A stretch of 64,000 bases of DNA, from contig OY762940.1 in the NCBI GenBank assembly GCA_963667255.1, positions 832,001-896,000 of the forward strand. Direction: 5' to 3'. Positions 1-64,000 of this stretch are shown piece by piece. This stretch comes from Candidatus Cloacimonadota bacterium. GTDB taxonomy: Bacteria > Cloacimonadota > Cloacimonadia > G963667145. The notes under the pieces were generated by a model. It had not been told where the DNA came from and ran no database searches. It saw only the letters and a list, made by a program, of their open reading frames with translations. The position numbers were made by a program, and so were the translations under genes. Numbering within the stretch: position 1 is the first letter of the stretch; the number at the start of each line of letters is the position of its first letter.

Positions 1-2271
1 ATCCCAGTAAAAAATGTTCAATTAGTGAGAGAAATGTTTTTTAATGCTGTATATCTTCATGATTTAGGAAAGAGCAGTCATGGATTCCAGCGATATAAAA
101 TGGAAAATTTAGATTTTGGAGAGACAACAGCTTCTTCAAATCATTCTTATCCTTCTTCAAAAATATTTATCAAAATTTTTGCAGAAAAAATCGAAAAAAT
201 TGATGATGAATTAGAAAATTATTTACTTTTTTTTGTTTTATATAATTTTGCTTACCAAATATCAAAACATCATGGTCGATTAGAATCTTTTGAAAGTTTT
301 GTTGAGAAAACAAAAAATGAAGATTTAAAAAGTTTTCAAAAGAATTTGCAATATCTTAAAATTCCTGAATTTGAATTTTATATTCTCAATAAACTGCTTT
401 TTTCCTTGTTAGTGAGTTCTGATTATTATGCTACAACGGAATATATGGTTGATTTAAAAACAAAAAATTTCGGATTATTTGATTTATCATTAAGAAAAAA
501 ACTAAATCAAAAATTTGCTGTTTTTAAAAGTTCATTTCCAAAACCAAAAGGGATAAATGCTGCTCGCTCACAAATGTTCAATGAGACTGAAGAGGTTTTG
601 ACTAAAAATTTTGATAAAAATATTTTTTATTTGGAAGCCCCTACTGGAAGTGGGAAAACTATAACTTCCATTAATTTAGCATTAAAATTATTGGAGAAAG
701 ATAAGAAATTAAATAAATTTTTTTATATTTTCCCCTTTAATACTTTAGTTGAACAAACAAAAAATGTTTTTAAAAATATTTTTGAAGATTCAGTAAATAT
801 TCAAGTTATTAACTCCATTACTCCGATTAAAATACAAAACGACGAGGAATTAGAGGATGAAGAAACTCAATACGAAAAATCATATTTAAGCAGATTGTTT
901 TTTCATAATCCCATAATATTAATGACACATATAGCTTTATTTAAAATTTTATTCGGAATTACCAAAGAAGACAATTATCCTCTTTGGCAACTTGCCAATT
1001 CTGTGATTATCATTGATGAAATTCAATCTTACGATAACAATCTTTGGTGGTATATGATTGAATTTTTTCAAAAATATGCTGAGAGTTTAAATATCAAAAT
1101 TGTAATAATGTCTGCAACTTTGCCAAAACTTGACATTTTGTTGAATAAACCAAAAGGATTTGTTGATTTGATAAAAGACAGATCTCTTTATTTTGGAAGT
1201 AGTTATTTTAAAGATAGGGTTAAACTTGATTTTTCATTGTTAGAAGAAGAAACTTTTAAAAAAGGATCTGATGATTTGCGAAAAATTAGGATACAAAAAT
1301 TACTTTTTACCTTTGATAAAGAAAAAAATAATTATCAAAAGTTTCTTTTTGAGTTTATAAAGAAAAATACAGCTCGAGAAATTTTTAATCTTTTGAAAGA
1401 AAGGTTTAATGATGATTTTGATATTTATGAATTAACTGGTGATGATAATAAAGCTTATCGTGAATATGTGATTTCTAAAACAAAAGAGAACAAAAAAATA
1501 ATTATTGTAGCTACACAGGTTATAGAAGCAGGAGTCGATATTGATATGGATATCGGTTTCAAAAATATTTCAACCATTGATAGTGAAGAACAATTTCTCG
1601 GTAGAATAAATCGTAATTGCCAAAAGGATAATTCAAAAGCTTACTTTTTTTATTTAGATAATGAACAAGAGGTTTATAAACAAGATAACAGATTAGAGTT
1701 CAACTTGCGGAAGAAAGAATATAAAAACAACTTAATAAATAAAAATTTTAAAGATTTTTACAATGAAGTTTTAGTAAGAATTTTTAATAAAGGAAGTGAA
1801 ATAAAATCTGGTTTGGAAAGTGAAATTGACACTTTTAAAAAATATGTGGCAAACCTTAATTATAAGCTTGTTTCAGATAAAATGACTTTGATTAAATCTC
1901 AAAATTTCACAATATTTTTTCCGTTTAAGATTGATACTCAACAATATGAAATTGATGAATTTAAAAATATAGATTTTTCATTGTGTGAAGAAGGTAAATT
2001 AGATGGTAAAAAAGTTTGGGATAGATTTGAAAAATTGAACGAAATTAAAAGTTTTACTCAAAGAGAAATTGAAAAATCTAAAATAAACTCATTGATGCAA
2101 TTTTTTACTTTCAATGTTATAAAATACGATAACAATGAAATATTTACTGGGTATTACGATAAAGAAATTGGGGGAATTTATTATATAAAAGATTATAAAA
2201 ATTTTATTACCGAAGATTTAAAGTTTAAGCGAAAAGAATTTATTGATCAATGTAAAGACAATATATTTTGA
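1..2271 (+). CDS. cas3: CRISPR-associated HD nuclease/helicase Cas3 (probably 5'-partial)
   Basis: HDLGK HD motif, Walker A APTGSGKT, DEIQ, SAT and QFLGRINR helicase motifs. The frame is open from base 1, so the true start probably lies upstream of the window. Confidence 0.95.
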   Translation: MPVKNVQLVREMFFNAVYLHDLGKSSHGFQRYKMENLDFGETTASSNHSYPSSKIFIKIFAEKIEKIDDELENYLLFFVLYNFAYQISKHHGRLESFESFVEKTKNEDLKSFQKNLQYLKIPEFEFYILNKLLFSLLVSSDYYATTEYMVDLKTKNFGLFDLSLRKKLNQKFAVFKSSFPKPKGINAARSQMFNETEEVLTKNFDKNIFYLEAPTGSGKTITSINLALKLLEKDKKLNKFFYIFPFNTLVEQTKNVFKNIFEDSVNIQVINSITPIKIQNDEELEDEETQYEKSYLSRLFFHNPIILMTHIALFKILFGITKEDNYPLWQLANSVIIIDEIQSYDNNLWWYMIEFFQKYAESLNIKIVIMSATLPKLDILLNKPKGFVDLIKDRSLYFGSSYFKDRVKLDFSLLEEETFKKGSDDLRKIRIQKLLFTFDKEKNNYQKFLFEFIKKNTAREIFNLLKERFNDDFDIYELTGDDNKAYREYVISKTKENKKIIIVATQVIEAGVDIDMDIGFKNISTIDSEEQFLGRINRNCQKDNSKAYFFYLDNEQEVYKQDNRLEFNLRKKEYKNNLINKNFKDFYNEVLVRIFNKGSEIKSGLESEIDTFKKYVANLNYKLVSDKMTLIKSQNFTIFFPFKIDTQQYEIDEFKNIDFSLCEEGKLDGKKVWDRFEKLNEIKSFTQREIEKSKINSLMQFFTFNVIKYDNNEIFTGYYDKEIGGIYYIKDYKNFITEDLKFKRKEFIDQCKDNIF

Positions 2272-2277
2272 TAGATT

Positions 2278-2784
2278 ATGAATTCTATGCCAAACAACCT
2301 AACAATTACCGCTACTCAGATTAATTACTATTTTGTGTGTCATCGTGAACTCTGGTTTTTTTCTCATCAGGTGAATATGGAGCAAAATTCGGAGTTGGTC
2401 GCTTTGGGTAAACTTTTGCACGAAAATTCTTATAAGAGAGAAGAGAAAGAAGTGCAAATCGGACCGATTAAAATTGATTTCATTGGTAAGGATAGAGTTA
2501 TTCACGAGGTTAAAAAAACACCTTCGATTGAAGAGGCTCATACTTGGCAACTCAAATATTATTTGTGGTATCTTAAACAATTGGGAGTGGAAAATTTAAA
2601 GGGCGAGATAGATTATCCTAAACTAAAAAAACGAACGGAAATTGTTTTGAGTAAAGAAGATGAAGAGCAAATCATAAAGATAATAAAAGAAATTGAGCAA
2701 ATTGTAAATTCGCCGGAGATCCCGCAAATCATCAACAAGTCCCGCTGTAAAAAATGTAGCTATTACGAACTTTGTTATATTTAG
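2278..2784 (+). CDS. cas4: CRISPR-associated exonuclease Cas4
   Basis: C(HR)..W N-terminal Cys, KIDF, HEVKK, QLKYYL and C-terminal CKKCSYYELC Fe-S cluster; lies between cas3 and cas1. Confidence 0.95.
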   Translation: MNSMPNNLTITATQINYYFVCHRELWFFSHQVNMEQNSELVALGKLLHENSYKREEKEVQIGPIKIDFIGKDRVIHEVKKTPSIEEAHTWQLKYYLWYLKQLGVENLKGEIDYPKLKKRTEIVLSKEDEEQIIKIIKEIEQIVNSPEIPQIINKSRCKKCSYYELCYI

Positions 2785-2793
2785 GAGGAAAAT

Positions 2794-3783
2794 ATGATAA
2801 AGGACTATTTTTCTTTTTCCAACGGATGTTTTCAAAGGAAAGATAATACACTTTTTTATACTAATCTTGAAGGGGTTAAAAAGGTTATTCCTATAGAAAC
2901 TGTCAGAAATTTATATTTCTTTGGGGAAACTGATTTTAATACTAAATTTTTGAATTTTCTTGGTCAAAATGAAGTGTTTTTGCATATTTTCAATTATTAT
3001 GGGTTTTATTCGGGAAGTTTTGTCCCCAGAGACACTTTGCTTTCTGGAGAAGTGATTGTCAATCAAGTAAAAAAATTTACCAAGCCTTCTTTGCAATTGC
3101 TTCTTGCCAAAGAATTAATTTCTGCTACCAGAGATAATATGCTCAAAAATTTGTCTTATTATGCTAACAGAGGGAAGAACGATTTGGAAGAAATCAAACA
3201 AAAAATTGGCAGTTTTAACCTTGAGGAAGCTGAAGACACTCAGCAATTGATGGGAATTGAAGGAAATATTCGAAAGAGCTATTACCAAAGTTTCAATACG
3301 ATTATTGACAGGGAAATTGATTTTGAAAAGCGAGTTAAACGACCACCGGACAATATGATAAACACTTTGATTTCGTTCGGGAATATGATGTTATATACGG
3401 CAGTTCTCTCGGAAATTTATCGCACTCAACTAAATCCTACGATTTCATTTTATCACAAACCTTCTTATCGTAGATATTCTTTGGCATTGGATATTTCGGA
3501 ATTGTTCAAGCCGTTTTTGGTGGATAGAATAATTTTTAAGCTTTTGAATAAAAATATGATTAGTGAAAAAGATTTTAAGAAAGAGCTGAATTTTTGCTAT
3601 ATGAAAGATAAAGCGAGGAAAATTTTTGTGAAAGAGTTTGATGAAAAATTGGCAACTACTATCAAGCATAAAAAACTTGGGAGAAATGTTTCTTATCGGC
3701 ATCTTATGAGGTTGGAATGCTACAAATTTGTCAAAGTTGTTTTGGAAAATATTGATTATGAAGCTTTTAGGATTTGGTGGTAA
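2794..3783 (+). CDS. cas1: CRISPR integrase Cas1, type I-B-like
   Basis: LMGIEG, KRPPDNMINTLISFGN, LALDISELFKP, C-terminal FRIWW; RBS AGGAGG upstream. Confidence 0.96.
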   Translation: MIKDYFSFSNGCFQRKDNTLFYTNLEGVKKVIPIETVRNLYFFGETDFNTKFLNFLGQNEVFLHIFNYYGFYSGSFVPRDTLLSGEVIVNQVKKFTKPSLQLLLAKELISATRDNMLKNLSYYANRGKNDLEEIKQKIGSFNLEEAEDTQQLMGIEGNIRKSYYQSFNTIIDREIDFEKRVKRPPDNMINTLISFGNMMLYTAVLSEIYRTQLNPTISFYHKPSYRRYSLALDISELFKPFLVDRIIFKLLNKNMISEKDFKKELNFCYMKDKARKIFVKEFDEKLATTIKHKKLGRNVSYRHLMRLECYKFVKVVLENIDYEAFRIWW

Positions 3784-3786
3784 TTT

Positions 3787-4050
3787 ATGTATGTAATAGC
3801 CGTTTACGATATCGGTGAAAAGCGAGTTGGTAAGATTTTAAAAATTTTTAGAAAATATTTAACGCGGATTCAAAATTCAGTTTTTGAAGGAGAGATTAGT
3901 GATTCAAAATTTGAAAAGCTAAAAATAGAAGTGCTGAAAGTGATAGACAAGGATTATGACAATGTTTTGTATTACAAATTGGTATCCAACAAATATTTAC
4001 GAAAAGAACAGTTAGGGGTGCAATTAGATCAAATGAGTGTCTTTTTGTAG
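3787..4050 (+). CDS. cas2: CRISPR-associated Cas2
   Basis: MYVIAVYDI and IQNSVFEGEI motifs; 87 aa, directly after cas1. Confidence 0.96.
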   Translation: MYVIAVYDIGEKRVGKILKIFRKYLTRIQNSVFEGEISDSKFEKLKIEVLKVIDKDYDNVLYYKLVSNKYLRKEQLGVQLDQMSVFL

Positions 4051-4246
4051 TTGTCGATTTTGATAATTTGGGAAAATTTTTATTTTTTTCTTTGTAAAAT
4101 CTTTGTCTGAATTTGCTTATTTTGTTGTATCCCAATATGTTGTCTATCATTGGGCAATTTTACTTTATTACACATCGACGACAAAAAATTTCGTTTTTTT
4201 TAATATTTGTACTTGTGGAATAAGCATTTGTGTCGTAAAAATTACG
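4051..4246 (+). promoter_or_regulatory. CRISPR leader
   Basis: AT-rich non-coding 196 bp between the cas2 stop and the first repeat; the degenerate repeat lies at the far end of the array. Confidence 0.85.
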
Positions 4247-7200
4247 CTTTAAATTAGACTACTGTAGAATTGAAATTTCCGCAAGGTAAATATCTTGCTA
4301 CGCCTCTTAAACTTTAAATTAGACTACTGTAGAATTGAAATTAAGGCATTAAAGATTGTTCCGATTGTATTTTTATAATCTTTAAATTAGACTACTGTAG
4401 AATTGAAATTTTGTTTGCCTTTAATTCCGTTAATTTCTATGTCTCTTTAAATTAGACTACTGTAGAATTGAAATAGATAACACAGCTGAAGACATAGAAA
4501 GAAAAAAAGCTTTAAATTAGACTACTGTAGAATTGAAATAAAAAAATTCTTTAGTCAAATTTTTTACCTCTCTGCTTTAAATTAGACTACTGTAGAATTG
4601 AAATTTTTTACCTTCCTTTAAGTTTAAAGTTAAAATCTAAATTTAAATTAGACTACTGTAGAATTGAAATTAAAATAGACTTGTTGATACCTTCCATAAG
4701 CCTTCTTTAAATTAGACTACTGTAGAATTGAAATAGTGAAACTTGATGCCACATCAAGTTTCTCCCTTGCTTTAAATTAGACTACTGTAGAATTGAAATT
4801 CAGCAAGCAATACAGTTACCTGCTCTTAAAAAAACTTTAAATTAGACTACTGTAGAATTGAAATTAAGGTTTATCTTCTTTTATAAAATTGGTTGTTAGT
4901 CTTTAAATTAGACTACTGTAGAATTGAAATATGTTTCTCCAAATTACACGATTGTGCCATGGTGGTCTTTAAATTAGACTACTGTAGAATTGAAATAGCA
5001 GTTGAGGGCTTGAATAAACGAGATTACCCTGCTTTAAATTAGACTACTGTAGAATTGAAATAGCTCAGATGACATTGTATCCCAAAGAATAGGTTCGCCT
5101 TTAAATTAGACTACTGTAGAATTGAAATCTCCCTATGCTAAAAATTACATGTTGCGGATTTGCCTTTAAATTAGACTACTGTAGAATTGAAATATAAGTA
5201 TGTCTTGGCTATAATCTAAATAATTAAGTCTTTAAATTAGACTACTGTAGAATTGAAATTTCATTTTCATTATTGCTTTGAACTTGTTGGGGGGCTTTAA
5301 ATTAGACTACTGTAGAATTGAAATATCTGCAACCTCTACAAATTCAGAAATAACATAGACTTTAAATTAGACTACTGTAGAATTGAAATTAGCATACCAG
5401 CCTATTATGTTTACAAAATGGATTCTTTAAATTAGACTACTGTAGAATTGAAATTGGATAGATGAAGCGTATTTCTTCATCGCCTCAACTTTAAATTAGA
5501 CTACTGTAGAATTGAAATTTGAAATATTTGTATGATGTTCCTAAGTTAGTTGCCCTTTAAATTAGACTACTGTAGAATTGAAATCTCAACTTACTCGTGC
5601 CATTAGAACTCAAATTGACTTTAAATTAGACTACTGTAGAATTGAAATGTCAAAGCATAAATTCGGATAGTGAGCTTGCTTGCTTTAAATTAGACTACTG
5701 TAGAATTGAAATGAGATTTTGGCTTCGGCTAATTGTTGCTGATATTTTTCTTTAAATTAGACTACTGTAGAATTGAAATTCCAAAATCCCTTTGTAAGTT
5801 TCCCTTTGCTTGTCTTTAAATTAGACTACTGTAGAATTGAAATATCGCCCACTGATAGCAAAGGTTGGAATTAAATCTCTTTAAATTAGACTACTGTAGA
5901 ATTGAAATCTCAATAAAGCCTCTACAATTGGAGATGCCGCTTTTCTTTAAATTAGACTACTGTAGAATTGAAATAGGCTTATACATGCTTCTCTCAAAAT
6001 GTTATTTGTCTTTAAATTAGACTACTGTAGAATTGAAATATGGGAAGTGAGCCACCACCGAACGAGGAAAGGGTGGCTTTAAATTAGACTACTGTAGAAT
6101 TGAAATCTTAGTAGATCCGAAAGGTTTTTGGCTACTTTCTGCTTTAAATTAGACTACTGTAGAATTGAAATTTGTGTAAAGGAGAGTAAAATGAGTGGGA
6201 AAAATGCTTTAAATTAGACTACTGTAGAATTGAAATCAAAAATACTTAACTGCATACTGGGATGAGCAGAACTTTAAATTAGACTACTGTAGAATTGAAA
6301 TCTCTCAACAAGAACACATCGATGTCAAAATTGTGGCTTTAAATTAGACTACTGTAGAATTGAAATAAACTTTTTTCGCAGAGTAAAAAACGGAGAAGTT
6401 CCACTTTAAATTAGACTACTGTAGAATTGAAATCTTGGTAAATCTGAGAGGTTTTTGGCTACTTTCTCTTTAAATTAGACTACTGTAGAATTGAAATAGT
6501 GTAAAAGTGTAAAATAACCAAAATCAGCCACCTTTAAATTAGACTACTGTAGAATTGAAATTCGCCTCAAAGCTCTCTTCCGTATATTCGCCTTTGACTT
6601 TAAATTAGACTACTGTAGAATTGAAATTCATTATACTTGGACAGACCCTGCAGGCGAAGGAGCTTTAAATTAGACTACTGTAGAATTGAAATAGATTACA
6701 GCCAAAGACAATCTCCCACCATTATTTCTTTAAATTAGACTACTGTAGAATTGAAATGGCGAATATAGCACTGGTAATTATAGTACTGGTAACTTTAAAT
6801 TAGACTACTGTAGAATTGAAATTCAACATAGAGCAACCGACATCGTCAAGTTTATTCTTTAAATTAGACTACTGTAGAATTGAAATACCAATTGATAACC
6901 TGCACCTATTGTGCTAAATTCTTTAAATTAGACTACTGTAGAATTGAAATCTATCTCTGCCAGTTTTGAATGGTCAAACATACGGCTTTAAATTAGACTA
7001 CTGTAGAATTGAAATGAACAACAATTGGTGGCAAAAGGCATTGAGGCAAAAACTTTAAATTAGACTACTGTAGAATTGAAATTCATTATACTTGGACAGA
7101 CCCTGCAGGCGAAGGAGACTTTAAATTAGACTACTGTAGAATTGAAATAAAGGATAGCCGTCTGTGATAGACATTTCTGAAACATCTTTAAATTAGACTA

Positions 7201-10200
7201 CTGTAGAATTGAAATCTCATTAAGGCTAAACTTTTGGCAAGAACATATTCTTTAAATTAGACTACTGTAGAATTGAAATACCTGCTTATAAGTTTTTTCC
7301 AGCTCGGAACTATCACTTTAAATTAGACTACTGTAGAATTGAAATAGAATTACAAAAACAAGCTGGAGGTTCTCAAAATACTTTAAATTAGACTACTGTA
7401 GAATTGAAATTAGGTTTTGTTCACATTAAGACCGTGAGCGTGAGCTTTAAATTAGACTACTGTAGAATTGAAATTCATTCATCACTCTGCCAAGCCCAAC
7501 CTGTGCTTTGGCTTTAAATTAGACTACTGTAGAATTGAAATGTAAATACTGAAAGTTGTTGGAGTGTATTTCCTGTCTTTAAATTAGACTACTGTAGAAT
7601 TGAAATAAACTATTCTCCTATATTATCAAGATACAGCATCACTTTAAATTAGACTACTGTAGAATTGAAATCCAGAATTCTAAAACGCCATATTTGCGGG
7701 TTAATTTCTTTAAATTAGACTACTGTAGAATTGAAATAAGGCAATCTTGCATTTTTACTTAATCTAAATACCAACTTTAAATTAGACTACTGTAGAATTG
7801 AAATTAACATAGCATTTATCATTTGTTGTAAATTTATCACTTTAAATTAGACTACTGTAGAATTGAAATATATCTTTGTCAGTATAACCGTCTTTATATT
7901 CTGCCTTTAAATTAGACTACTGTAGAATTGAAATGAAAGAAAAAGAAGAGCAAGAGAAAGCAAGAGCAGACTTTAAATTAGACTACTGTAGAATTGAAAT
8001 AGTATCTCTTGGGGCGTTTTTTGCTTTTAAGTTGTCTTTAAATTAGACTACTGTAGAATTGAAATTTCGCTAACATCTATCAGACATTTTAATTGCTCTA
8101 ACTTTAAATTAGACTACTGTAGAATTGAAATGTGTCAAACCAGCTTGCAACTTTTCTTTTAGCCTTGCTTTAAATTAGACTACTGTAGAATTGAAATATT
8201 TCATCAAATGCCGAGGCTTGCCAGTCAAATTCACTTTAAATTAGACTACTGTAGAATTGAAATCTATATACTGGCGTGGTTAAATTTACTTGTCCTGCTT
8301 TAAATTAGACTACTGTAGAATTGAAATTTCAAATTCATTTAGCAAATCCTCCTTGCTAAGTCTTTAAATTAGACTACTGTAGAATTGAAATATTAGAAAA
8401 CTATAAAAACAAACCTATCGAAACAAACTTTAAATTAGACTACTGTAGAATTGAAATAACGCAAGCATAGGCAGAGCAATAAACTATGTAAGCCTTTAAA
8501 TTAGACTACTGTAGAATTGAAATAAAACAACCATTAGAGCCACCGCTCCGCCGTTGCTCTTTAAATTAGACTACTGTAGAATTGAAATGCTTTCGGTGTC
8601 CATTCCACCTTGCAAAATAGCTTACTTTAAATTAGACTACTGTAGAATTGAAATGCAAATTTAACCTTGAAAGCTATTGTCGTGAGAGTCTTTAAATTAG
8701 ACTACTGTAGAATTGAAATTAAAAATAGGTTTGTAGCCTGACTTAATTGCTGACTTTAAATTAGACTACTGTAGAATTGAAATAAAAACATACAAACGGA
8801 AACAGAACTTTAATGTCCTTTAAATTAGACTACTGTAGAATTGAAATATTTTAGAAACCTCGATTGGTCTTTTTAAGATTTCTACTTTAAATTAGACTAC
8901 TGTAGAATTGAAATCTCCAAAAGTAGCAGCGGCTGCATTGTCAGCTGGGCTTTAAATTAGACTACTGTAGAATTGAAATATAATTTTGTGATTTGATGGC
9001 TTGTTTGTTTGTGTTTCTTTAAATTAGACTACTGTAGAATTGAAATTCACGAACGGATTTGATGTTGGAGTTTTCATCTTCTTTAAATTAGACTACTGTA
9101 GAATTGAAATAAGTAAACGCAAAAAAAAAGCTTGCTCAACTCTTGGACTTTAAATTAGACTACTGTAGAATTGAAATGGCAAAATAGAGCTTTCGGAAAT
9201 TTGGAAAGAGAGGCTTTAAATTAGACTACTGTAGAATTGAAATAAACCTGCTCTTTTATAGCCTTTAGGCGCTTTAACTTTAAATTAGACTACTGTAGAA
9301 TTGAAATACGGTCAAGTTTGAATTGTCGCCAGTGTTTATGCTTGTCTTTAAATTAGACTACTGTAGAATTGAAATATGTCAAATTCTGACTCTTCAATAA
9401 GTTCGTTTGACTTTAAATTAGACTACTGTAGAATTGAAATTCTTTATAACCTGCCGTATCAAGTTGTTTATTCTCTTTAAATTAGACTACTGTAGAATTG
9501 AAATCTGGAGCAGGGTTGAGCCTTGACGGCGCTGATAGCCTTTAAATTAGACTACTGTAGAATTGAAATTTTTTTATTATATTAATCCCGCTTAATCTCT
9601 CTTCTTTAAATTAGACTACTGTAGAATTGAAATAAAAAAAACGCAGAGTATTTGGAAAAAGAAAAAAACTTTAAATTAGACTACTGTAGAATTGAAATTA
9701 GCATACCCTCCTACTATGTTTACAAAATGGATTTCTTTAAATTAGACTACTGTAGAATTGAAATGAGAATACAAATTTGAAAACCATTATCCAAGAGCCT
9801 TTAAATTAGACTACTGTAGAATTGAAATAATCCAAACTACCGCCACTTCCACCAACCACAGCTGGCTTTAAATTAGACTACTGTAGAATTGAAATTATTT
9901 CGCCAGACCATCTTTTGTAATGGTAGACTCTTCTTTAAATTAGACTACTGTAGAATTGAAATGTAATCAATATTAGCTCAAAATCAGTTAGGATTTCCTT
10001 TAAATTAGACTACTGTAGAATTGAAATCTCTTTGAAAGGTGCGTTTGCCCCTACTCTTGTGCTTTAAATTAGACTACTGTAGAATTGAAATATCAGCAGA
10101 GCAGGAACGGTGGCAACTATAACAGCCTTTAAATTAGACTACTGTAGAATTGAAATGACTTAACAGGTGGCGAATTAGTGGCAGGTTATACTCTTTAAAT

Positions 10201-12361
10201 TAGACTACTGTAGAATTGAAATATGAATAGCGGCAATTATAGAATATGGTTGAGGCATTCTTTAAATTAGACTACTGTAGAATTGAAATCTATTTATATA
10301 ACCCTCCTGGCGTTTATGCTTATACTTTAAATTAGACTACTGTAGAATTGAAATATTCCTGCTTTGCTCAAATCAAAAATCATTTGAACTTTAAATTAGA
10401 CTACTGTAGAATTGAAATGGTTTCCAAAACCACACAAAAACGGATAGATTTTACTTTAAATTAGACTACTGTAGAATTGAAATTTTTTAAGAGTTTCATA
10501 TTCACACGCATTGCCAACTTTAAATTAGACTACTGTAGAATTGAAATTATAGCATAAGTTCATTATCGAGTGTTTTTTCTTCCTTTAAATTAGACTACTG
10601 TAGAATTGAAATAAAGGAATTTGGCGTGAAAGTAGAAGCCAAAGCTGGCTTTAAATTAGACTACTGTAGAATTGAAATTTTGTTGTGAATGTTTGGTTAT
10701 TTGTTAGTGTTACTTTAAATTAGACTACTGTAGAATTGAAATCGACTTGACAATGGAAGAGAAACGGCTAACGAAAGACTTTAAATTAGACTACTGTAGA
10801 ATTGAAATCAGCGTGGCACTTACTAACGACCAGTTTCTGAAAGCTTTAAATTAGACTACTGTAGAATTGAAATCTATTTATATAACCCTCCTGGCGTTTA
10901 TGCTTATACTTTAAATTAGACTACTGTAGAATTGAAATATTCCTGCTTTGCTCAAATCAAAAATCATTTGAACTTTAAATTAGACTACTGTAGAATTGAA
11001 ATGGTTTCCAAAACCACACAAAAACGGATAGATTTTACTTTAAATTAGACTACTGTAGAATTGAAATTTTTTAAGAGTTTCATATTCACACGCATTGCCA
11101 ACTTTAAATTAGACTACTGTAGAATTGAAATTATAGCATAAGTTCATTATCGAGTGTTTTTTCTTCCTTTAAATTAGACTACTGTAGAATTGAAATCGAC
11201 TTGACAATGGAAGAGAAACGGCTAACGAAAGACTTTAAATTAGACTACTGTAGAATTGAAATCAGCGTGGCACTTACTAACGACCAGTTTCTGAAAGCTT
11301 TAAATTAGACTACTGTAGAATTGAAATTTAAAACTATGAAGTTGGCTTATAAGCTCGTTACCCTTTAAATTAGACTACTGTAGAATTGAAATACTTCTCT
11401 TTGATTTTTATGTTTATGACGATGATGGCCTTTAAATTAGACTACTGTAGAATTGAAATTAAGCCAATTATTCAAGAGGTTAAATTTTTAGGAACTTTAA
11501 ATTAGACTACTGTAGAATTGAAATAAAGTCGTTCCCTGTTAAGAGGGTTTCACCCCCTTACTTTAAATTAGACTACTGTAGAATTGAAATTTTGCAAGTC
11601 CAACAAAGAGAGCAAAACCAACCGCCTTTAAATTAGACTACTGTAGAATTGAAATTTCTTTTAAATTAGCTAAGTCAGATTTTTTCCATCTTTAAATTAG
11701 ACTACTGTAGAATTGAAATAACATAGATATAAAGTAGACGGAACTTCTAAAACCTTTAAATTAGACTACTGTAGAATTGAAATAAAATTCGGGTGGCACG
11801 GAAATTGCAAGCGGTAGCCTTTAAATTAGACTACTGTAGAATTGAAATTTTTTAATCTCCTAATCTTTCGGCTACTTGACCTACTTTAAATTAGACTACT
11901 GTAGAATTGAAATACAATAACAAAATGGGACGAATTTAGGAGTTAAACTTTAAATTAGACTACTGTAGAATTGAAATATCCATAATCCCTCTCTATAAAT
12001 CCGCTTCTATCGCTTTAAATTAGACTACTGTAGAATTGAAATTAATAAAAAACATACTTTATTTCTCCGCCTATCACTTTAAATTAGACTACTGTAGAAT
12101 TGAAATAAATGAGGCAAATCGTCAAATCCTTGGTCGGTTATTCTTTAAATTAGACTACTGTAGAATTGAAATGGTAGCGATACTGAGACACACACTCATA
12201 AAACCAACTTTAAATTAGACTACTGTAGAATTGAAATCGACAAATACTTGCCTATCCCTGCCCGAATGGTGGCTTTAAATTAGACTACTGTAGAATTGAA
12301 ATACGCCACATCAACAACCTTTACCTCGTCCTGAAAAAAGTGGACTCTATTAGGAGGAAAC

Positions 12362-12748
12362 TTGGACAAAAGAGAGAAAACTTTTAGATATTCAAAAGCT
12401 TTCAGAAATGAGGTTCTAAAGAATGTCAAAAACAAAAAATTGACGGTTTTGGAAGCGGGTAAATATTATGGAGTGGGATTTCCAACTATTTATCGATGGT
12501 TGAAAAAAGCTAATTATGACACGCCCTGTAAGGAGGTAATTTTTGTGAAACTATCAGATCAGCACTCTGCTTTGCAAGAGATTGAGGAATTAAAAAAAGA
12601 GAATCGTGCTTTAAAAGAGGCTGTGAGCAAGTTAACGCTCGATAAATTGTGCCTTGAAAAGTGTGTAGAAATTGGTGAACGGGACTTTGGTATGGAATTA
12701 AAAAAAAAGCCCGAAGTACAGGAATTGAGGAAATCAGGCAGAAAATAG
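12362..12748 (+). CDS. IS3-family transposase OrfA (HTH plus coiled coil)
   Basis: YSKAFR...YGVGFPTIYRWLKK helix-turn-helix, leucine-zipper-like segment, A AAA AAG slippery site at 12703-12709. Confidence 0.92.
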   Translation: MDKREKTFRYSKAFRNEVLKNVKNKKLTVLEAGKYYGVGFPTIYRWLKKANYDTPCKEVIFVKLSDQHSALQEIEELKKENRALKEAVSKLTLDKLCLEKCVEIGERDFGMELKKKPEVQELRKSGRK

Positions 12749-13593
12749 TGGAGAAAAAGTTCCCTTTTAAAATGAATTCTGTTTGTAAATGGTTTGGGAT
12801 TAGCAAGTCCGGTTTTTATAAAAAGAAGAAGCACATCGAAAAAACAAAGAAAATTGAAGATGAGATTTGCTTGCATATAAATGCGTTACGCAAATTTGGA
12901 CTTATGTGTGGAGCAAGAAAAACCAAGATTCATTTAAAGGAAGATTTTGACATTATTGTGGGCAGAGATAAATTGTTTGATATTATGAGAGAAAACGATT
13001 TGCAAAGTAAATTTATTCGGAAAAAAGTTCAACATTCCAGTGGAGTTAAGCAAATCTTTGAGAATATGTTAACCGATGAATTTAAGAAATCTGTTACAAA
13101 ATTTGGGCAAGTAATTGTGACAGATATTACCTATATCAAATTGCCCAATAATAAGTTCTGTTACATTAGTTTGGTTGCGGATTTGGCTACCAGAAAAATT
13201 TTGGGTTATAATGTGGCTCAAACTCTTTTGGCTGAAGAGTCGGTTAAGGTTATGCGGAAAACATTGAAAAAATATAAGTTGCCTAAAGATTGCATACATC
13301 ATAGCGACAAAGGAGTGCAATATACGAGCAAATTATACACTGATTTTTTGAAGAAAAATAATTTTAGAATAAGCATGACAGGTGCGGGCAAATGTTATGA
13401 TAACGCTTGTGCAGAGCGAGTTTTTAATACTTTGAAGAACGAATTTGGTTTTAATGTTGTTTTTTCAAGTTTGAAGGAAGTGCTAAGAGAGTTGAAGAAT
13501 TTTGTTGATATTTATAACAATAAACGATATCATATGAGTTTGGATTATAGAACACCACAAAGTGTGTTTTTGGAGATGCAGAAAGCTGCATAA
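12748..13593 (+). CDS. IS3-family transposase OrfB (DDE/rve)
   Basis: TDITYI, HHSDKGVQY and DNACAERVFNTLKNE integrase-core motifs; -1 frame relative to OrfA. Confidence 0.95.
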   Translation: MEKKFPFKMNSVCKWFGISKSGFYKKKKHIEKTKKIEDEICLHINALRKFGLMCGARKTKIHLKEDFDIIVGRDKLFDIMRENDLQSKFIRKKVQHSSGVKQIFENMLTDEFKKSVTKFGQVIVTDITYIKLPNNKFCYISLVADLATRKILGYNVAQTLLAEESVKVMRKTLKKYKLPKDCIHHSDKGVQYTSKLYTDFLKKNNFRISMTGAGKCYDNACAERVFNTLKNEFGFNVVFSSLKEVLRELKNFVDIYNNKRYHMSLDYRTPQSVFLEMQKAA

Positions 13594-13816
13594 TTAATAA
13601 AAAACTGAGTCCACTATTTTAGGACTGGACAGTAGAATTGAAATATGGCACAGAAATCTCTTATATTGAGGGGTTAAACTTTAAATTAGACTACCGTAGA
13701 ATTGAAACGGAATTACCTTTTGCAATCTTTAAAATTTTGCAACTTTGAATATTCTTGAAAACTTAATATTGGTGTCAACCTTCAGTATGAACTTTCTAAA
13801 AACTTAGGAAAAAGTA

Positions 13817-13853
13817 TTGACGAGAATTTAGTTCAATAAATTGTGAACTAAAT
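13817..13853 (+). promoter_or_regulatory. Putative promoter (-35 TTGACG) with overlapping palindromic operator
   Basis: Perfect inverted repeat ATTTAGTTCA-N8-TGAACTAAAT (13826-13853) directly downstream of TTGACG and 14 bp before the regulator start. Confidence 0.65.
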
Positions 13854-13867
13854 GAATTTTTATTGGA

Positions 13868-14362
13868 GTGAAATTGAAAATTGAGTTGACACAAAACCAG
13901 AAGAAGTTGATTCAGAAGGTAGTGAAATTAGAAGAAACTGCCGGTTCTAAGACATCGGCATCAGCTATAGCCGGTTTGATTATAGTTACAGGGAATGTTG
14001 GTTTATGCTTTGAAGACATTCAGGATACTTTAGGATTGAGCAAGGGGGCTGTGAGTCTTGGTGTAAATCTTCTGATTGGTATTGGCAAATTGGAGAGTTT
14101 CAAAAAATTTGGAGAAAGAAAAAGGTATTTTCGCCTACCGAGAAATATCTCTATTCGGGAGCATATTGGGGCTGCAGTGGCTCTGTGTCACAGCTATAAG
14201 GAGCTTGTGAATGAGTTGTTCAATTGTGATGAGATAGAGTTTGATGCGGAAACGAAAAGAGTCATGGAAGAAGATTTGGAATTTATGAAATTTGTTATTG
14301 GAGAGATAGAAAATTCTATAAAAAAATGGAAGGAAATGAATGGTTATGAAGTGCAAAATTAG
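13868..14362 (+). CDS. GbsR/MarR-family winged-helix transcriptional regulator
   Basis: FEDIQDTLGLSKGAVSLGVNLL helix-turn-helix and GERKRYF wing; first gene of the efflux operon. Confidence 0.8.
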   Translation: MKLKIELTQNQKKLIQKVVKLEETAGSKTSASAIAGLIIVTGNVGLCFEDIQDTLGLSKGAVSLGVNLLIGIGKLESFKKFGERKRYFRLPRNISIREHIGAAVALCHSYKELVNELFNCDEIEFDAETKRVMEEDLEFMKFVIGEIENSIKKWKEMNGYEVQN

Positions 14363-15719
14363 TTTATTATGCTTGATGCTGGCGTTTTCCGGATTGTTTT
14401 CGTTGTCGCTACAAGAGGCTAAGGCTTTGGCTCTGAAAAACAATTTGGCGTTGAGTTCTTCCGATTATGAACGGCAAAAAACGAAAAAGCAATATCGACA
14501 AGCTTGGGGTGAGGCTTTGTTGCAGGTGAATTTGGTCGGCGGGTATTCTCATACCAAATATGATTTTCCGAATGCCTATTCCGATTATGTAAATTATATG
14601 AATACACTAAAATCTAAGTTAGCGACTATGAGTGCCAATGAGCAAACTTTGGGAGCTGGTATATTGTATGTCAAAGAGGCTACAATTGCACAAGAGAAGC
14701 AAACTGATTTGGCTTACGGAGTTGAGGCAACTCAGGTTTTGTCGCTGAAAGTCCCCTTTGGTGTGAGTATGATGGGAGATGTTGCGGATTTGAGCCAAAA
14801 GCAATACGAATTGAAAAAACAAGATATTTTGTTTACAGTGAGTAAATATTATTACTCTTTGTTATTGGCGAAAGAAAAATTGCAGGTGCAAAAACAGGCT
14901 TTGGATATTGCCGAGAAAAATTTTGTTCGTGTGAATAGTATGTTTAACCAAGGGCTGGTTTCCCAATACGATTATTTGCGGGCTCGTTTGGAGGTTACCA
15001 AGCAAAAACCGCAAATGGAAGCTGCGGATAAAGATGTGGTTTTGGCTACTCAAAATTTCAAAAACTATATTCGTTGGAGCGATGAAGTTGCTCTTGAGAT
15101 TACGGACTCTTTGGTTGCTCCTAATATGAGCACTGGAAATTTGGAAGAGAGTGTGAAGAAAGGGTTGGAAATGCGGAAAGAGATTGAGATTGCTGGGATT
15201 GCAGCGGAAATCAGGAAGAAAGATTATCGCAAGGAGCAACTTTCGTTTTTGCCCGATTTTCAGCTTGGATTTGCTTACAAAATGTTTTCGCAATCTTCTA
15301 CCGATTGTGCGGAAACTTGTGATTTTGGCAATTATTGGCAGGTAACTTTGGGGGCATCTATGCCATTGTTTACCAGTTTTGCGAGAGTCAATAAGGTCGC
15401 CGTGAAAGAGTATGCGTGGAAACAAGCCAAAGAAGATGAGCTGAATACGAAAGACTTGGTAACGCTGGATATACAAAACAGTTATTACAGTTTGCAACAA
15501 GCTAACAAGGGTTGGCTTTCTCAGAAAGAAAACTTGGCTTTGGCTCAAAAAGCTTTTAGTATTGCTCAAGGGCGATATCAAAACGGGGTTTCCACACAAT
15601 TGGAATTTTTGGACGCAACGCTACAACAAAATGTGGCAGAATTAGGGTATTTGAATAGTATTTATGAATATATTATAGCCTGTGAGAGTTACAAGTTGGC
15701 TATTGGGGAGGAATTATGA
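14346..15719 (+). CDS. TolC-family outer membrane efflux protein
   Basis: Signal peptide, ALALKNN, two OEP repeats (FNQGLVSQYDYL, YQNGVSTQLEFLDA); start taken at the second ATG. Confidence 0.9.
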   Translation: MKCKISLLCLMLAFSGLFSLSLQEAKALALKNNLALSSSDYERQKTKKQYRQAWGEALLQVNLVGGYSHTKYDFPNAYSDYVNYMNTLKSKLATMSANEQTLGAGILYVKEATIAQEKQTDLAYGVEATQVLSLKVPFGVSMMGDVADLSQKQYELKKQDILFTVSKYYYSLLLAKEKLQVQKQALDIAEKNFVRVNSMFNQGLVSQYDYLRARLEVTKQKPQMEAADKDVVLATQNFKNYIRWSDEVALEITDSLVAPNMSTGNLEESVKKGLEMRKEIEIAGIAAEIRKKDYRKEQLSFLPDFQLGFAYKMFSQSSTDCAETCDFGNYWQVTLGASMPLFTSFARVNKVAVKEYAWKQAKEDELNTKDLVTLDIQNSYYSLQQANKGWLSQKENLALAQKAFSIAQGRYQNGVSTQLEFLDATLQQNVAELGYLNSIYEYIIACESYKLAIGEEL

Positions 15720-16726
15720 AAAAAGTTTTTTTAATTGGGTTGTTGGTTTCTTGTTTATGGGCTTGTTCCGAGGACAAGCAAGAGAGTTTGTCCGATATTC
15801 ACAAAAATGAGGGAATTCCTGTGAAGGTTACGGAAGTAGCTGGTCAGGAGTTTGTGAAAGAGATATATTTTACGGGGAATATGAAAGGCTATAAGCAAAC
15901 GAGCAAGTATAGTCCGATAGATGCGGAGGTCTCTAGTATAGAAGCAAAAGTTGGCGACAAAGTGAAGAGAAACCAAGTAATCATTAGATTTCCCAATGAT
16001 AAGCCATCTGCAAATTTTTTACAGGCAAAATCAGCTTATGAGAATAGCGAGAAAATCTATAACAGAATGGAAAAAGTTTTTGACAAAGGTGGTATATCCA
16101 AGCAGGAGATGGACAATATTTCCACTCAATATCAGGTCGATAGGGCGAACTACAAGTCTGCATCCAAATTGATTGCGATTACCAGTCCGATAGATGGTGT
16201 GGTGACTGCTATGAATGCGAGCCTTACGGACAATATTGCCAAGGAAGATTTTTTGTTTACTGTGTCCGATTTGAGCAAGCTGAAAGTGAAGTTGTCTGCT
16301 TCGGAGGCACAAATAGCACAGATGAAGCAGGGGCAAGAGGTGCGAGCTGTGTGGAATGGCATCACTATTAATGGAAAACTGACGGAATTGTCTATGTCCA
16401 AAGACCCTGTGACGCAAAGTTTTATCTGTTTTGCCGAGTTTGGCAATAGTGATTTGCAGGTGCTTTCTGGTGCGTTGGCGGATATTTATGTTAAGGTAAT
16501 AAATTTGCCCGATGAGAAGGTTGTCTCTTCCAAAATTATCCAAAACGATGATGATGGCGAGTATGTTTACATAGTGGAAAATGGAAAGGCGGAGAAGAGA
16601 TACATCAAGGTGGAGCACCAAAATACTACGGAATCTTGTGTAAGCGGATTGTTGAGTGGGGACAAAGTGATTACTGTCGGATATAATGTTGTTTATGGCG
16701 GTAGCAAAGTTAAATTGGTTGATTAG
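15716..16726 (+). CDS. RND efflux periplasmic adaptor (membrane fusion protein), lipoprotein
   Basis: LWAC lipobox, lipoyl halves VGDKVKRNQ and ITSPIDGVV, GLLSGDKVITVG. Confidence 0.9.
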   Translation: MKKVFLIGLLVSCLWACSEDKQESLSDIHKNEGIPVKVTEVAGQEFVKEIYFTGNMKGYKQTSKYSPIDAEVSSIEAKVGDKVKRNQVIIRFPNDKPSANFLQAKSAYENSEKIYNRMEKVFDKGGISKQEMDNISTQYQVDRANYKSASKLIAITSPIDGVVTAMNASLTDNIAKEDFLFTVSDLSKLKVKLSASEAQIAQMKQGQEVRAVWNGITINGKLTELSMSKDPVTQSFICFAEFGNSDLQVLSGALADIYVKVINLPDEKVVSSKIIQNDDDGEYVYIVENGKAEKRYIKVEHQNTTESCVSGLLSGDKVITVGYNVVYGGSKVKLVD

Positions 16727-16740
16727 GAAGAGGTAACACG

Positions 16741-19700
16741 ATGTTTTTATCAAATATTTCCATTAAACGCCCGATAATGATGACCATGATTTTGATGGTT
16801 TCGATTATCTTCGGGGCGATAGCTTATTTCGGTTTACCGATGAACCTTTTCCCTGAAGCTGATATCCCGTATGTTACTGTGCAAACTATTTACCCAGGAG
16901 CTGGTCCTCAGGAAGTTGCAAGCGGTGTTTCCGATATTTTGGAAGACGAGATTGCGACAGTTTCCAAGATAGAAGAGTTGAAATCTTTTTCTATGAATAA
17001 TGTGTCTTTGATTATGATAAGGTTTGCTTTGGACAAAGATGTGGATATCGCCAAAGACGAGGTGAAGAGCAAGGTTGATGCTGTGATTAACGAGTTGGCT
17101 GATGGTGTGGAGACTCCTGTAGTTTCCAAGTTTGACCCCACTTCCGAGCCTATTATGCAACTTGTTCTGACCACAGAGAAATTGTCTCCATTGGAGTTAT
17201 ACGATTTGGCTGATGGCAGGATAAAAGACCAATTTAATCAAGTGGAAGGTGTGGCTTCGGTAAATCTCATCGGTGGTGTGGAGCGAGAGATAAAGGTGGA
17301 GATGACACCTAAAGAGTCTAGACAAGACTATTTCACCCCATTGCAACTCGCTCAAGCGTTGGGTCGTGCCAATGTTGATGTGCCGTCCGGTAGTTATAAA
17401 TTGGATGGTCGAGAGATTTCGGTGAAGAGCAAGGGTCTTTTTGAAAGTTTAGACGAATTGTCTCGTTCCAGAGTGGTTACTCCGATAGGTGTGAAACAAA
17501 TTGGGCAGATAGCCACTGTGAGCGAAGGCGAAAAGGAGATGGATACCAAGGCTTTATTCTACGACAATGTGAACAAGAAATTGTATAAGAATGTTGTTAT
17601 GATGGAGATTGTGAAGTCCTCGGAAGGTAATCCCGTGCAGATTGCGAATTTGATTAAAGAGAAAATTGAGTCTTTGAAATCAGAGTTGCCCAATGGGGTT
17701 GACCTGAAAATCGTGAAAAACGAAGCGGAGTTTATAGAAGGTTCGGTAAACGACACCATTAGCACACTTTTCCTTGGTGTAATATTTACGGCACTCGTGC
17801 TTTTGCTTTTCCTTCACGATTTGCGTTCGACTTTGATAGTTGCACTCACGATGCCGGCTTCCTTGATTTCCACTTTTATGGTAATGAATTGGGTTGGATA
17901 TAGCTTGAATGTCTTGTCGCTCATGGGTCTCAGCACTTCCGTGGGGGTTTTGGTCTCCAACTCTGTGGTGGTGATAGAAAACATTTTTAGGCATATGCAC
18001 AGAGGTGATGGGCGAAAGAGTGCCTCTGCTACAGGAACTGCGGAAGTGGTGGTAGCTGTGATGGCTTCCACTCTGACCAATATTGTTGTGTTTGTGCCAA
18101 TAGGAAGTATGGACTCGCTTGTGGGTATTTTCTTTAAGGAGTTTGCTTATACCGTGGTAATCGCCACAGTATTTTCGCTGATTTATTCGTTCACTCTCAC
18201 TCCGATGTTGGCGTCATTGATTTTGCCGGAAAATCAGAAAAAGAGCAGATTGGGAACGGAGATAGAAAGGTTCTTGGACAAGGTTGATATTTGGTATGGC
18301 ACTCTTTTGGAGAAGATTATCCATAATAAGAAGAGAGCTATTATGACTGTCGTTCTGCCGTTTGTCTTCTTGATAATTACTTTCTTTTTTGCCGGATATC
18401 TCGGCTCCAACTTTATTCCTTATATGGATAACGGTCAACTAACTATGGATGTTACGATGCCGGCAGGCTCCAGTATGGAAGTTACGGAGAGAACTTATAT
18501 CGATTTGCAAAAGAGAGTAGCTGCTTTTCCCGAGGTTAAGTTGGTGTTGACCAAAGTGGGTAATCAGGGAGAGATAGACCAGGGTTCGAATATTGGAACT
18601 GCTTTTATTAAGTTGGTTGACAGAGGAGACAGAGATTTGAGTGCACCCGAAGTTTTGTCCAAGATTTCCAGAGAGTTAGCCGATTACCCCGGAGCGGATA
18701 TCTCCATTAATGTGTTTTCTGAGGGAATGGGTGCCGATGTTCAATTTGACTTGCGTGGTCCTGATCAAGAAGTGTTGGCTAAGTATAAAGAAGAGATAAT
18801 GGTAAAGGCACGCAATATCAAGGGGCTTGTGAATTTCAAAAATTCTGTAGGCGATGCCAAACCGCAGGTGGAGTTGAAACCCAAGAGGAAGATGTTGCAA
18901 GAAGCCGATATTGATATTGCGACACTGGGGATTATGGTTAGAGCTTCTCTTGAGGGTTTGACGCCGACACAGTATGACATCAACGGGGACAAATACGATA
19001 TTCGCGTTAAATATTTTGATGAATCGACTGATAATCTGGATAAAATCAAGAACATTCCTATAGTTACCTCCAAGGGTGTGTTTACTTTGTCACAATTGGC
19101 TGAAGTGAGTTTCAAGGAAGTAGCGAATAAGATTATTCACGATAACAGAATCAATTCCATTCAGTTTACTGGTGGTTACGCTGACGGGATGTCTCTGTCG
19201 GATGTAGTGGGCAATGTGAAAGAGATGGTAAATAAATTGGATTTGCCAGCTGAATATACTGTCTCTTGGAGCGGCAATGCCAAAGAGATGCAAAGCACTA
19301 TCTCTGAAATGTTGAAAGCAGGTATTTTGGCAATCGTCCTCACTTATATGTTGTTGGCTGCTATCTTGGAGAGCTTCATTCAGCCTTTATATATTTTGGC
19401 GACTTTACCCTTGGCACTCATCGGAGTTGTTTGGTCTCTTTTGCTTACCGGATTGGGATTTGATATTGTTACTATGATGGCGATGATTATGCTTATTGGT
19501 ATTGTGGTGAATGCGGCGATTTTGCTTTTGGATTATACCAATCAGCTAAAACGGGAAGGTGCGAGTCCCAAAGAAGCTCTCTTGGAAGCATGTCCTACCA
19601 AACTCAGACCTGTGATGATGTCTGCTATAGCTATTATGTTGGGAATGCTCCCGATGGCTCTGGGCATCGGAGATGCAGGTGGCGAGATGAGAATGGGTAT

Positions 19701-19797
19701 GGGTGTAGTGAGTATCGGTGGAATATTGGTTGCTACATTTTTGACACTATTTGTGATACCTGCGATTTACTATTTGTTGTCTCATAGAGTCAGGTAA
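16741..19797 (+). CDS. RND efflux permease (AcrB/AcrD/AcrF family)
   Basis: 1018 aa, SIKRPI N-terminus, two transmembrane halves, VVIENI and RPVMMSA motifs. Confidence 0.95.
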   Translation: MFLSNISIKRPIMMTMILMVSIIFGAIAYFGLPMNLFPEADIPYVTVQTIYPGAGPQEVASGVSDILEDEIATVSKIEELKSFSMNNVSLIMIRFALDKDVDIAKDEVKSKVDAVINELADGVETPVVSKFDPTSEPIMQLVLTTEKLSPLELYDLADGRIKDQFNQVEGVASVNLIGGVEREIKVEMTPKESRQDYFTPLQLAQALGRANVDVPSGSYKLDGREISVKSKGLFESLDELSRSRVVTPIGVKQIGQIATVSEGEKEMDTKALFYDNVNKKLYKNVVMMEIVKSSEGNPVQIANLIKEKIESLKSELPNGVDLKIVKNEAEFIEGSVNDTISTLFLGVIFTALVLLLFLHDLRSTLIVALTMPASLISTFMVMNWVGYSLNVLSLMGLSTSVGVLVSNSVVVIENIFRHMHRGDGRKSASATGTAEVVVAVMASTLTNIVVFVPIGSMDSLVGIFFKEFAYTVVIATVFSLIYSFTLTPMLASLILPENQKKSRLGTEIERFLDKVDIWYGTLLEKIIHNKKRAIMTVVLPFVFLIITFFFAGYLGSNFIPYMDNGQLTMDVTMPAGSSMEVTERTYIDLQKRVAAFPEVKLVLTKVGNQGEIDQGSNIGTAFIKLVDRGDRDLSAPEVLSKISRELADYPGADISINVFSEGMGADVQFDLRGPDQEVLAKYKEEIMVKARNIKGLVNFKNSVGDAKPQVELKPKRKMLQEADIDIATLGIMVRASLEGLTPTQYDINGDKYDIRVKYFDESTDNLDKIKNIPIVTSKGVFTLSQLAEVSFKEVANKIIHDNRINSIQFTGGYADGMSLSDVVGNVKEMVNKLDLPAEYTVSWSGNAKEMQSTISEMLKAGILAIVLTYMLLAAILESFIQPLYILATLPLALIGVVWSLLLTGLGFDIVTMMAMIMLIGIVVNAAILLLDYTNQLKREGASPKEALLEACPTKLRPVMMSAIAIMLGMLPMALGIGDAGGEMRMGMGVVSIGGILVATFLTLFVIPAIYYLLSHRVR

Positions 19798-19945
19798 TAG
19801 TGAGCGGTTTATCGGAGGCTATGAAAAAAGGTTGACATAAAGAGAGTGCCTAATTTACTTGGCACAGTATTGATTTTATATTTAATGAAACTTTGTAAAA
19901 TTCGGTTCGAAAAACGGACTGCTTTGCAAAGTTTCATTTGTTAAT

Positions 19946-21178
19946 ATGGAGAAGATTATGAGTATGATATCTATTATAAACGAGTTGGCTAACCTAAAGC
20001 AGCTCGACAGAGACGACCTTTTTGTGGTTTTGAAGGAAAGCTTGTATGCCGCTATTTCCAAGAGGTTGAAACGACCTGCTTCATTGGAAATCGTTGTTGA
20101 CCAGAGCAAAAACGAAGTTTATGCGAAAGTGAATAAGGAAGTGGTGGAGAACGACATCTATTTTGATGAAATTTCTTTGGAAGACGCTCAATTGAGTAAA
20201 TCGAAAGTCAAAATTGGCGACAATTTGGATTGCATCGTTATGGTTTCCGAGTTTGAGCCCAAAACTATCAAGACTGCCAAAAAGATGATACAAGATAGGA
20301 TAAAAGAGCTTGAAAACGATAGAGTTATGTTTGATTATAACAAGCAGAAAAATCAGGTTGTTACGGGGAAAATCAGAGAGCTCAAATTTAACGATTACAT
20401 AGTGGATATCGGTTATACGGATGCGATTTTGCCGGCTGACGAGCAAATCTCCAGTGAATATTACAGAGTTGGGAATATTGTGCAAGCCTATATTGTGGAT
20501 GTGCGTAAGATTCGTAATAGAGTGCGAATTGTCCTCTCCAGAACTCATCCTGAGTATATCAAGAAGCTTTTGGAAAATGAGGTTCCGGAAGTAGCCAGTG
20601 GAGAGGTGGAGGTTAAGAAAATCGTGCGTGACCCGGGCGTGGAGACCAAGATTGCTCTTTACGCAGAAAATCCGAATATCGACCCTGTCAGCTCTTGCTA
20701 TGGACCAAAAGGTTTGCGGATAAAAGAGATTTGCAAAAATCTTGGGGACGAGAGCATTAGCTTGGTTTACTGGAGTGACAATTTGGAGCAGTTTATTGCC
20801 AACGCCGTCGGTATAGATTTTGTGGAAAAGGTTTACTTGGCGGAGCACGGTAAGTTTGCTCGGATAATAACAAATCAAAAAAACAAGGCAATTGGCAAGG
20901 GTGGTATCAATGTGAAACTTGCTGCAAAATTGACTGGTTACAAGATTGACATTTTCACTCAAGAAGAGTTCCAATCTCAATTGGAGAAGGAGCGTAGAGT
21001 TGTCAGCCATATAGACGATTTGGATGGAATTACGGATAGAGCTTTGGAAGTGCTGAAAAGCAACGGATACACTTCTGTGGAAGATATTTACAGGGCGTCT
21101 GTCGAGGAACTTTCCAATTTGCCGGGTATTGGCTTGAAGATGATAGAAAAGTTGAAAACTTCTGCAGAGAATTTTTGA
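19946..21178 (+). CDS. nusA: Transcription termination/antitermination factor NusA
   Basis: S1 and KH domains (LSRTHP, EVPE, RDPG, AIGKGGINVKLAAKLTGYKIDI) and C-terminal HhH repeats. Confidence 0.95.
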   Translation: MEKIMSMISIINELANLKQLDRDDLFVVLKESLYAAISKRLKRPASLEIVVDQSKNEVYAKVNKEVVENDIYFDEISLEDAQLSKSKVKIGDNLDCIVMVSEFEPKTIKTAKKMIQDRIKELENDRVMFDYNKQKNQVVTGKIRELKFNDYIVDIGYTDAILPADEQISSEYYRVGNIVQAYIVDVRKIRNRVRIVLSRTHPEYIKKLLENEVPEVASGEVEVKKIVRDPGVETKIALYAENPNIDPVSSCYGPKGLRIKEICKNLGDESISLVYWSDNLEQFIANAVGIDFVEKVYLAEHGKFARIITNQKNKAIGKGGINVKLAAKLTGYKIDIFTQEEFQSQLEKERRVVSHIDDLDGITDRALEVLKSNGYTSVEDIYRASVEELSNLPGIGLKMIEKLKTSAENF

Positions 21179-21187
21179 TATTGAGTT

Positions 21188-21388
21188 GTGAAGATAAAGC
21201 ACTTGAGAATATGTGTGGTGTGCAGAAAGAGATTTGAGCAGGACGATTTGTTGCGATTTGTTTTGATAGACGGAAGACCTGTTTTTGATTTTAAAAGAAA
21301 ATTTTTCGGCAGAGGAAGATATGTTTGTCCTGATTGTATCGCTCTGTTGGAGAAGAAAATAAAGAAGTTTTGTGCTGTCGAGAGATGA
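21188..21388 (+). CDS. ylxR: YlxR/DUF448 RNA-binding protein
   Basis: RICVVCR, LLRFV and GRGRYVC motifs; between nusA and infB. Confidence 0.88.
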   Translation: MKIKHLRICVVCRKRFEQDDLLRFVLIDGRPVFDFKRKFFGRGRYVCPDCIALLEKKIKKFCAVER

Positions 21389-21404
21389 TAGCGATGGAGG
21401 AGTT

Positions 21405-23768
21405 TTGAGTATTAAAGTAAAAGATTTGGCCAAGGAAATGAAAATTGCCTCAGGTGCGTTGAAATCTTATTTGAAGATTGTCGGTGTTGAGGTGAAAAAT
21501 CATTTGAGTGTGGTTAGCGAGGAAGATGCTCAGAAAGTTAAGCAATTCGTGAAAAAGCATATGAGTAAGGTGCAAGATACTCATCGTAAGACTAAAAAAA
21601 TTCATCAGCAAGATGAGAGTAGTCAGCGTTCTTCTTCTTCTTCTTCTACAGAGCACAAAAAGAGAAATTCTAACGAAAATCGTGGTAAACCTTTTGGGCA
21701 ATGGAGTTCTTCAGGAGAGTTGGACAGGAGCAAATCTTCCGGTGGATATAGTGCGAAGCCCGATAATGAGAAGAAAAATACTGCAAGTGCTAGTGGCAAT
21801 GTGAGTGTTGATAACGATGTTTACAAGAGCAAATCCCAAAAGAAGAGAGTTTTCAAAGATAATAAAACTAATACAGGTGGTAACACCAGTTTTAATAAGG
21901 CGAAAAAGAAGAAAAAAGATGAAGAAGTAGTTAAAAATATTAAACAGATTTTGGTTGGTCCTGGCAAGAAAAAGAAATATAAAAAAGAGTCCAAGATTGT
22001 TGATGGTGATAACTTAAAGATTGTTGTCAGTGAATTTACTTCCGTTGGCGAACTCTCTAAACTGATGGATGTCGACCCGTCGGAAATTGTTTCTCATTTG
22101 TTCAAGCAAGGTCAGATGGTGACGATTAATCAGAGGTTGGACAAGGACACTTTGGAATTTATCTGTTCGGAATTTAACTTTGAGGTTGAATTTGAAGAAG
22201 AGTTCGGTGCTCAGTTTTTGGAGGATGAGACAGCTGTAGAATCTGCTGATGTTCCTCTTATTTCTAGACCTCCGATTGTTACAGTGATGGGTCATGTTGA
22301 CCATGGGAAAACCTCCATTTTGGATTACATCAGGAATACCAAAGTTACCGCTGGTGAGTCGGGAGGCATCACTCAACATATTGGAGCGTATCAGGTAAAG
22401 TCGAAGAAGGGGCTGATTACTTTTTTGGATACTCCGGGGCATGAGGCTTTCACGGCGATGCGTGCCAGAGGAGCGAATGTTACCGATGTAGCGATTATTG
22501 TTGTTGCTGCCAACGATGGGGTGAAACCGCAAACTATTGAGGCTATCGACCACGCTAGAGCTGCCGGAGTGGACATTGTTGTCGCTGTGAACAAGATTGA
22601 TTTGCCCGAAGCGAATTTGGACAAGACTATCAATGATTTGGCAACACAAAATATATTTTTGGAAGGCTATGGTGGCGATGTTGTTTGGGTAGCTTGCTCA
22701 GCAAAATCTGGTAAAGGAATTGATGACCTTTTGGATTCCGTGGTTTTGGTTGCTCAGATGAAGGAACTGAAAGCGAAAGTGGATTGCAACGCTAAAGGTG
22801 TAGTGATTGAGGCTCAAAAAGATCAACAAGTTGGGACTAAAACGACTGTTTTGATACAAGAAGGGACGCTGAATAAGGGCGACATTATTGTTTGTGGTTC
22901 TACTTTCGGCAGGATTAGGAAGATGGAAAATGAGAGTGGGGAAGAGTTGAAAACCCTTCAACCTTCTGGAGTAGCTGTTATTTATGGACTGAAAGAGGTA
23001 AGTAAAGCAGGCGATGTTCTCAACAAAATGGAGAGCGAGAAACTGGCTTATCAAATCGCTCAGGAAAGGTTCAATGTTCGTAAAAAGCAAAAGAGTTTTA
23101 TGACTCACACCAATACGGACAACCTGTTCAAGCGGATTAATCAGGAAAATTCGAATAAGATTAATATTTTGCTCAAGGCTGACAGTGACGGCTCTATTGA
23201 GGCTCTGAAAGACTCTTTCCAAAAATTGTCCAATGATGAAGTGGGAGTAAAGATTATTCACGCTGCTGTCGGTGGTGTTTTGGAGTCGGATGTCTCGTTG
23301 GCTGCTGCTTCCGATGCTACGATTGTGGGATTTCATGTTCGTGCTGGAAATGATGCCAAAGCTATGGCTGACAACGACAATGTGCATATCAGGCTTTATT
23401 CTATCATCTACGATGCGATTGACGATTTGAAAGATGCTATGTCAGGGATGTTGTCGCCGGAGATTGTCGAAATTGCCGGAGGAATGGCAAGGCTGAAGAA
23501 GGTTTTCAAAATCAAGGGAGTTGGCTCTATTGCTGGCTGTATAGTGGAAAAGGGCGTGATTAGGTCGGACGCTTTGGTCAGATTGTATCGTGATAATATT
23601 CAGATTTATGAGGGGCAATTGTCCAGTCTGAAGCACTATAAGGACGAGGTCAAGGAAGTGAAGTCGGGGACAGATTGCGGACTCAGCATTGAGGGATTTA
23701 ACGACATCAAAGAGGGCGATGTTATTGAGACATTCTCCAAGGAAGAAAAAGCTCGTCGGATAGATTAG
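21405..23768 (+). CDS. infB: Translation initiation factor IF-2
   Basis: [30 protein letters not shown]. Start placed at the TTG after GGAGG; the ORF is open from 21372. Confidence 0.97.
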
Positions 23769-23990
23769 GGTTTATATTTAAGAACTAATTTATAAAATTT
23801 ATTTTGTCAAAATAGGTTATTATTAGAAAAGTTAAAACCTATTATAAACTTGTCTTGAAGCTATTTTTTATTGGATTACCGAATTTTATTTGACTAAATA
23901 TAGGTTTTCGTTACTTGTTGCTGAAGAGGGGAATTATAATAAATGAAAATTGACTTAAAGATAAAATTAGCCGTTATTTTTAAAATATTG

Positions 23991-25101
23991 GGGAGCGTGC
24001 ATTTAATTGGGTCTAATTTCCACTCCTTTTGAATAATTATTGAACCAAATTTTCAAAAAATGATTCATATTTTTTTCAGATTTAAATCCGTCTAAATTTT
24101 TTAATTTCCTATTCAATTGTCGATTAATATTTTCAATTTTATTTGTTGTTTTATCCAAAAAATCGTAATGAAAATGAGCAGTTAATAAACCAAAGTTTCG
24201 ATTAATTGATTTAATAAAACGCTTATGAATTTTTAGGCGAAAAAATTTTTCATAGTGATTAAGCGAACTTAAATTATTTTCAGCTTCTTGTAAAGTTTCA
24301 GCATTTAAAATGCTCTTAATCAAGTTCTTAAAGAAAATATTTCGTCTAAAAAACTTACTCTTTTTTGTTTTAGGAACATTGATATTAACGCTTCTTAAAT
24401 AATGAACCAAGCAAATTTGATGTGGAACATCTTCAAAAAGTTGGTTAACTGGCTTAACAAAGCACTTCCCTCGCCCAAAATCTGACACAATCCCAATTAT
24501 TTTGTTGTCATACATTTTTTTTAGTCTATTCAAAAAGTCTTCAGATGAACTACTATGTTCTCTATCATAAATCTTGTAATATATTGGTTTATCAAGTAGT
24601 TTGCTACTGGCGACTAAGACAACTTTTCGCTTACCGTTTATCTTAATTTCCTTGCCATCAATATAAATTGTTGTCTCATCTATATTGCTGTGTAACACAT
24701 TATCCTGATATAAATTAGCTCGCTGAGGTATCCAATTAAGAATACTATTTTTACAAATCCCATGTCTTTTAGCAACTTCAGAAAGAGAACTTTTGGTTGA
24801 AATATAGTCAGTAACAACCTTATCTTTGAATTTTGGTGCAAAATGAGTTCTCTTATTATATCCAAAATTGGTAAAACTTATTTGGCAATCTTTACAATAA
24901 AATCGTTGAGTTTTGACTTTAATTTTCCCACGATTAGTTGTTCTTTCAGAGAAAATATATCCCTTCTTTTTTGTGTTTAAGCTATCACAATTTGGACAGC
25001 GTTTTTTTTGATTATACTCATGGCATTTTAATAAATGTTCATAACTTATTCTGTCAAACATAATTAGGTCTTATTTCAGACCCAGTTATTTGCACACTCC
25101 C
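23991..25101 (-). mobile_element. IS256-like insertion sequence, copy 1 (1111 bp)
   Basis: 24-bp imperfect IRs (GGGAGTGTGCAAATAACTGGGTCT / GGGAGCGTGCATTTAATTGGGTCT); 8-bp target duplication AAATATTG at 23983-23990 and 25102-25109. Confidence 0.95.
24003..25061 (-). CDS. DDE transposase (IS256/mutator-like core, N-terminal Zn ribbon and HTH)
   Basis: CPNC..QRFYCKDC, YIDG, VSDFG, HQICLVH, TTNKIENINR. Confidence 0.9.
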   Translation of the reverse strand: MFDRISYEHLLKCHEYNQKKRCPNCDSLNTKKKGYIFSERTTNRGKIKVKTQRFYCKDCQISFTNFGYNKRTHFAPKFKDKVVTDYISTKSSLSEVAKRHGICKNSILNWIPQRANLYQDNVLHSNIDETTIYIDGKEIKINGKRKVVLVASSKLLDKPIYYKIYDREHSSSSEDFLNRLKKMYDNKIIGIVSDFGRGKCFVKPVNQLFEDVPHQICLVHYLRSVNINVPKTKKSKFFRRNIFFKNLIKSILNAETLQEAENNLSSLNHYEKFFRLKIHKRFIKSINRNFGLLTAHFHYDFLDKTTNKIENINRQLNRKLKNLDGFKSEKNMNHFLKIWFNNYSKGVEIRPN

Positions 25102-27051
25102 AAATATTGCTTTTACTACTTTTTACTTCAGAGTATAATAGTTCACTATTTTATCCTTTTGTTTCTGCATTTCTAAAAAATTGTACAAATCCTTGGCAGT
25201 ATTATTTAGATAACAATTTATTATTAGATGCCTTCCCTTATCATTCTTTAATGCTGTATATTTTATACCCTTTTGCAAAATTATCAAATTACTTCGGATT
25301 GAATTTGTTTTTCAAATTGCCTTTGTTACTTGCAGATGTATCTATTTTTTATATTTTGAAAAAATTGTTTCCACTTAAAGAAAAGAAAATTTTTATTTTC
25401 TACTTTATTAATCCAATAGTTTTATATGCTATTTATATTTATTCCCAGTTAGACATAATCCCCATGGCTTTGTTTATGTTTGGGGTTCTTTATTTAATTA
25501 ATAAAAAATATATTGTTTCTTCAATTTTTGTAGGATTAGCACTTTCAACAAAATTTCATATAATTGTGGCAGTTCCGTTAATTTTATTTTACCTATATAA
25601 GCGTGAGAACATTAAAGTTAGCATAAAGTATCTTTTCATAAGTATCTTTCTTTTTCTTTTTTTAGATTTCCCTTTTTTGCTTAGTGATGGTTTTTATCAA
25701 ATGGTGATTTTGTCTCCCAAACAATCTCTTTTGTTTGATTCTTTTTATAAGATTGGGGAATTAAAATTATTTTTACCAGTAGCTGCGATTTTATCTGTTT
25801 ACTTGCATTTTTTTAATCAAAAAAAAGTTAATCAAGATTTTCTCTATTTTTATTTTGGATTACTTTTTGTTACTACTATATTTTTTGTATTTCCTGCTCC
25901 TGCTTGGTATGTTTGGAGCATACCTTTTATTTCTATATTTTTTATAGTTAACAAAGATGTGAAAAAATCGACTCTATTATATATTATTTTTTCATTTTCG
26001 TATTTAATTTTCTTCGTTTTCTTTTATGATAGTGAATATAAAGATATTATTTTTTGTGGAAAGGAAATAAATTTTAAAATTTTAAATGAAAGATTGGTTA
26101 ATTTGTCATTTACCGTCTTAGAAATGGTTTTGATATCCATAACATATGTTTTTTATAAATTTGGAATAAAAAGTAATTCACTTTATGGTAATTTTTCTAA
26201 TTTTACGATTGGCATTGGAGGAGACAGTGGTGCTGGCAAAACAAATCTTTTAAATAATCTTAAATCTATTTTAGGTAACAGGCTGTTAAAGTTAGAAGGA
26301 GATGGAGAACATAAATGGGATAGAGATGATAAAAATTGGGATAATTTTACTCATTTGAACCCCAAAGCAAATTATATTTATCGTCAGGCCGATATCATAA
26401 ATACTTTAAAAAACAATAAAGCAGTTAACAGAAGTAAATATGATCACACAAGTGGAGAGTTCACTTCTCCTCAAAAAGTATCTCCAAAAGATTTTATTGC
26501 AATTGCCGGATTACATCCATTTTATTTACCTAAGATCAGAAAAAATATTGATTTGAAGATATTTATTGAAACAGATGAAAAATTAAGAAGGCATTGGAAA
26601 ATATTAAGAGATATGCAAACAAGAGGTTATAATTTTGAGAAAATAGTTGAACAAATTGAGAACAGAATGGGAGATGCTAAAAAATATATTTATCCTCAAA
26701 AAGAGTTTGCTGATATTATCGTTAAATTTTTCCCAATCAATGAATTTCAACTTGGAGATATTGATGAAGAAATTTTTCTTGGTTTAAAAATTATTTTTGA
26801 TGCTAATATTCATATAGAAGATATTTTAAGTAAGTTGGATTGTAAATTTGATTGGGATTATAATGAAAATCTTAAATCTCAATATATTTTGTTAAAATCA
26901 ATCCCTTCTGTTAATTTTGAAATTATTGCTAGAGAAACTATTGAAAATATTGAAGAGTTAATTTCAAACAAAATAGAGTTTGCTTCTGGATATTATGGAT
27001 TTTTACAGTTAATTTTATTAAAAATGATAAGCGAAAAGTTAAAGGAAGAAA

Positions 27052-27735
27052 GTGCTAAAATATAAAGGTTTGCTTTTAGATATAGACAATACTCTTTATA
27101 ATTATAATTTTTCTCATGAAAAAGCTATTAAATCTGTTTTTGAGTTTTGTTTTAAGACTTTCAATCTTGATAAGTTTCAACTAAAAACTGCTTATATATT
27201 TGCTCGGGGGAAAGTGCGAATTGAATTGGCTTCTACAGCTTCATCTCATAATAGATTATTATACTTCCAAAAAATGTTGGAGATTTTAAATCTGAACCCT
27301 CTAAAATATAGTTTAGAATTATATAATATTTATTGGGATAATTTTTTAGAAAACATTTTTCTTTTTGATGGAGTAAAAGAATTGTTTTCTAAATACAACC
27401 AAAAGATTTGTTTAGTAACAGATCTTACGGCTCATATTCAGCATAGTAAAGTTCAAAAGTTTTCTTTAGATAATTATTGTGATTTAATAGTAACTAGTGA
27501 AGAAGTAGGTCATGAAAAACCACATCCTTACATTTTTATGAGAGCCTTACAAAAATTGGGATTAACTGCCAAAAATGTTTGTATGATAGGAGATAATTTT
27601 GAAAAAGATGTTATGGGTGCAAATGATTTAGGAATAGATTCTGTTTGGTGTAATCATGAAAATAAAAAGCATGATTATAAAGGCTTAAATATTACAGAAG
27701 TAAAATCATTTAAAGAGATTTTGGAATTGGTATGA
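27052..27735 (+). CDS. HAD-superfamily hydrolase (phosphatase)
   Basis: DIDNTL motif I, EKPHP, MIGDNFEKDVMGA. Confidence 0.9.
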   Translation: MLKYKGLLLDIDNTLYNYNFSHEKAIKSVFEFCFKTFNLDKFQLKTAYIFARGKVRIELASTASSHNRLLYFQKMLEILNLNPLKYSLELYNIYWDNFLENIFLFDGVKELFSKYNQKICLVTDLTAHIQHSKVQKFSLDNYCDLIVTSEEVGHEKPHPYIFMRALQKLGLTAKNVCMIGDNFEKDVMGANDLGIDSVWCNHENKKHDYKGLNITEVKSFKEILELV

Positions 27736-28802
27736 AAGAAATACGGGATTTAGTTGAAATTTCAAAATATGCCGGTGAAAGATTTGATTTGGTGCAAGCT
27801 GGTGGAGGAAACAGTTCTGTAAAATTAACCAATGATAATATGTTAATAAAAGCTTCTGGTTTTTTATTGAGTGATGTAAATGAGCATAAAGGGTTTTCTA
27901 CTGTAATTACTTCCAAAATAGCAAATATTGTTAGAAATGAAAAAATACTAAATGATAAAAATAAAAAAAATCGTGAGCTGATATCTGCCAAATTAGTTGC
28001 GGAAGCGACTATTGATAAAGTCAACAGGCCTTCGATAGAAACTTTACTTCATTCTTTATTGCTAAAATATACTCTTCATACACATCCTATTGTAGTTAAT
28101 ATGATTGCTATTCAAAAAAAGTGGGAAGAAATTTTATTAAAAATTTTTGCAAAAGAAAAAATTGCTTTAGTGGGATATAGAACTCCAGGGATAGATCTTG
28201 CTCTTACATTAGCCGAAGAATTGCAGAAATTTGAAAAACCCCCCAATATAATTTTTTTACAAAATCACGGTTTAATCGTTACTTCTAATTTTAAAGAAGA
28301 TATTAAAATTTTAACCGAGAAAGTTCTTGAGAAAATTGAAAGGTATTTGAATATTGAAATGGATAAATTTAAATTAACTAACACAATTTCTCATTTTTTT
28401 AATTTATTGAATTGCAAGTCAACTATAACATATTTATGCCAAGATGTTTTTATTGTAAGTCAAATAAAGATTAATAAAGAACTTTTCTTTAGTTCTCCTT
28501 TTTGTCCAGATAGTTTGGTATATTGTGGAATGGTAGTGTGCGAATTAAGTGAAAATAAAGAAATAGAAGATTTAAAAATCTATAAAGCAAAATATTTGTC
28601 TGACCCTAAAATAATTTTATACAAAAACAATCTTTTTTTTGTTGCTCCCACCATAAAAAAAGCGAGAGAAATTGAAGAAGTTTTTAAATATAGCCTTATG
28701 ATTTTAGAAAAAAATAAAAAAAGTGATAAAAATTTTTTAAAAGTCGAAGAGTTGGTTTACCTAAGTAATTGGGGAGCTGAAAAATTTAGGCAAAAAACAT
28801 AA
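27732..28802 (+). CDS. Class II aldolase/adducin-fold protein (RhaD/AraD/MtnB-like)
   Basis: GGGNSSVK, IKASG, RPSIETLLH, HTH, LQNHGL, PFCPD. Confidence 0.88.
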   Translation: MKEIRDLVEISKYAGERFDLVQAGGGNSSVKLTNDNMLIKASGFLLSDVNEHKGFSTVITSKIANIVRNEKILNDKNKKNRELISAKLVAEATIDKVNRPSIETLLHSLLLKYTLHTHPIVVNMIAIQKKWEEILLKIFAKEKIALVGYRTPGIDLALTLAEELQKFEKPPNIIFLQNHGLIVTSNFKEDIKILTEKVLEKIERYLNIEMDKFKLTNTISHFFNLLNCKSTITYLCQDVFIVSQIKINKELFFSSPFCPDSLVYCGMVVCELSENKEIEDLKIYKAKYLSDPKIILYKNNLFFVAPTIKKAREIEEVFKYSLMILEKNKKSDKNFLKVEELVYLSNWGAEKFRQKT

Positions 28803-30286
28803 AGGAAATAAATGTTCAATAATGATTTAAAAAATATTCTAAAACACGACAATGTTAATATTTATCTGTTCCCTTTATTAATATTTGTTTTTTTGTGGAC
28901 CTATGGCAATATAGGTGTTTTAACAAGAACAAGCTTAATTTTACAAATAGTAATAACAAGTTATTTGATTGCTATATTATTATTTCTATTTTTTGTTAAT
29001 GAAAAGTACTTATCTAAAAATAGTGGTATAGATATTATAGTAATAAGTAAAAGTGATATTAAAATAATTTTACTAATTTTGTTTGTATCGCTAGTACTAG
29101 GTTTTAATTATATGCTTTATTCACTTAATGGTGATGAACTAGCACATTCTGTATCTTCGCAATTTTATGCAATATATGGATTACAATTTATATTTAATAA
29201 GTTGCCAAATTTTATTACTGCTCAACAATCTTGGATACTTGTTTGGATTATATCAAATTCTGTGCTTTTAAGTTCAAGTGCACTAATTTATTATATAAAA
29301 AAGCTGAACTTTAAATATAAATATATTGTTCTTTCAATTTTTATATTATTGTTTTTTAGAATTGGATATATATTAAGAGGAGGATATGATCCTTATCATC
29401 CTCCATTTCGGTTGTTCCCTCTTTGGTTGTCAAGTACAATATTTTCAACATCTATTTTTTCTTTCCGACTGCCGGGAGTTATAGCACTAAGCTTAATAGG
29501 TCTTATAATTTATAAAGTCCTAAAAGTAAAAACAAGTAACTATTATTTTTTATCGTTAAGTGTTTTTACATTACTTTCAATTCCTTTACTTTGGCACACA
29601 GCATATATAGTTGAACCATCAATTTGGGCTACTTTATTTTCTATTTTATTTTTATTAGCTTTTCAAGCAGATAAATTGAATAAACTGAGTTTTTTTACAT
29701 GGTTTTTATTGTTAGCTGTATTTATCCTGATGAGACAATCTTTGTTTTTCATTATTCTTCCAATGCTGTTTTTGTTTGCTATGGAAAGGAGAATGTTATT
29801 ACTTAAGAACTGGAAAGAGACTGTTTATGAATTATCTCCATTGTTAATAGTTTTACCATTCTTTATTAGAGGCTTAATACTTGGAACTCCTGCTCAAGCA
29901 AATGTTAGCACAGAACTTCAATGGACCTTATTTGAAAAATTATCCAATGTTGTTTCATCGGGGATGCTAAAAGACATTATTGTAAATAATTTTGAGATTT
30001 GGTCTCTTTTTATACTGTTTGCATTTATACCAACTAAAAATAATCGTGTAAAATATTTTATTACAATTTTATTATATATATTAAGTGCTTTTACCGTGTT
30101 TTACTCGATTAGACCCATTTTATGGGGAATACCAAGATATCAAGCAGAGTACATTATCCCGTTAATAGTTTTAGGTGCAGTAAGACTTTTAGCAATAATA
30201 TTTGGAAGTAACAACAAAACAAGCAAATATATAATAGCTGGAGGCTTACCTCGTCCTGAAAAAAGTGGACTCTATTAGGAGGAAAC

Positions 30287-30673
30287 TTGGACAAAAGAGA
30301 GAAAACTTTTAGATATTCAAAAGCTTTCAGAAATGAGGTTCTAAAGAATGTCAAAAACAAAAAATTGACGGTTTTGGAAGCGGGTAAATATTATGGAGTG
30401 GGATTTCCAACTATTTATCGATGGTTGAAAAAAGCTAATTATGACACGCCCTGTAAGGAGGTAATTTTTGTGAAACTATCAGATCAGCACTCTGCTTTGC
30501 AAGAGATTGAGGAGTTAAAAAAAGAGAATCGTGCTTTAAAAGAGGCTGTGAGCAAGTTAACGCTCGATAAATTGTGCCTTGAAAAGTGTGTAGAAATTGG
30601 TGAGCGGGACTTTGGTATGGAATTAAAAAAAAAGCCCGAAGTACAGGAATTGAGGAAATCAGGCAGAAAATAG
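30287..30673 (+). CDS. IS3-family transposase OrfA
   Basis: Protein identical to 12362-12748. Confidence 0.92.
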   Translation: MDKREKTFRYSKAFRNEVLKNVKNKKLTVLEAGKYYGVGFPTIYRWLKKANYDTPCKEVIFVKLSDQHSALQEIEELKKENRALKEAVSKLTLDKLCLEKCVEIGERDFGMELKKKPEVQELRKSGRK

Positions 30674-31518
30674 TGGAGAAAAAGTTCCCTTTTAAAATGA
30701 ATTCTGTTTGTAAATGGTTTGGGATTAGCAAGTCCGGTTTTTATAAAAAGAAGAAGCACATCGAAAAAACAAAGAAAATTGAAGATGAGATTTGCTTGCA
30801 TATAAATGCGTTACGCAAATTTGGACTTATGTGTGGAGCAAGAAAAACCAAGATTCATTTAAAGGAAGATTTTGACATTATTGTGGGCAGAGATAAATTG
30901 TTTGATATTATGAGAGAAAACGATTTGCAAAGTAAATTTATTAGGAAAAAAGTTCAACATTCCAGTGGAGTTAAGCAAATCTTTGAGAATATGTTAACCG
31001 ATGAATTTAAGAAATCTGTTACAAAATTTGGGCAAGTAATTGTGACAGATATTACCTATATCAAATTGCCCAATAATAAGTTCTGTTACATTAGTTTAGT
31101 TACGGATTTGGCTACCAGAAAAATTTTGGGGTATAATGTGGCTCAAACTCTTTTGGCTGAAGAGTCGGTTAAGGTTATGCGGAAGACATTGAAAAAATAT
31201 AAGTTGCCTAAAGATTGCATACATCATAGTGATAAAGGAGTGCAATATACGAGCAAATTATACACTGATTTTTTGAAGAAAAATAATTTTAGAATGAGCA
31301 TGACAGGTGCGGGCAAATGTTATGATAATGCTTGTGCAGAGCGAGTTTTTAATACTTTGAAGAACGAATTTGGTTTTAATGCTGTTTTTTCAAGTTTGAA
31401 GGAAGTGCGAAGAGAGTTGAAGAATTTTGTTGATATTTATAACAATAGACGATATCATATGAGTTTGGACTATAGAACACCGCAAAGTGTGTTTTTGGAG
31501 ATGCAGAAAGCTGCATAA
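30673..31518 (+). CDS. IS3-family transposase OrfB
   Basis: DDE motifs; 5 amino-acid differences from copy 1. Confidence 0.95.
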   Translation: MEKKFPFKMNSVCKWFGISKSGFYKKKKHIEKTKKIEDEICLHINALRKFGLMCGARKTKIHLKEDFDIIVGRDKLFDIMRENDLQSKFIRKKVQHSSGVKQIFENMLTDEFKKSVTKFGQVIVTDITYIKLPNNKFCYISLVTDLATRKILGYNVAQTLLAEESVKVMRKTLKKYKLPKDCIHHSDKGVQYTSKLYTDFLKKNNFRMSMTGAGKCYDNACAERVFNTLKNEFGFNAVFSSLKEVRRELKNFVDIYNNRRYHMSLDYRTPQSVFLEMQKAA

Positions 31519-32140
31519 TTAATAAAAAACTGAGTCCACTATTTTAGGACTGGACAGCTTGCTTTGTTTGCTATTTTATAATTTATATACTATTTCTATT
31601 TCACATTCTCATAAAAAAACTATAGTAAATAATCATTTAGTAATAACTTCACACCATGTTTATAATTATGAAATTGCTTTTAAAACAGCAAAAGAATATG
31701 GTTATGCAGGAAGTACTGTAACTTTAGGGGTAACATATGGAATCTTGAATGAAGTTTTGTATGGATATAGTTTAATTGAGACAAAAAAACAATTAGAGAT
31801 CCAAAAAAAATTCAATGACTTTGAAGATAATAATATAGATTCTTTAGTTAAAAATGAAAATATTAAACTTGTGCTGCTTTCAGATTTTAGCAATAAAAAA
31901 GAGTATATCTGCACCAAATTAATTAAAAATGGTTTTAAAGAATGGAAAAAATTCTCAAACGAAAAGACAGCGGACGAAATTATAGCATTAGTTAGAAGTG
32001 CCACAAAAGAGATCAAATAATATGCACATAATTATACCCATGTCTGGAATTGGGAAAAGATTTGTCGATGCTGGGTATAAGGAACCCAAACCTTTAATTA
32101 AAGTTGATGGGAAACTTATTATTGAGCATGTATGCAATTT

Positions 32141-33251
32141 GGGAGTGTGCAAATAACTGGGTCTGAAATAAGACCTAATTATGTTTGACAGAATAAGTTA
32201 TGAACATTTATTAAAATGCCATGAGTATAATCAAAAAAAACGCTGTCCAAATTGTGATAGCTTAAACACAAAAAAGAAGGGATATATTTTCTCTGAAAGA
32301 ACAACTAATCGTGGGAAAATTAAAGTCAAAACTCAACGATTTTATTGTAAAGATTGCCAAATAAGTTTTACCAATTTTGGATATAATAAGAGAACTCATT
32401 TTGCACCAAAATTCAAAGATAAGGTTGTTACTGACTATATTTCAACCAAAAGTTCTCTTTCTGAAGTTGCTAAAAGACATGGGATTTGTAAAAATAGTAT
32501 TCTTAATTGGATACCTCAGCGAGCTAATTTATATCAGGATAATGTGTTACACAGCAATATAGATGAGACAACAATTTATATTGATGGCAAGGAAATTAAG
32601 ATAAACGGTAAGCGAAAAGTTGTCTTAGTCGCCAGTAGCAAACTACTTGATAAACCAATATATTACAAGATTTATGATAGAGAACATAGTAGTTCATCTG
32701 AAGACTTTTTGAATAGACTAAAAAAAATGTATGACAACAAAATAATTGGGATTGTGTCAGATTTTGGGCGAGGGAAGTGCTTTGTTAAGCCAGTTAACCA
32801 ACTTTTTGAAGATGTTCCACATCAAATTTGCTTGGTTCATTATTTAAGAAGCGTTAATATCAATGTTCCTAAAACAAAAAAGAGTAAGTTTTTTAGACGA
32901 AATATTTTCTTTAAGAACTTGATTAAGAGCATTTTAAATGCTGAAACTTTACAAGAAGCTGAAAATAATTTAAGTTCGCTTAATCACTATGAAAAATTTT
33001 TTCGCCTAAAAATTCATAAGCGTTTTATTAAATCAATTAATCGAAACTTTGGTTTATTAACTGCTCATTTTCATTACGATTTTTTGGATAAAACAACAAA
33101 TAAAATTGAAAATATTAATCGACAATTGAATAGGAAATTAAAAAATTTAGACGGATTTAAATCTGAAAAAAATATGAATCATTTTTTGAAAATTTGGTTC
33201 AATAATTATTCAAAAGGAGTGGAAATTAGACCCAATTAAATGCACGCTCCC
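32141..33251 (+). mobile_element. IS256-like insertion sequence, copy 2 (1111 bp)
   Basis: Inverted copy of 23991-25101; 8-bp target duplication TGCAATTT at 32133-32140 and 33252-33259. Confidence 0.95.
32181..33239 (+). CDS. DDE transposase (IS256-like)
   Basis: Protein identical to 24003-25061. Confidence 0.9.
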   Translation: MFDRISYEHLLKCHEYNQKKRCPNCDSLNTKKKGYIFSERTTNRGKIKVKTQRFYCKDCQISFTNFGYNKRTHFAPKFKDKVVTDYISTKSSLSEVAKRHGICKNSILNWIPQRANLYQDNVLHSNIDETTIYIDGKEIKINGKRKVVLVASSKLLDKPIYYKIYDREHSSSSEDFLNRLKKMYDNKIIGIVSDFGRGKCFVKPVNQLFEDVPHQICLVHYLRSVNINVPKTKKSKFFRRNIFFKNLIKSILNAETLQEAENNLSSLNHYEKFFRLKIHKRFIKSINRNFGLLTAHFHYDFLDKTTNKIENINRQLNRKLKNLDGFKSEKNMNHFLKIWFNNYSKGVEIRPN

Positions 33252-34786
33252 TGCAATTTATTTCCTGGGGAAGAAAAGTTTACTTTTATCTGCAATTCCA
33301 ATCATTTAGCAAAAACTAATATTCACAAAATTTTGAAAAAATTAAAGCCTAAAGCGAATGTAATTGAAATTCCTAAACACAAAAAAGGTCCAGTTTATGC
33401 TGTATCTTTAATTTATAATTTAATAGATGACGATGAGGAAGCAATTGTTAATTATTGCGATTTTGGAACATATTGGGATTATAAAGATTTTTTGAGGCAT
33501 ACTAGAAGTAGAAATGCTGATGGAGCTGTTCCTGCTTACAAAGGTTTCCATCCACATATGCTCGGAACAACCAACTATGCTTTTATGAGAGATAATAAGC
33601 AATGGATGTTGGAAATAAAGGAAAAAGAGCCTTTTACTGACAACAGAATGAATGAATATGCATCAAATGGAACTTATTATTTCAAAAAGGGCACATATCT
33701 TAAAAAATATTTTAGCAAACTCATTGATAATGATATAAATCTTGGTGGCGAATATTATGTCTCTCTTGTGTATAATCTTCTCGTTAACGACGGTTTAAAT
33801 GTTTCTATATATGAAATCCAACATATGTTGCAATGGGGAACTCCACAAGATTTGGAAGAATATAAAATTTGGTCTAACTATTTCAGAAATGTTATTGTAA
33901 ATCGTAATGAACTCGAATTTGTCCTTCCCAAAAGTACAATGTTAATTCCATTAGCTGGCAAGGGAAGTCGATTTGCAGATGCTGGTTATAAGATACCCAA
34001 ACCTCTTTTAAAAGTAAGCGGAAAACCAATGATAGTTCAAGCAGCTAATTCTTTGCCTAAAAGTGAATCGCAAGTATTTGTTGTTCTTCAAGAGCATTTA
34101 GATAATTTTTCCCTAAAACAATTTTTATTACAAGAATATCCTAACGCAAAAATTGTTCCAATTAACAAAGTTACGGATGGGCAGGCAATTACTTGTAGCT
34201 TTGGTCTCAAAGGCATTGATAAAAATGCACCTTTATTAATAGGGGCTACAGACAATGGTATGATTATAAATAAAGAAAAATATAATAGGCTAATCAGAGA
34301 TAAAAATGTTGATGCTATTATCTTCACTTTTAGGCATCATATAAGTAGTAAAAATAATCCTGAAATGTATGGCTGGGTAAAAGCTGATTTGCTTAATAAT
34401 GCTCTGTCTATTTCGGTAAAAAAACCAATTTCTAAAAATCCATATAATGATCATGCAATAGTGGGAACTTTTTGGTTTAGGCAAGTTGAATTTTTTAATA
34501 TAGCACTTAATAAATTGATTGATGATGACATAAGAATTAATGGGGAATTTTATGTAGATAGTCTAATGGGAGAATTGATAAAAATAGGGTTCAATGTCAA
34601 AGTTTTGGAAGTAGATAATTATATATGTTGGGGGACTCCAAATGATTATGAAACTTTCTATTATTGGCAAAGTTTTTTTCATAAAGCAAAATGGCATCCA
34701 TATTCGTTAGAAAAAGATCCAACTGTTAATAAATCTAAAATTATTAATCTTGATAAAAAATTCAGAAAATTTGAGCAAAAATTTGA

Positions 34787-35155
34787 ATGAGTAAAAATAA
34801 AAGGGAAATAATAAGATTTATTTTTGCTGGCTTTAGTGCTGTTGGTACGGATTTTGTTATTTATTTTATTTTAATTAATGTTTTGTCTAATAGTTTTTCC
34901 AAAATAATTTCATTTGTGTGTGGAACCATAGTTGCCTATTTGATAAATAAATATTGGACATTTGAAAAACACAAGAAATCATTGATTGAAATGTTTAAAT
35001 TCTTTTTCTTATATTTGCTTACTTTAAGTGTCAATGTGATTACTAATAAGATATTTTTGAATAATTTTAATTTAGTTTATTTTTCTTTTTTAATAGCAAC
35101 TGGAATTAGTACAATACTCAATTTTATTGGGCAAAAATGGTGGGTATTTAGATGA
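34787..35155 (+). CDS. GtrA-family lipid-linked sugar flippase
   Basis: 122 aa, about 4 TM helices, RFIFAG, YLINKYWTF, NFIGQKWWVF. Confidence 0.9.
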   Translation: MSKNKREIIRFIFAGFSAVGTDFVIYFILINVLSNSFSKIISFVCGTIVAYLINKYWTFEKHKKSLIEMFKFFFLYLLTLSVNVITNKIFLNNFNLVYFSFLIATGISTILNFIGQKWWVFR

Positions 35156-35179
35156 AGATTTTAATTATAGTAAATAAAA

Positions 35180-35890
35180 ATGTGTAAAATGAAATTTTCC
35201 ATTGTTGTTCCTTGCTATAATGAAGCAAAAAACATCCCTTTAATTTTAAATGAATTTGATACTATTATCAAAAGAAACGATATAGAAGTAATTTTGGTTG
35301 ATAACGGCTCAACAGATAATACGAATGAAGTGATCGAATTATATTTGTCCAAGTATAAATTTGCACGGTCAATTAAAATTGATATTAATCAAGGATATGG
35401 ATTTGGAATTGTCAGTGGATTAAATGTAGCTAAAGGGGAGTTGATTGGCTATACCCATGCTGATATGCAGACAAATCCTACCGATCTACTAACCGCATTA
35501 GAAATAGTAGAAAATCTGAAAAATTGTGAAAATTGTTATGTAAAAGGGAATCGTAAAGGAAGACCTTTGTTTGACCAAATTTTTACAATTGGTATGAGTC
35601 TATTTGAATCGTTATATCTAAAAAAAATTCTTTGGGATATAAATGCCCAACCCAATGTGTTTCATAGGAATTTTTTTGAAAAAATAAAAGATAGTTGTCC
35701 CAAAGATTTTTCATTAGATTTGTATTTATTATATATGGCTAAAAAAATGAGATTTAAAGTTATACGATTTAAAGTTGTTTTCCCACCAAGAGTTTTTGGA
35801 AAGTCAAGTTGGAATACAGGAATAATTTCAAAATGGAAATTTATAAAAAGGACATTAGATTTCAGTTATAAGTTGAAAAAGGAAATATAA
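35180..35890 (+). CDS. GT2 glycosyltransferase (polyprenol-phosphate glycosyltransferase-like)
   Basis: VVPCYNE, VDNGSTD, NQGYG, HADMQ, R.FGKSSW. Confidence 0.9.
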   Translation: MCKMKFSIVVPCYNEAKNIPLILNEFDTIIKRNDIEVILVDNGSTDNTNEVIELYLSKYKFARSIKIDINQGYGFGIVSGLNVAKGELIGYTHADMQTNPTDLLTALEIVENLKNCENCYVKGNRKGRPLFDQIFTIGMSLFESLYLKKILWDINAQPNVFHRNFFEKIKDSCPKDFSLDLYLLYMAKKMRFKVIRFKVVFPPRVFGKSSWNTGIISKWKFIKRTLDFSYKLKKEI

Positions 35891-35893
35891 AAA

Positions 35894-36487
35894 ATGGAAT
35901 TTATTGCTCATAGGGTAAATACTATAAAAGAACTTGAAAAATTATCTTTAGAATATGGAGTTGAAATAGATTTACGAGACTATAGCAATAGACTTATTCT
36001 TCAACATGACCCCTTTAAAATAGGAGAAGATTTTGAAGAGTATCTAAAACTATATAAACATGGGACAATGATACTTAATATCAAAAGTGAAAGAATTGAA
36101 TTTAGGATTTTGGAATTACTAAAAAAATACAATATTTCTAACTATTTCTTTTTGGATTGTTCTTTTCCAATGATTAATCTTCTTACAGAAAATGAAGAAA
36201 AAAATATCGCTTTAAGATTTTCTGAGTATGAAGGATTGGATACAATTTTAAATATGAAAGAAAAAATTAAATGGATATGGGTTGATTGTTTCACAAAATT
36301 ACCCATAGATAAAGAGAGTTATGCTATATTAAAACAAAATAATTTTAAATTGTGTTTAGTTTCCCCTGAACTTCAAAATCAAAAAGAAAAATTAGCTGAA
36401 TATAAACAATACTTGCTAAATAACCAAATAGAATTTGATGCTGTTTGTACGAAGGAATGTAACATTAGCTATTGGGATAAGTTTTAG
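35894..36487 (+). CDS. PLC/GDPD-like phosphodiesterase-fold protein
   Basis: IAHRVN, GVEIDLR, LQHDP, LNIKSE, VSPEL and DAVCT resemble GDPD TIM-barrel motifs. Confidence 0.65.
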   Translation: MEFIAHRVNTIKELEKLSLEYGVEIDLRDYSNRLILQHDPFKIGEDFEEYLKLYKHGTMILNIKSERIEFRILELLKKYNISNYFFLDCSFPMINLLTENEEKNIALRFSEYEGLDTILNMKEKIKWIWVDCFTKLPIDKESYAILKQNNFKLCLVSPELQNQKEKLAEYKQYLLNNQIEFDAVCTKECNISYWDKF

Positions 36488-36496
36488 TTTCAGCGT

Positions 36497-37660
36497 TTAT
36501 TGCCCGAGAATAGCTTTATTTTCCGTGATAAACAGAATAAATGGTAAGCAAAGTAAATTGGCGATTGCGGCAATGATGAAGGTAGTATTAAATCCGTAAA
36601 TATCGAAGAGAACTCCGGCGGAGTAAGCCATCAGGGAGTTAATTCCCAAATTTAGCGACATAAAAACGGCGTTCAAAAAAGCGGGATTGTTTTTATCGGA
36701 ACTGTTAATAGTCGCCAGTAAAATCGGTCCGTTGGCAAATGTGCTCAGTCCGATGCCTATTAAGCAAATTATTGTAACATATTGGTTGGACTGAAATTGG
36801 TTAAGTGCTATCAGAAATACAGACGACAAAACAACTGTTATGCCGAGAAGTTTGCGGCGAGAGAATTTGTCGGAAAGAGTTCCTGCACAGAATACACCTA
36901 TAGCTCCGAAAAATTGGACAATTGCCAAAGCTGAGCCTCCGATGACCAAACTTTTGCCCAGCGATGAGTAGTAAGTTGGGAGGAAAATTGTTACGGAAGC
37001 TTTCAAAATCCCCGCTGTCATATAAATTCCCGATATTCCTACGACTAATTTTGAGTGTTTTTTTAGCGTTCGTAATGCGTTGTTATGCTTGAAGTTACTG
37101 TTTGGTTTTTGTTCCACTTTTTCTTCTTTTAGTTTAAAGAAGAAATATATTGTTGAGATGATGACGGGCAAGAGTAGATAGTAGAGTTTGTGTTCGCCCA
37201 AGGTGGAAATCCCCCAGACGAAGAGCACAGGACCGGCGAAGCGGGCAATCTCCCCTCCTAACATATAGAAGCTCATTCCTTTTCCTATTAGTTCTCCCGA
37301 TAAATGTCTGACCATTACCGGTGCGGGAATATGGAACAACAGGACATTAGTTCCGCAAAATAGGAGCACGACGATTAGTGCCAAATAGTTAGGGCATTCA
37401 GTCAGGAAGCACATACAGATAGCAGAAACCAAAGGTCCGAAAATCACGAAAAACCGTAGGCTTATTCTATCTGCGATTATACCCAAAAATGGAGTGAAAA
37501 TTGAGGGAGCACGAAAAGCTACATTGAGCATAGCGGCTTGTGAATATGATAGCGAGAGGTTTTTTATCAGGACAGGTAGCACGGGTGAGATGAAAGAGGA
37601 GTAAACATCGTGCATAAAATGCCCGAAGGACACTAATATTATTTTGGAAGTTTTAAACAT
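36497..37660 (-). CDS. MFS transporter (Fsr-like)
   Basis: HFMHDVY, GIIADR, GTLSDKFSRR; about 12 hydrophobic segments. Confidence 0.88.
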   Translation of the reverse strand: MFKTSKIILVSFGHFMHDVYSSFISPVLPVLIKNLSLSYSQAAMLNVAFRAPSIFTPFLGIIADRISLRFFVIFGPLVSAICMCFLTECPNYLALIVVLLFCGTNVLLFHIPAPVMVRHLSGELIGKGMSFYMLGGEIARFAGPVLFVWGISTLGEHKLYYLLLPVIISTIYFFFKLKEEKVEQKPNSNFKHNNALRTLKKHSKLVVGISGIYMTAGILKASVTIFLPTYYSSLGKSLVIGGSALAIVQFFGAIGVFCAGTLSDKFSRRKLLGITVVLSSVFLIALNQFQSNQYVTIICLIGIGLSTFANGPILLATINSSDKNNPAFLNAVFMSLNLGINSLMAYSAGVLFDIYGFNTTFIIAAIANLLCLPFILFITENKAILGQ

Positions 37661-37699
37661 TAAAAAGAGCTATGATTAAACAAAAAGCTTATAGCAAAA

Positions 37700-38194
37700 C
37701 TATGTTGAGGCTTTGCAATTGCTTTTGTTGGCAATTGCCTTGAGCACCGTTTTGGGGACAAATTCTTCTAATTCGCCACCCAACATCAAAACTTGTCTTA
37801 CTATGGATGAGGAAAGATAGAGATTGCGAAAATCTGGCATAAAGAAAATTGTTTCCAAATTGGGTGAGAGCTTTTTATTTGTGAGGCTTTGCTGTAGTTC
37901 ATATTCAAAATCGCCCATTGCTCTCAATCCTCTAACAAGAAAATCAGCATTTTTTTTATTGGCAAAATCGACGATTAAACCTCTGAAATTTTCTACCTCT
38001 ACGAAAGGATGATTTTTGAGTGCTTCTTTGCAAATTTGTGTTCGCTCTTCCAGTGTGAATAAAGAGTCCTTGCAAGTATGATAGGCGACGGCTACTATAA
38101 CTTTATCGAAGAGCTTACCAGCTTTTTCTATGATATTTATGTGACCGTTGGTAATGGGGTCAAAAGTCCCTGGATAAATTGCGATTTTATTCAT
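37700..38194 (-). CDS. coaD: Phosphopantetheine adenylyltransferase
   Basis: YPGTFDPITNGH, VRGLR..DFEYE, LSSSIVR. Confidence 0.96.
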   Translation of the reverse strand: MNKIAIYPGTFDPITNGHINIIEKAGKLFDKVIVAVAYHTCKDSLFTLEERTQICKEALKNHPFVEVENFRGLIVDFANKKNADFLVRGLRAMGDFEYELQQSLTNKKLSPNLETIFFMPDFRNLYLSSSIVRQVLMLGGELEEFVPKTVLKAIANKSNCKAST

Positions 38195-39329
38195 TTTGCT
38201 CTTTAGAGTTAGGATTCGTCAAGAAACTCGGTTTAAAATTTTTGGCGTTCTGAATATTTTTGATTTTGCGAAAAGCTATAGATTGTTCTTCGGAATTTCT
38301 ATCAGCTTCTTTTTTGATAAAACCTAATTTAGTTTTTTCATCTTTGTTTTCTGTTTTTATGAAATCGTTGGAAATATTTAATCCTGTAGCAATCAAGATG
38401 ATTTTAATTGAGCCAGAGAGATTGTGGTCAATAACTAATCCCTTTATCACATCAACATTGGAATGGATTTTGTTGGCTATAATTCCCGTTGATTGTTCGA
38501 ACTCCGCCATTTGCAAATCTGTTCCTCCGATTACATTAATAATAACGGAGTCGCAGGAATCCAGTTTCATATTGGTGGTTATGATGTTTTCGAAGATTTC
38601 GTTGAAAGCGTCCTCAATTCTGTTTTCGCCTCTTCCCGTTCCACTGCAAATAATGGCATAGCCTTTATCTTTGATAACTTTTTTGATATCAGCAAAGTCC
38701 ACATTTATGTAACCTGTTTCATTCATGGTCAGACAGATGCTGTCAATGATATCCAAAAAAATTCCGTTTCCTTTGGCGAAAGCATCGAAGACGGAAAGAT
38801 TGTTGAACTTCTCCAAAATTTTTTGGTTGGGGAAGATGATTAAAACATCTGCACTCTCTTTTATTTTTAGGAGTCCTGCATTAGCATTTTCGAGTCTGAC
38901 TTTTCCTTCGGAGTTGAATGGCATAGTAACGGCAGCGATGGTAAGGATGTTCATATTGCGGGCAGTTTCTACGATGAATGGGGTCGCTCCTGTCCCTGTC
39001 CCGCCACCGAGTCCTGCCAAGCAAAACAGAATGTCTGTTCCTTCCAGAGCGTCTATTATCATCTGTTTAGATTCTTTGGCGGATTCGAGACCGATTTTCG
39101 GCTCTGACCCAGCTCCCAATCCAGATGTTATTTCCGGTCCGATATTGAGTGTGTTTGTCAACTCCTTGCTATTCAAATCGTTACAATCGGTGTTGATTGC
39201 CAAAGGGTAAAAAGAGCTTTTGGAATTTTTGATGACATACGACAAAATATTGGAACCTGCTCCGCCTATCCCGAATATTTTTATGTTGCCTTTATAGATT
39301 TGAGGCTTGGTTGCAATTTCTATTTCCAT
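38187..39329 (-). CDS. ftsZ: Cell division protein FtsZ
   Basis: GIGGAG, NTD, GLGAG, GGGTGTG tubulin signature, INVDFAD, C-terminal PSFL. Confidence 0.96.
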   Translation of the reverse strand: MEIEIATKPQIYKGNIKIFGIGGAGSNILSYVIKNSKSSFYPLAINTDCNDLNSKELTNTLNIGPEITSGLGAGSEPKIGLESAKESKQMIIDALEGTDILFCLAGLGGGTGTGATPFIVETARNMNILTIAAVTMPFNSEGKVRLENANAGLLKIKESADVLIIFPNQKILEKFNNLSVFDAFAKGNGIFLDIIDSICLTMNETGYINVDFADIKKVIKDKGYAIICSGTGRGENRIEDAFNEIFENIITTNMKLDSCDSVIINVIGGTDLQMAEFEQSTGIIANKIHSNVDVIKGLVIDHNLSGSIKIILIATGLNISNDFIKTENKDEKTKLGFIKKEADRNSEEQSIAFRKIKNIQNAKNFKPSFLTNPNSKEQNE

Positions 39330-39334
39330 AGCTG

Positions 39335-40576
39335 TTAGATAAAATCTTTAAAGAATTTTGATACTTTTGATAAAAAATCGTCTTTGAGAAATTTTTTGTT
39401 CATTTGAGGAGTGCTTTCTTTTTCCGACCAATGTAGAAGAAGACCGACGGTGGAAGCATATTCCACATCTTGTAGTCGCGTAATTTTTTCTCCGCAAAAG
39501 TCATCAAGATTTGGCTTCTTGAGACAAACGAACATCTGATTTTGAAAAGCTTCTTCCAAGAGAGTTTGCAATGCCGGCAATTTGGAACAACCGCCACAGA
39601 GGACTATGCCCACGGAGATGTTTCTCAAAATATTGTTGTTCAAAAAATTGCTGTATATCGCATCAACTATTTCCTTGGTTTGATAGATGATGATTTCGTT
39701 GATGGTTTCTGTGGAGACTGTCTTTATGCGTTGCCCGTTCAATTCGGTAATTTCTACATCTTTTTCTGTGCTCAAATCAGCCAGTTTGATTTTTTCGGCT
39801 GTTGCCAGTTTTGTGTTCAATCCGATTGCAAGAGCTTCTGTGATATTTTTTCCGCCGAGAGGAATAACTTTGGTGTAATAGAGCGTGCCACCGGAATAGA
39901 TGCTGATATCCGAAGTTCCGGAGCCGATGTCCAAGCAGATTGCTCCGTAAAGCTTTTCTTCTTCTTCCAAAATCGCCATCGAAGAGGCGAGCCCGCTGTA
40001 GATAAAGCGAATTACTTTGCATCCTGCTAATTCCACACATTTGTTGATGTCGCGGAGATTGGAGCGTTTGGCGAAGATAATGTGGACTTCCGATTTCAAT
40101 TCGCAACCGTATTTCCCAACAGGATTTTCTATGAGAGTCGGGTCGTTGTCTATGGCGTAGTTGCGAGGGATAGCGTGAATAATGCTGAGATTTTCTTTGT
40201 CTTTGTTTTCCAAAAGAGCTTTATTCTTGGCGTTATCGATGACATCCTTGATGTTTTTTTCTTTGATTTCGGTCTCTTCGTAGTTGCTGATGGTAATAGT
40301 CCCGCCAACATTGCTGTGCTCGATGTAATCTCCAGAAATTCCGACCAAGACGGATTCTATCTTGATGCCTGCTTCTTCCTCGGCGATGGATATAGCGGAG
40401 AGGATGCTATCTTTGGTGCGATAAATGTCGCTTACAATTCCACCCTTCAGACCTTCCGAAGGACTTTCGCCACTTCCTAAGATTTCCAGTTTGTTATCTT
40501 GAGAAAAACATGCTATGACGGCATAAATTTTACTGGTGCCAATATCGATGACGGCGAAGTTGTTGGAACGACTCAT
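39335..40576 (-). CDS. ftsA: Cell division protein FtsA
   Basis: DIGTSKI, LDIGSGTSD, LGGKNIT, VLCGG, YASTVGLL. Confidence 0.95.
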   Translation of the reverse strand: MSRSNNFAVIDIGTSKIYAVIACFSQDNKLEILGSGESPSEGLKGGIVSDIYRTKDSILSAISIAEEEAGIKIESVLVGISGDYIEHSNVGGTITISNYEETEIKEKNIKDVIDNAKNKALLENKDKENLSIIHAIPRNYAIDNDPTLIENPVGKYGCELKSEVHIIFAKRSNLRDINKCVELAGCKVIRFIYSGLASSMAILEEEEKLYGAICLDIGSGTSDISIYSGGTLYYTKVIPLGGKNITEALAIGLNTKLATAEKIKLADLSTEKDVEITELNGQRIKTVSTETINEIIIYQTKEIVDAIYSNFLNNNILRNISVGIVLCGGCSKLPALQTLLEEAFQNQMFVCLKKPNLDDFCGEKITRLQDVEYASTVGLLLHWSEKESTPQMNKKFLKDDFLSKVSKFFKDFI

Positions 40577-41254
40577 TTATTTCTCCAGCTCCTTGTAAAT
40601 CAATTGTTTCTTGAAAGATAAATCTATCACTTTGTTTTTGAGGTCAATACTTTTCTCTAAACTTTTGAGTTTGTTAATTTTACCCAAAATATCGCCGGGA
40701 CCTAAGCAAACATAGTTAATTGGACTGGATTTTAGAAAATACAATTTGTCGTTTTTATAAGAAAATTCCGAGATTAATTTTGCAAATTCGGGGTCTTTGG
40801 ACAGAATTTCGTTATAGAGGGAGTAGATTTCGTTAATTTGGGGATTGTCGATTGTGTCTCCGAGACTGTAGTAGGGTATGTCCAAATTGATAATGGGAAC
40901 CGGAGAATAATTTTGAAATTCCATAACAACTTTGTTTTTGCTCAATGGGGTATAGTAATTTTTCGTTTTCAGAAGAAAATAGTCTTCTTGATACAAGGGT
41001 GAAACGATGATGGCGTTCGGGAAAGATTTTTTCAATTTGCAGTCGTAAATTCTCGGAGAGTTCAATTTGTCGAGGATTTGTTGTTTGCTGACGGAGAAAA
41101 TATTTTTTCCGAGAAAATCGTCGAAACGAGGGTCGCTTTGCTCGGTTTTGTTGAGGCGAATGGATGCCACGCTGAAGTATGAGGACTGGATAAAAAAGAT
41201 AAATCCACCAATCAGCAAAAGGATTGCCAAGAGTAGTATAAGTTTTTTTTTCAT
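40577..41254 (-). CDS. ftsQ: Cell division protein FtsQ/DivIB
   Basis: Single N-terminal TM helix, POTRA-like GKNIF..KKSFPN, C-terminal IDLSF; directly upstream of ftsA. Confidence 0.8.
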   Translation of the reverse strand: MKKKLILLLAILLLIGGFIFFIQSSYFSVASIRLNKTEQSDPRFDDFLGKNIFSVSKQQILDKLNSPRIYDCKLKKSFPNAIIVSPLYQEDYFLLKTKNYYTPLSKNKVVMEFQNYSPVPIINLDIPYYSLGDTIDNPQINEIYSLYNEILSKDPEFAKLISEFSYKNDKLYFLKSSPINYVCLGPGDILGKINKLKSLEKSIDLKNKVIDLSFKKQLIYKELEK

Positions 41255-42042
41255 GAGATTTTTATCTCCATTGTTAGGGTTATATTGAACTGTTTTTTTA
41301 TTTCGGCTTGCACGAATTTGATTAACGCTACGACATCGCCAGAGGTTGCGTTGCCGGTATTTATGATGAAATTCGCATGCTTTTCACTGATTTTTGCTCC
41401 GCCGATACTTTTGCCTTTTAAATTTGCTTTGTCGATTAATTCTCCTGCACTTATGTTTTCGGGATTTGTGAAGATACAACCCAAATTAGGAGATTTGAGA
41501 GGTTGCGATTTTAGGCGTTGAGCAATATTATTTTTGACTTTTTTTTGGATATTTTCTCTCGAATCGGTCTGAAGAGCTATTTTTATTTCGTAAATATATC
41601 CATCAATGTCGGTAGAGCGGTAAGAATATGGAAATTCTTTGATGAGGTGTGTTTCGTTTTGGGGATTGATGGTGAGCAGGCTGTTTACCATGGGACAGAT
41701 TGATTGTCCATAAGCTCCTGCGTTCATCTTCACAAGACCACCGATATTGGCAGGGATACCGGCGAGAAATTCCAAACCGCCCAAATCTCTTTTTGCTGCT
41801 TCGTGTATGAGGTAGTTGACATTGACATTGGCAGAGACGATAACGGTGTTTTCCTCGAAAACAATTTTTTTGGGCATCAGATTGTCACAAAAGATTTTTT
41901 GCTCTCCGGTCAGCAGAGAGTTAGAACCACCGCTGACAATAGAAAAATCTTGTCTTAGCAATTGGGAAACCTCTTCCAAGTTTTGCGGGTAATATCCTTG
42001 CGAATTTATTCTGATGTGGGAGAAGATTGTTCCAGTTTTGAT
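41251..42042 (-). CDS. murB: UDP-N-acetylenolpyruvoylglucosamine reductase (start uncertain: ATC at 42042 or TTG at 41979)
   Basis: GGSN, GLEFLAGIP..GG.V.MNAGAYG, SYRS, QP, G.IF.NP, SEKHANFIIN. Confidence 0.9.
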   Translation of the reverse strand: MKTGTIFSHIRINSQGYYPQNLEEVSQLLRQDFSIVSGGSNSLLTGEQKIFCDNLMPKKIVFEENTVIVSANVNVNYLIHEAAKRDLGGLEFLAGIPANIGGLVKMNAGAYGQSICPMVNSLLTINPQNETHLIKEFPYSYRSTDIDGYIYEIKIALQTDSRENIQKKVKNNIAQRLKSQPLKSPNLGCIFTNPENISAGELIDKANLKGKSIGGAKISEKHANFIINTGNATSGDVVALIKFVQAEIKKQFNITLTMEIKIS

Positions 42043-43397
42043 AGTATCTCCTTGCCGTATTTATAGATATCGCCGGCTCCAAAGGTAATTAGGATGTCGC
42101 CAGGTTTCAAAAGTTCCAGCGTAGTTTTGACTATGTCTTGATTAGTGCTAATGGTGTGAACGCCGTTGTGATTGCATTTGATGGCTGCTTCGCTGATGAG
42201 CAAATTCGTAACACCTTCGATTTTCTGCTCTCTGGCAGGGTATATCGGCGAGACCAAAACCAAATCTGCATCCATAAACGATTTGCCAAATTCTTCCGCA
42301 AAATTTAGAGTTCGCGAGTAGAGATGAGGTTGAAATAGAGCAACTATTCGCCCTTCAGTTGTATTTCTCACACCTTTGAGAGTGGTTTTGATTTCTGTCG
42401 GATGGTGGGCATAATCGTCGAAAATAGTGATATCGCTTGCGGTGCCGATTTTTTCCAAGCGTCTTTTTACTCCGCTAAAGTTTTGCAAAGCGGTTTTGAT
42501 GGTCTCAAAATCCAAATCGAGTTCCAGTCCAATTGAAATTGCCAAAAGAGAGTTCAGGATGTTGTGTTTCCCAACTAAGTTTACATCTATTCTGCCCAAC
42601 AATTTATTGTTGTGATACAGGTCAAAATTGGAAATGCCATTTTTAAATTCAATGTTCTTTGCCCGCAAATTTGCTTGTCTGGAAAATCCGTAAGTGACGA
42701 TTTTTTTATCTATCTTGGGTAAAATATCTTTGATGTTTTCGTCTTCCAAACATACGGTAACCGAGCCGAAAAATGGCACGCTGTTAGCGTATTGGATGAA
42801 AGCTTTTTTCACTTCTCCCAAGTTCTCATAACAATCGGTGTGGTCTAATTCGATGTTGGTTATACCCGCTAAAACCGGAGTTAATGTTAGGAAAGAGTGG
42901 TCGTATTCGTCCGCTTCTACTACCACATAATTGCTATCGCCCATTTGGGAGTTGCTCCCGATATTTTTGACAATTCCACCGACGATGATGGTCGGAGATA
43001 GTTTTGCGAAATTGAGCAAATGCCCGACCATAGATGTGGTTGTGGTTTTGCCGTGGGTCCCTGCAATGCCGATACCAAATCGCATTCGCATCAACTCGGA
43101 GAGCATTTCAGCCCGTTTAATGACGGGAATGTTTAGGCTTTTGGCAGTTACTACTTCGGGGTTATCCTGTTTCACGGCAGATGATATGACGACTACATCT
43201 ATCTCTTTGTTAATCAGCGAACCGTCGTGACCTTGAGTTATTTTCGCACCATTTTTTATCAGTTCCAGACAGTTTTCGTTCAGATTCATATCGGAGCCGG
43301 TGATGGTAAACCCTTGGTTTAGCAAGATACCAGCTATACCACTCATCCCGATACCTCCGATACCAACCATATGTATTTTTTTGGTTTTTCGTAACAT
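42006..43397 (-). CDS. murC: UDP-N-acetylmuramate--L-alanine ligase
   Basis: GIGGIGMSG, GTHGKTTT, EADEYD, DDYAHHPTEI, FQPHLYSRT. Confidence 0.97.
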   Translation of the reverse strand: MLRKTKKIHMVGIGGIGMSGIAGILLNQGFTITGSDMNLNENCLELIKNGAKITQGHDGSLINKEIDVVVISSAVKQDNPEVVTAKSLNIPVIKRAEMLSELMRMRFGIGIAGTHGKTTTTSMVGHLLNFAKLSPTIIVGGIVKNIGSNSQMGDSNYVVVEADEYDHSFLTLTPVLAGITNIELDHTDCYENLGEVKKAFIQYANSVPFFGSVTVCLEDENIKDILPKIDKKIVTYGFSRQANLRAKNIEFKNGISNFDLYHNNKLLGRIDVNLVGKHNILNSLLAISIGLELDLDFETIKTALQNFSGVKRRLEKIGTASDITIFDDYAHHPTEIKTTLKGVRNTTEGRIVALFQPHLYSRTLNFAEEFGKSFMDADLVLVSPIYPAREQKIEGVTNLLISEAAIKCNHNGVHTISTNQDIVKTTLELLKPGDILITFGAGDIYKYGKEILSKLEQSSPTSE

Positions 43398-43569
43398 TTA
43401 TTCGTCCCTTGTAAAAATTTGATTTTATAAATTAAGTAAGAGAAAAATTGACAAGATATTTTTTTGATTGACTGAAAATTAAAATTTTTTATTTGCTCCT
43501 GAATATGGGAAGGATGATATAAAGTTTCAAAATTATGAGTGATGATTGTTGAGTTGATAAGGATAAAAG

Positions 43570-44310
43570 ATGATTAAAAATAAGAAAATAGTTGTTGTAA
43601 TGCCTGCATATAATGCGGAAAAAACTTTAGAAAAAACATATTCGGAAATTCCTTTTGATATTGTGGACGATGTAATTCTTACTGACGATTTTAGTAATGA
43701 TGATACTGTTAAATTGGCACAAAAGTTAGGGATCAAAAATATACTGAGACACCAAAAAAATTTGGGATATGGTGCAAATCAAAAAACATGCTACCAAAAA
43801 GCGTTAGAATTAAATGCAGATATTGTTTTAATGCTACATCCGGATTATCAATATACTCCCCAGCTAATACATTCTATTTGTTATATGATTGCTGATGGTG
43901 TATTTCCTGTGGTTTTGGCTTCCAGAATTTTGGGAAAAGGGGCTTTGAAAGGTGGTATGCCCCTTATTAAATATGTTGCCAATAGATTTTTGACATTTGC
44001 CCAAAATATTTTTTTGAATCAAAAGTTATCGGAATATCATACAGGTTACAGGGCTTTTTCTGCTGAAGTAATTAAATCTATAAATTTGAAAGGGAATTCG
44101 GATGATTTTATTTTTGATAATCAAATGTTAGCACAGATATTTTATAAAAATTATGAAATCGGAGAATTGACTTGTCCTACTAAATATTTTTCCGAAGCTT
44201 CTTCCATTAACTTATGGAGAAGCACAAAATATGGAATTGGTGTTTTGTTTGTTTCATTGCAGTTTAGGTTAGCTAAATTGGGATTTTATAAAAGTAACTT
44301 ATTTGATTGA
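43570..44310 (+). CDS. GT2 glycosyltransferase (DPM-synthase-like)
   Basis: VMPAYNA, DDFSND, NLGYGANQK, HPDYQY, SEYHTGYRAF. Confidence 0.9.
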   Translation: MIKNKKIVVVMPAYNAEKTLEKTYSEIPFDIVDDVILTDDFSNDDTVKLAQKLGIKNILRHQKNLGYGANQKTCYQKALELNADIVLMLHPDYQYTPQLIHSICYMIADGVFPVVLASRILGKGALKGGMPLIKYVANRFLTFAQNIFLNQKLSEYHTGYRAFSAEVIKSINLKGNSDDFIFDNQMLAQIFYKNYEIGELTCPTKYFSEASSINLWRSTKYGIGVLFVSLQFRLAKLGFYKSNLFD

Positions 44311-44398
44311 TTTTTTGGGATACAAGATTTGATAGATATTTGTTTTGGTTCAAGACAACTTGACAAGCAAATTACACCAGTTAAGATAGTATATGCCG

Positions 44399-44900
44399 AT
44401 GAGTAACAAGGGTGTAAAAAATGCCAAAATTTCGGAAGAGAAATTTAGAGAAATAACTATGTATTTTTCTTTAGATATTGAAGCCAGTAGAACTGCAATT
44501 TTGACTAAAATTTGTAGAAATACGAGTAATAATTATTTGTTCAAAATTGGAGAAAGAATTGTTTAGTTTTGCTGTGAAGATTCTCAATTTTCTGGTATAA
44601 TTGAAATAGATGAATCTTATTTTGGTGCAAAGCAGTTAAAGGTAAACGAGGGCGTGGAGTTGAGGAAAGATAAAAGTTTTGGATTACTAAAATGAAGTAA
44701 CAAAGTTTATACACAACTGGTTGATAATTGTAGCAGAAAGACACTACAATCAATTATAAAAGAAAGGATAAAAATGTCAGTGAAAATCCACTCTGATGGG
44801 TGGGAAGCATACAATGGGTTAGTCGATTTAGAATATCAAACCCCAGCGATGTGGCCACTAAAATAATGAATTTGCAATAAAAATGGACATATAAATTGGA
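44399..44900 (+). pseudogene. Degraded IS1595-family transposase relic
   Basis: Fragments across frames: KISEEKFREI..F..DIEA, IEIDESYFG (44609), KGKRGRG, VFGLL, IHSDGWEAYNGLVD (44792), NNEFA. Contains stops and frameshifts and is truncated at the 3' end. Confidence 0.8.
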
Positions 44901-44911
44901 GATAATGTTTT

Positions 44912-45877
44912 ATGGACTTTGATATAAAAGCCCCTGTTTTAGCTTTAGTTTTACCTTGTTACAACGAAGAAGAAGTGTTGCCAACAACAATTAGCCGATT
45001 AACCGAAGTGTTGCAAGAATTAATTGGTTTACAAGAGATTTCAGAATTAAGTTATATGATGTTTGTTGATGATGGAAGTTCTGACTTAACTTGGAATATA
45101 ATTGAAAAAAATTTTGAAGCCAATAAATTTATTAAAGGAATTAAATTTTCAAAAAATTTTGGTAATCAAAGTGCCTTATATGCAGGTATGCAATCTGTTT
45201 TAAATAAATGTGATTGCTTGATTACAATCGATGCGGATTTACAACAAGATGAAAGAAGTATTATTAATTTTATAAAGAAATTTAAAACTGGTTCAGAAGT
45301 AGTTTTAGGTATAAGAAAAAGTAGAAAAATAGATAATATTTTTACAAAATTATCATCAACATGTTTTTATAATTTAATGAATCTTATGGGTGTTAAAATA
45401 GTTAAACATCATTCAGAATATAGGCTTCTTAGTAATAAGGCAAACACAGCATTATTAGGTTTTAATGAAGTAAACCTATTTATCAGAGGTTTAGTTAATT
45501 TAATTGGCTTTAAAACAGATTTTGTATTTTTTACTTGCAAAACTAGAGAAAGAGGAAAAACAAAATTTTCAATTACCAAACTTATTTCTTTAGCTCTTGA
45601 TGGAATAACCTCTTTTAGTGTAGTGCCTTTGAAATTTATTAGTGTAATGGGATTATTGATTTTTCTTATTTCAATCAGTATGATTTGCTATGTTTTTTTT
45701 ATTGCTTTATTTACAGAAAAATCAGTTCCAGGTTGGGCTTCTACTGTTTTACCGATTTATTTTCTTGGAGGAATTCAAATAATTTTTATCGGTATATTAG
45801 GCGAATATATGGGCAAAATATATAAAGAAACAAAAAAAAGACCTTTATATTTTATTGAGAAAAAAGTAGGGATTTAA
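44912..45877 (+). CDS. GtrB-like bactoprenol glycosyltransferase (GT2 with two C-terminal TM helices)
   Basis: PCYNEE, VDDGSSD, KNFGNQ, IDADLQ, GILGEYMGKIY.ETK.RP. Confidence 0.92.
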   Translation: MDFDIKAPVLALVLPCYNEEEVLPTTISRLTEVLQELIGLQEISELSYMMFVDDGSSDLTWNIIEKNFEANKFIKGIKFSKNFGNQSALYAGMQSVLNKCDCLITIDADLQQDERSIINFIKKFKTGSEVVLGIRKSRKIDNIFTKLSSTCFYNLMNLMGVKIVKHHSEYRLLSNKANTALLGFNEVNLFIRGLVNLIGFKTDFVFFTCKTRERGKTKFSITKLISLALDGITSFSVVPLKFISVMGLLIFLISISMICYVFFIALFTEKSVPGWASTVLPIYFLGGIQIIFIGILGEYMGKIYKETKKRPLYFIEKKVGI

Positions 45878-45887
45878 GGATTTAAAT

Positions 45888-47474
45888 ATGTTTTTAAAAA
45901 GAAAGAGATTGTTTTTTTGGGGAATAGTGTTTTTTTACTTTATTTTGATTTTTTATAAGGCAAATTTAGGGATTATAGATGATTATAATTTAGCTGGCAG
46001 TTTTTTTGAAGGGAGATTTTTAAGTTTTTTTATTTTCCCTGAAATTGGAAGGTTTTTCCCTTTGTTAGGGCTTGAATACAATTTTGTTTCTCTTTTTTTA
46101 GTTTGTCCTGTTGCATTTTATACTTGCAATGCATTTCAGTTTTTGTTAGTAGTTTTTTTATTGTTCAAAATTTTAGATGAAATAATTATAAATAATAAAT
46201 TGAAATATTTTTTAATTTTAATTTTTATTTTAAGTCCAGGTTTCGTTACAAGTTGGCTTAGATGCTTAGTTGCCGAAAGGGATTTGGTTCTTTTTTTTGT
46301 TATTTTCTTATACTTTTATCTAAAATTTCAAAATAATCAAAAATTATTATTTTTAATTGTAGGGTTATTGTCTGCCAATATAGCTCTTTATTATAAAGAG
46401 CCAGGGTTTTTGATGCTGGGAACTTTTTCTTTTTTCCATCTTATTTTTGGCTGGAAAGAGATAAATGTAAGACGAAGAATCTTTGATTTTTTACTGCTAT
46501 TTTCCAGTTTTATTTTTATTGTGGTTTACTATTTTGTAGTATATATCCATCGTGGTGAATCTTTATATGGAAATAGCAGTTGGCAGCCATTTTTTTATTC
46601 TTTTTCGCTTTTTATAAATTATGTTTTGAACAATCCTCTTCTTTTTCTAAATATAATTTTTTTTCTTTGGAGATGTTATTGTTTTTTTAAAAAGAAAATT
46701 AAATTTAATTTTCTTTATGATTCCATGTCTTTTGCTGCGATAGTTTATTGTTTAGTTTATTTCAAGATGAGAATGTTTACACCTTACTATTTATTACCGG
46801 CTTATGTTTTTGCATTGCCCGCTTTAGTTTATTATTTTAGTAATATTAATTGGAGAGAAAAGATTTTTCTGAAAATTGCTTCAATTGCAACATTATTGTT
46901 AGTTGTTTGTAGTAGTTTACCTGCTGGACTTTATTGGTTCTCTTTTTATAAAAATATACCTCATAATTACCAAAAAACACTTGTTTTTTTAGAACCATAT
47001 ATTAAAGAAAAATTTGCTAAAGGGGAACGAACTAGTATTTTTCTTTATGGAATATATAGAAACTCTAACTCGGAAGTGTATGGGAGTTTTAGGTTTTTTT
47101 TGTGCGAATATAAAAAATTACCTACAATGTCTTTTGATTTGAAAACAGACATAGAATCTAATAAAAATCGTTGTAAAACCGCCGATTCGCCATACTCTTT
47201 TTGGAATAAAGAAGAAATTGATAAAATCGAAAAAGGTGATTTGCTGATTGTAACACCATACACTTACAAAAATTTTTATAAAGATTCTTTTGATGATTTT
47301 GAGACGATTTTTAGAACAAATTCTCCGATTGTTATCCCAGATGTTAGTTTGAGAGCGATTATTAAATATTTTGTTTCCAGCTATATTCATGAGCACTCAG
47401 ATAATCCCGGAATGTATTCCAATAAATTTTTGGGCTTGCCTCAAGATTTTTATGTGCTCAGAAAAATAAGATAG
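45888..47474 (+). CDS. Polytopic membrane protein, putative GtrC/GT-C-type transferase
   Basis: DD after the first TM helix, GRFFP, YKE motif, about 10 TM helices plus a soluble C-terminus; follows the gtrB-like gene. Confidence 0.65.
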   Translation: MFLKRKRLFFWGIVFFYFILIFYKANLGIIDDYNLAGSFFEGRFLSFFIFPEIGRFFPLLGLEYNFVSLFLVCPVAFYTCNAFQFLLVVFLLFKILDEIIINNKLKYFLILIFILSPGFVTSWLRCLVAERDLVLFFVIFLYFYLKFQNNQKLLFLIVGLLSANIALYYKEPGFLMLGTFSFFHLIFGWKEINVRRRIFDFLLLFSSFIFIVVYYFVVYIHRGESLYGNSSWQPFFYSFSLFINYVLNNPLLFLNIIFFLWRCYCFFKKKIKFNFLYDSMSFAAIVYCLVYFKMRMFTPYYLLPAYVFALPALVYYFSNINWREKIFLKIASIATLLLVVCSSLPAGLYWFSFYKNIPHNYQKTLVFLEPYIKEKFAKGERTSIFLYGIYRNSNSEVYGSFRFFLCEYKKLPTMSFDLKTDIESNKNRCKTADSPYSFWNKEEIDKIEKGDLLIVTPYTYKNFYKDSFDDFETIFRTNSPIVIPDVSLRAIIKYFVSSYIHEHSDNPGMYSNKFLGLPQDFYVLRKIR

Positions 47475-47530
47475 AATAAAATAGCTTGACTCCGTTCATA
47501 GTGTTCGCACATTCGACAATGTCGTAAGTA

Positions 47531-48430
47531 ATGCGTAATCAAGGTGTAATTTTGAAAGTAAGAAACTATTTTAATTCTCGTAAAGTTTTGATTGAAGACT
47601 TTATCAAAGAGAGGATGAACAACTATTCGTGTCCCGATTTTCTCAAAAATGGAATGTCGGAGGTGATGCTTCGAGAGGACGACAAGGAACGGGGAATTTT
47701 TCTGTTTGCTGTGTATGAGTCGCTGATGGGCAGGAATAATACAGGTGCTATAAAAAAAATGGTGCCTGTAGCTGTGGCAATAGAGTATATCTATTCGGGG
47801 CTTTTTCTTCACGAGCATTTGCCTATTATGAATATTTATGGGAGCAATGAGTGGCATAAGAAATGCCAAGAGAAATTTGGTTTTGCCAATGTGGTGTTGA
47901 TTGGTGATGCTTTGCTTACTGAGGGATTCGCTATTTTGTCGGAGTTGTCCAAACCGAAGATGGCGGCTTATTGCGTAAAGGCTCTATCGGACGCTTTTTC
48001 CAGCAAGGGGTCGATTGCTGGATATGTTGTTGAGTCTAGTTCCATAGGGAAAAAGATTAAAGAAAATGTTTTGAAGTATATCCACACGAAAAAAACTGCC
48101 AGTATTTACAGGGCGATTGTGGATATTGCTTGTGAGTTTCATGGGGAAGTTAGTCAGGAAATGGCTTTTGATTTGAAGGAATATGCGTTGAATTTTGCTG
48201 TTGCCAAGGAAATCTTGAAAGAGACTGTTCTTTATGTGGAGATGAAAGAGGGAAGCACAAAGGTAAAGAGGATTGAAGACAAGTTGCTTTATCCGGATAT
48301 CGAAGGTTTGGATAGGTCAATCAAAGCTATAAGAAGGTTGCTGAAGACTGCTCAGGATGTTATTGAAGGGTTTGGCAATAATCAGATTTTGTTGGAGTTT
48401 TTGAACAAGCTAAGGTATGATATTCCTTAG
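47531..48430 (+). CDS. Polyprenyl synthetase (IspA)-fold protein lacking both aspartate-rich motifs
   Basis: Retains A.AIE, FG...L.GDALL, YIH.KKTA and YP...GL, but the first motif reads HEHLP and the second KEILKE. Confidence 0.75.
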   Translation: MRNQGVILKVRNYFNSRKVLIEDFIKERMNNYSCPDFLKNGMSEVMLREDDKERGIFLFAVYESLMGRNNTGAIKKMVPVAVAIEYIYSGLFLHEHLPIMNIYGSNEWHKKCQEKFGFANVVLIGDALLTEGFAILSELSKPKMAAYCVKALSDAFSSKGSIAGYVVESSSIGKKIKENVLKYIHTKKTASIYRAIVDIACEFHGEVSQEMAFDLKEYALNFAVAKEILKETVLYVEMKEGSTKVKRIEDKLLYPDIEGLDRSIKAIRRLLKTAQDVIEGFGNNQILLEFLNKLRYDIP

Positions 48431-48458
48431 TGTTGAAATTATGTGAAATTTTATTGTA

Positions 48459-49427
48459 ATGTTTAGATTTTTTTACTATGCTGCTTATCGTTTTAGATGG
48501 GCGGCATTTTTTTTAATAATGTTTTCTTTCAGCGGATTGCATGGGTTTTATGTGGGAAACCAAACTCCGTTTTTCAAGATTTTTGGTGTTCCCAAAGCTG
48601 AATCGGCAAAAATTTTTGCTGGGCAGGAACTTAGTGTAATATCTGATGTGTCGTATAATAGCGTGTCGAGAACCGCTGAGGATAGATTTCTCTATCTGAA
48701 AGGGGAATGCTATACCTTTAATTTTGTCTATTCTTGCAGTGTCGGGGGCAATTGGTCTGTTGGCGTTGAAGTCCCTTATGTTTTGGTTAGGTCTACCAAT
48801 TTAGTCAAGTTTGTTGATAAATATCATTCGTTATTGGGGATAAAAAGCAGAAGTATTAGCTGGTTGGATGCTCCGAGTTATTATTTGAACTTGCCCGATG
48901 CAAAAGTTTTGTGTAATGGGAATGATGAGGCTTTCGGTGATATGCTTTTTAAGGTGAAGAATAATTTTTATAAGTCTGACAATTTTTTTGCAAGTTGGCT
49001 TGTTTATTACAAGTTGCCCACAGGTAAAAAGGATGTCCTCACGGGAAGTGGGAAGAGCGATTTTTCTGTTGCTTTGAGTTGTTCTCACTATATGAAGAAG
49101 TTTGTGTTTGATTGTTTTTGTAGTGGTTCTTATCTCGGAGACTTTGCTCCATTATCAAAATATCAACGGAATTTTGTTTATACTGGAGATGTTGGTATGG
49201 ACTATTTATTTACCAAAAAATTTTCTGCAAGAACGCAAATCAATGGGAGCACAGCATATTACAAAAATACGGGGCTTGGCTCTTTTGATACAGGCTCATT
49301 GCAACTTCTCATCGGAGTAAAATATTTGATGGAGCGTTGGGAGTTTAAATTTTTTGTAGGCGAAGATTTAATCGTTACACATTCACCGGATGTGAGTATT
49401 AGCTTTAGCACGATTTATAGATTTTGA
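48459..49427 (+). CDS. Putative outer-membrane beta-barrel protein (DUF3187-like)
   Basis: Signal-like N-terminus, FGDM, KLPTG...GSG.D, SPDVS and C-terminal YRF barrel signature. Confidence 0.6.
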   Translation: MFRFFYYAAYRFRWAAFFLIMFSFSGLHGFYVGNQTPFFKIFGVPKAESAKIFAGQELSVISDVSYNSVSRTAEDRFLYLKGECYTFNFVYSCSVGGNWSVGVEVPYVLVRSTNLVKFVDKYHSLLGIKSRSISWLDAPSYYLNLPDAKVLCNGNDEAFGDMLFKVKNNFYKSDNFFASWLVYYKLPTGKKDVLTGSGKSDFSVALSCSHYMKKFVFDCFCSGSYLGDFAPLSKYQRNFVYTGDVGMDYLFTKKFSARTQINGSTAYYKNTGLGSFDTGSLQLLIGVKYLMERWEFKFFVGEDLIVTHSPDVSISFSTIYRF

Positions 49428-49495
49428 GTGGCTGGAGACAGAAAAAAAACTTTGACAGATATTCTTGCCAGTTGAGAGTAGCGAATGGAGGAATT

Positions 49496-51337
49496 TTGGA
49501 TTGCAAAGATAAAATTGTTGATATTTCGGGTTACAATAATCAGCAGTTGACTGAGTTAGCCGATGAGTTGCGAGAGCAGATTATAAGCGTTTGTGCCAGC
49601 AATGGCGGGCATATTGCACCATCGTTGGGAACTGTTGAGCTTACTTTAGCGTTGCTGAAGGTTTTTAATCCGGCTGAAGTTCCAATGGTGTGGGATGTTG
49701 GGCATCAAAGTTATGCGTATAAGATTTTGACTGGAAGAAAAGACAGATTTCATACTTTACGCAAACTTGGTGGGATTAGCGGGTTTAATAATATTTTTGA
49801 GAGCGAATACGACGCTTTTTCTGTTGGACACTCTTCTACCTCTATTTCTGCTGCTTTGGGTCTCGCTGTGGCACATCCAGAGAGGAAAGCTATTGCTATT
49901 ATTGGCGATGGTGCTCTCACGGGCGGAATGGCTTTTGAGGGGATTAACCATATTGGCGATTTGAAGCCTTCCAATTTGATAGTGATTTTGAACGATAATC
50001 AGATGTCTATCTCTCCCAATGTTGGTGGTTTGCAAAAAGCTTTGACCGATTTTTTGGTTTCCAAGAGTTACAATTTTTTGAAAAAAGAGGCTTACGATTT
50101 ATCCAAATTTTTGCCGGGGAACATTCGCAATACATTGTTGCATGGCTCAAGGAAGATGGAAGAGAGTTTGCTAAATATTTTTTCCAAGAATATTTTCTTT
50201 GAGGATTTCGGATTTAACTATATAGGTCCTGTCAACGGGCACAATATGCCACATCTGATTAAGGTGCTTTCCAAGATTGATGCGAATGTAAACGGACCGG
50301 TGTTGTTGCATGTCATTACCAAAAAAGGCAAAGGGTTTAGCTTTGCGGAAAAAGACCCTGAGATATTTCACGGGATTGCTCCTTTTAATCGGGAAACAGG
50401 CGAAATTTTGCAGGTGTCAAAACGCAGTTTTGCGAGTGTTTTGGGAGATGAGTTGGAGAGATTGGCTACTGCCAAAAATGATGTCTGTGCTGTTGTGGCT
50501 GCGATGTGTAAGGGTGTTGGCTTAGATAGATTTTCCAAGAAATTTCCAGATAGATTTTACGATGTGGGGATAGCGGAACAGCATGCCGTGACTTTTGCTG
50601 CTGGATTAGCCAGAGGTGGCAAAAAGCCTTTTGTTGCCATCTATTCCACTTTTTTGCAGAGAGCTTTTGACCAGTTGGTTCACGATGTTGCTATGCAAAA
50701 ATTGCCTGTTGTGTTGTGTTTGGATAGAGCCGGTTTGGTGGGAGCAGACGGAGCGACTCATCACGGAGTGTTTGATTTGGCGTATCTCAAGATGATACCC
50801 AATTTTGTAGTCTTGGCTCCTTTTTGTGAAAAAGAGTTTGTGGAGATGCTGAACTGGGCTGCCGATTATTGCGATGGACCTGTGGCTATCAGATATCCGC
50901 GTGGCGATGTGCCTGATGATAAATTCGCTGAATTTGTTTTGGGCAAAGCTGTTGTAGATAGAGCAGGTTCTGCGGTTGCGATTTGTTCTGTGGGAAATAG
51001 CTTGACTGATGCCAGAGAGTTGGTGGACATTATGCACAAAGATGGGATAGATGCTAAAATTTTGCATTACAATTGCATTAAGCCTTTTGATTACACAGCT
51101 TTGGACACGGCTCTCTCGGAAAATATCAGTGAGTTTATCACTATGGAAGATGGTGTTCTCTTTGGAGGATTTGGAGAGACTGTGAGCGATTATCTCTGCG
51201 GGAAGAGGGCGAAAGTTTTCAAGTTTGGCTATGGAGATGAGTTTGTGCCTCACGGGACGGTTGACGAATTGAAAAATAAACTTGGTTTGAAACCAAGACA
51301 AATTTATAAGAAATTTCTTCAAGGGAGGAAGATGTGA
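49496..51337 (+). CDS. dxs: 1-deoxy-D-xylulose-5-phosphate synthase
   Basis: GGHIAPSLG, WDVGHQ, GHSSTS, GDGALTGG, GIAEQHAV, DGATHHG. Start placed at the TTG after GGAGG; the ORF is open from 49424. Confidence 0.97.
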   Translation: MDCKDKIVDISGYNNQQLTELADELREQIISVCASNGGHIAPSLGTVELTLALLKVFNPAEVPMVWDVGHQSYAYKILTGRKDRFHTLRKLGGISGFNNIFESEYDAFSVGHSSTSISAALGLAVAHPERKAIAIIGDGALTGGMAFEGINHIGDLKPSNLIVILNDNQMSISPNVGGLQKALTDFLVSKSYNFLKKEAYDLSKFLPGNIRNTLLHGSRKMEESLLNIFSKNIFFEDFGFNYIGPVNGHNMPHLIKVLSKIDANVNGPVLLHVITKKGKGFSFAEKDPEIFHGIAPFNRETGEILQVSKRSFASVLGDELERLATAKNDVCAVVAAMCKGVGLDRFSKKFPDRFYDVGIAEQHAVTFAAGLARGGKKPFVAIYSTFLQRAFDQLVHDVAMQKLPVVLCLDRAGLVGADGATHHGVFDLAYLKMIPNFVVLAPFCEKEFVEMLNWAADYCDGPVAIRYPRGDVPDDKFAEFVLGKAVVDRAGSAVAICSVGNSLTDARELVDIMHKDGIDAKILHYNCIKPFDYTALDTALSENISEFITMEDGVLFGGFGETVSDYLCGKRAKVFKFGYGDEFVPHGTVDELKNKLGLKPRQIYKKFLQGRKM

Positions 51338-51801
51338 TCAAATTTAATCTTAATGGAAAAGATGTATCTGTTGATGCGGACCCTTTGAAATCTTTGGTGA
51401 GAGTTTTGAGAGAGGATTTGGAGTTGACCGGAACGAAAATCGGTTGTGCCGAGGGAGAATGTGGAGCTTGCACTGTTCTTTTTGAGGGGAAGCCGGTTAC
51501 CAGCTGCACGATGAATCTTATCCATGCCGAGGGTAAAGATGTGAAGACTGTGGAATGGGTTGCTGCCAGCAAATTGGGCGAAGTGATTAAGAAGGCTTTT
51601 TACGAGGAAAATGCTGTGCAATGCGGATTTTGTTTCCCGGGATTTATGGTGACGACTTATCATTATATCTCCAGTGGTGGCACGGACGACCGAGAAAGCA
51701 TCAAGAGAGCGTTGTCGGGAAATGTCTGCCGTTGCACAGGTTATGAAAAGATAATCTCGGCTGTGCAAAGAGCGTGCAACGATGCAAAAGGGGTGAAATG
51801 A
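51334..51801 (+). CDS. (2Fe-2S)-binding subunit, xanthine dehydrogenase/CoxS family
   Basis: GTKIGCAEGECGACTV, QCGFCFPG, GNVCRCTGY. Confidence 0.93.
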   Translation: MIKFNLNGKDVSVDADPLKSLVRVLREDLELTGTKIGCAEGECGACTVLFEGKPVTSCTMNLIHAEGKDVKTVEWVAASKLGEVIKKAFYEENAVQCGFCFPGFMVTTYHYISSGGTDDRESIKRALSGNVCRCTGYEKIISAVQRACNDAKGVK

Positions 51802-52625
51802 TGAACGGAAACAAATTAGTAAGAGTTGAGAGTTTGTCCGACCTTTTTGCGAAGAGTGCGTCTTGTAAGGATAATTTCTGTTATTTGGCAGGCGGAACGG
51901 ACATCAATGTGCAAATCAGCAAACAGATGATAAAAGACAGCACTCTTTATTTTATCTCCAATTTGGATGAACTCAAGGGCATCTTGGTAAACGGCGATGA
52001 ACTTGTGATTGGTTCAGGCGAGACTTTTGGCAATATCATAAATTCAAAGTTGGTTAAGTCCAAAGTTCCTTTCTTGAGCGATTCTTTGGTAAATTTTGCC
52101 TCACCTCTTTTGCAAAACGCCGCTACTATCGGGGGCAACATCGCTAACGGCTCTCCTACTGCCGATGCCACTCCTTTGTTGTTGGCTTTGGATGCTGATG
52201 TTGTGCTGGTTTCCGCAGAGGGTGAACGACGGGTCAAACTTTGCGAATATTTTACAGGATACAAGAAATCTGTATTGAAAAAGGGCGAGCTTGTTAAAGC
52301 CGTGGCGATTAAAATTGAAGACGGGAAGAGCTATTTTTATAAGAAAGTCAGTTCCAGAAAATCTTTGACTATTGCTAAGGTCTCGTTGGCTGCTGTTTAC
52401 AGCAAAGATGGCGATAAATTTGACAGCTTGAGGATTGCCGTGGGTAGCCTGAACGAATATGCAAGAAGATTGCCCAAAGTGGAAAAGGTGCTTTTGGGCG
52501 GTGGAAGTGACGATGAACTTAAAAAGGCTTTGCAAGCCGAAATTACTCCGATTACCGATTTGAGGTCGGATGCCGAATACCGTTTTGATGTCGCTTGTAA
52601 TTTAATTAACTCATTGAGAAATTAA
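51798..52625 (+). CDS. FAD-binding subunit, xanthine dehydrogenase/CoxM family
   Basis: AGGTD, ATIGGNIANGSPTAD, PITDLRSDAEYR; ATGA overlap with the upstream gene. Confidence 0.92.
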   Translation: MMNGNKLVRVESLSDLFAKSASCKDNFCYLAGGTDINVQISKQMIKDSTLYFISNLDELKGILVNGDELVIGSGETFGNIINSKLVKSKVPFLSDSLVNFASPLLQNAATIGGNIANGSPTADATPLLLALDADVVLVSAEGERRVKLCEYFTGYKKSVLKKGELVKAVAIKIEDGKSYFYKKVSSRKSLTIAKVSLAAVYSKDGDKFDSLRIAVGSLNEYARRLPKVEKVLLGGGSDDELKKALQAEITPITDLRSDAEYRFDVACNLINSLRN

Positions 52626-54328
52626 TGCAATATACAGTTTTAGCCAGAAAATATCGACCACAGACTTTTGAGCAGATTTATGCTCAAGACCATGTGACTA
52701 AGATTTTGGCAAGCTCTGTGGAAAAAGACAGAATTGCTGGAGCGTATTTATTTACCGGGCCAAGAGGAGTGGGGAAAACTTCCTTGGCTCGTATTTTTGC
52801 CAAAAGCCTGAATTGTCAGAATGGTCCGACCGTTACTCCTTGCGGAGAGTGTAGCAATTGCAAGGAGATAGAGAAAGCTATTTCCTACGATGTGGTGGAG
52901 ATAGATGGTGCGTCCAACACAGGAGTGGACGATATCAGGGAATTGCAGAAAGATTTGATGTTTTCCACGACCTCTTCGCGTTACAAGATTTACATCATAG
53001 ACGAGGTTCATATGCTCTCCACCAGTGCATTTAACGCACTATTGAAGACCTTGGAAGAGCCACCGGAAAGAGTTATTTTCTTGTTTGCCACTACAGAGCC
53101 ACAAAAAATTTTGCCCACGATTTTATCTCGTTGTCAGAGATTTGATTTGAAGAGGATTCCGTTTGGTGCTATCTTGGAAAATTTGCGGGCGATTTGCAAA
53201 AAGGAAGAGTTAGAGTTTGAAGAGAGTGCTTTGGCTATCATCGCTCGCAAAGCTGATGGCGGGATGCGTGATGCACTTTCTCTTTTAGACCAGATGATTT
53301 CCTATTCTGCCAAATCTATTCGTCGTGAAGATGTTTTGTTTATGTTTGGAGTGATTTCTTGGCAGGTGTATGTGGATATTTTGCAAAAGATTTCCGTGCA
53401 AGATACGGCAGGAGTTTTGGCGGAATTTACCCGAATTGTCGATGAAGGGAACAGTGTTTCGGAATTTATGACGGGATTTTTGGAATTTCTGAGTGCACTT
53501 TTGACTCTTTTTTATAATGGGGAAAGCGAAAATATTCCCGATACCATTGCCAAAGATGCCATGGAGGTCGCCCAAAAATTTGGGGAGAGGACTCTAATTT
53601 TGTTGATAGATATTTTGGCGGAAGCTGTGACCAAAATCAAATATTCAGCAAACCAAATTTTTGTTGCGGAGTTGTCGTTGATTCGGTTGTCCAAGGTGGA
53701 AAATCTCAAGTCTGTGGACAAGATAATTTCGTATCTGACGAGCAGTGCAAAGGTAAAAAGCGGGCAGTCGAGTGTTTCGGCGAATGTTGAGGAGAAGCAA
53801 AAGATTTCGGTTAATTTTGCGGATACAAACAAAATTAGTGCTAAAAGCTCTCCCGATGTTACACCTGTGAGAAATGTGCCTGAGAATGTTGAAAATGCTG
53901 AAGAGAAAGATGTTACGGCTTCGGAGCAATCGGATAAGAGTTTGACTCAAGCGGAGTTTGATACGGCTTTGCCCGAAATTAACGAACTTCTGAAAGAGAA
54001 TGAGTTCGGTGTTTATGTGACCAATTTTTTTGGTGCGTATCCGAAGAAAGTTTTGCAAGGGAATTTATTGCAAATCGAGTTGCCTAATGCGTTTGAATTG
54101 TCCTCTTTTGAGAGCGATAAGGAGATGCTGACGAAATTTTTGTCGCAATATTTTGGTGTGAAGTTGCAATTGTTCATGAAGGTGAATGAGTCTCTCCATT
54201 CGGATGTCCAAGTGGAGAAAAAAGCTGATTTGCCGGTGTCTGCCGAAGAAAAGTTTGCAAAAATTGAAAAAGAGTATCCTAAAGTCGCAGAATTTATCAA
54301 AGAGATTGATGGCGAGATAGTCCGATAG
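52625..54328 (+). CDS. dnaX: DNA polymerase III subunit gamma/tau
   Basis: LARKYRP, GPRGVGKT, Zn-binding Cys cluster, IDEVHML, FNALLKTLEEPP, SRC, RDALSLLDQ. Confidence 0.97.
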   Translation: MQYTVLARKYRPQTFEQIYAQDHVTKILASSVEKDRIAGAYLFTGPRGVGKTSLARIFAKSLNCQNGPTVTPCGECSNCKEIEKAISYDVVEIDGASNTGVDDIRELQKDLMFSTTSSRYKIYIIDEVHMLSTSAFNALLKTLEEPPERVIFLFATTEPQKILPTILSRCQRFDLKRIPFGAILENLRAICKKEELEFEESALAIIARKADGGMRDALSLLDQMISYSAKSIRREDVLFMFGVISWQVYVDILQKISVQDTAGVLAEFTRIVDEGNSVSEFMTGFLEFLSALLTLFYNGESENIPDTIAKDAMEVAQKFGERTLILLIDILAEAVTKIKYSANQIFVAELSLIRLSKVENLKSVDKIISYLTSSAKVKSGQSSVSANVEEKQKISVNFADTNKISAKSSPDVTPVRNVPENVENAEEKDVTASEQSDKSLTQAEFDTALPEINELLKENEFGVYVTNFFGAYPKKVLQGNLLQIELPNAFELSSFESDKEMLTKFLSQYFGVKLQLFMKVNESLHSDVQVEKKADLPVSAEEKFAKIEKEYPKVAEFIKEIDGEIVR

Positions 54329-54434
54329 TTTTGGTGTTTAGAAAAAACATTTACAATCAATCTTCTTCTTTTTTTTTTGTTCATGAAAGAAAACGAGATT
54401 ATTAAAATATAAAATATGGAATAAGGGAAATTTA

Positions 54435-56078
54435 ATGAGTACTAAACATATTTTTGTCTTGGGTGGGGTGCTATCTTCGCTTGGTAAAGGCGTTGCGGCT
54501 TCCAGTATAGGCTTGTTGTTGAAGAAAATGAATTATCGGGTTAATATGCAGAAGCTTGACCCGTATCTGAATGTTGACCCGGGGACAATGAGTCCTTATC
54601 AGCATGGGGAAGTTTTCGTTACCGATGATGGAGCTGAAACCGATTTGGATTTGGGGCATTATGAGAGATTTATAGATGAATCTCTGAGTCAAAATTCTAA
54701 CGCCACTTCTGGCAAGATTTACGAGACGGTGATTTCCAAAGAGAGAAAAGGTGAATATTTGGGGAAAACCGTTCAGGTGATTCCGCACATTACGGATGAG
54801 ATAAAGAGGATAATCTACGCTGCCAGAGAAGGTTATGATGTGGTGATTACTGAGATTGGCGGGACAGTAGGAGATATAGAGTCGTATCAGTTTTTGGAGG
54901 CAATCAGGCAGTTTACTTTGCAAGAGTCGGCAGAAGATTGCATGGTGATTTTGCTGACTTATGTGCCGTTTATCAAAGCTGCCGGCGAGCTGAAAACCAA
55001 GCCGACACAGCACGCTGCTGTGAAATTAAGAGAAATTGGCTTGCATCCGGATATGCTTTTTTGCAGGAGCGAGTTGCCTTTTTCCGACGAGATAAAAGAA
55101 AAGATAGCTTTGTTTACCAATGTGAGGTCGAATAATGTCGTCAATGCAATAGATGTGAATTCGATTTACAAGTGTCCGGGAAGTTTTATGGGACAAAATG
55201 TTCACAGTTTGGTGTGCAAGAGATTGGCACTGGAGGAGAGGAAAATCGATTTTGGCGATTGGCAAGCGATGATAGATGCTATCGATAATCCGCAAGGAGA
55301 GGTGGAGATAGCTGTTTGCGGTAAATATGTGGAACATCAAGATGCGTATAAGAGCATCGTCGAGGCGTTTGTTCATTCGGGAGCTTACAACAAAGTCAAG
55401 GTCAAAATTAAGTGGGTTGACACTCGAGTGGTAACGGAGGCGGAGGATGTGGAGCAGGTTTTGCAAGGCGTTGATGGCATTTTAATACCGGGAGGATTTG
55501 ACAAAAATGGCACTGGCGGCAAAATCTTGGCGGCAAAATATTCTCGGGAGAATAGTATTCCGTTTTTCGGTATTTGTCTCGGGATGCAAATCGCTTGCAT
55601 AGAGATTGCCAGAAATGTTTGCAACTTGGCTGATGCTAATTCCAGTGAGTTTGATGCGAAAACAACAAATCCGATTATTCACATTATGGAAGATAAAAAA
55701 TATTTAGAAAATTACGGTGGAACTTTGCGATTGGGAGCTTATGAGTGTGATTTGTCAGAAGGTAGTTTGGCAAGAGAAATCTATAATCAGCCCAAAACAA
55801 GAGCAAGACATCGTCATCGTTATGAGTTCAACAATGCGTATCGAGAGACTTTGCAGGATGTTGGTCTTAAGATTTCCGGACTGTCGCCCGACGGAATGTT
55901 GGTGGAGATAGTTGAGTTTCCGAGCCATCCGTTTTTCGTGGGTGTGCAATATCATCCGGAATTTTTGTCCAGACCGACTAAACCTGAGCCTATTTTCAGA
56001 GATTTTGTCAAAGCTTGCATCGCATATAAGGCTCAAAAAAAAGATAAGGGGTTATTATGTCAGAGTTCAGTAATTTAA
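54435..56078 (+). CDS. pyrG: CTP synthase
   Basis: GGVLSSLGKG, DPYLNVDPGTM, KTKPTQH, GICLGMQ, RHRHRYE, QYHPEF. Confidence 0.98.
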   Translation: MSTKHIFVLGGVLSSLGKGVAASSIGLLLKKMNYRVNMQKLDPYLNVDPGTMSPYQHGEVFVTDDGAETDLDLGHYERFIDESLSQNSNATSGKIYETVISKERKGEYLGKTVQVIPHITDEIKRIIYAAREGYDVVITEIGGTVGDIESYQFLEAIRQFTLQESAEDCMVILLTYVPFIKAAGELKTKPTQHAAVKLREIGLHPDMLFCRSELPFSDEIKEKIALFTNVRSNNVVNAIDVNSIYKCPGSFMGQNVHSLVCKRLALEERKIDFGDWQAMIDAIDNPQGEVEIAVCGKYVEHQDAYKSIVEAFVHSGAYNKVKVKIKWVDTRVVTEAEDVEQVLQGVDGILIPGGFDKNGTGGKILAAKYSRENSIPFFGICLGMQIACIEIARNVCNLADANSSEFDAKTTNPIIHIMEDKKYLENYGGTLRLGAYECDLSEGSLAREIYNQPKTRARHRHRYEFNNAYRETLQDVGLKISGLSPDGMLVEIVEFPSHPFFVGVQYHPEFLSRPTKPEPIFRDFVKACIAYKAQKKDKGLLCQSSVI

Positions 56079-57073
56079 ATTTTGATAAGTTTAAGAATGG
56101 CAATAAGCAAGGTTTGCCAAATTTGCCGAAGTTGCCGAATTTTTCGGGGAAAAAGGCTTTCTTTGGAGTGATTGCTATTTTTGTGTTGGTGTTTGTCTAT
56201 TCAGGATTTTACACTATCGAGCCGGATGAAGCCGGTATCGTTTTGCGATTTGGGAAATATCAAGCCACAACGGAGCCAGGACTTCATTTCAAGTTGCCTT
56301 TGGGAATTGATAATGTAACTAAAGTGAAGATTACGAGGGTGCATAAGGTTGAGTTTGGATTTCGCACGGTTTCTGCCGGAGTGGTTTCCAAGTTTGATAA
56401 TCGTGACTATCCTGATGAGTCTCTGATGCTCACGGGTGATTTGAATATTGCCGATGTGCAATGGATTGTGCAATATCAAATCAAAGAGCCGTGTAAGTTT
56501 TTGTTCAATATAAGAGATGTGGAGACGACAATCCGCAATTTGTCTGAATCTGTGATGCGTGGATTGGTAGGAGACCGCTCGGTTGACGAGGTGATAGTGA
56601 TGGACAGGCAGCAAATTGCCGAAGATGCCAAAGAGAAGTTGCAGAAGAGTTTGGACGAGTATGAAGCGGGAGTGAAGATAAATGTAATAAAACTACAGAA
56701 TGTAAATCCTCCCAAAGCTGTGCAAGCTGCTTTTAATGAAGTAAACTCTGCCAAGCAAGAGCAGGAGAAGATTGTCAATCAAGCATGGCAAAATTACAAT
56801 AAGATAATTCCCGAGGCTAAGGGTAAGGCGAAACAGATTTTGGAACAAGCTGAAGGTTATGCTATCAACAAAATAAATCGTGCCAAGGGTGATGCTGATA
56901 GATTTAATCAAATCTATGATAAATACAAATCTGCCAAGACAGTAACAAGAACAAGAATGTATATTGAAGCGTTGCAAGTGGCGTTGCCTCAGGTGAATAA
57001 AATCTATATAGTGGACAAAGACCAGAAATCGATTTTACCGTTGCTGGATTTGACCAAGGGAGGCGTGAAATGA
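56057..57073 (+). CDS. hflK: FtsH protease modulator HflK
   Basis: SPFH domain, PGLHF, MLTGDLN, PP..VQ.AF.EV, IPEA.G.A. Confidence 0.93.
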   Translation: MSEFSNLNFDKFKNGNKQGLPNLPKLPNFSGKKAFFGVIAIFVLVFVYSGFYTIEPDEAGIVLRFGKYQATTEPGLHFKLPLGIDNVTKVKITRVHKVEFGFRTVSAGVVSKFDNRDYPDESLMLTGDLNIADVQWIVQYQIKEPCKFLFNIRDVETTIRNLSESVMRGLVGDRSVDEVIVMDRQQIAEDAKEKLQKSLDEYEAGVKINVIKLQNVNPPKAVQAAFNEVNSAKQEQEKIVNQAWQNYNKIIPEAKGKAKQILEQAEGYAINKINRAKGDADRFNQIYDKYKSAKTVTRTRMYIEALQVALPQVNKIYIVDKDQKSILPLLDLTKGGVK

Positions 57074-58011
57074 AATCTTGGAAATTTGGTGTGCTCATTA
57101 TTGTAGTGGTTTTGGTTGCTTTCAATAGTCTTTATACAGTGCAAGAGGGTAAACAAGCTATAGTTACGCAGTTTGGAGAGCCTGTCGGAGGTGCGATTAC
57201 GGAGGCAGGGTTGAAGTTTAAGATTCCTTTTATCCAAAAAGTTCACTTTTTTGATGAGCGAATTTTGGAATGGGACGGTGACCCGCAACAGATACCGACT
57301 GCTGACAAAAGATATATTTGGATAGATATGTTTTCGCGTTGGCAAATCGAAGACCCACTCAAGTTCTATCAAACGGTGCAAATGGAAAAATTGGCTCAAG
57401 GCAGATTGGACGATGTCATTTCCGGCTCGGCACGAGATATTATCTCTTCCAATAAGCTGATAAGCATAGTCAGGTCAACCAACAGAAAGATGTCCTATTC
57501 GGAAGATACGGAGTCTGAGGTTGCAGTGGAAGCGGTAAAAGTGGATATTGGAAGAGGCGAATTGGAGAAAATGATTTTTGATTTGGCGAGAGGCGAAGTT
57601 GCAAAATACGGAATCAGGTTGATAGATGTAAAGGTTAAGCGGATAAATTATGTGAAGGATGTGCGGGAGAAAGTTTATGAGAGGATGATTTCTGAGCGAC
57701 AACGGATTGCCGAAAAATATCGTTCACTTGGTAAGGGGAAAAAGGCTGAAATAGAAGGTATGAAGAGCAGAGAGTTGGACAATATAGAATCTGCTGCTTA
57801 TCAAAAGGCTCAATCCATAAAGGGTAAAGCCGATGCGACTGCGATAGCGATTTATGCCAAAGCCTACAACAAAGACCCTGAATTTTACCATTTTACAAAA
57901 TCTTTGGAAGCTTATAGAGAGGTTATGTCCGACAAATCAGAACTTATCTTGACGACCGATTCGGAATTGTTTAAGTATTTGAATGGCAGTTCATTGAGAA
58001 GTGGAAACTAG
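57070..58011 (+). CDS. hflC: FtsH protease modulator HflC
   Basis: TQFG, T.DKR.I..D, RMISER, AY.KDPEFY.F.KSLEAY. Confidence 0.93.
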   Translation: MKSWKFGVLIIVVVLVAFNSLYTVQEGKQAIVTQFGEPVGGAITEAGLKFKIPFIQKVHFFDERILEWDGDPQQIPTADKRYIWIDMFSRWQIEDPLKFYQTVQMEKLAQGRLDDVISGSARDIISSNKLISIVRSTNRKMSYSEDTESEVAVEAVKVDIGRGELEKMIFDLARGEVAKYGIRLIDVKVKRINYVKDVREKVYERMISERQRIAEKYRSLGKGKKAEIEGMKSRELDNIESAAYQKAQSIKGKADATAIAIYAKAYNKDPEFYHFTKSLEAYREVMSDKSELILTTDSELFKYLNGSSLRSGN

Positions 58012-58456
58012 TATAGACGAAAAGTTTATGAAAATAGCCCTCGAGCAGGCGAAGAAATCTGCTGAAATCGGGGGAATACCCATTGGTGCTGTGTTGGTGA
58101 AAGACGGCAAGGTGTGTGCTATGGCTTGCAACGGAGATAAACCCAACAGGATTGCTCATGCCGAGAAGTTGGTGATAGAGGAGATGATAAGCCGAGGGGA
58201 GATATATTTTTACGATTACACTTTATATGTTACTTTGGAGCCGTGTGTGATGTGTGCAGGATTGATACAATGGGCAAGAGTTGGCAGAGTGGTGTATGGA
58301 GCGAGCGATCCTAAATCGGGTGCCATGGGCTCTCTCTATGACATTGCCGGAGATAGACGATTGAATTTCAATCCTGAGGTTACAAAGGGTGTGATGGCAG
58401 ATGATTGTGGGGGAATTTTGAAAGAATATTTTAAAATCAGAAGAGGACTAAAATGA
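58001..58456 (+). CDS. tadA: tRNA adenosine deaminase / nucleoside deaminase
   Basis: PIGAVLV, AHAE, LYVTLEPCVMCAG, DPKSGA.GS. Confidence 0.82.
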   Translation: METSIDEKFMKIALEQAKKSAEIGGIPIGAVLVKDGKVCAMACNGDKPNRIAHAEKLVIEEMISRGEIYFYDYTLYVTLEPCVMCAGLIQWARVGRVVYGASDPKSGAMGSLYDIAGDRRLNFNPEVTKGVMADDCGGILKEYFKIRRGLK

Positions 58457-58893
58457 GAGGAATTGTTATTTATTTTTCTTTTGATGGGAAGGTAGAAAAG
58501 TTTGCGAAAAAGGTAGCTGATAAATGTTGCTATCTTGCTTTACCAATTAGTTTGAAGAAATCTGCAGGAAATCTAACAGGTAAGTTTGATGCAGAGTTTG
58601 AGGATTTTGAAGTTAATTATGACGATTACGATATTATAATTTTCGGATTTTCCGATGAGTTGAACAGCTTTATGCCGGCATTAAAAAAATTTTATGGCAA
58701 ATATCCTCTTCGCAAGAAAAGTATAGCTACTTTTTCTATTAATTCCAAAGGTGAAAGAGAGAATTTTTTGCGGCAAGTTGTCTTTTTTTTCAAGAAAAAT
58801 AAGATAGTTAAGGCTCAAAGAATTAGGTTGGAAGGTCTTGGAGAACAAAGCATTACTCACTTAGCAAATATTTTTTGTAGAGGATTGTATTGA
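58453..58893 (+). CDS. Flavodoxin-fold protein (degenerate)
   Basis: IVIYFSFDGKVEKFA and YDIIIFG resemble flavodoxin strands; the phosphate-binding loop is atypical. Confidence 0.5.
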   Translation: MRGIVIYFSFDGKVEKFAKKVADKCCYLALPISLKKSAGNLTGKFDAEFEDFEVNYDDYDIIIFGFSDELNSFMPALKKFYGKYPLRKKSIATFSINSKGERENFLRQVVFFFKKNKIVKAQRIRLEGLGEQSITHLANIFCRGLY

Positions 58894-59141
58894 GCATATT
58901 TGAGATTGTGATGCTTTTGTGTTTCGGAGCGAGTTGGCCAGTGAGCATTGCCAAGGCGTTGCGAACTAAAAAGGTTGATGGAAAGAGTCCTCTTTTTTTG
59001 GCGTTGTTGCTTTTGGGCTATGCTTGCGGGATTTTGCACAAACTGTTTTATAACATGGATGTTGTAGTTTTGCTCTATGCTTTCAACTCTTGTTTGGTTA
59101 GTGTGGATTTGTTTTTGTATTATAAATATAGGACTGATTAG
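58890..59141 (+). CDS. Small 3-TM PQ-loop/SemiSWEET-like membrane protein
   Basis: FE..ML.CFG.SWP.SI.K, GKS..F, GY..GI.HK pattern; 83 aa. Confidence 0.7.
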   Translation: MSIFEIVMLLCFGASWPVSIAKALRTKKVDGKSPLFLALLLLGYACGILHKLFYNMDVVVLLYAFNSCLVSVDLFLYYKYRTD

Positions 59142-59142
59142 A

Positions 59143-59529
59143 ATGCATTTTTCTTTTATAAATTCGGGGTTTTCGACCGTTTTTTTGTTGCTATTTTCCA
59201 ATGTTTTTATGACGATTGCTTGGTATGGTCATCTGAAGATGAGAGAGTTTAGTTGGTTTGGCTCTTTGGGGCTGTTCGCCATTATTCTTATCAGTTGGGG
59301 GATAGCTTTTTTTGAGTATATTTTCCAAGTGCCTGCTAATAAAATCGGTTATTCCGGAAATGGTGGACCGTTTAATCTGTGGCAACTGAAGGTTATCCAA
59401 GAAGCTATCTCTTTAATCGTTTTCACTCTCTTCACTTTGGTTGTATTCAAGACGGAGACACTGCGACTAAACCATATTATTGGTTTCGTGCTTTTAGTCT
59501 TGGCGGTGTATTTTCTTTTTAAGAAGTAA
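59143..59529 (+). CDS. DMT-family small membrane protein (DUF486-like)
   Basis: SNVFMT.AWYGHLK, SWGIAFFEY.FQVPAN.IG, QLKVIQE. Confidence 0.85.
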   Translation: MHFSFINSGFSTVFLLLFSNVFMTIAWYGHLKMREFSWFGSLGLFAIILISWGIAFFEYIFQVPANKIGYSGNGGPFNLWQLKVIQEAISLIVFTLFTLVVFKTETLRLNHIIGFVLLVLAVYFLFKK

Positions 59530-59559
59530 GTTGTTAGTTGGTTGTGATTTACCAGTAAA

Positions 59560-60231
59560 CTACTTGTTCTTCTTTTCCCAAACTATTTCCGCTTGTGATT
59601 TGCGAAGATACATAGGTTCGAGATTGCAGAGAGAGTCAAAATCGAATTTCAAATCAGGTTTCGCCATAGTCAGCAGGTAAGAGGATAGTGGCAATTTTTG
59701 TGCGGAGTCGGCAAAAGTCAGTTTGAGATGAGTCGCAAACTCTTTGATTATTTCGTAGTTATCGCCAGTGATGATGAACTCACCAGAAATTTTTGAGAAG
59801 AAATCTCCAATTTTGTAACAGTTCGGTTGAATGAGAGGATTTAGATTTTGGTCGTAAACCGCAGCGTAAATCTCCTTGGTTTTGGCATCGGAGAAGCTGA
59901 TGATATTTTTCCCCAAATTGGCAAAGGTGGCTGCTCGCATTTGCAGAGAACAGACTGGCAATAGCGGTATAGAATGCGGAAAAGCAAGACCTTTGGCTGT
60001 GGCAAGTCCTATCCTGATGCCTGTGAAAGAGCCCGGTCCGATGCTAAGCACAATCTGTTGCAAATCTTGCACTTGTAAATCGCAGTTTTGCAGGGCTTGG
60101 TCTATCATTTTCATCAGTTTGGAGCTGTGTGTTCCCTGAATATTCAGATAGGAAAGGAATTTGATTTCCCCGTCTTGTGCTATAGCGATGCTCCCCGAAG
60201 GCGAGTGCGAATCTATTGCCAGTATGTTCAT
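59560..60231 (-). CDS. tsaB: tRNA t6A biosynthesis protein TsaB
   Basis: ILAID, HS, GPGSFTGIRIG, DA, LEPMYLR. Confidence 0.94.
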   Translation of the reverse strand: MNILAIDSHSPSGSIAIAQDGEIKFLSYLNIQGTHSSKLMKMIDQALQNCDLQVQDLQQIVLSIGPGSFTGIRIGLATAKGLAFPHSIPLLPVCSLQMRAATFANLGKNIISFSDAKTKEIYAAVYDQNLNPLIQPNCYKIGDFFSKISGEFIITGDNYEIIKEFATHLKLTFADSAQKLPLSSYLLTMAKPDLKFDFDSLCNLEPMYLRKSQAEIVWEKKNK

Positions 60232-60237
60232 TTTTCT

Positions 60238-61176
60238 TTATACCGTGAATTTTGCAGGTTTGCCATTGAGAACTGCGAAGCAATCGCCGAAAGACATTTG
60301 TGCCATTTTGGTGCGAGTTCCCAGTGTCCCAGAGCCGATGTGAGGAGCGATGACAACTTTGTCGTTGTTCATAAGTCCCTTATTTACAATTGGTTCATTC
60401 TCAAAAACATCCAGCCCGGCTCCAGCGATTTCTCCGTTGTTCAGAGCCTCGACCAAATCCTGCTCTTTGATGACAGCACCTCTGGCGGTGTTGACGATGA
60501 TAGCGGAATTTTTCATCATCTCGAACTCTTTTTTGGTGAATAGATGCTTGGTGGAGTTGTTCAGCGGGCAGTGCAGAGAGATGTAGTCGGACTCCTTGAT
60601 GAGCGTGTCCATATCGACCATTTTGCCACCGAGAGCATCCAATTCTGGATTTGGTTTGCGGGTGTAAAGAATTGGCATTCTAAAGCCTTGCGACATTTTG
60701 CCCATAGCCGTGCCGATGCGACCTGTGCCGATTATTCCCAGAGTTTTGCCGACGATGTCTTGACCCAACATCAAATCGGGAAGCCAGCATTTGAATTTGC
60801 CGGTTTGCATAAAGCGGTCGGATTCCACGATTTTTCTGGCAGTTGCCATCAGCAGAGCCCAAGCCAGTTCCGCAGTGGTGTCCGTGAGCACATCAGGAGT
60901 GTTGCAGACGATGATGCCCTTGCTCTTGGCGTAGTTGAAGTCGATGTTGTTGTAGCCCACAGCGTAGTTGCAGATGACTTTCAGATTGGGAGCAGAGTCG
61001 ATGATTTCGCGGTCGATTTTGTCAGCCAGCATACTCACGATGGCATCAGCGTCTTTGGCTTGCTCTTTGATTTTGTCGTAAGACATCAGCCCGTCCGATT
61101 TGTTGATGTATGTTTTGTAACCGAGAGAGGAGAAGTCGGGCATATATGGTAACTCTTTGGTAATTAAGATTTTCAT
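60238..61176 (-). CDS. D-isomer-specific 2-hydroxyacid dehydrogenase (glyoxylate/hydroxypyruvate reductase-like)
   Basis: AVGYNNID, NTPDVLT, GTGRIG, LHCPL, NTARG, GLDVFENEP, PHIGS. Confidence 0.92.
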   Translation of the reverse strand: MKILITKELPYMPDFSSLGYKTYINKSDGLMSYDKIKEQAKDADAIVSMLADKIDREIIDSAPNLKVICNYAVGYNNIDFNYAKSKGIIVCNTPDVLTDTTAELAWALLMATARKIVESDRFMQTGKFKCWLPDLMLGQDIVGKTLGIIGTGRIGTAMGKMSQGFRMPILYTRKPNPELDALGGKMVDMDTLIKESDYISLHCPLNNSTKHLFTKKEFEMMKNSAIIVNTARGAVIKEQDLVEALNNGEIAGAGLDVFENEPIVNKGLMNNDKVVIAPHIGSGTLGTRTKMAQMSFGDCFAVLNGKPAKFTV

Positions 61177-61306
61177 TTTGTTCTCCTTTTGATTAAATAA
61201 AGTTAATTTAGAATGTTGAGATTGGGTGGAATGTCAAGAAAAGTTCTGTTCTTTCTTTTTCAGAATTGCTCTTACAGAGGGTCTCTTCTGCATAAGGGGA
61301 ATAAAC

Positions 61307-61678
61307 AAGCAGTAGCTAATTAAATAGATATACACTCCCAAGTAAAACATGGGAGAGAGAGAAAGTCCAGACACATTTCCACCTCTCAAGCACAAAAGCA
61401 CCAAGCAATAGAATGGGCTTGTGCTTGACCATATGGGTTTTGGGATAGGACATCAGCACGAAAAGTAGAATGGATACCCACTTCCGTGAGTATGAGGGAA
61501 TAGAGAAGCAAGAAGTCCAAACATGCTTTGTCGCGTATGCGTTCCCAAGCCGGAGCTTGGGAACGAGAACTAACAAGACAAACCCAATAATTGCTCAGCG
61601 GTCAATGAAGCCAGTATACATTCCCAAGGCTGTCAAGCATAATGGAATTGTGCTTGGCTGGAGCTTGGGAACGAGAAA
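61307..61678. repeat. Cluster of REP-like palindromic repeats
   Basis: Perfect hairpin CGTTCCCAAGC-CGGA-GCTTGGGAACG (61540-61565), an interrupted second copy (61621-61675) and a degenerate third copy (about 61331-61360). Confidence 0.7.
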
Positions 61679-61854
61679 AGGTAACAATAACTGCATTTCA
61701 CGCCCTTGTTTTGGCGACTTTATGACAAAAGGAGGTTTCTTTTGGTTCAGTTTTCTTTCACGGCGAAAGAAAATGAACATTGAACTCTTGACAGAATACA
61801 CCTTTCGCAAGATTTACTTTGAAAATTCAAAATCTAAAAAGGAGGAGGATTCAA

Positions 61855-64000
61855 ATGTATGAAACTATTGATCCCAAGAAAAAAAGTGCTGAGATAGAAG
61901 CACAAATCGCTGATAAATGGGAGAAAATCGATATTTTGAGCAAGAGTAGCGACAAGGGAGACGAAGAGTTTATCTTTTTTGAAGGTCCTCCGACTGCGAA
62001 TGGCAAGCCGGGTATTCATCATGTGATGGCTCGCTCTATCAAGGATACTGTCTGCCGATACAAGACGATGCAGGGTTATCGATTTAAGCGAAAAGCTGGC
62101 TGGGATACTCACGGATTGCCTGTGGAGATAGAGGTGCAAAAGCAATTGGGTTTGGACGACAGGAACAAGATTTTGGATTATGGGATTGAGGAGTTCAACC
62201 AAAAGTGTCGTGATTCCGTGTTTAGCTATGAGAAACTCTGGCGGAAGATGACCGAGCAAATGGGCTACGAGATTGATATGAATAACCCTTACATCACTCT
62301 GGACAACAATTACATTGAGTCTGTGTGGTGGCTGCTTGACCAGATGTGGAAGAAGGGGCTTCTGTATCAGGGGCATAAGGTTGTGCCGTTTTGTCCTAAA
62401 TGTGGCACTCCGCTGTCTTCTCACGAGGTGGCTCTTGGCTATCAGGAAGTTACCGAGCCGTCTGTGTTCATCAAGTTTCGTAAGAAAGGCGAGGCGAAAA
62501 CTTACTTCTTGGCTTGGACGACAACGCCGTGGACGCTTGCGGGCAATGTGGCTCTCGTGGTTGGTGCAGATTTGGACTATGTGAAGGTGGAGTGTGACGG
62601 AGAAAATCTCATTCTTGCCAAAAATTTGTTGAAGATTTTGGATGGAGAATATAAAATTTTGGAGGAGTTCAAAGGCGAAGCTCTTCTGGGGCAAGAGTAT
62701 GAGCCTCTTTTTGATTTGCCAGCGCTCCAAAACGAAAATTCTCACAAAGTTTACGCTGGCGATTTCGTAACCACCGAAGACGGAACTGGCATCGTGCATA
62801 CAGCGGGAATGTATGGCGAAGACGATTACCAAGTCTGCAAAAAGCACGGTATTCCGCTGGTTCACACTGTGGGCGAGGACGGCAAATACAACAGCAATTT
62901 CCCGATGCTTGAGGGTTACTTTGTCAAAGACAAAGAGGTGGAGAAGCAAATCATCATCAGTCTGAAAGAGCGGGGACTTTTTTTCCGCAAAGAGAATTTT
63001 AAGCACACCTATCCGTTTTGCTGGCGATGCAATAGTCCGCTACTCTACTACGCTCGCAACAGTTGGTATATCAAGACGACCGACTACAAGGACAAGATGA
63101 TTGAGGAAAACAAGAAGGTCAACTGGGTGCCGAATTTCGTGGGTGAAGGTCGCTTTGGTTCTTGGCTGGAGAATAACACCGATTGGGCTATCTCGCGTGA
63201 TAGATTTTGGGGAACTCCGCTGAATATTTGGGTTTGTGATGATTGCAAATCTATGACCAGTATCGGTTCGCGAGAGGAGTTGATGAGTCGCGGAAAAACT
63301 ACCGATGGGAAAGCTGTTTCGCCAAATCCTGAACTGCACAAGCCCTTCGTGGACGACATCGTTCTTACTTGTCCCGACTGTGGCGGTGTGATGCACAGAG
63401 TGCCACAAGTGATTGATTGCTGGTTCGATAGCGGTGCGATGCCGTTTGCTCAGCATCACTATCCGTTTGAGAATAAAGAAAATTTCGATGAGCTTTATCC
63501 TGCCGATTTTATCTGTGAGGGCATCGACCAGACGAGAGGTTGGTTTTATTCGCTCTTGGCGATTTCCACGATTATCAAAGGGCAAACTCCTTACAAAAAT
63601 GTTTTGGTTAACGATTTGATTTTGGACAAAGACGGCAAAAAGATGAGCAAATCGAAGGGCAATACGGTTGACCCTTTCCAAATAATGAACGAATACGGAG
63701 CCGATGCGGTGCGTTGGTATCTGCTTGCCGGCAGTCCTCCGTGGATTCCCACGAAGTTTGACCCTAATGGCGTGAAAGAGGTTGCGGGTAAATTCTTCGG
63801 CACTTTGAAAAACACTTACTCCTTTTTTGCAACTTACGCTAATATTGACGGCTACAAGGTTGAGGGCAAACGAGGGGTTTCGTCGCAAATCGATTGCTGG
63901 ATTATGTCCAAGTTACACGGGCTTATTGCTTATGTGCAAGAGAGGATGGACGCTTACGATTTGACTAAGTCCGTGAGAGCAATCCAAAATTTCACTTGCG
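61855..64000 (+). CDS. ileS: Isoleucyl-tRNA synthetase, type 2 (3'-partial; absent from the ORF track)
   Basis: GGAGGAGG RBS; EGPPTANG.PGIHH, GWDTHGLPVE, AWTTTPWTL, DWAISR.RFWGTP, DCWFDSG, EGIDQTRGWFY, KMSKS at 63640; open to the window end. Confidence 0.97.
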   Translation, partial: MYETIDPKKKSAEIEAQIADKWEKIDILSKSSDKGDEEFIFFEGPPTANGKPGIHHVMARSIKDTVCRYKTMQGYRFKRKAGWDTHGLPVEIEVQKQLGLDDRNKILDYGIEEFNQKCRDSVFSYEKLWRKMTEQMGYEIDMNNPYITLDNNYIESVWWLLDQMWKKGLLYQGHKVVPFCPKCGTPLSSHEVALGYQEVTEPSVFIKFRKKGEAKTYFLAWTTTPWTLAGNVALVVGADLDYVKVECDGENLILAKNLLKILDGEYKILEEFKGEALLGQEYEPLFDLPALQNENSHKVYAGDFVTTEDGTGIVHTAGMYGEDDYQVCKKHGIPLVHTVGEDGKYNSNFPMLEGYFVKDKEVEKQIIISLKERGLFFRKENFKHTYPFCWRCNSPLLYYARNSWYIKTTDYKDKMIEENKKVNWVPNFVGEGRFGSWLENNTDWAISRDRFWGTPLNIWVCDDCKSMTSIGSREELMSRGKTTDGKAVSPNPELHKPFVDDIVLTCPDCGGVMHRVPQVIDCWFDSGAMPFAQHHYPFENKENFDELYPADFICEGIDQTRGWFYSLLAISTIIKGQTPYKNVLVNDLILDKDGKKMSKSKGNTVDPFQIMNEYGADAVRWYLLAGSPPWIPTKFDPNGVKEVAGKFFGTLKNTYSFFATYANIDGYKVEGKRGVSSQIDCWIMSKLHGLIAYVQERMDAYDLTKSVRAIQNFTC

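Follow-up and report, generated by a model that had tools for sequence, protein, structure and literature searches.

The closest described counterparts of the locus analysed here come from lipid-carrier glycosylation and from ketose phosphate metabolism. The GtrA/GtrB/GtrC system of phages, as described in PMC11194591, consists of a GT2 enzyme, a GtrA protein and a variable, likely acceptor-specific GT-C transferase. These elements are shared by a gene cassette found in a 64,000-nucleotide stretch of a Candidatus Cloacimonadota genome (the window), which, however, adds a five-enzyme donor module and a conserved GT-C protein fused to a kinase, and for which UDP-Glc is an improbable donor. PRPP-based pentofuranose systems such as those of Citrobacter youngae O1/O2 (Kelly et al. 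2024, as treated in the commentary PMC11194591) take a five-carbon furanose from central metabolism via Und-P and a GT-C enzyme, as is likely for the cassette. The latter lacks the UbiA-like polyprenyl phosphoribose synthase found there, has a nucleotidyltransferase (NT) and a GT2 enzyme instead, and is predicted to handle a ketose and not an aldose.

The fructose-glycan module of E. coli (K4 kfoE / group_8 / group_229; K52-like and O92-like loci) possesses the same NT family as the cassette, but its front end consists of a KfoE-like kinase and a HAD protein of 123 aa (mini-HAD), its NT has a single domain, and PRK, aldolase and GDPD are absent. In the haloarchaeal non-carboxylating pentose bisphosphate pathway, a RuBP 5-phosphatase yields Ru1P and its gene adjoins that of the Ru1P aldolase (PMC9700705), an arrangement resembling the adjoining HAD and class II aldolase genes of the cassette. 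The haloarchaeal pathway is catabolic and nucleoside-fed, whereas the cassette would be fed by a PRK-like domain, belongs to a biosynthetic glycan island, and has a HAD protein scoring below the model cut-off. As for xylulose, genes for the NDP-Xulf precursor were not found in the E. coli O95/O97 clusters, according to a review of E. coli O-antigens, and none of the cassette's genes is listed for the L-Xulf-containing Y. enterocolitica O:10 cluster (PMC11380512). The initial annotation had been unable to assign the gene set to a characterised pathway, and our literature search was likewise without match.

Layout of the island and its lipid-carrier genes

The island comprises eight genes, all on the + strand (23943..36487), separated by gaps of -14 to +24 nt, and has a GC content of 26.7% when IS elements are left out, versus 39.3% for the genome. 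It is located between infB and an MFS gene, where a congener has an empty site, and is a horizontally acquired cassette. Pfam and NCBIfam matches were obtained for PRK (E 6e-37), HAD, Aldolase_II (5e-15), PMT_2 (weak, 3e-5), NTP_transferase, GtrA and GT2. The eight co-oriented, tightly coupled, AT-rich genes of the initial annotation are confirmed. Its claim that NAD-dependent epimerase/dehydratase and UbiA/DprE genes are absent also stands, no match to these families having been obtained among the island ORFs by family-profile comparison. The emphasis needed correction in that three of the genes are interrupted by IS elements.

An IS256-like element (23991..25101, - strand; 1111 bp, 8-bp target duplication), present in 17 near-full copies in the genome, is inserted 16 codons into the GT-C/PRK gene (23943..27065, + strand). 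An identical second copy (32141..33251, + strand; 8-bp target duplication) lies inside the NT gene (32022..34790, + strand), which it breaks in domain 1. An IS3-family element (30247..31556, + strand; 1310 bp, 3-bp target duplication), with 6 full copies in the genome, is found inside the gene for the second GT-C protein, GT-C2 (28812..32020, + strand). Upon removal of the elements the frames are open, encoding 667 aa (GT-C/PRK), 631 aa (GT-C2) and 549 aa (NT), the latter two in agreement with intact homologues (GT-C2, 631 aa and 72% identical; NT, about 547 aa). Since three genes are split, the cassette copy in the window is probably inactive.

Loading of a sugar onto a lipid carrier would be catalyzed by the GT2 enzyme (35180..35890, + strand; PF00535 E 1e-19), which, given its conserved residues, is likely a polyprenyl-phosphate sugar synthase. 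It is preceded by the gene for a small flippase of the GtrA family (34787..35155, + strand; PF04138 E 1.3e-20). For the ArnT-like, variable GT-C2, the fold call was made by Foldseek only, with GT-C proteins as all of the top eight matches (ArnT, E 9.9e-4, prob 1.0, TMq 0.45); its D108, which is the conserved acid in the first external loop, is invariant in 61 of 61 sequences. All three components being present, GT2, GtrA and GT-C2 are predicted to fit a three-component GT-C glycosylation system. The other GT-C domain, GT-C1, superimposes in its predicted fold on GPI mannosyltransferase I (VIA-align Z 27.2, rmsd 3.7, 329 aligned). Structure prediction thus bears out the GT-C fold in both membrane proteins, which had, however, been treated alike: GT-C2 is variable and has its invariant Asp, whereas GT-C1 is conserved and, in a search for a loop-1 Asp/Glu over 34 rows, no acidic column reached 70% before residue 77. 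The likely role of GT-C1 is that of a lipid-binding scaffold without catalysis, or else of an atypical transferase.

Distribution of the gene set and relatives of its nucleotidyltransferase

Seven of the cassette genes are found as a set in many phyla as well as on plasmids, GT-C2 being the variable member; complete sets are carried by plasmids of E. coli, Azospirillum and Hirschia. Environmental carriers with intact homologues include Flavobacterium phragmitis (L036) and Paenibacillus tianmuensis (L005). The predicted co-occurrence of the set elsewhere was borne out by 51 GTDB loci, found via the NT and many of them cut by contig ends, with aldolase in 47, HAD and GT2 in 41 each, GT-C1 in 40, PRK in 39, GDPD in 37, GtrA in 27 (counted by tblastn) and GT-C2 in none. 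GT-C1 and PRK form a single ORF in 40 of the 40 loci holding either one. We know of no activity and no glycan structure for any carrier of the exact cassette. A blastn search of 5426 E. coli genomes returned two plasmids only and no chromosomal cassette; as it also missed a plasmid copy of 37% identity, the result for the chromosome is no evidence of absence.

In viruses, the soluble half of the cassette is encountered: among 34 viral loci, GDPD occurs in 33, NT in 32, aldolase in 31, PRK in 29 and HAD in 12, while GT2/GtrA/GT-C occur in 2. No HAD was seen inside the 6-kb flanks of 22 of the 34. Since these genes travel without the lipid-carrier genes, they likely yield a soluble donor. The NT family of the cassette is fused to HAD in 18 of 80 viral loci, with no mini-GDPD within 5 kb of these fusions, and to GDPD in six proteins. 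Among chloroviruses, a cluster annotated as 'dTDP-glucose pyrophosphorylase/HAD' (CL0878; 10 members) includes both xylulose-bearing viruses, MT325 and TN603, and is without members from ATCV-1, CVM-1, NE-JV-1, NY-2A, PBCV-1 and MA-1D. By annotation, and not by sequence comparison, this architecture tracks xylulose.

A connection to ketoses is also suggested by the tandem two-domain sugar-phosphate NT. Its profile matches NTs with a single domain that are encoded in seven glycan loci of E. coli (E 2e-27 to 4e-17), whereas the best other match in the cassette's own genome reaches E 1e-4; the relationship is distant, at 23-27% identity. K4-like, K52-like and O92-like layouts are among these loci. 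Deletion of kfoE leads to loss of fructose in K4 (review PMC8858990), and O92 is a fructan, going by the title of a cited reference. The module is also found in the O78 and O20/O137 clusters, and a three-component version of it in a further locus (L071). The O78 structure, as published, is not known to contain a ketose. KfoE itself had been considered as homologue of the tandem NT and was rejected, as the true homologue is the adjacent protein of 234-251 aa and the KfoE-like protein scored nothing. The KfoE-like kinase and mini-HAD had no matches in the ORFs of loci L001-L057 and are missing from all 51 cassette loci. Of the capsule loci reached by kpsMT probing, three of five were unrelated, likewise a fourth (H84); the C. 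jejuni HS1.08 protein is an 849-aa transferase. Of the ketose or short polyol product initially envisaged, the ketose is supported indirectly by the occurrence of the NT family in fructose-glycan loci; a polyol is less likely because the cassette is devoid of a reductase.

A candidate route to a lipid-linked pentulofuranose

The probable product of the cassette is a pentulofuranose (ribulose or xylulose) that is derived from ribulose-5-phosphate, linked to a lipid and destined for a surface glycan; each enzymatic step of this pathway is inferred. In the first step, the PRK-like domain would convert ribulose-5-P into RuBP. Its predicted fold superimposes on a PRK-family structure (VIA-align Z 29.3, rmsd 2.5, 276 aligned), a P-loop is present, and the positions D399, H402, R406, Y445, H447, K498, R501 and D502, which we take to be the Ru5P-site positions of PRK, are conserved in 33-34 of 34 rows. 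The Walker-B Glu (E of xEGLH in canonical PRK), however, is retained in one of the 34 bacterial rows and replaced by Ala, Ser, Cys or Thr in 33 (Ala in the window), and by Cys, Ser or Ile in viral rows. Glu397, located upstream and present in 32 of 34 rows, may or may not compensate for the loss.

The Walker-B change would be accommodated if the altered domain phosphorylated the anomeric C2-OH directly, an alternative that leaves the class of end product unchanged and that we regard as unlikely. The kinase-phosphatase-NT logic would then be that of heptose pathways, the mini-GDPD would merely proofread or recycle, and one NT domain might be structural. Such a scheme agrees with the GDPD-free composition of the fructose-type loci (kinase, mini-HAD, one NT domain) and with the repeated fusion of PRK to the final transferase, that is, GT-C in the cassette and a probable soluble GT in viruses. 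On chemical grounds, on the other hand, a pentulose-5-P is unable to form the furanose bearing the target C2-OH; the PRK fold is retained in full, C-terminal domain included, along with the Ru5P-site residues; GDPD co-occurs in 37 of the 51 bacterial loci; and six NT-GDPD fusions exist.

Continuing the route to a pentulofuranose, the HAD phosphatase (27052..27735, + strand) would take off the 5-phosphate, which leaves O5 available for closure of the C2-O5 furanose ring. Its best NCBIfam model is that of the haloarchaeal RuBP 5-phosphatase (NF053830), with 166.5 bits against a cut-off of 330; this is the best of 42 models, the next reaching 113.9. The third step would be a retro-aldol/aldol epimerisation of pentulose-1-P by the class II (Zn) aldolase-fold protein (27732..28802, + strand; Aldolase_II E 5e-15), which is RhaD N-terminal-like, with L-xylulose-1-P as the simplest product. 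The Zn His triad and catalytic Glu (E103, H116, H118, H179) are invariant in 23 rows. The protein also contains an additional C-terminal stretch that is conserved (D238, P259, D260, E350, R353), and class II folds include the MtnB dehydratase and decarboxylases, to which weak matches were obtained. Both features would suit a dehydratase, decarboxylase or rearranging enzyme acting on Ru1P, in which case the lipid-linked product would not be a simple pentulose but a sugar that is branched, deoxy or shortened, or else a polyol phosphate. This is rather improbable, as the top matches are aldolases of the RhaD/FucA type, a reductase is missing and the NT family is linked to glycans with ketofuranoses. 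A purely catabolic role of PRK, HAD and aldolase (RuBP to Ru1P to DHAP plus glycolaldehyde, as in haloarchaea) merely beside an ordinary GtrABC-type glucosylation set would mirror the haloarchaeal HAD-aldolase operon, but is very improbable in view of the invariable PRK-GT-C fusion, the company that the soluble genes keep with NT and GDPD in viruses without lipid-carrier genes, and the little sense that spending ATP on degradation of Ru5P would make inside a glycan island.

In the fourth step of the pentulofuranose route, one NT domain would form NDP-1-pentulose, and the mini-GDPD (35894..36487, + strand) would shift the phosphate to the anomeric C2 via a 1,2-cyclic phosphate; in the fifth, the other NT domain would form NDP-2-pentulofuranose. 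The mini-GDPD has no Pfam match, no GDPD-labelled match of its profile to the PDB and no match among INPHARED phages at 1e-8; it is assigned as a miniature GDPD/PI-PLC-like phosphodiesterase from the RefSeq name of its homologues (PI-PLC/GDPD family) and from H6, R7, E24, D26, H38 and K64, invariant in 19 rows, whose His/Glu/Asp/His are presumably the GDPD-type motif residues. The exact order of steps three to five is put forward with low confidence, and the absence of mini-GDPD near the 18 HAD-NT fusions weakens the fourth step as a general rule. Finally, the GT2 enzyme would load undecaprenyl-P, GtrA would flip the product and GT-C2 would transfer the sugar to a host-specific acceptor outside the cytoplasm. 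The Walker-B change, the sub-cut-off HAD score and the distant NT link to fructose loci with a different front end count against the pentulofuranose reading, as do the 22 viral loci without HAD in their flanks, the presence of the fructose-type module in the O78 and O20/O137 clusters, and the gene list of the Y. enterocolitica O:10 cluster.

Implications for ketose activation

It is possible, if doubtful, that nucleotide-activated ketofuranoses are generally made by way of the NT family, a route not recognised so far, to which interchangeable front ends would be coupled: KfoE kinase and mini-HAD in the case of fructose, a YhcW-like HAD in that of xylulose, and, for a pentulose, PRK together with RuBP phosphatase, aldolase and mini-GDPD. 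The cassette would then be the first to supply a GT-C enzyme with a polyprenyl-phospho-ketose donor; the Calvin-cycle kinase and RuBP would have been recruited for glycans, and the phosphate moved from C1 to the anomeric C2 via an NTP-driven cyclic phosphate.

Ketose branches are acid-labile and can vanish in routine glycan analysis, so that decorations of this kind may be under-reported. For the bacterial activation of ketoses such as xylulose on the way to glycans, the cassette, widespread, plasmid-borne and partly viral, offers a defined enzyme set to test. If the proposal is true, RuBP would gain a role beyond CO2 fixation, which would bear on the use of PRK matches as markers of autotrophy in genomes and viromes.

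Setting and Integrity of the Island

The cassette occupies positions 23943 to 36487 of the window (G000:C1:832001-896000) in a genome of 1.59 Mb and 39.3% GC, between infB, which ends at 23768, and an MFS gene on the minus strand (36497). As stated in the initial annotation, its eight plus-strand genes are co-oriented, tightly coupled, and AT-rich. The measured intergenic distances range from -14 to +24 nt, and the GC content is 26.7% when the IS elements are taken out. In the congener G001, ~70 nt separate infB from the MFS gene, which constitutes an empty site; the other four congener loci are too short to reach the MFS gene. GDPD profile matches are found in 2 of 41 related genomes, the second being G002, where a different, sister module (mini-GDPD, HAD, and two NT-family genes) stands in place of the cassette (locus L062, G002:C1:1112000-1131999). 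Members of the Campylobacterota (Sulfurimonas, 71%; Arcobacter, 72%) and Bacteroidota (Flavobacterium, 69%) encode the nearest homologues. From the AT-richness, the empty site, the rarity in relatives, and these homologues it follows that the island is an import.

This copy of the cassette is broken, with three genes interrupted. Two identical IS256-like elements of 1111 bp, each with an 8-bp duplication, split the GT-C/PRK gene (23991-25101) and the nucleotidyltransferase gene (32141-33251), and an IS3 element of 1310 bp with a 3-bp duplication splits the GT-C2 gene (30247-31556). Their removal in silico yields open frames of 667, 549, and 631 amino acids, respectively; because the frames are otherwise clean, the insertions look recent. 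A second copy of the cassette genes was sought elsewhere in the genome and not found. The genome contains 17 near-full, near-identical IS256-like copies and six full IS3-family copies, a recent expansion represented in the window at positions 23991, 32141, 30247, and ~12322 (an IS3 copy). The latter adjoins ~8 kb devoid of long ORFs (~4000-12300), probably a CRISPR array, which follows cas3, cas4, and a type I-B cas1 (25-3783). A second AT-rich patch (43570-47474), encoding a GT2, a GtrB/PgfS-like GT2, and a 528-amino acid protein without family match, is possibly another lipid-carrier glycosylation set.

Predicted Proteins and Their Distribution

The model of the GT-C/PRK fusion (pLDDT 90.5) aligns with structures of PRKs (Z 29.3, rmsd 2.5, 276 aligned) as well as with the GT-Cs GPI-MT-I (Z 27.2, rmsd 3.7, 329 aligned), ALG6 (25.6), ALG3 (25.4), and PIG-U (21.7), while that of GT-C2 (pLDDT 91.6) is closest to ArnT (E 9.9e-4); the GT-C fold proposed for both membrane proteins is thereby borne out. 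D108 and E446 are invariant in GT-C2, which is probably the acceptor-specific transferase. A conserved acid was looked for in the first loop of the GT-C1 transmembrane domain and not found; GT-C1 is probably a scaffold or an atypical enzyme.

In the kinase, P-loop and Ru5P-site positions are kept in 33-34 of 34 aligned rows, the Walker-B Glu position is Ala, Ser, Cys, or Thr in 33 of 34, and Glu397 is newly conserved. The aldolase retains its Zn ligands. Both domains of the NT keep the G-x-G-x-R and P-K motifs, and among PDB entries it comes closest to 4EVW of V. cholerae (E 1e-22; GlmU, 4e-12). The top model for the HAD protein, with a score under the cut-off, is a haloarchaeal RuBP 5-phosphatase, described as yielding Ru1P and as encoded with a Ru1P aldolase (PMC9700705).

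Recurrence of the gene set elsewhere was confirmed with 51 GTDB loci located via the nucleotidyltransferase, many of them cut by contig edges; tblastn scored aldolase in 47, HAD and GT2 in 41 each, GT-C1 in 40, PRK in 39, GDPD in 37, GtrA in 27, and GT-C2 in none. An unrelated multi-TM protein of 500-700 amino acids lies within or adjoining the set in many loci, and GT-C1 and PRK form a single ORF in all 40 loci having either. Hosts include Bacteroidota, Campylobacterota, Bacillota, Proteobacteria, and Cyanobacteria, among others. Full sets are plasmid-borne in Azospirillum, Hirschia, and E. coli, the last being an intact cassette on a 33-kb IncR plasmid (L052:6022-14984), near-identical in two strains among 5426 genomes. 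GDPD relatives numbered 4691 among 4854 candidates. Of 34 viral loci, 33 contain GDPD, 32 NT, 31 aldolase, 29 PRK (fused to another GT-like, probably soluble domain), and 12 HAD, with GT2/GtrA/GT-C in two. Since the soluble genes thus occur almost without the latter, the system is modular, consisting of a soluble donor module and a transfer module.

Relatives of the Nucleotidyltransferase

In E. coli, the NT profile matches proteins of 234-251 amino acids encoded at seven glycan loci, with E-values of 2e-27 to 4e-17 over a background of 1e-4. One has the K4 layout, judged by gene sizes, and another resembles K52, whose glycan contains fructose. A third has the ten-gene layout of O92, for which a cited reference mentions a "new fructan" in its title. 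The front end of these loci is a KfoE-like kinase plus a mini-HAD, both absent from all cassette loci searched. In a third type of front end, a YhcW-like HAD adjoins or is fused to the same NT family (fusions in 18 of 80 viral loci); no mini-GDPD was found near the 18 fusions.

Xylulofuranose is described for chloroviruses MT325 and TN603 (PMC9614988). Both are in the ten-member cluster "dTDP-glucose pyrophosphorylase/HAD", with none of six other glycan-described viruses, the link being by annotation, not sequence (PMC3602175, PMC5408694); its published tree also has A. lipoferum, Y. enterocolitica, and B. diminuta (PMC3602175). The adjacent genes of clusters CL0878, CL0879, and CL0876, common to both xylulose viruses (PMC3602175), are candidate genes of a viral route to xylulose. 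These relatives lend independent support to a ketose product. Against the ketose link, however, count the absence of a mini-GDPD near the 18 HAD-NT fusions, the Y. enterocolitica O:10 cluster, in which no donor genes appear, and the presence of the fructose-type module (mini-HAD, KfoE-like kinase, NT) in the E. coli O78 (L073:6573-12503) and O20/O137 (L070:11857-14569) clusters. The O78 structure is not known to contain a ketose; both antigens may bear an acid-labile ketose missed by structure work.

Downstream of an O89/O101/O162-type cluster (L071:10707-18270), the fructose-type module occurs in three-component form, with a GT2, an LPG-synthase-type flippase, the kinase, mini-HAD, and NT, a 926-amino acid protein, and GtrA. 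WavE-family proteins, candidate ketofuranosyltransferases, recur adjoining both sister modules (loci L055, L056, L072, and the O78 cluster L073).

Proposed Pathway

Furanose closure of a pentulose requires loss of the 5-phosphate, and a PRK plus a 5-phosphatase is a sensible start because a pentulose carrying it cannot close. Ru5P would be converted to RuBP and then to a pentulose-1-phosphate, which the aldolase fold would epimerize. After activation to an NDP-1-pentulose, the mini-GDPD would shift the phosphate to C2 via a cyclic phosphate, and the resulting intermediate would yield NDP-pentulofuranose, then Und-P-pentulofuranose for flipping and GT-C transfer. Every step is inferred; Und-P-pentulofuranose as product class is fairly probable, the exact order of steps doubtful. 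Direct phosphorylation at the anomeric position, which would bypass the phosphate shift, is unlikely, and a rearranged or shortened product quite improbable. That the genes are a catabolic passenger unrelated to glycosylation is very hard to credit.

By its gene content, the cassette would work like, and falls within the gene-level definition of, the GtrABC-type systems to which it had been assigned. It differs from the Kfo module and, having no UbiA-like synthase, from the PRPP-type pentofuranose system as described in PMC11194591. A review of E. coli lists the Xulf precursor genes as unidentified (PMC7685785), and no description of this gene set was found in a literature search beyond whose scope most subscription papers lay. 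New here are the precise points of IS interruption, the empty site in the congener, the non-canonical signatures of the kinase and GT-C1, and the tie between the NT family and ketofuranose glycans.
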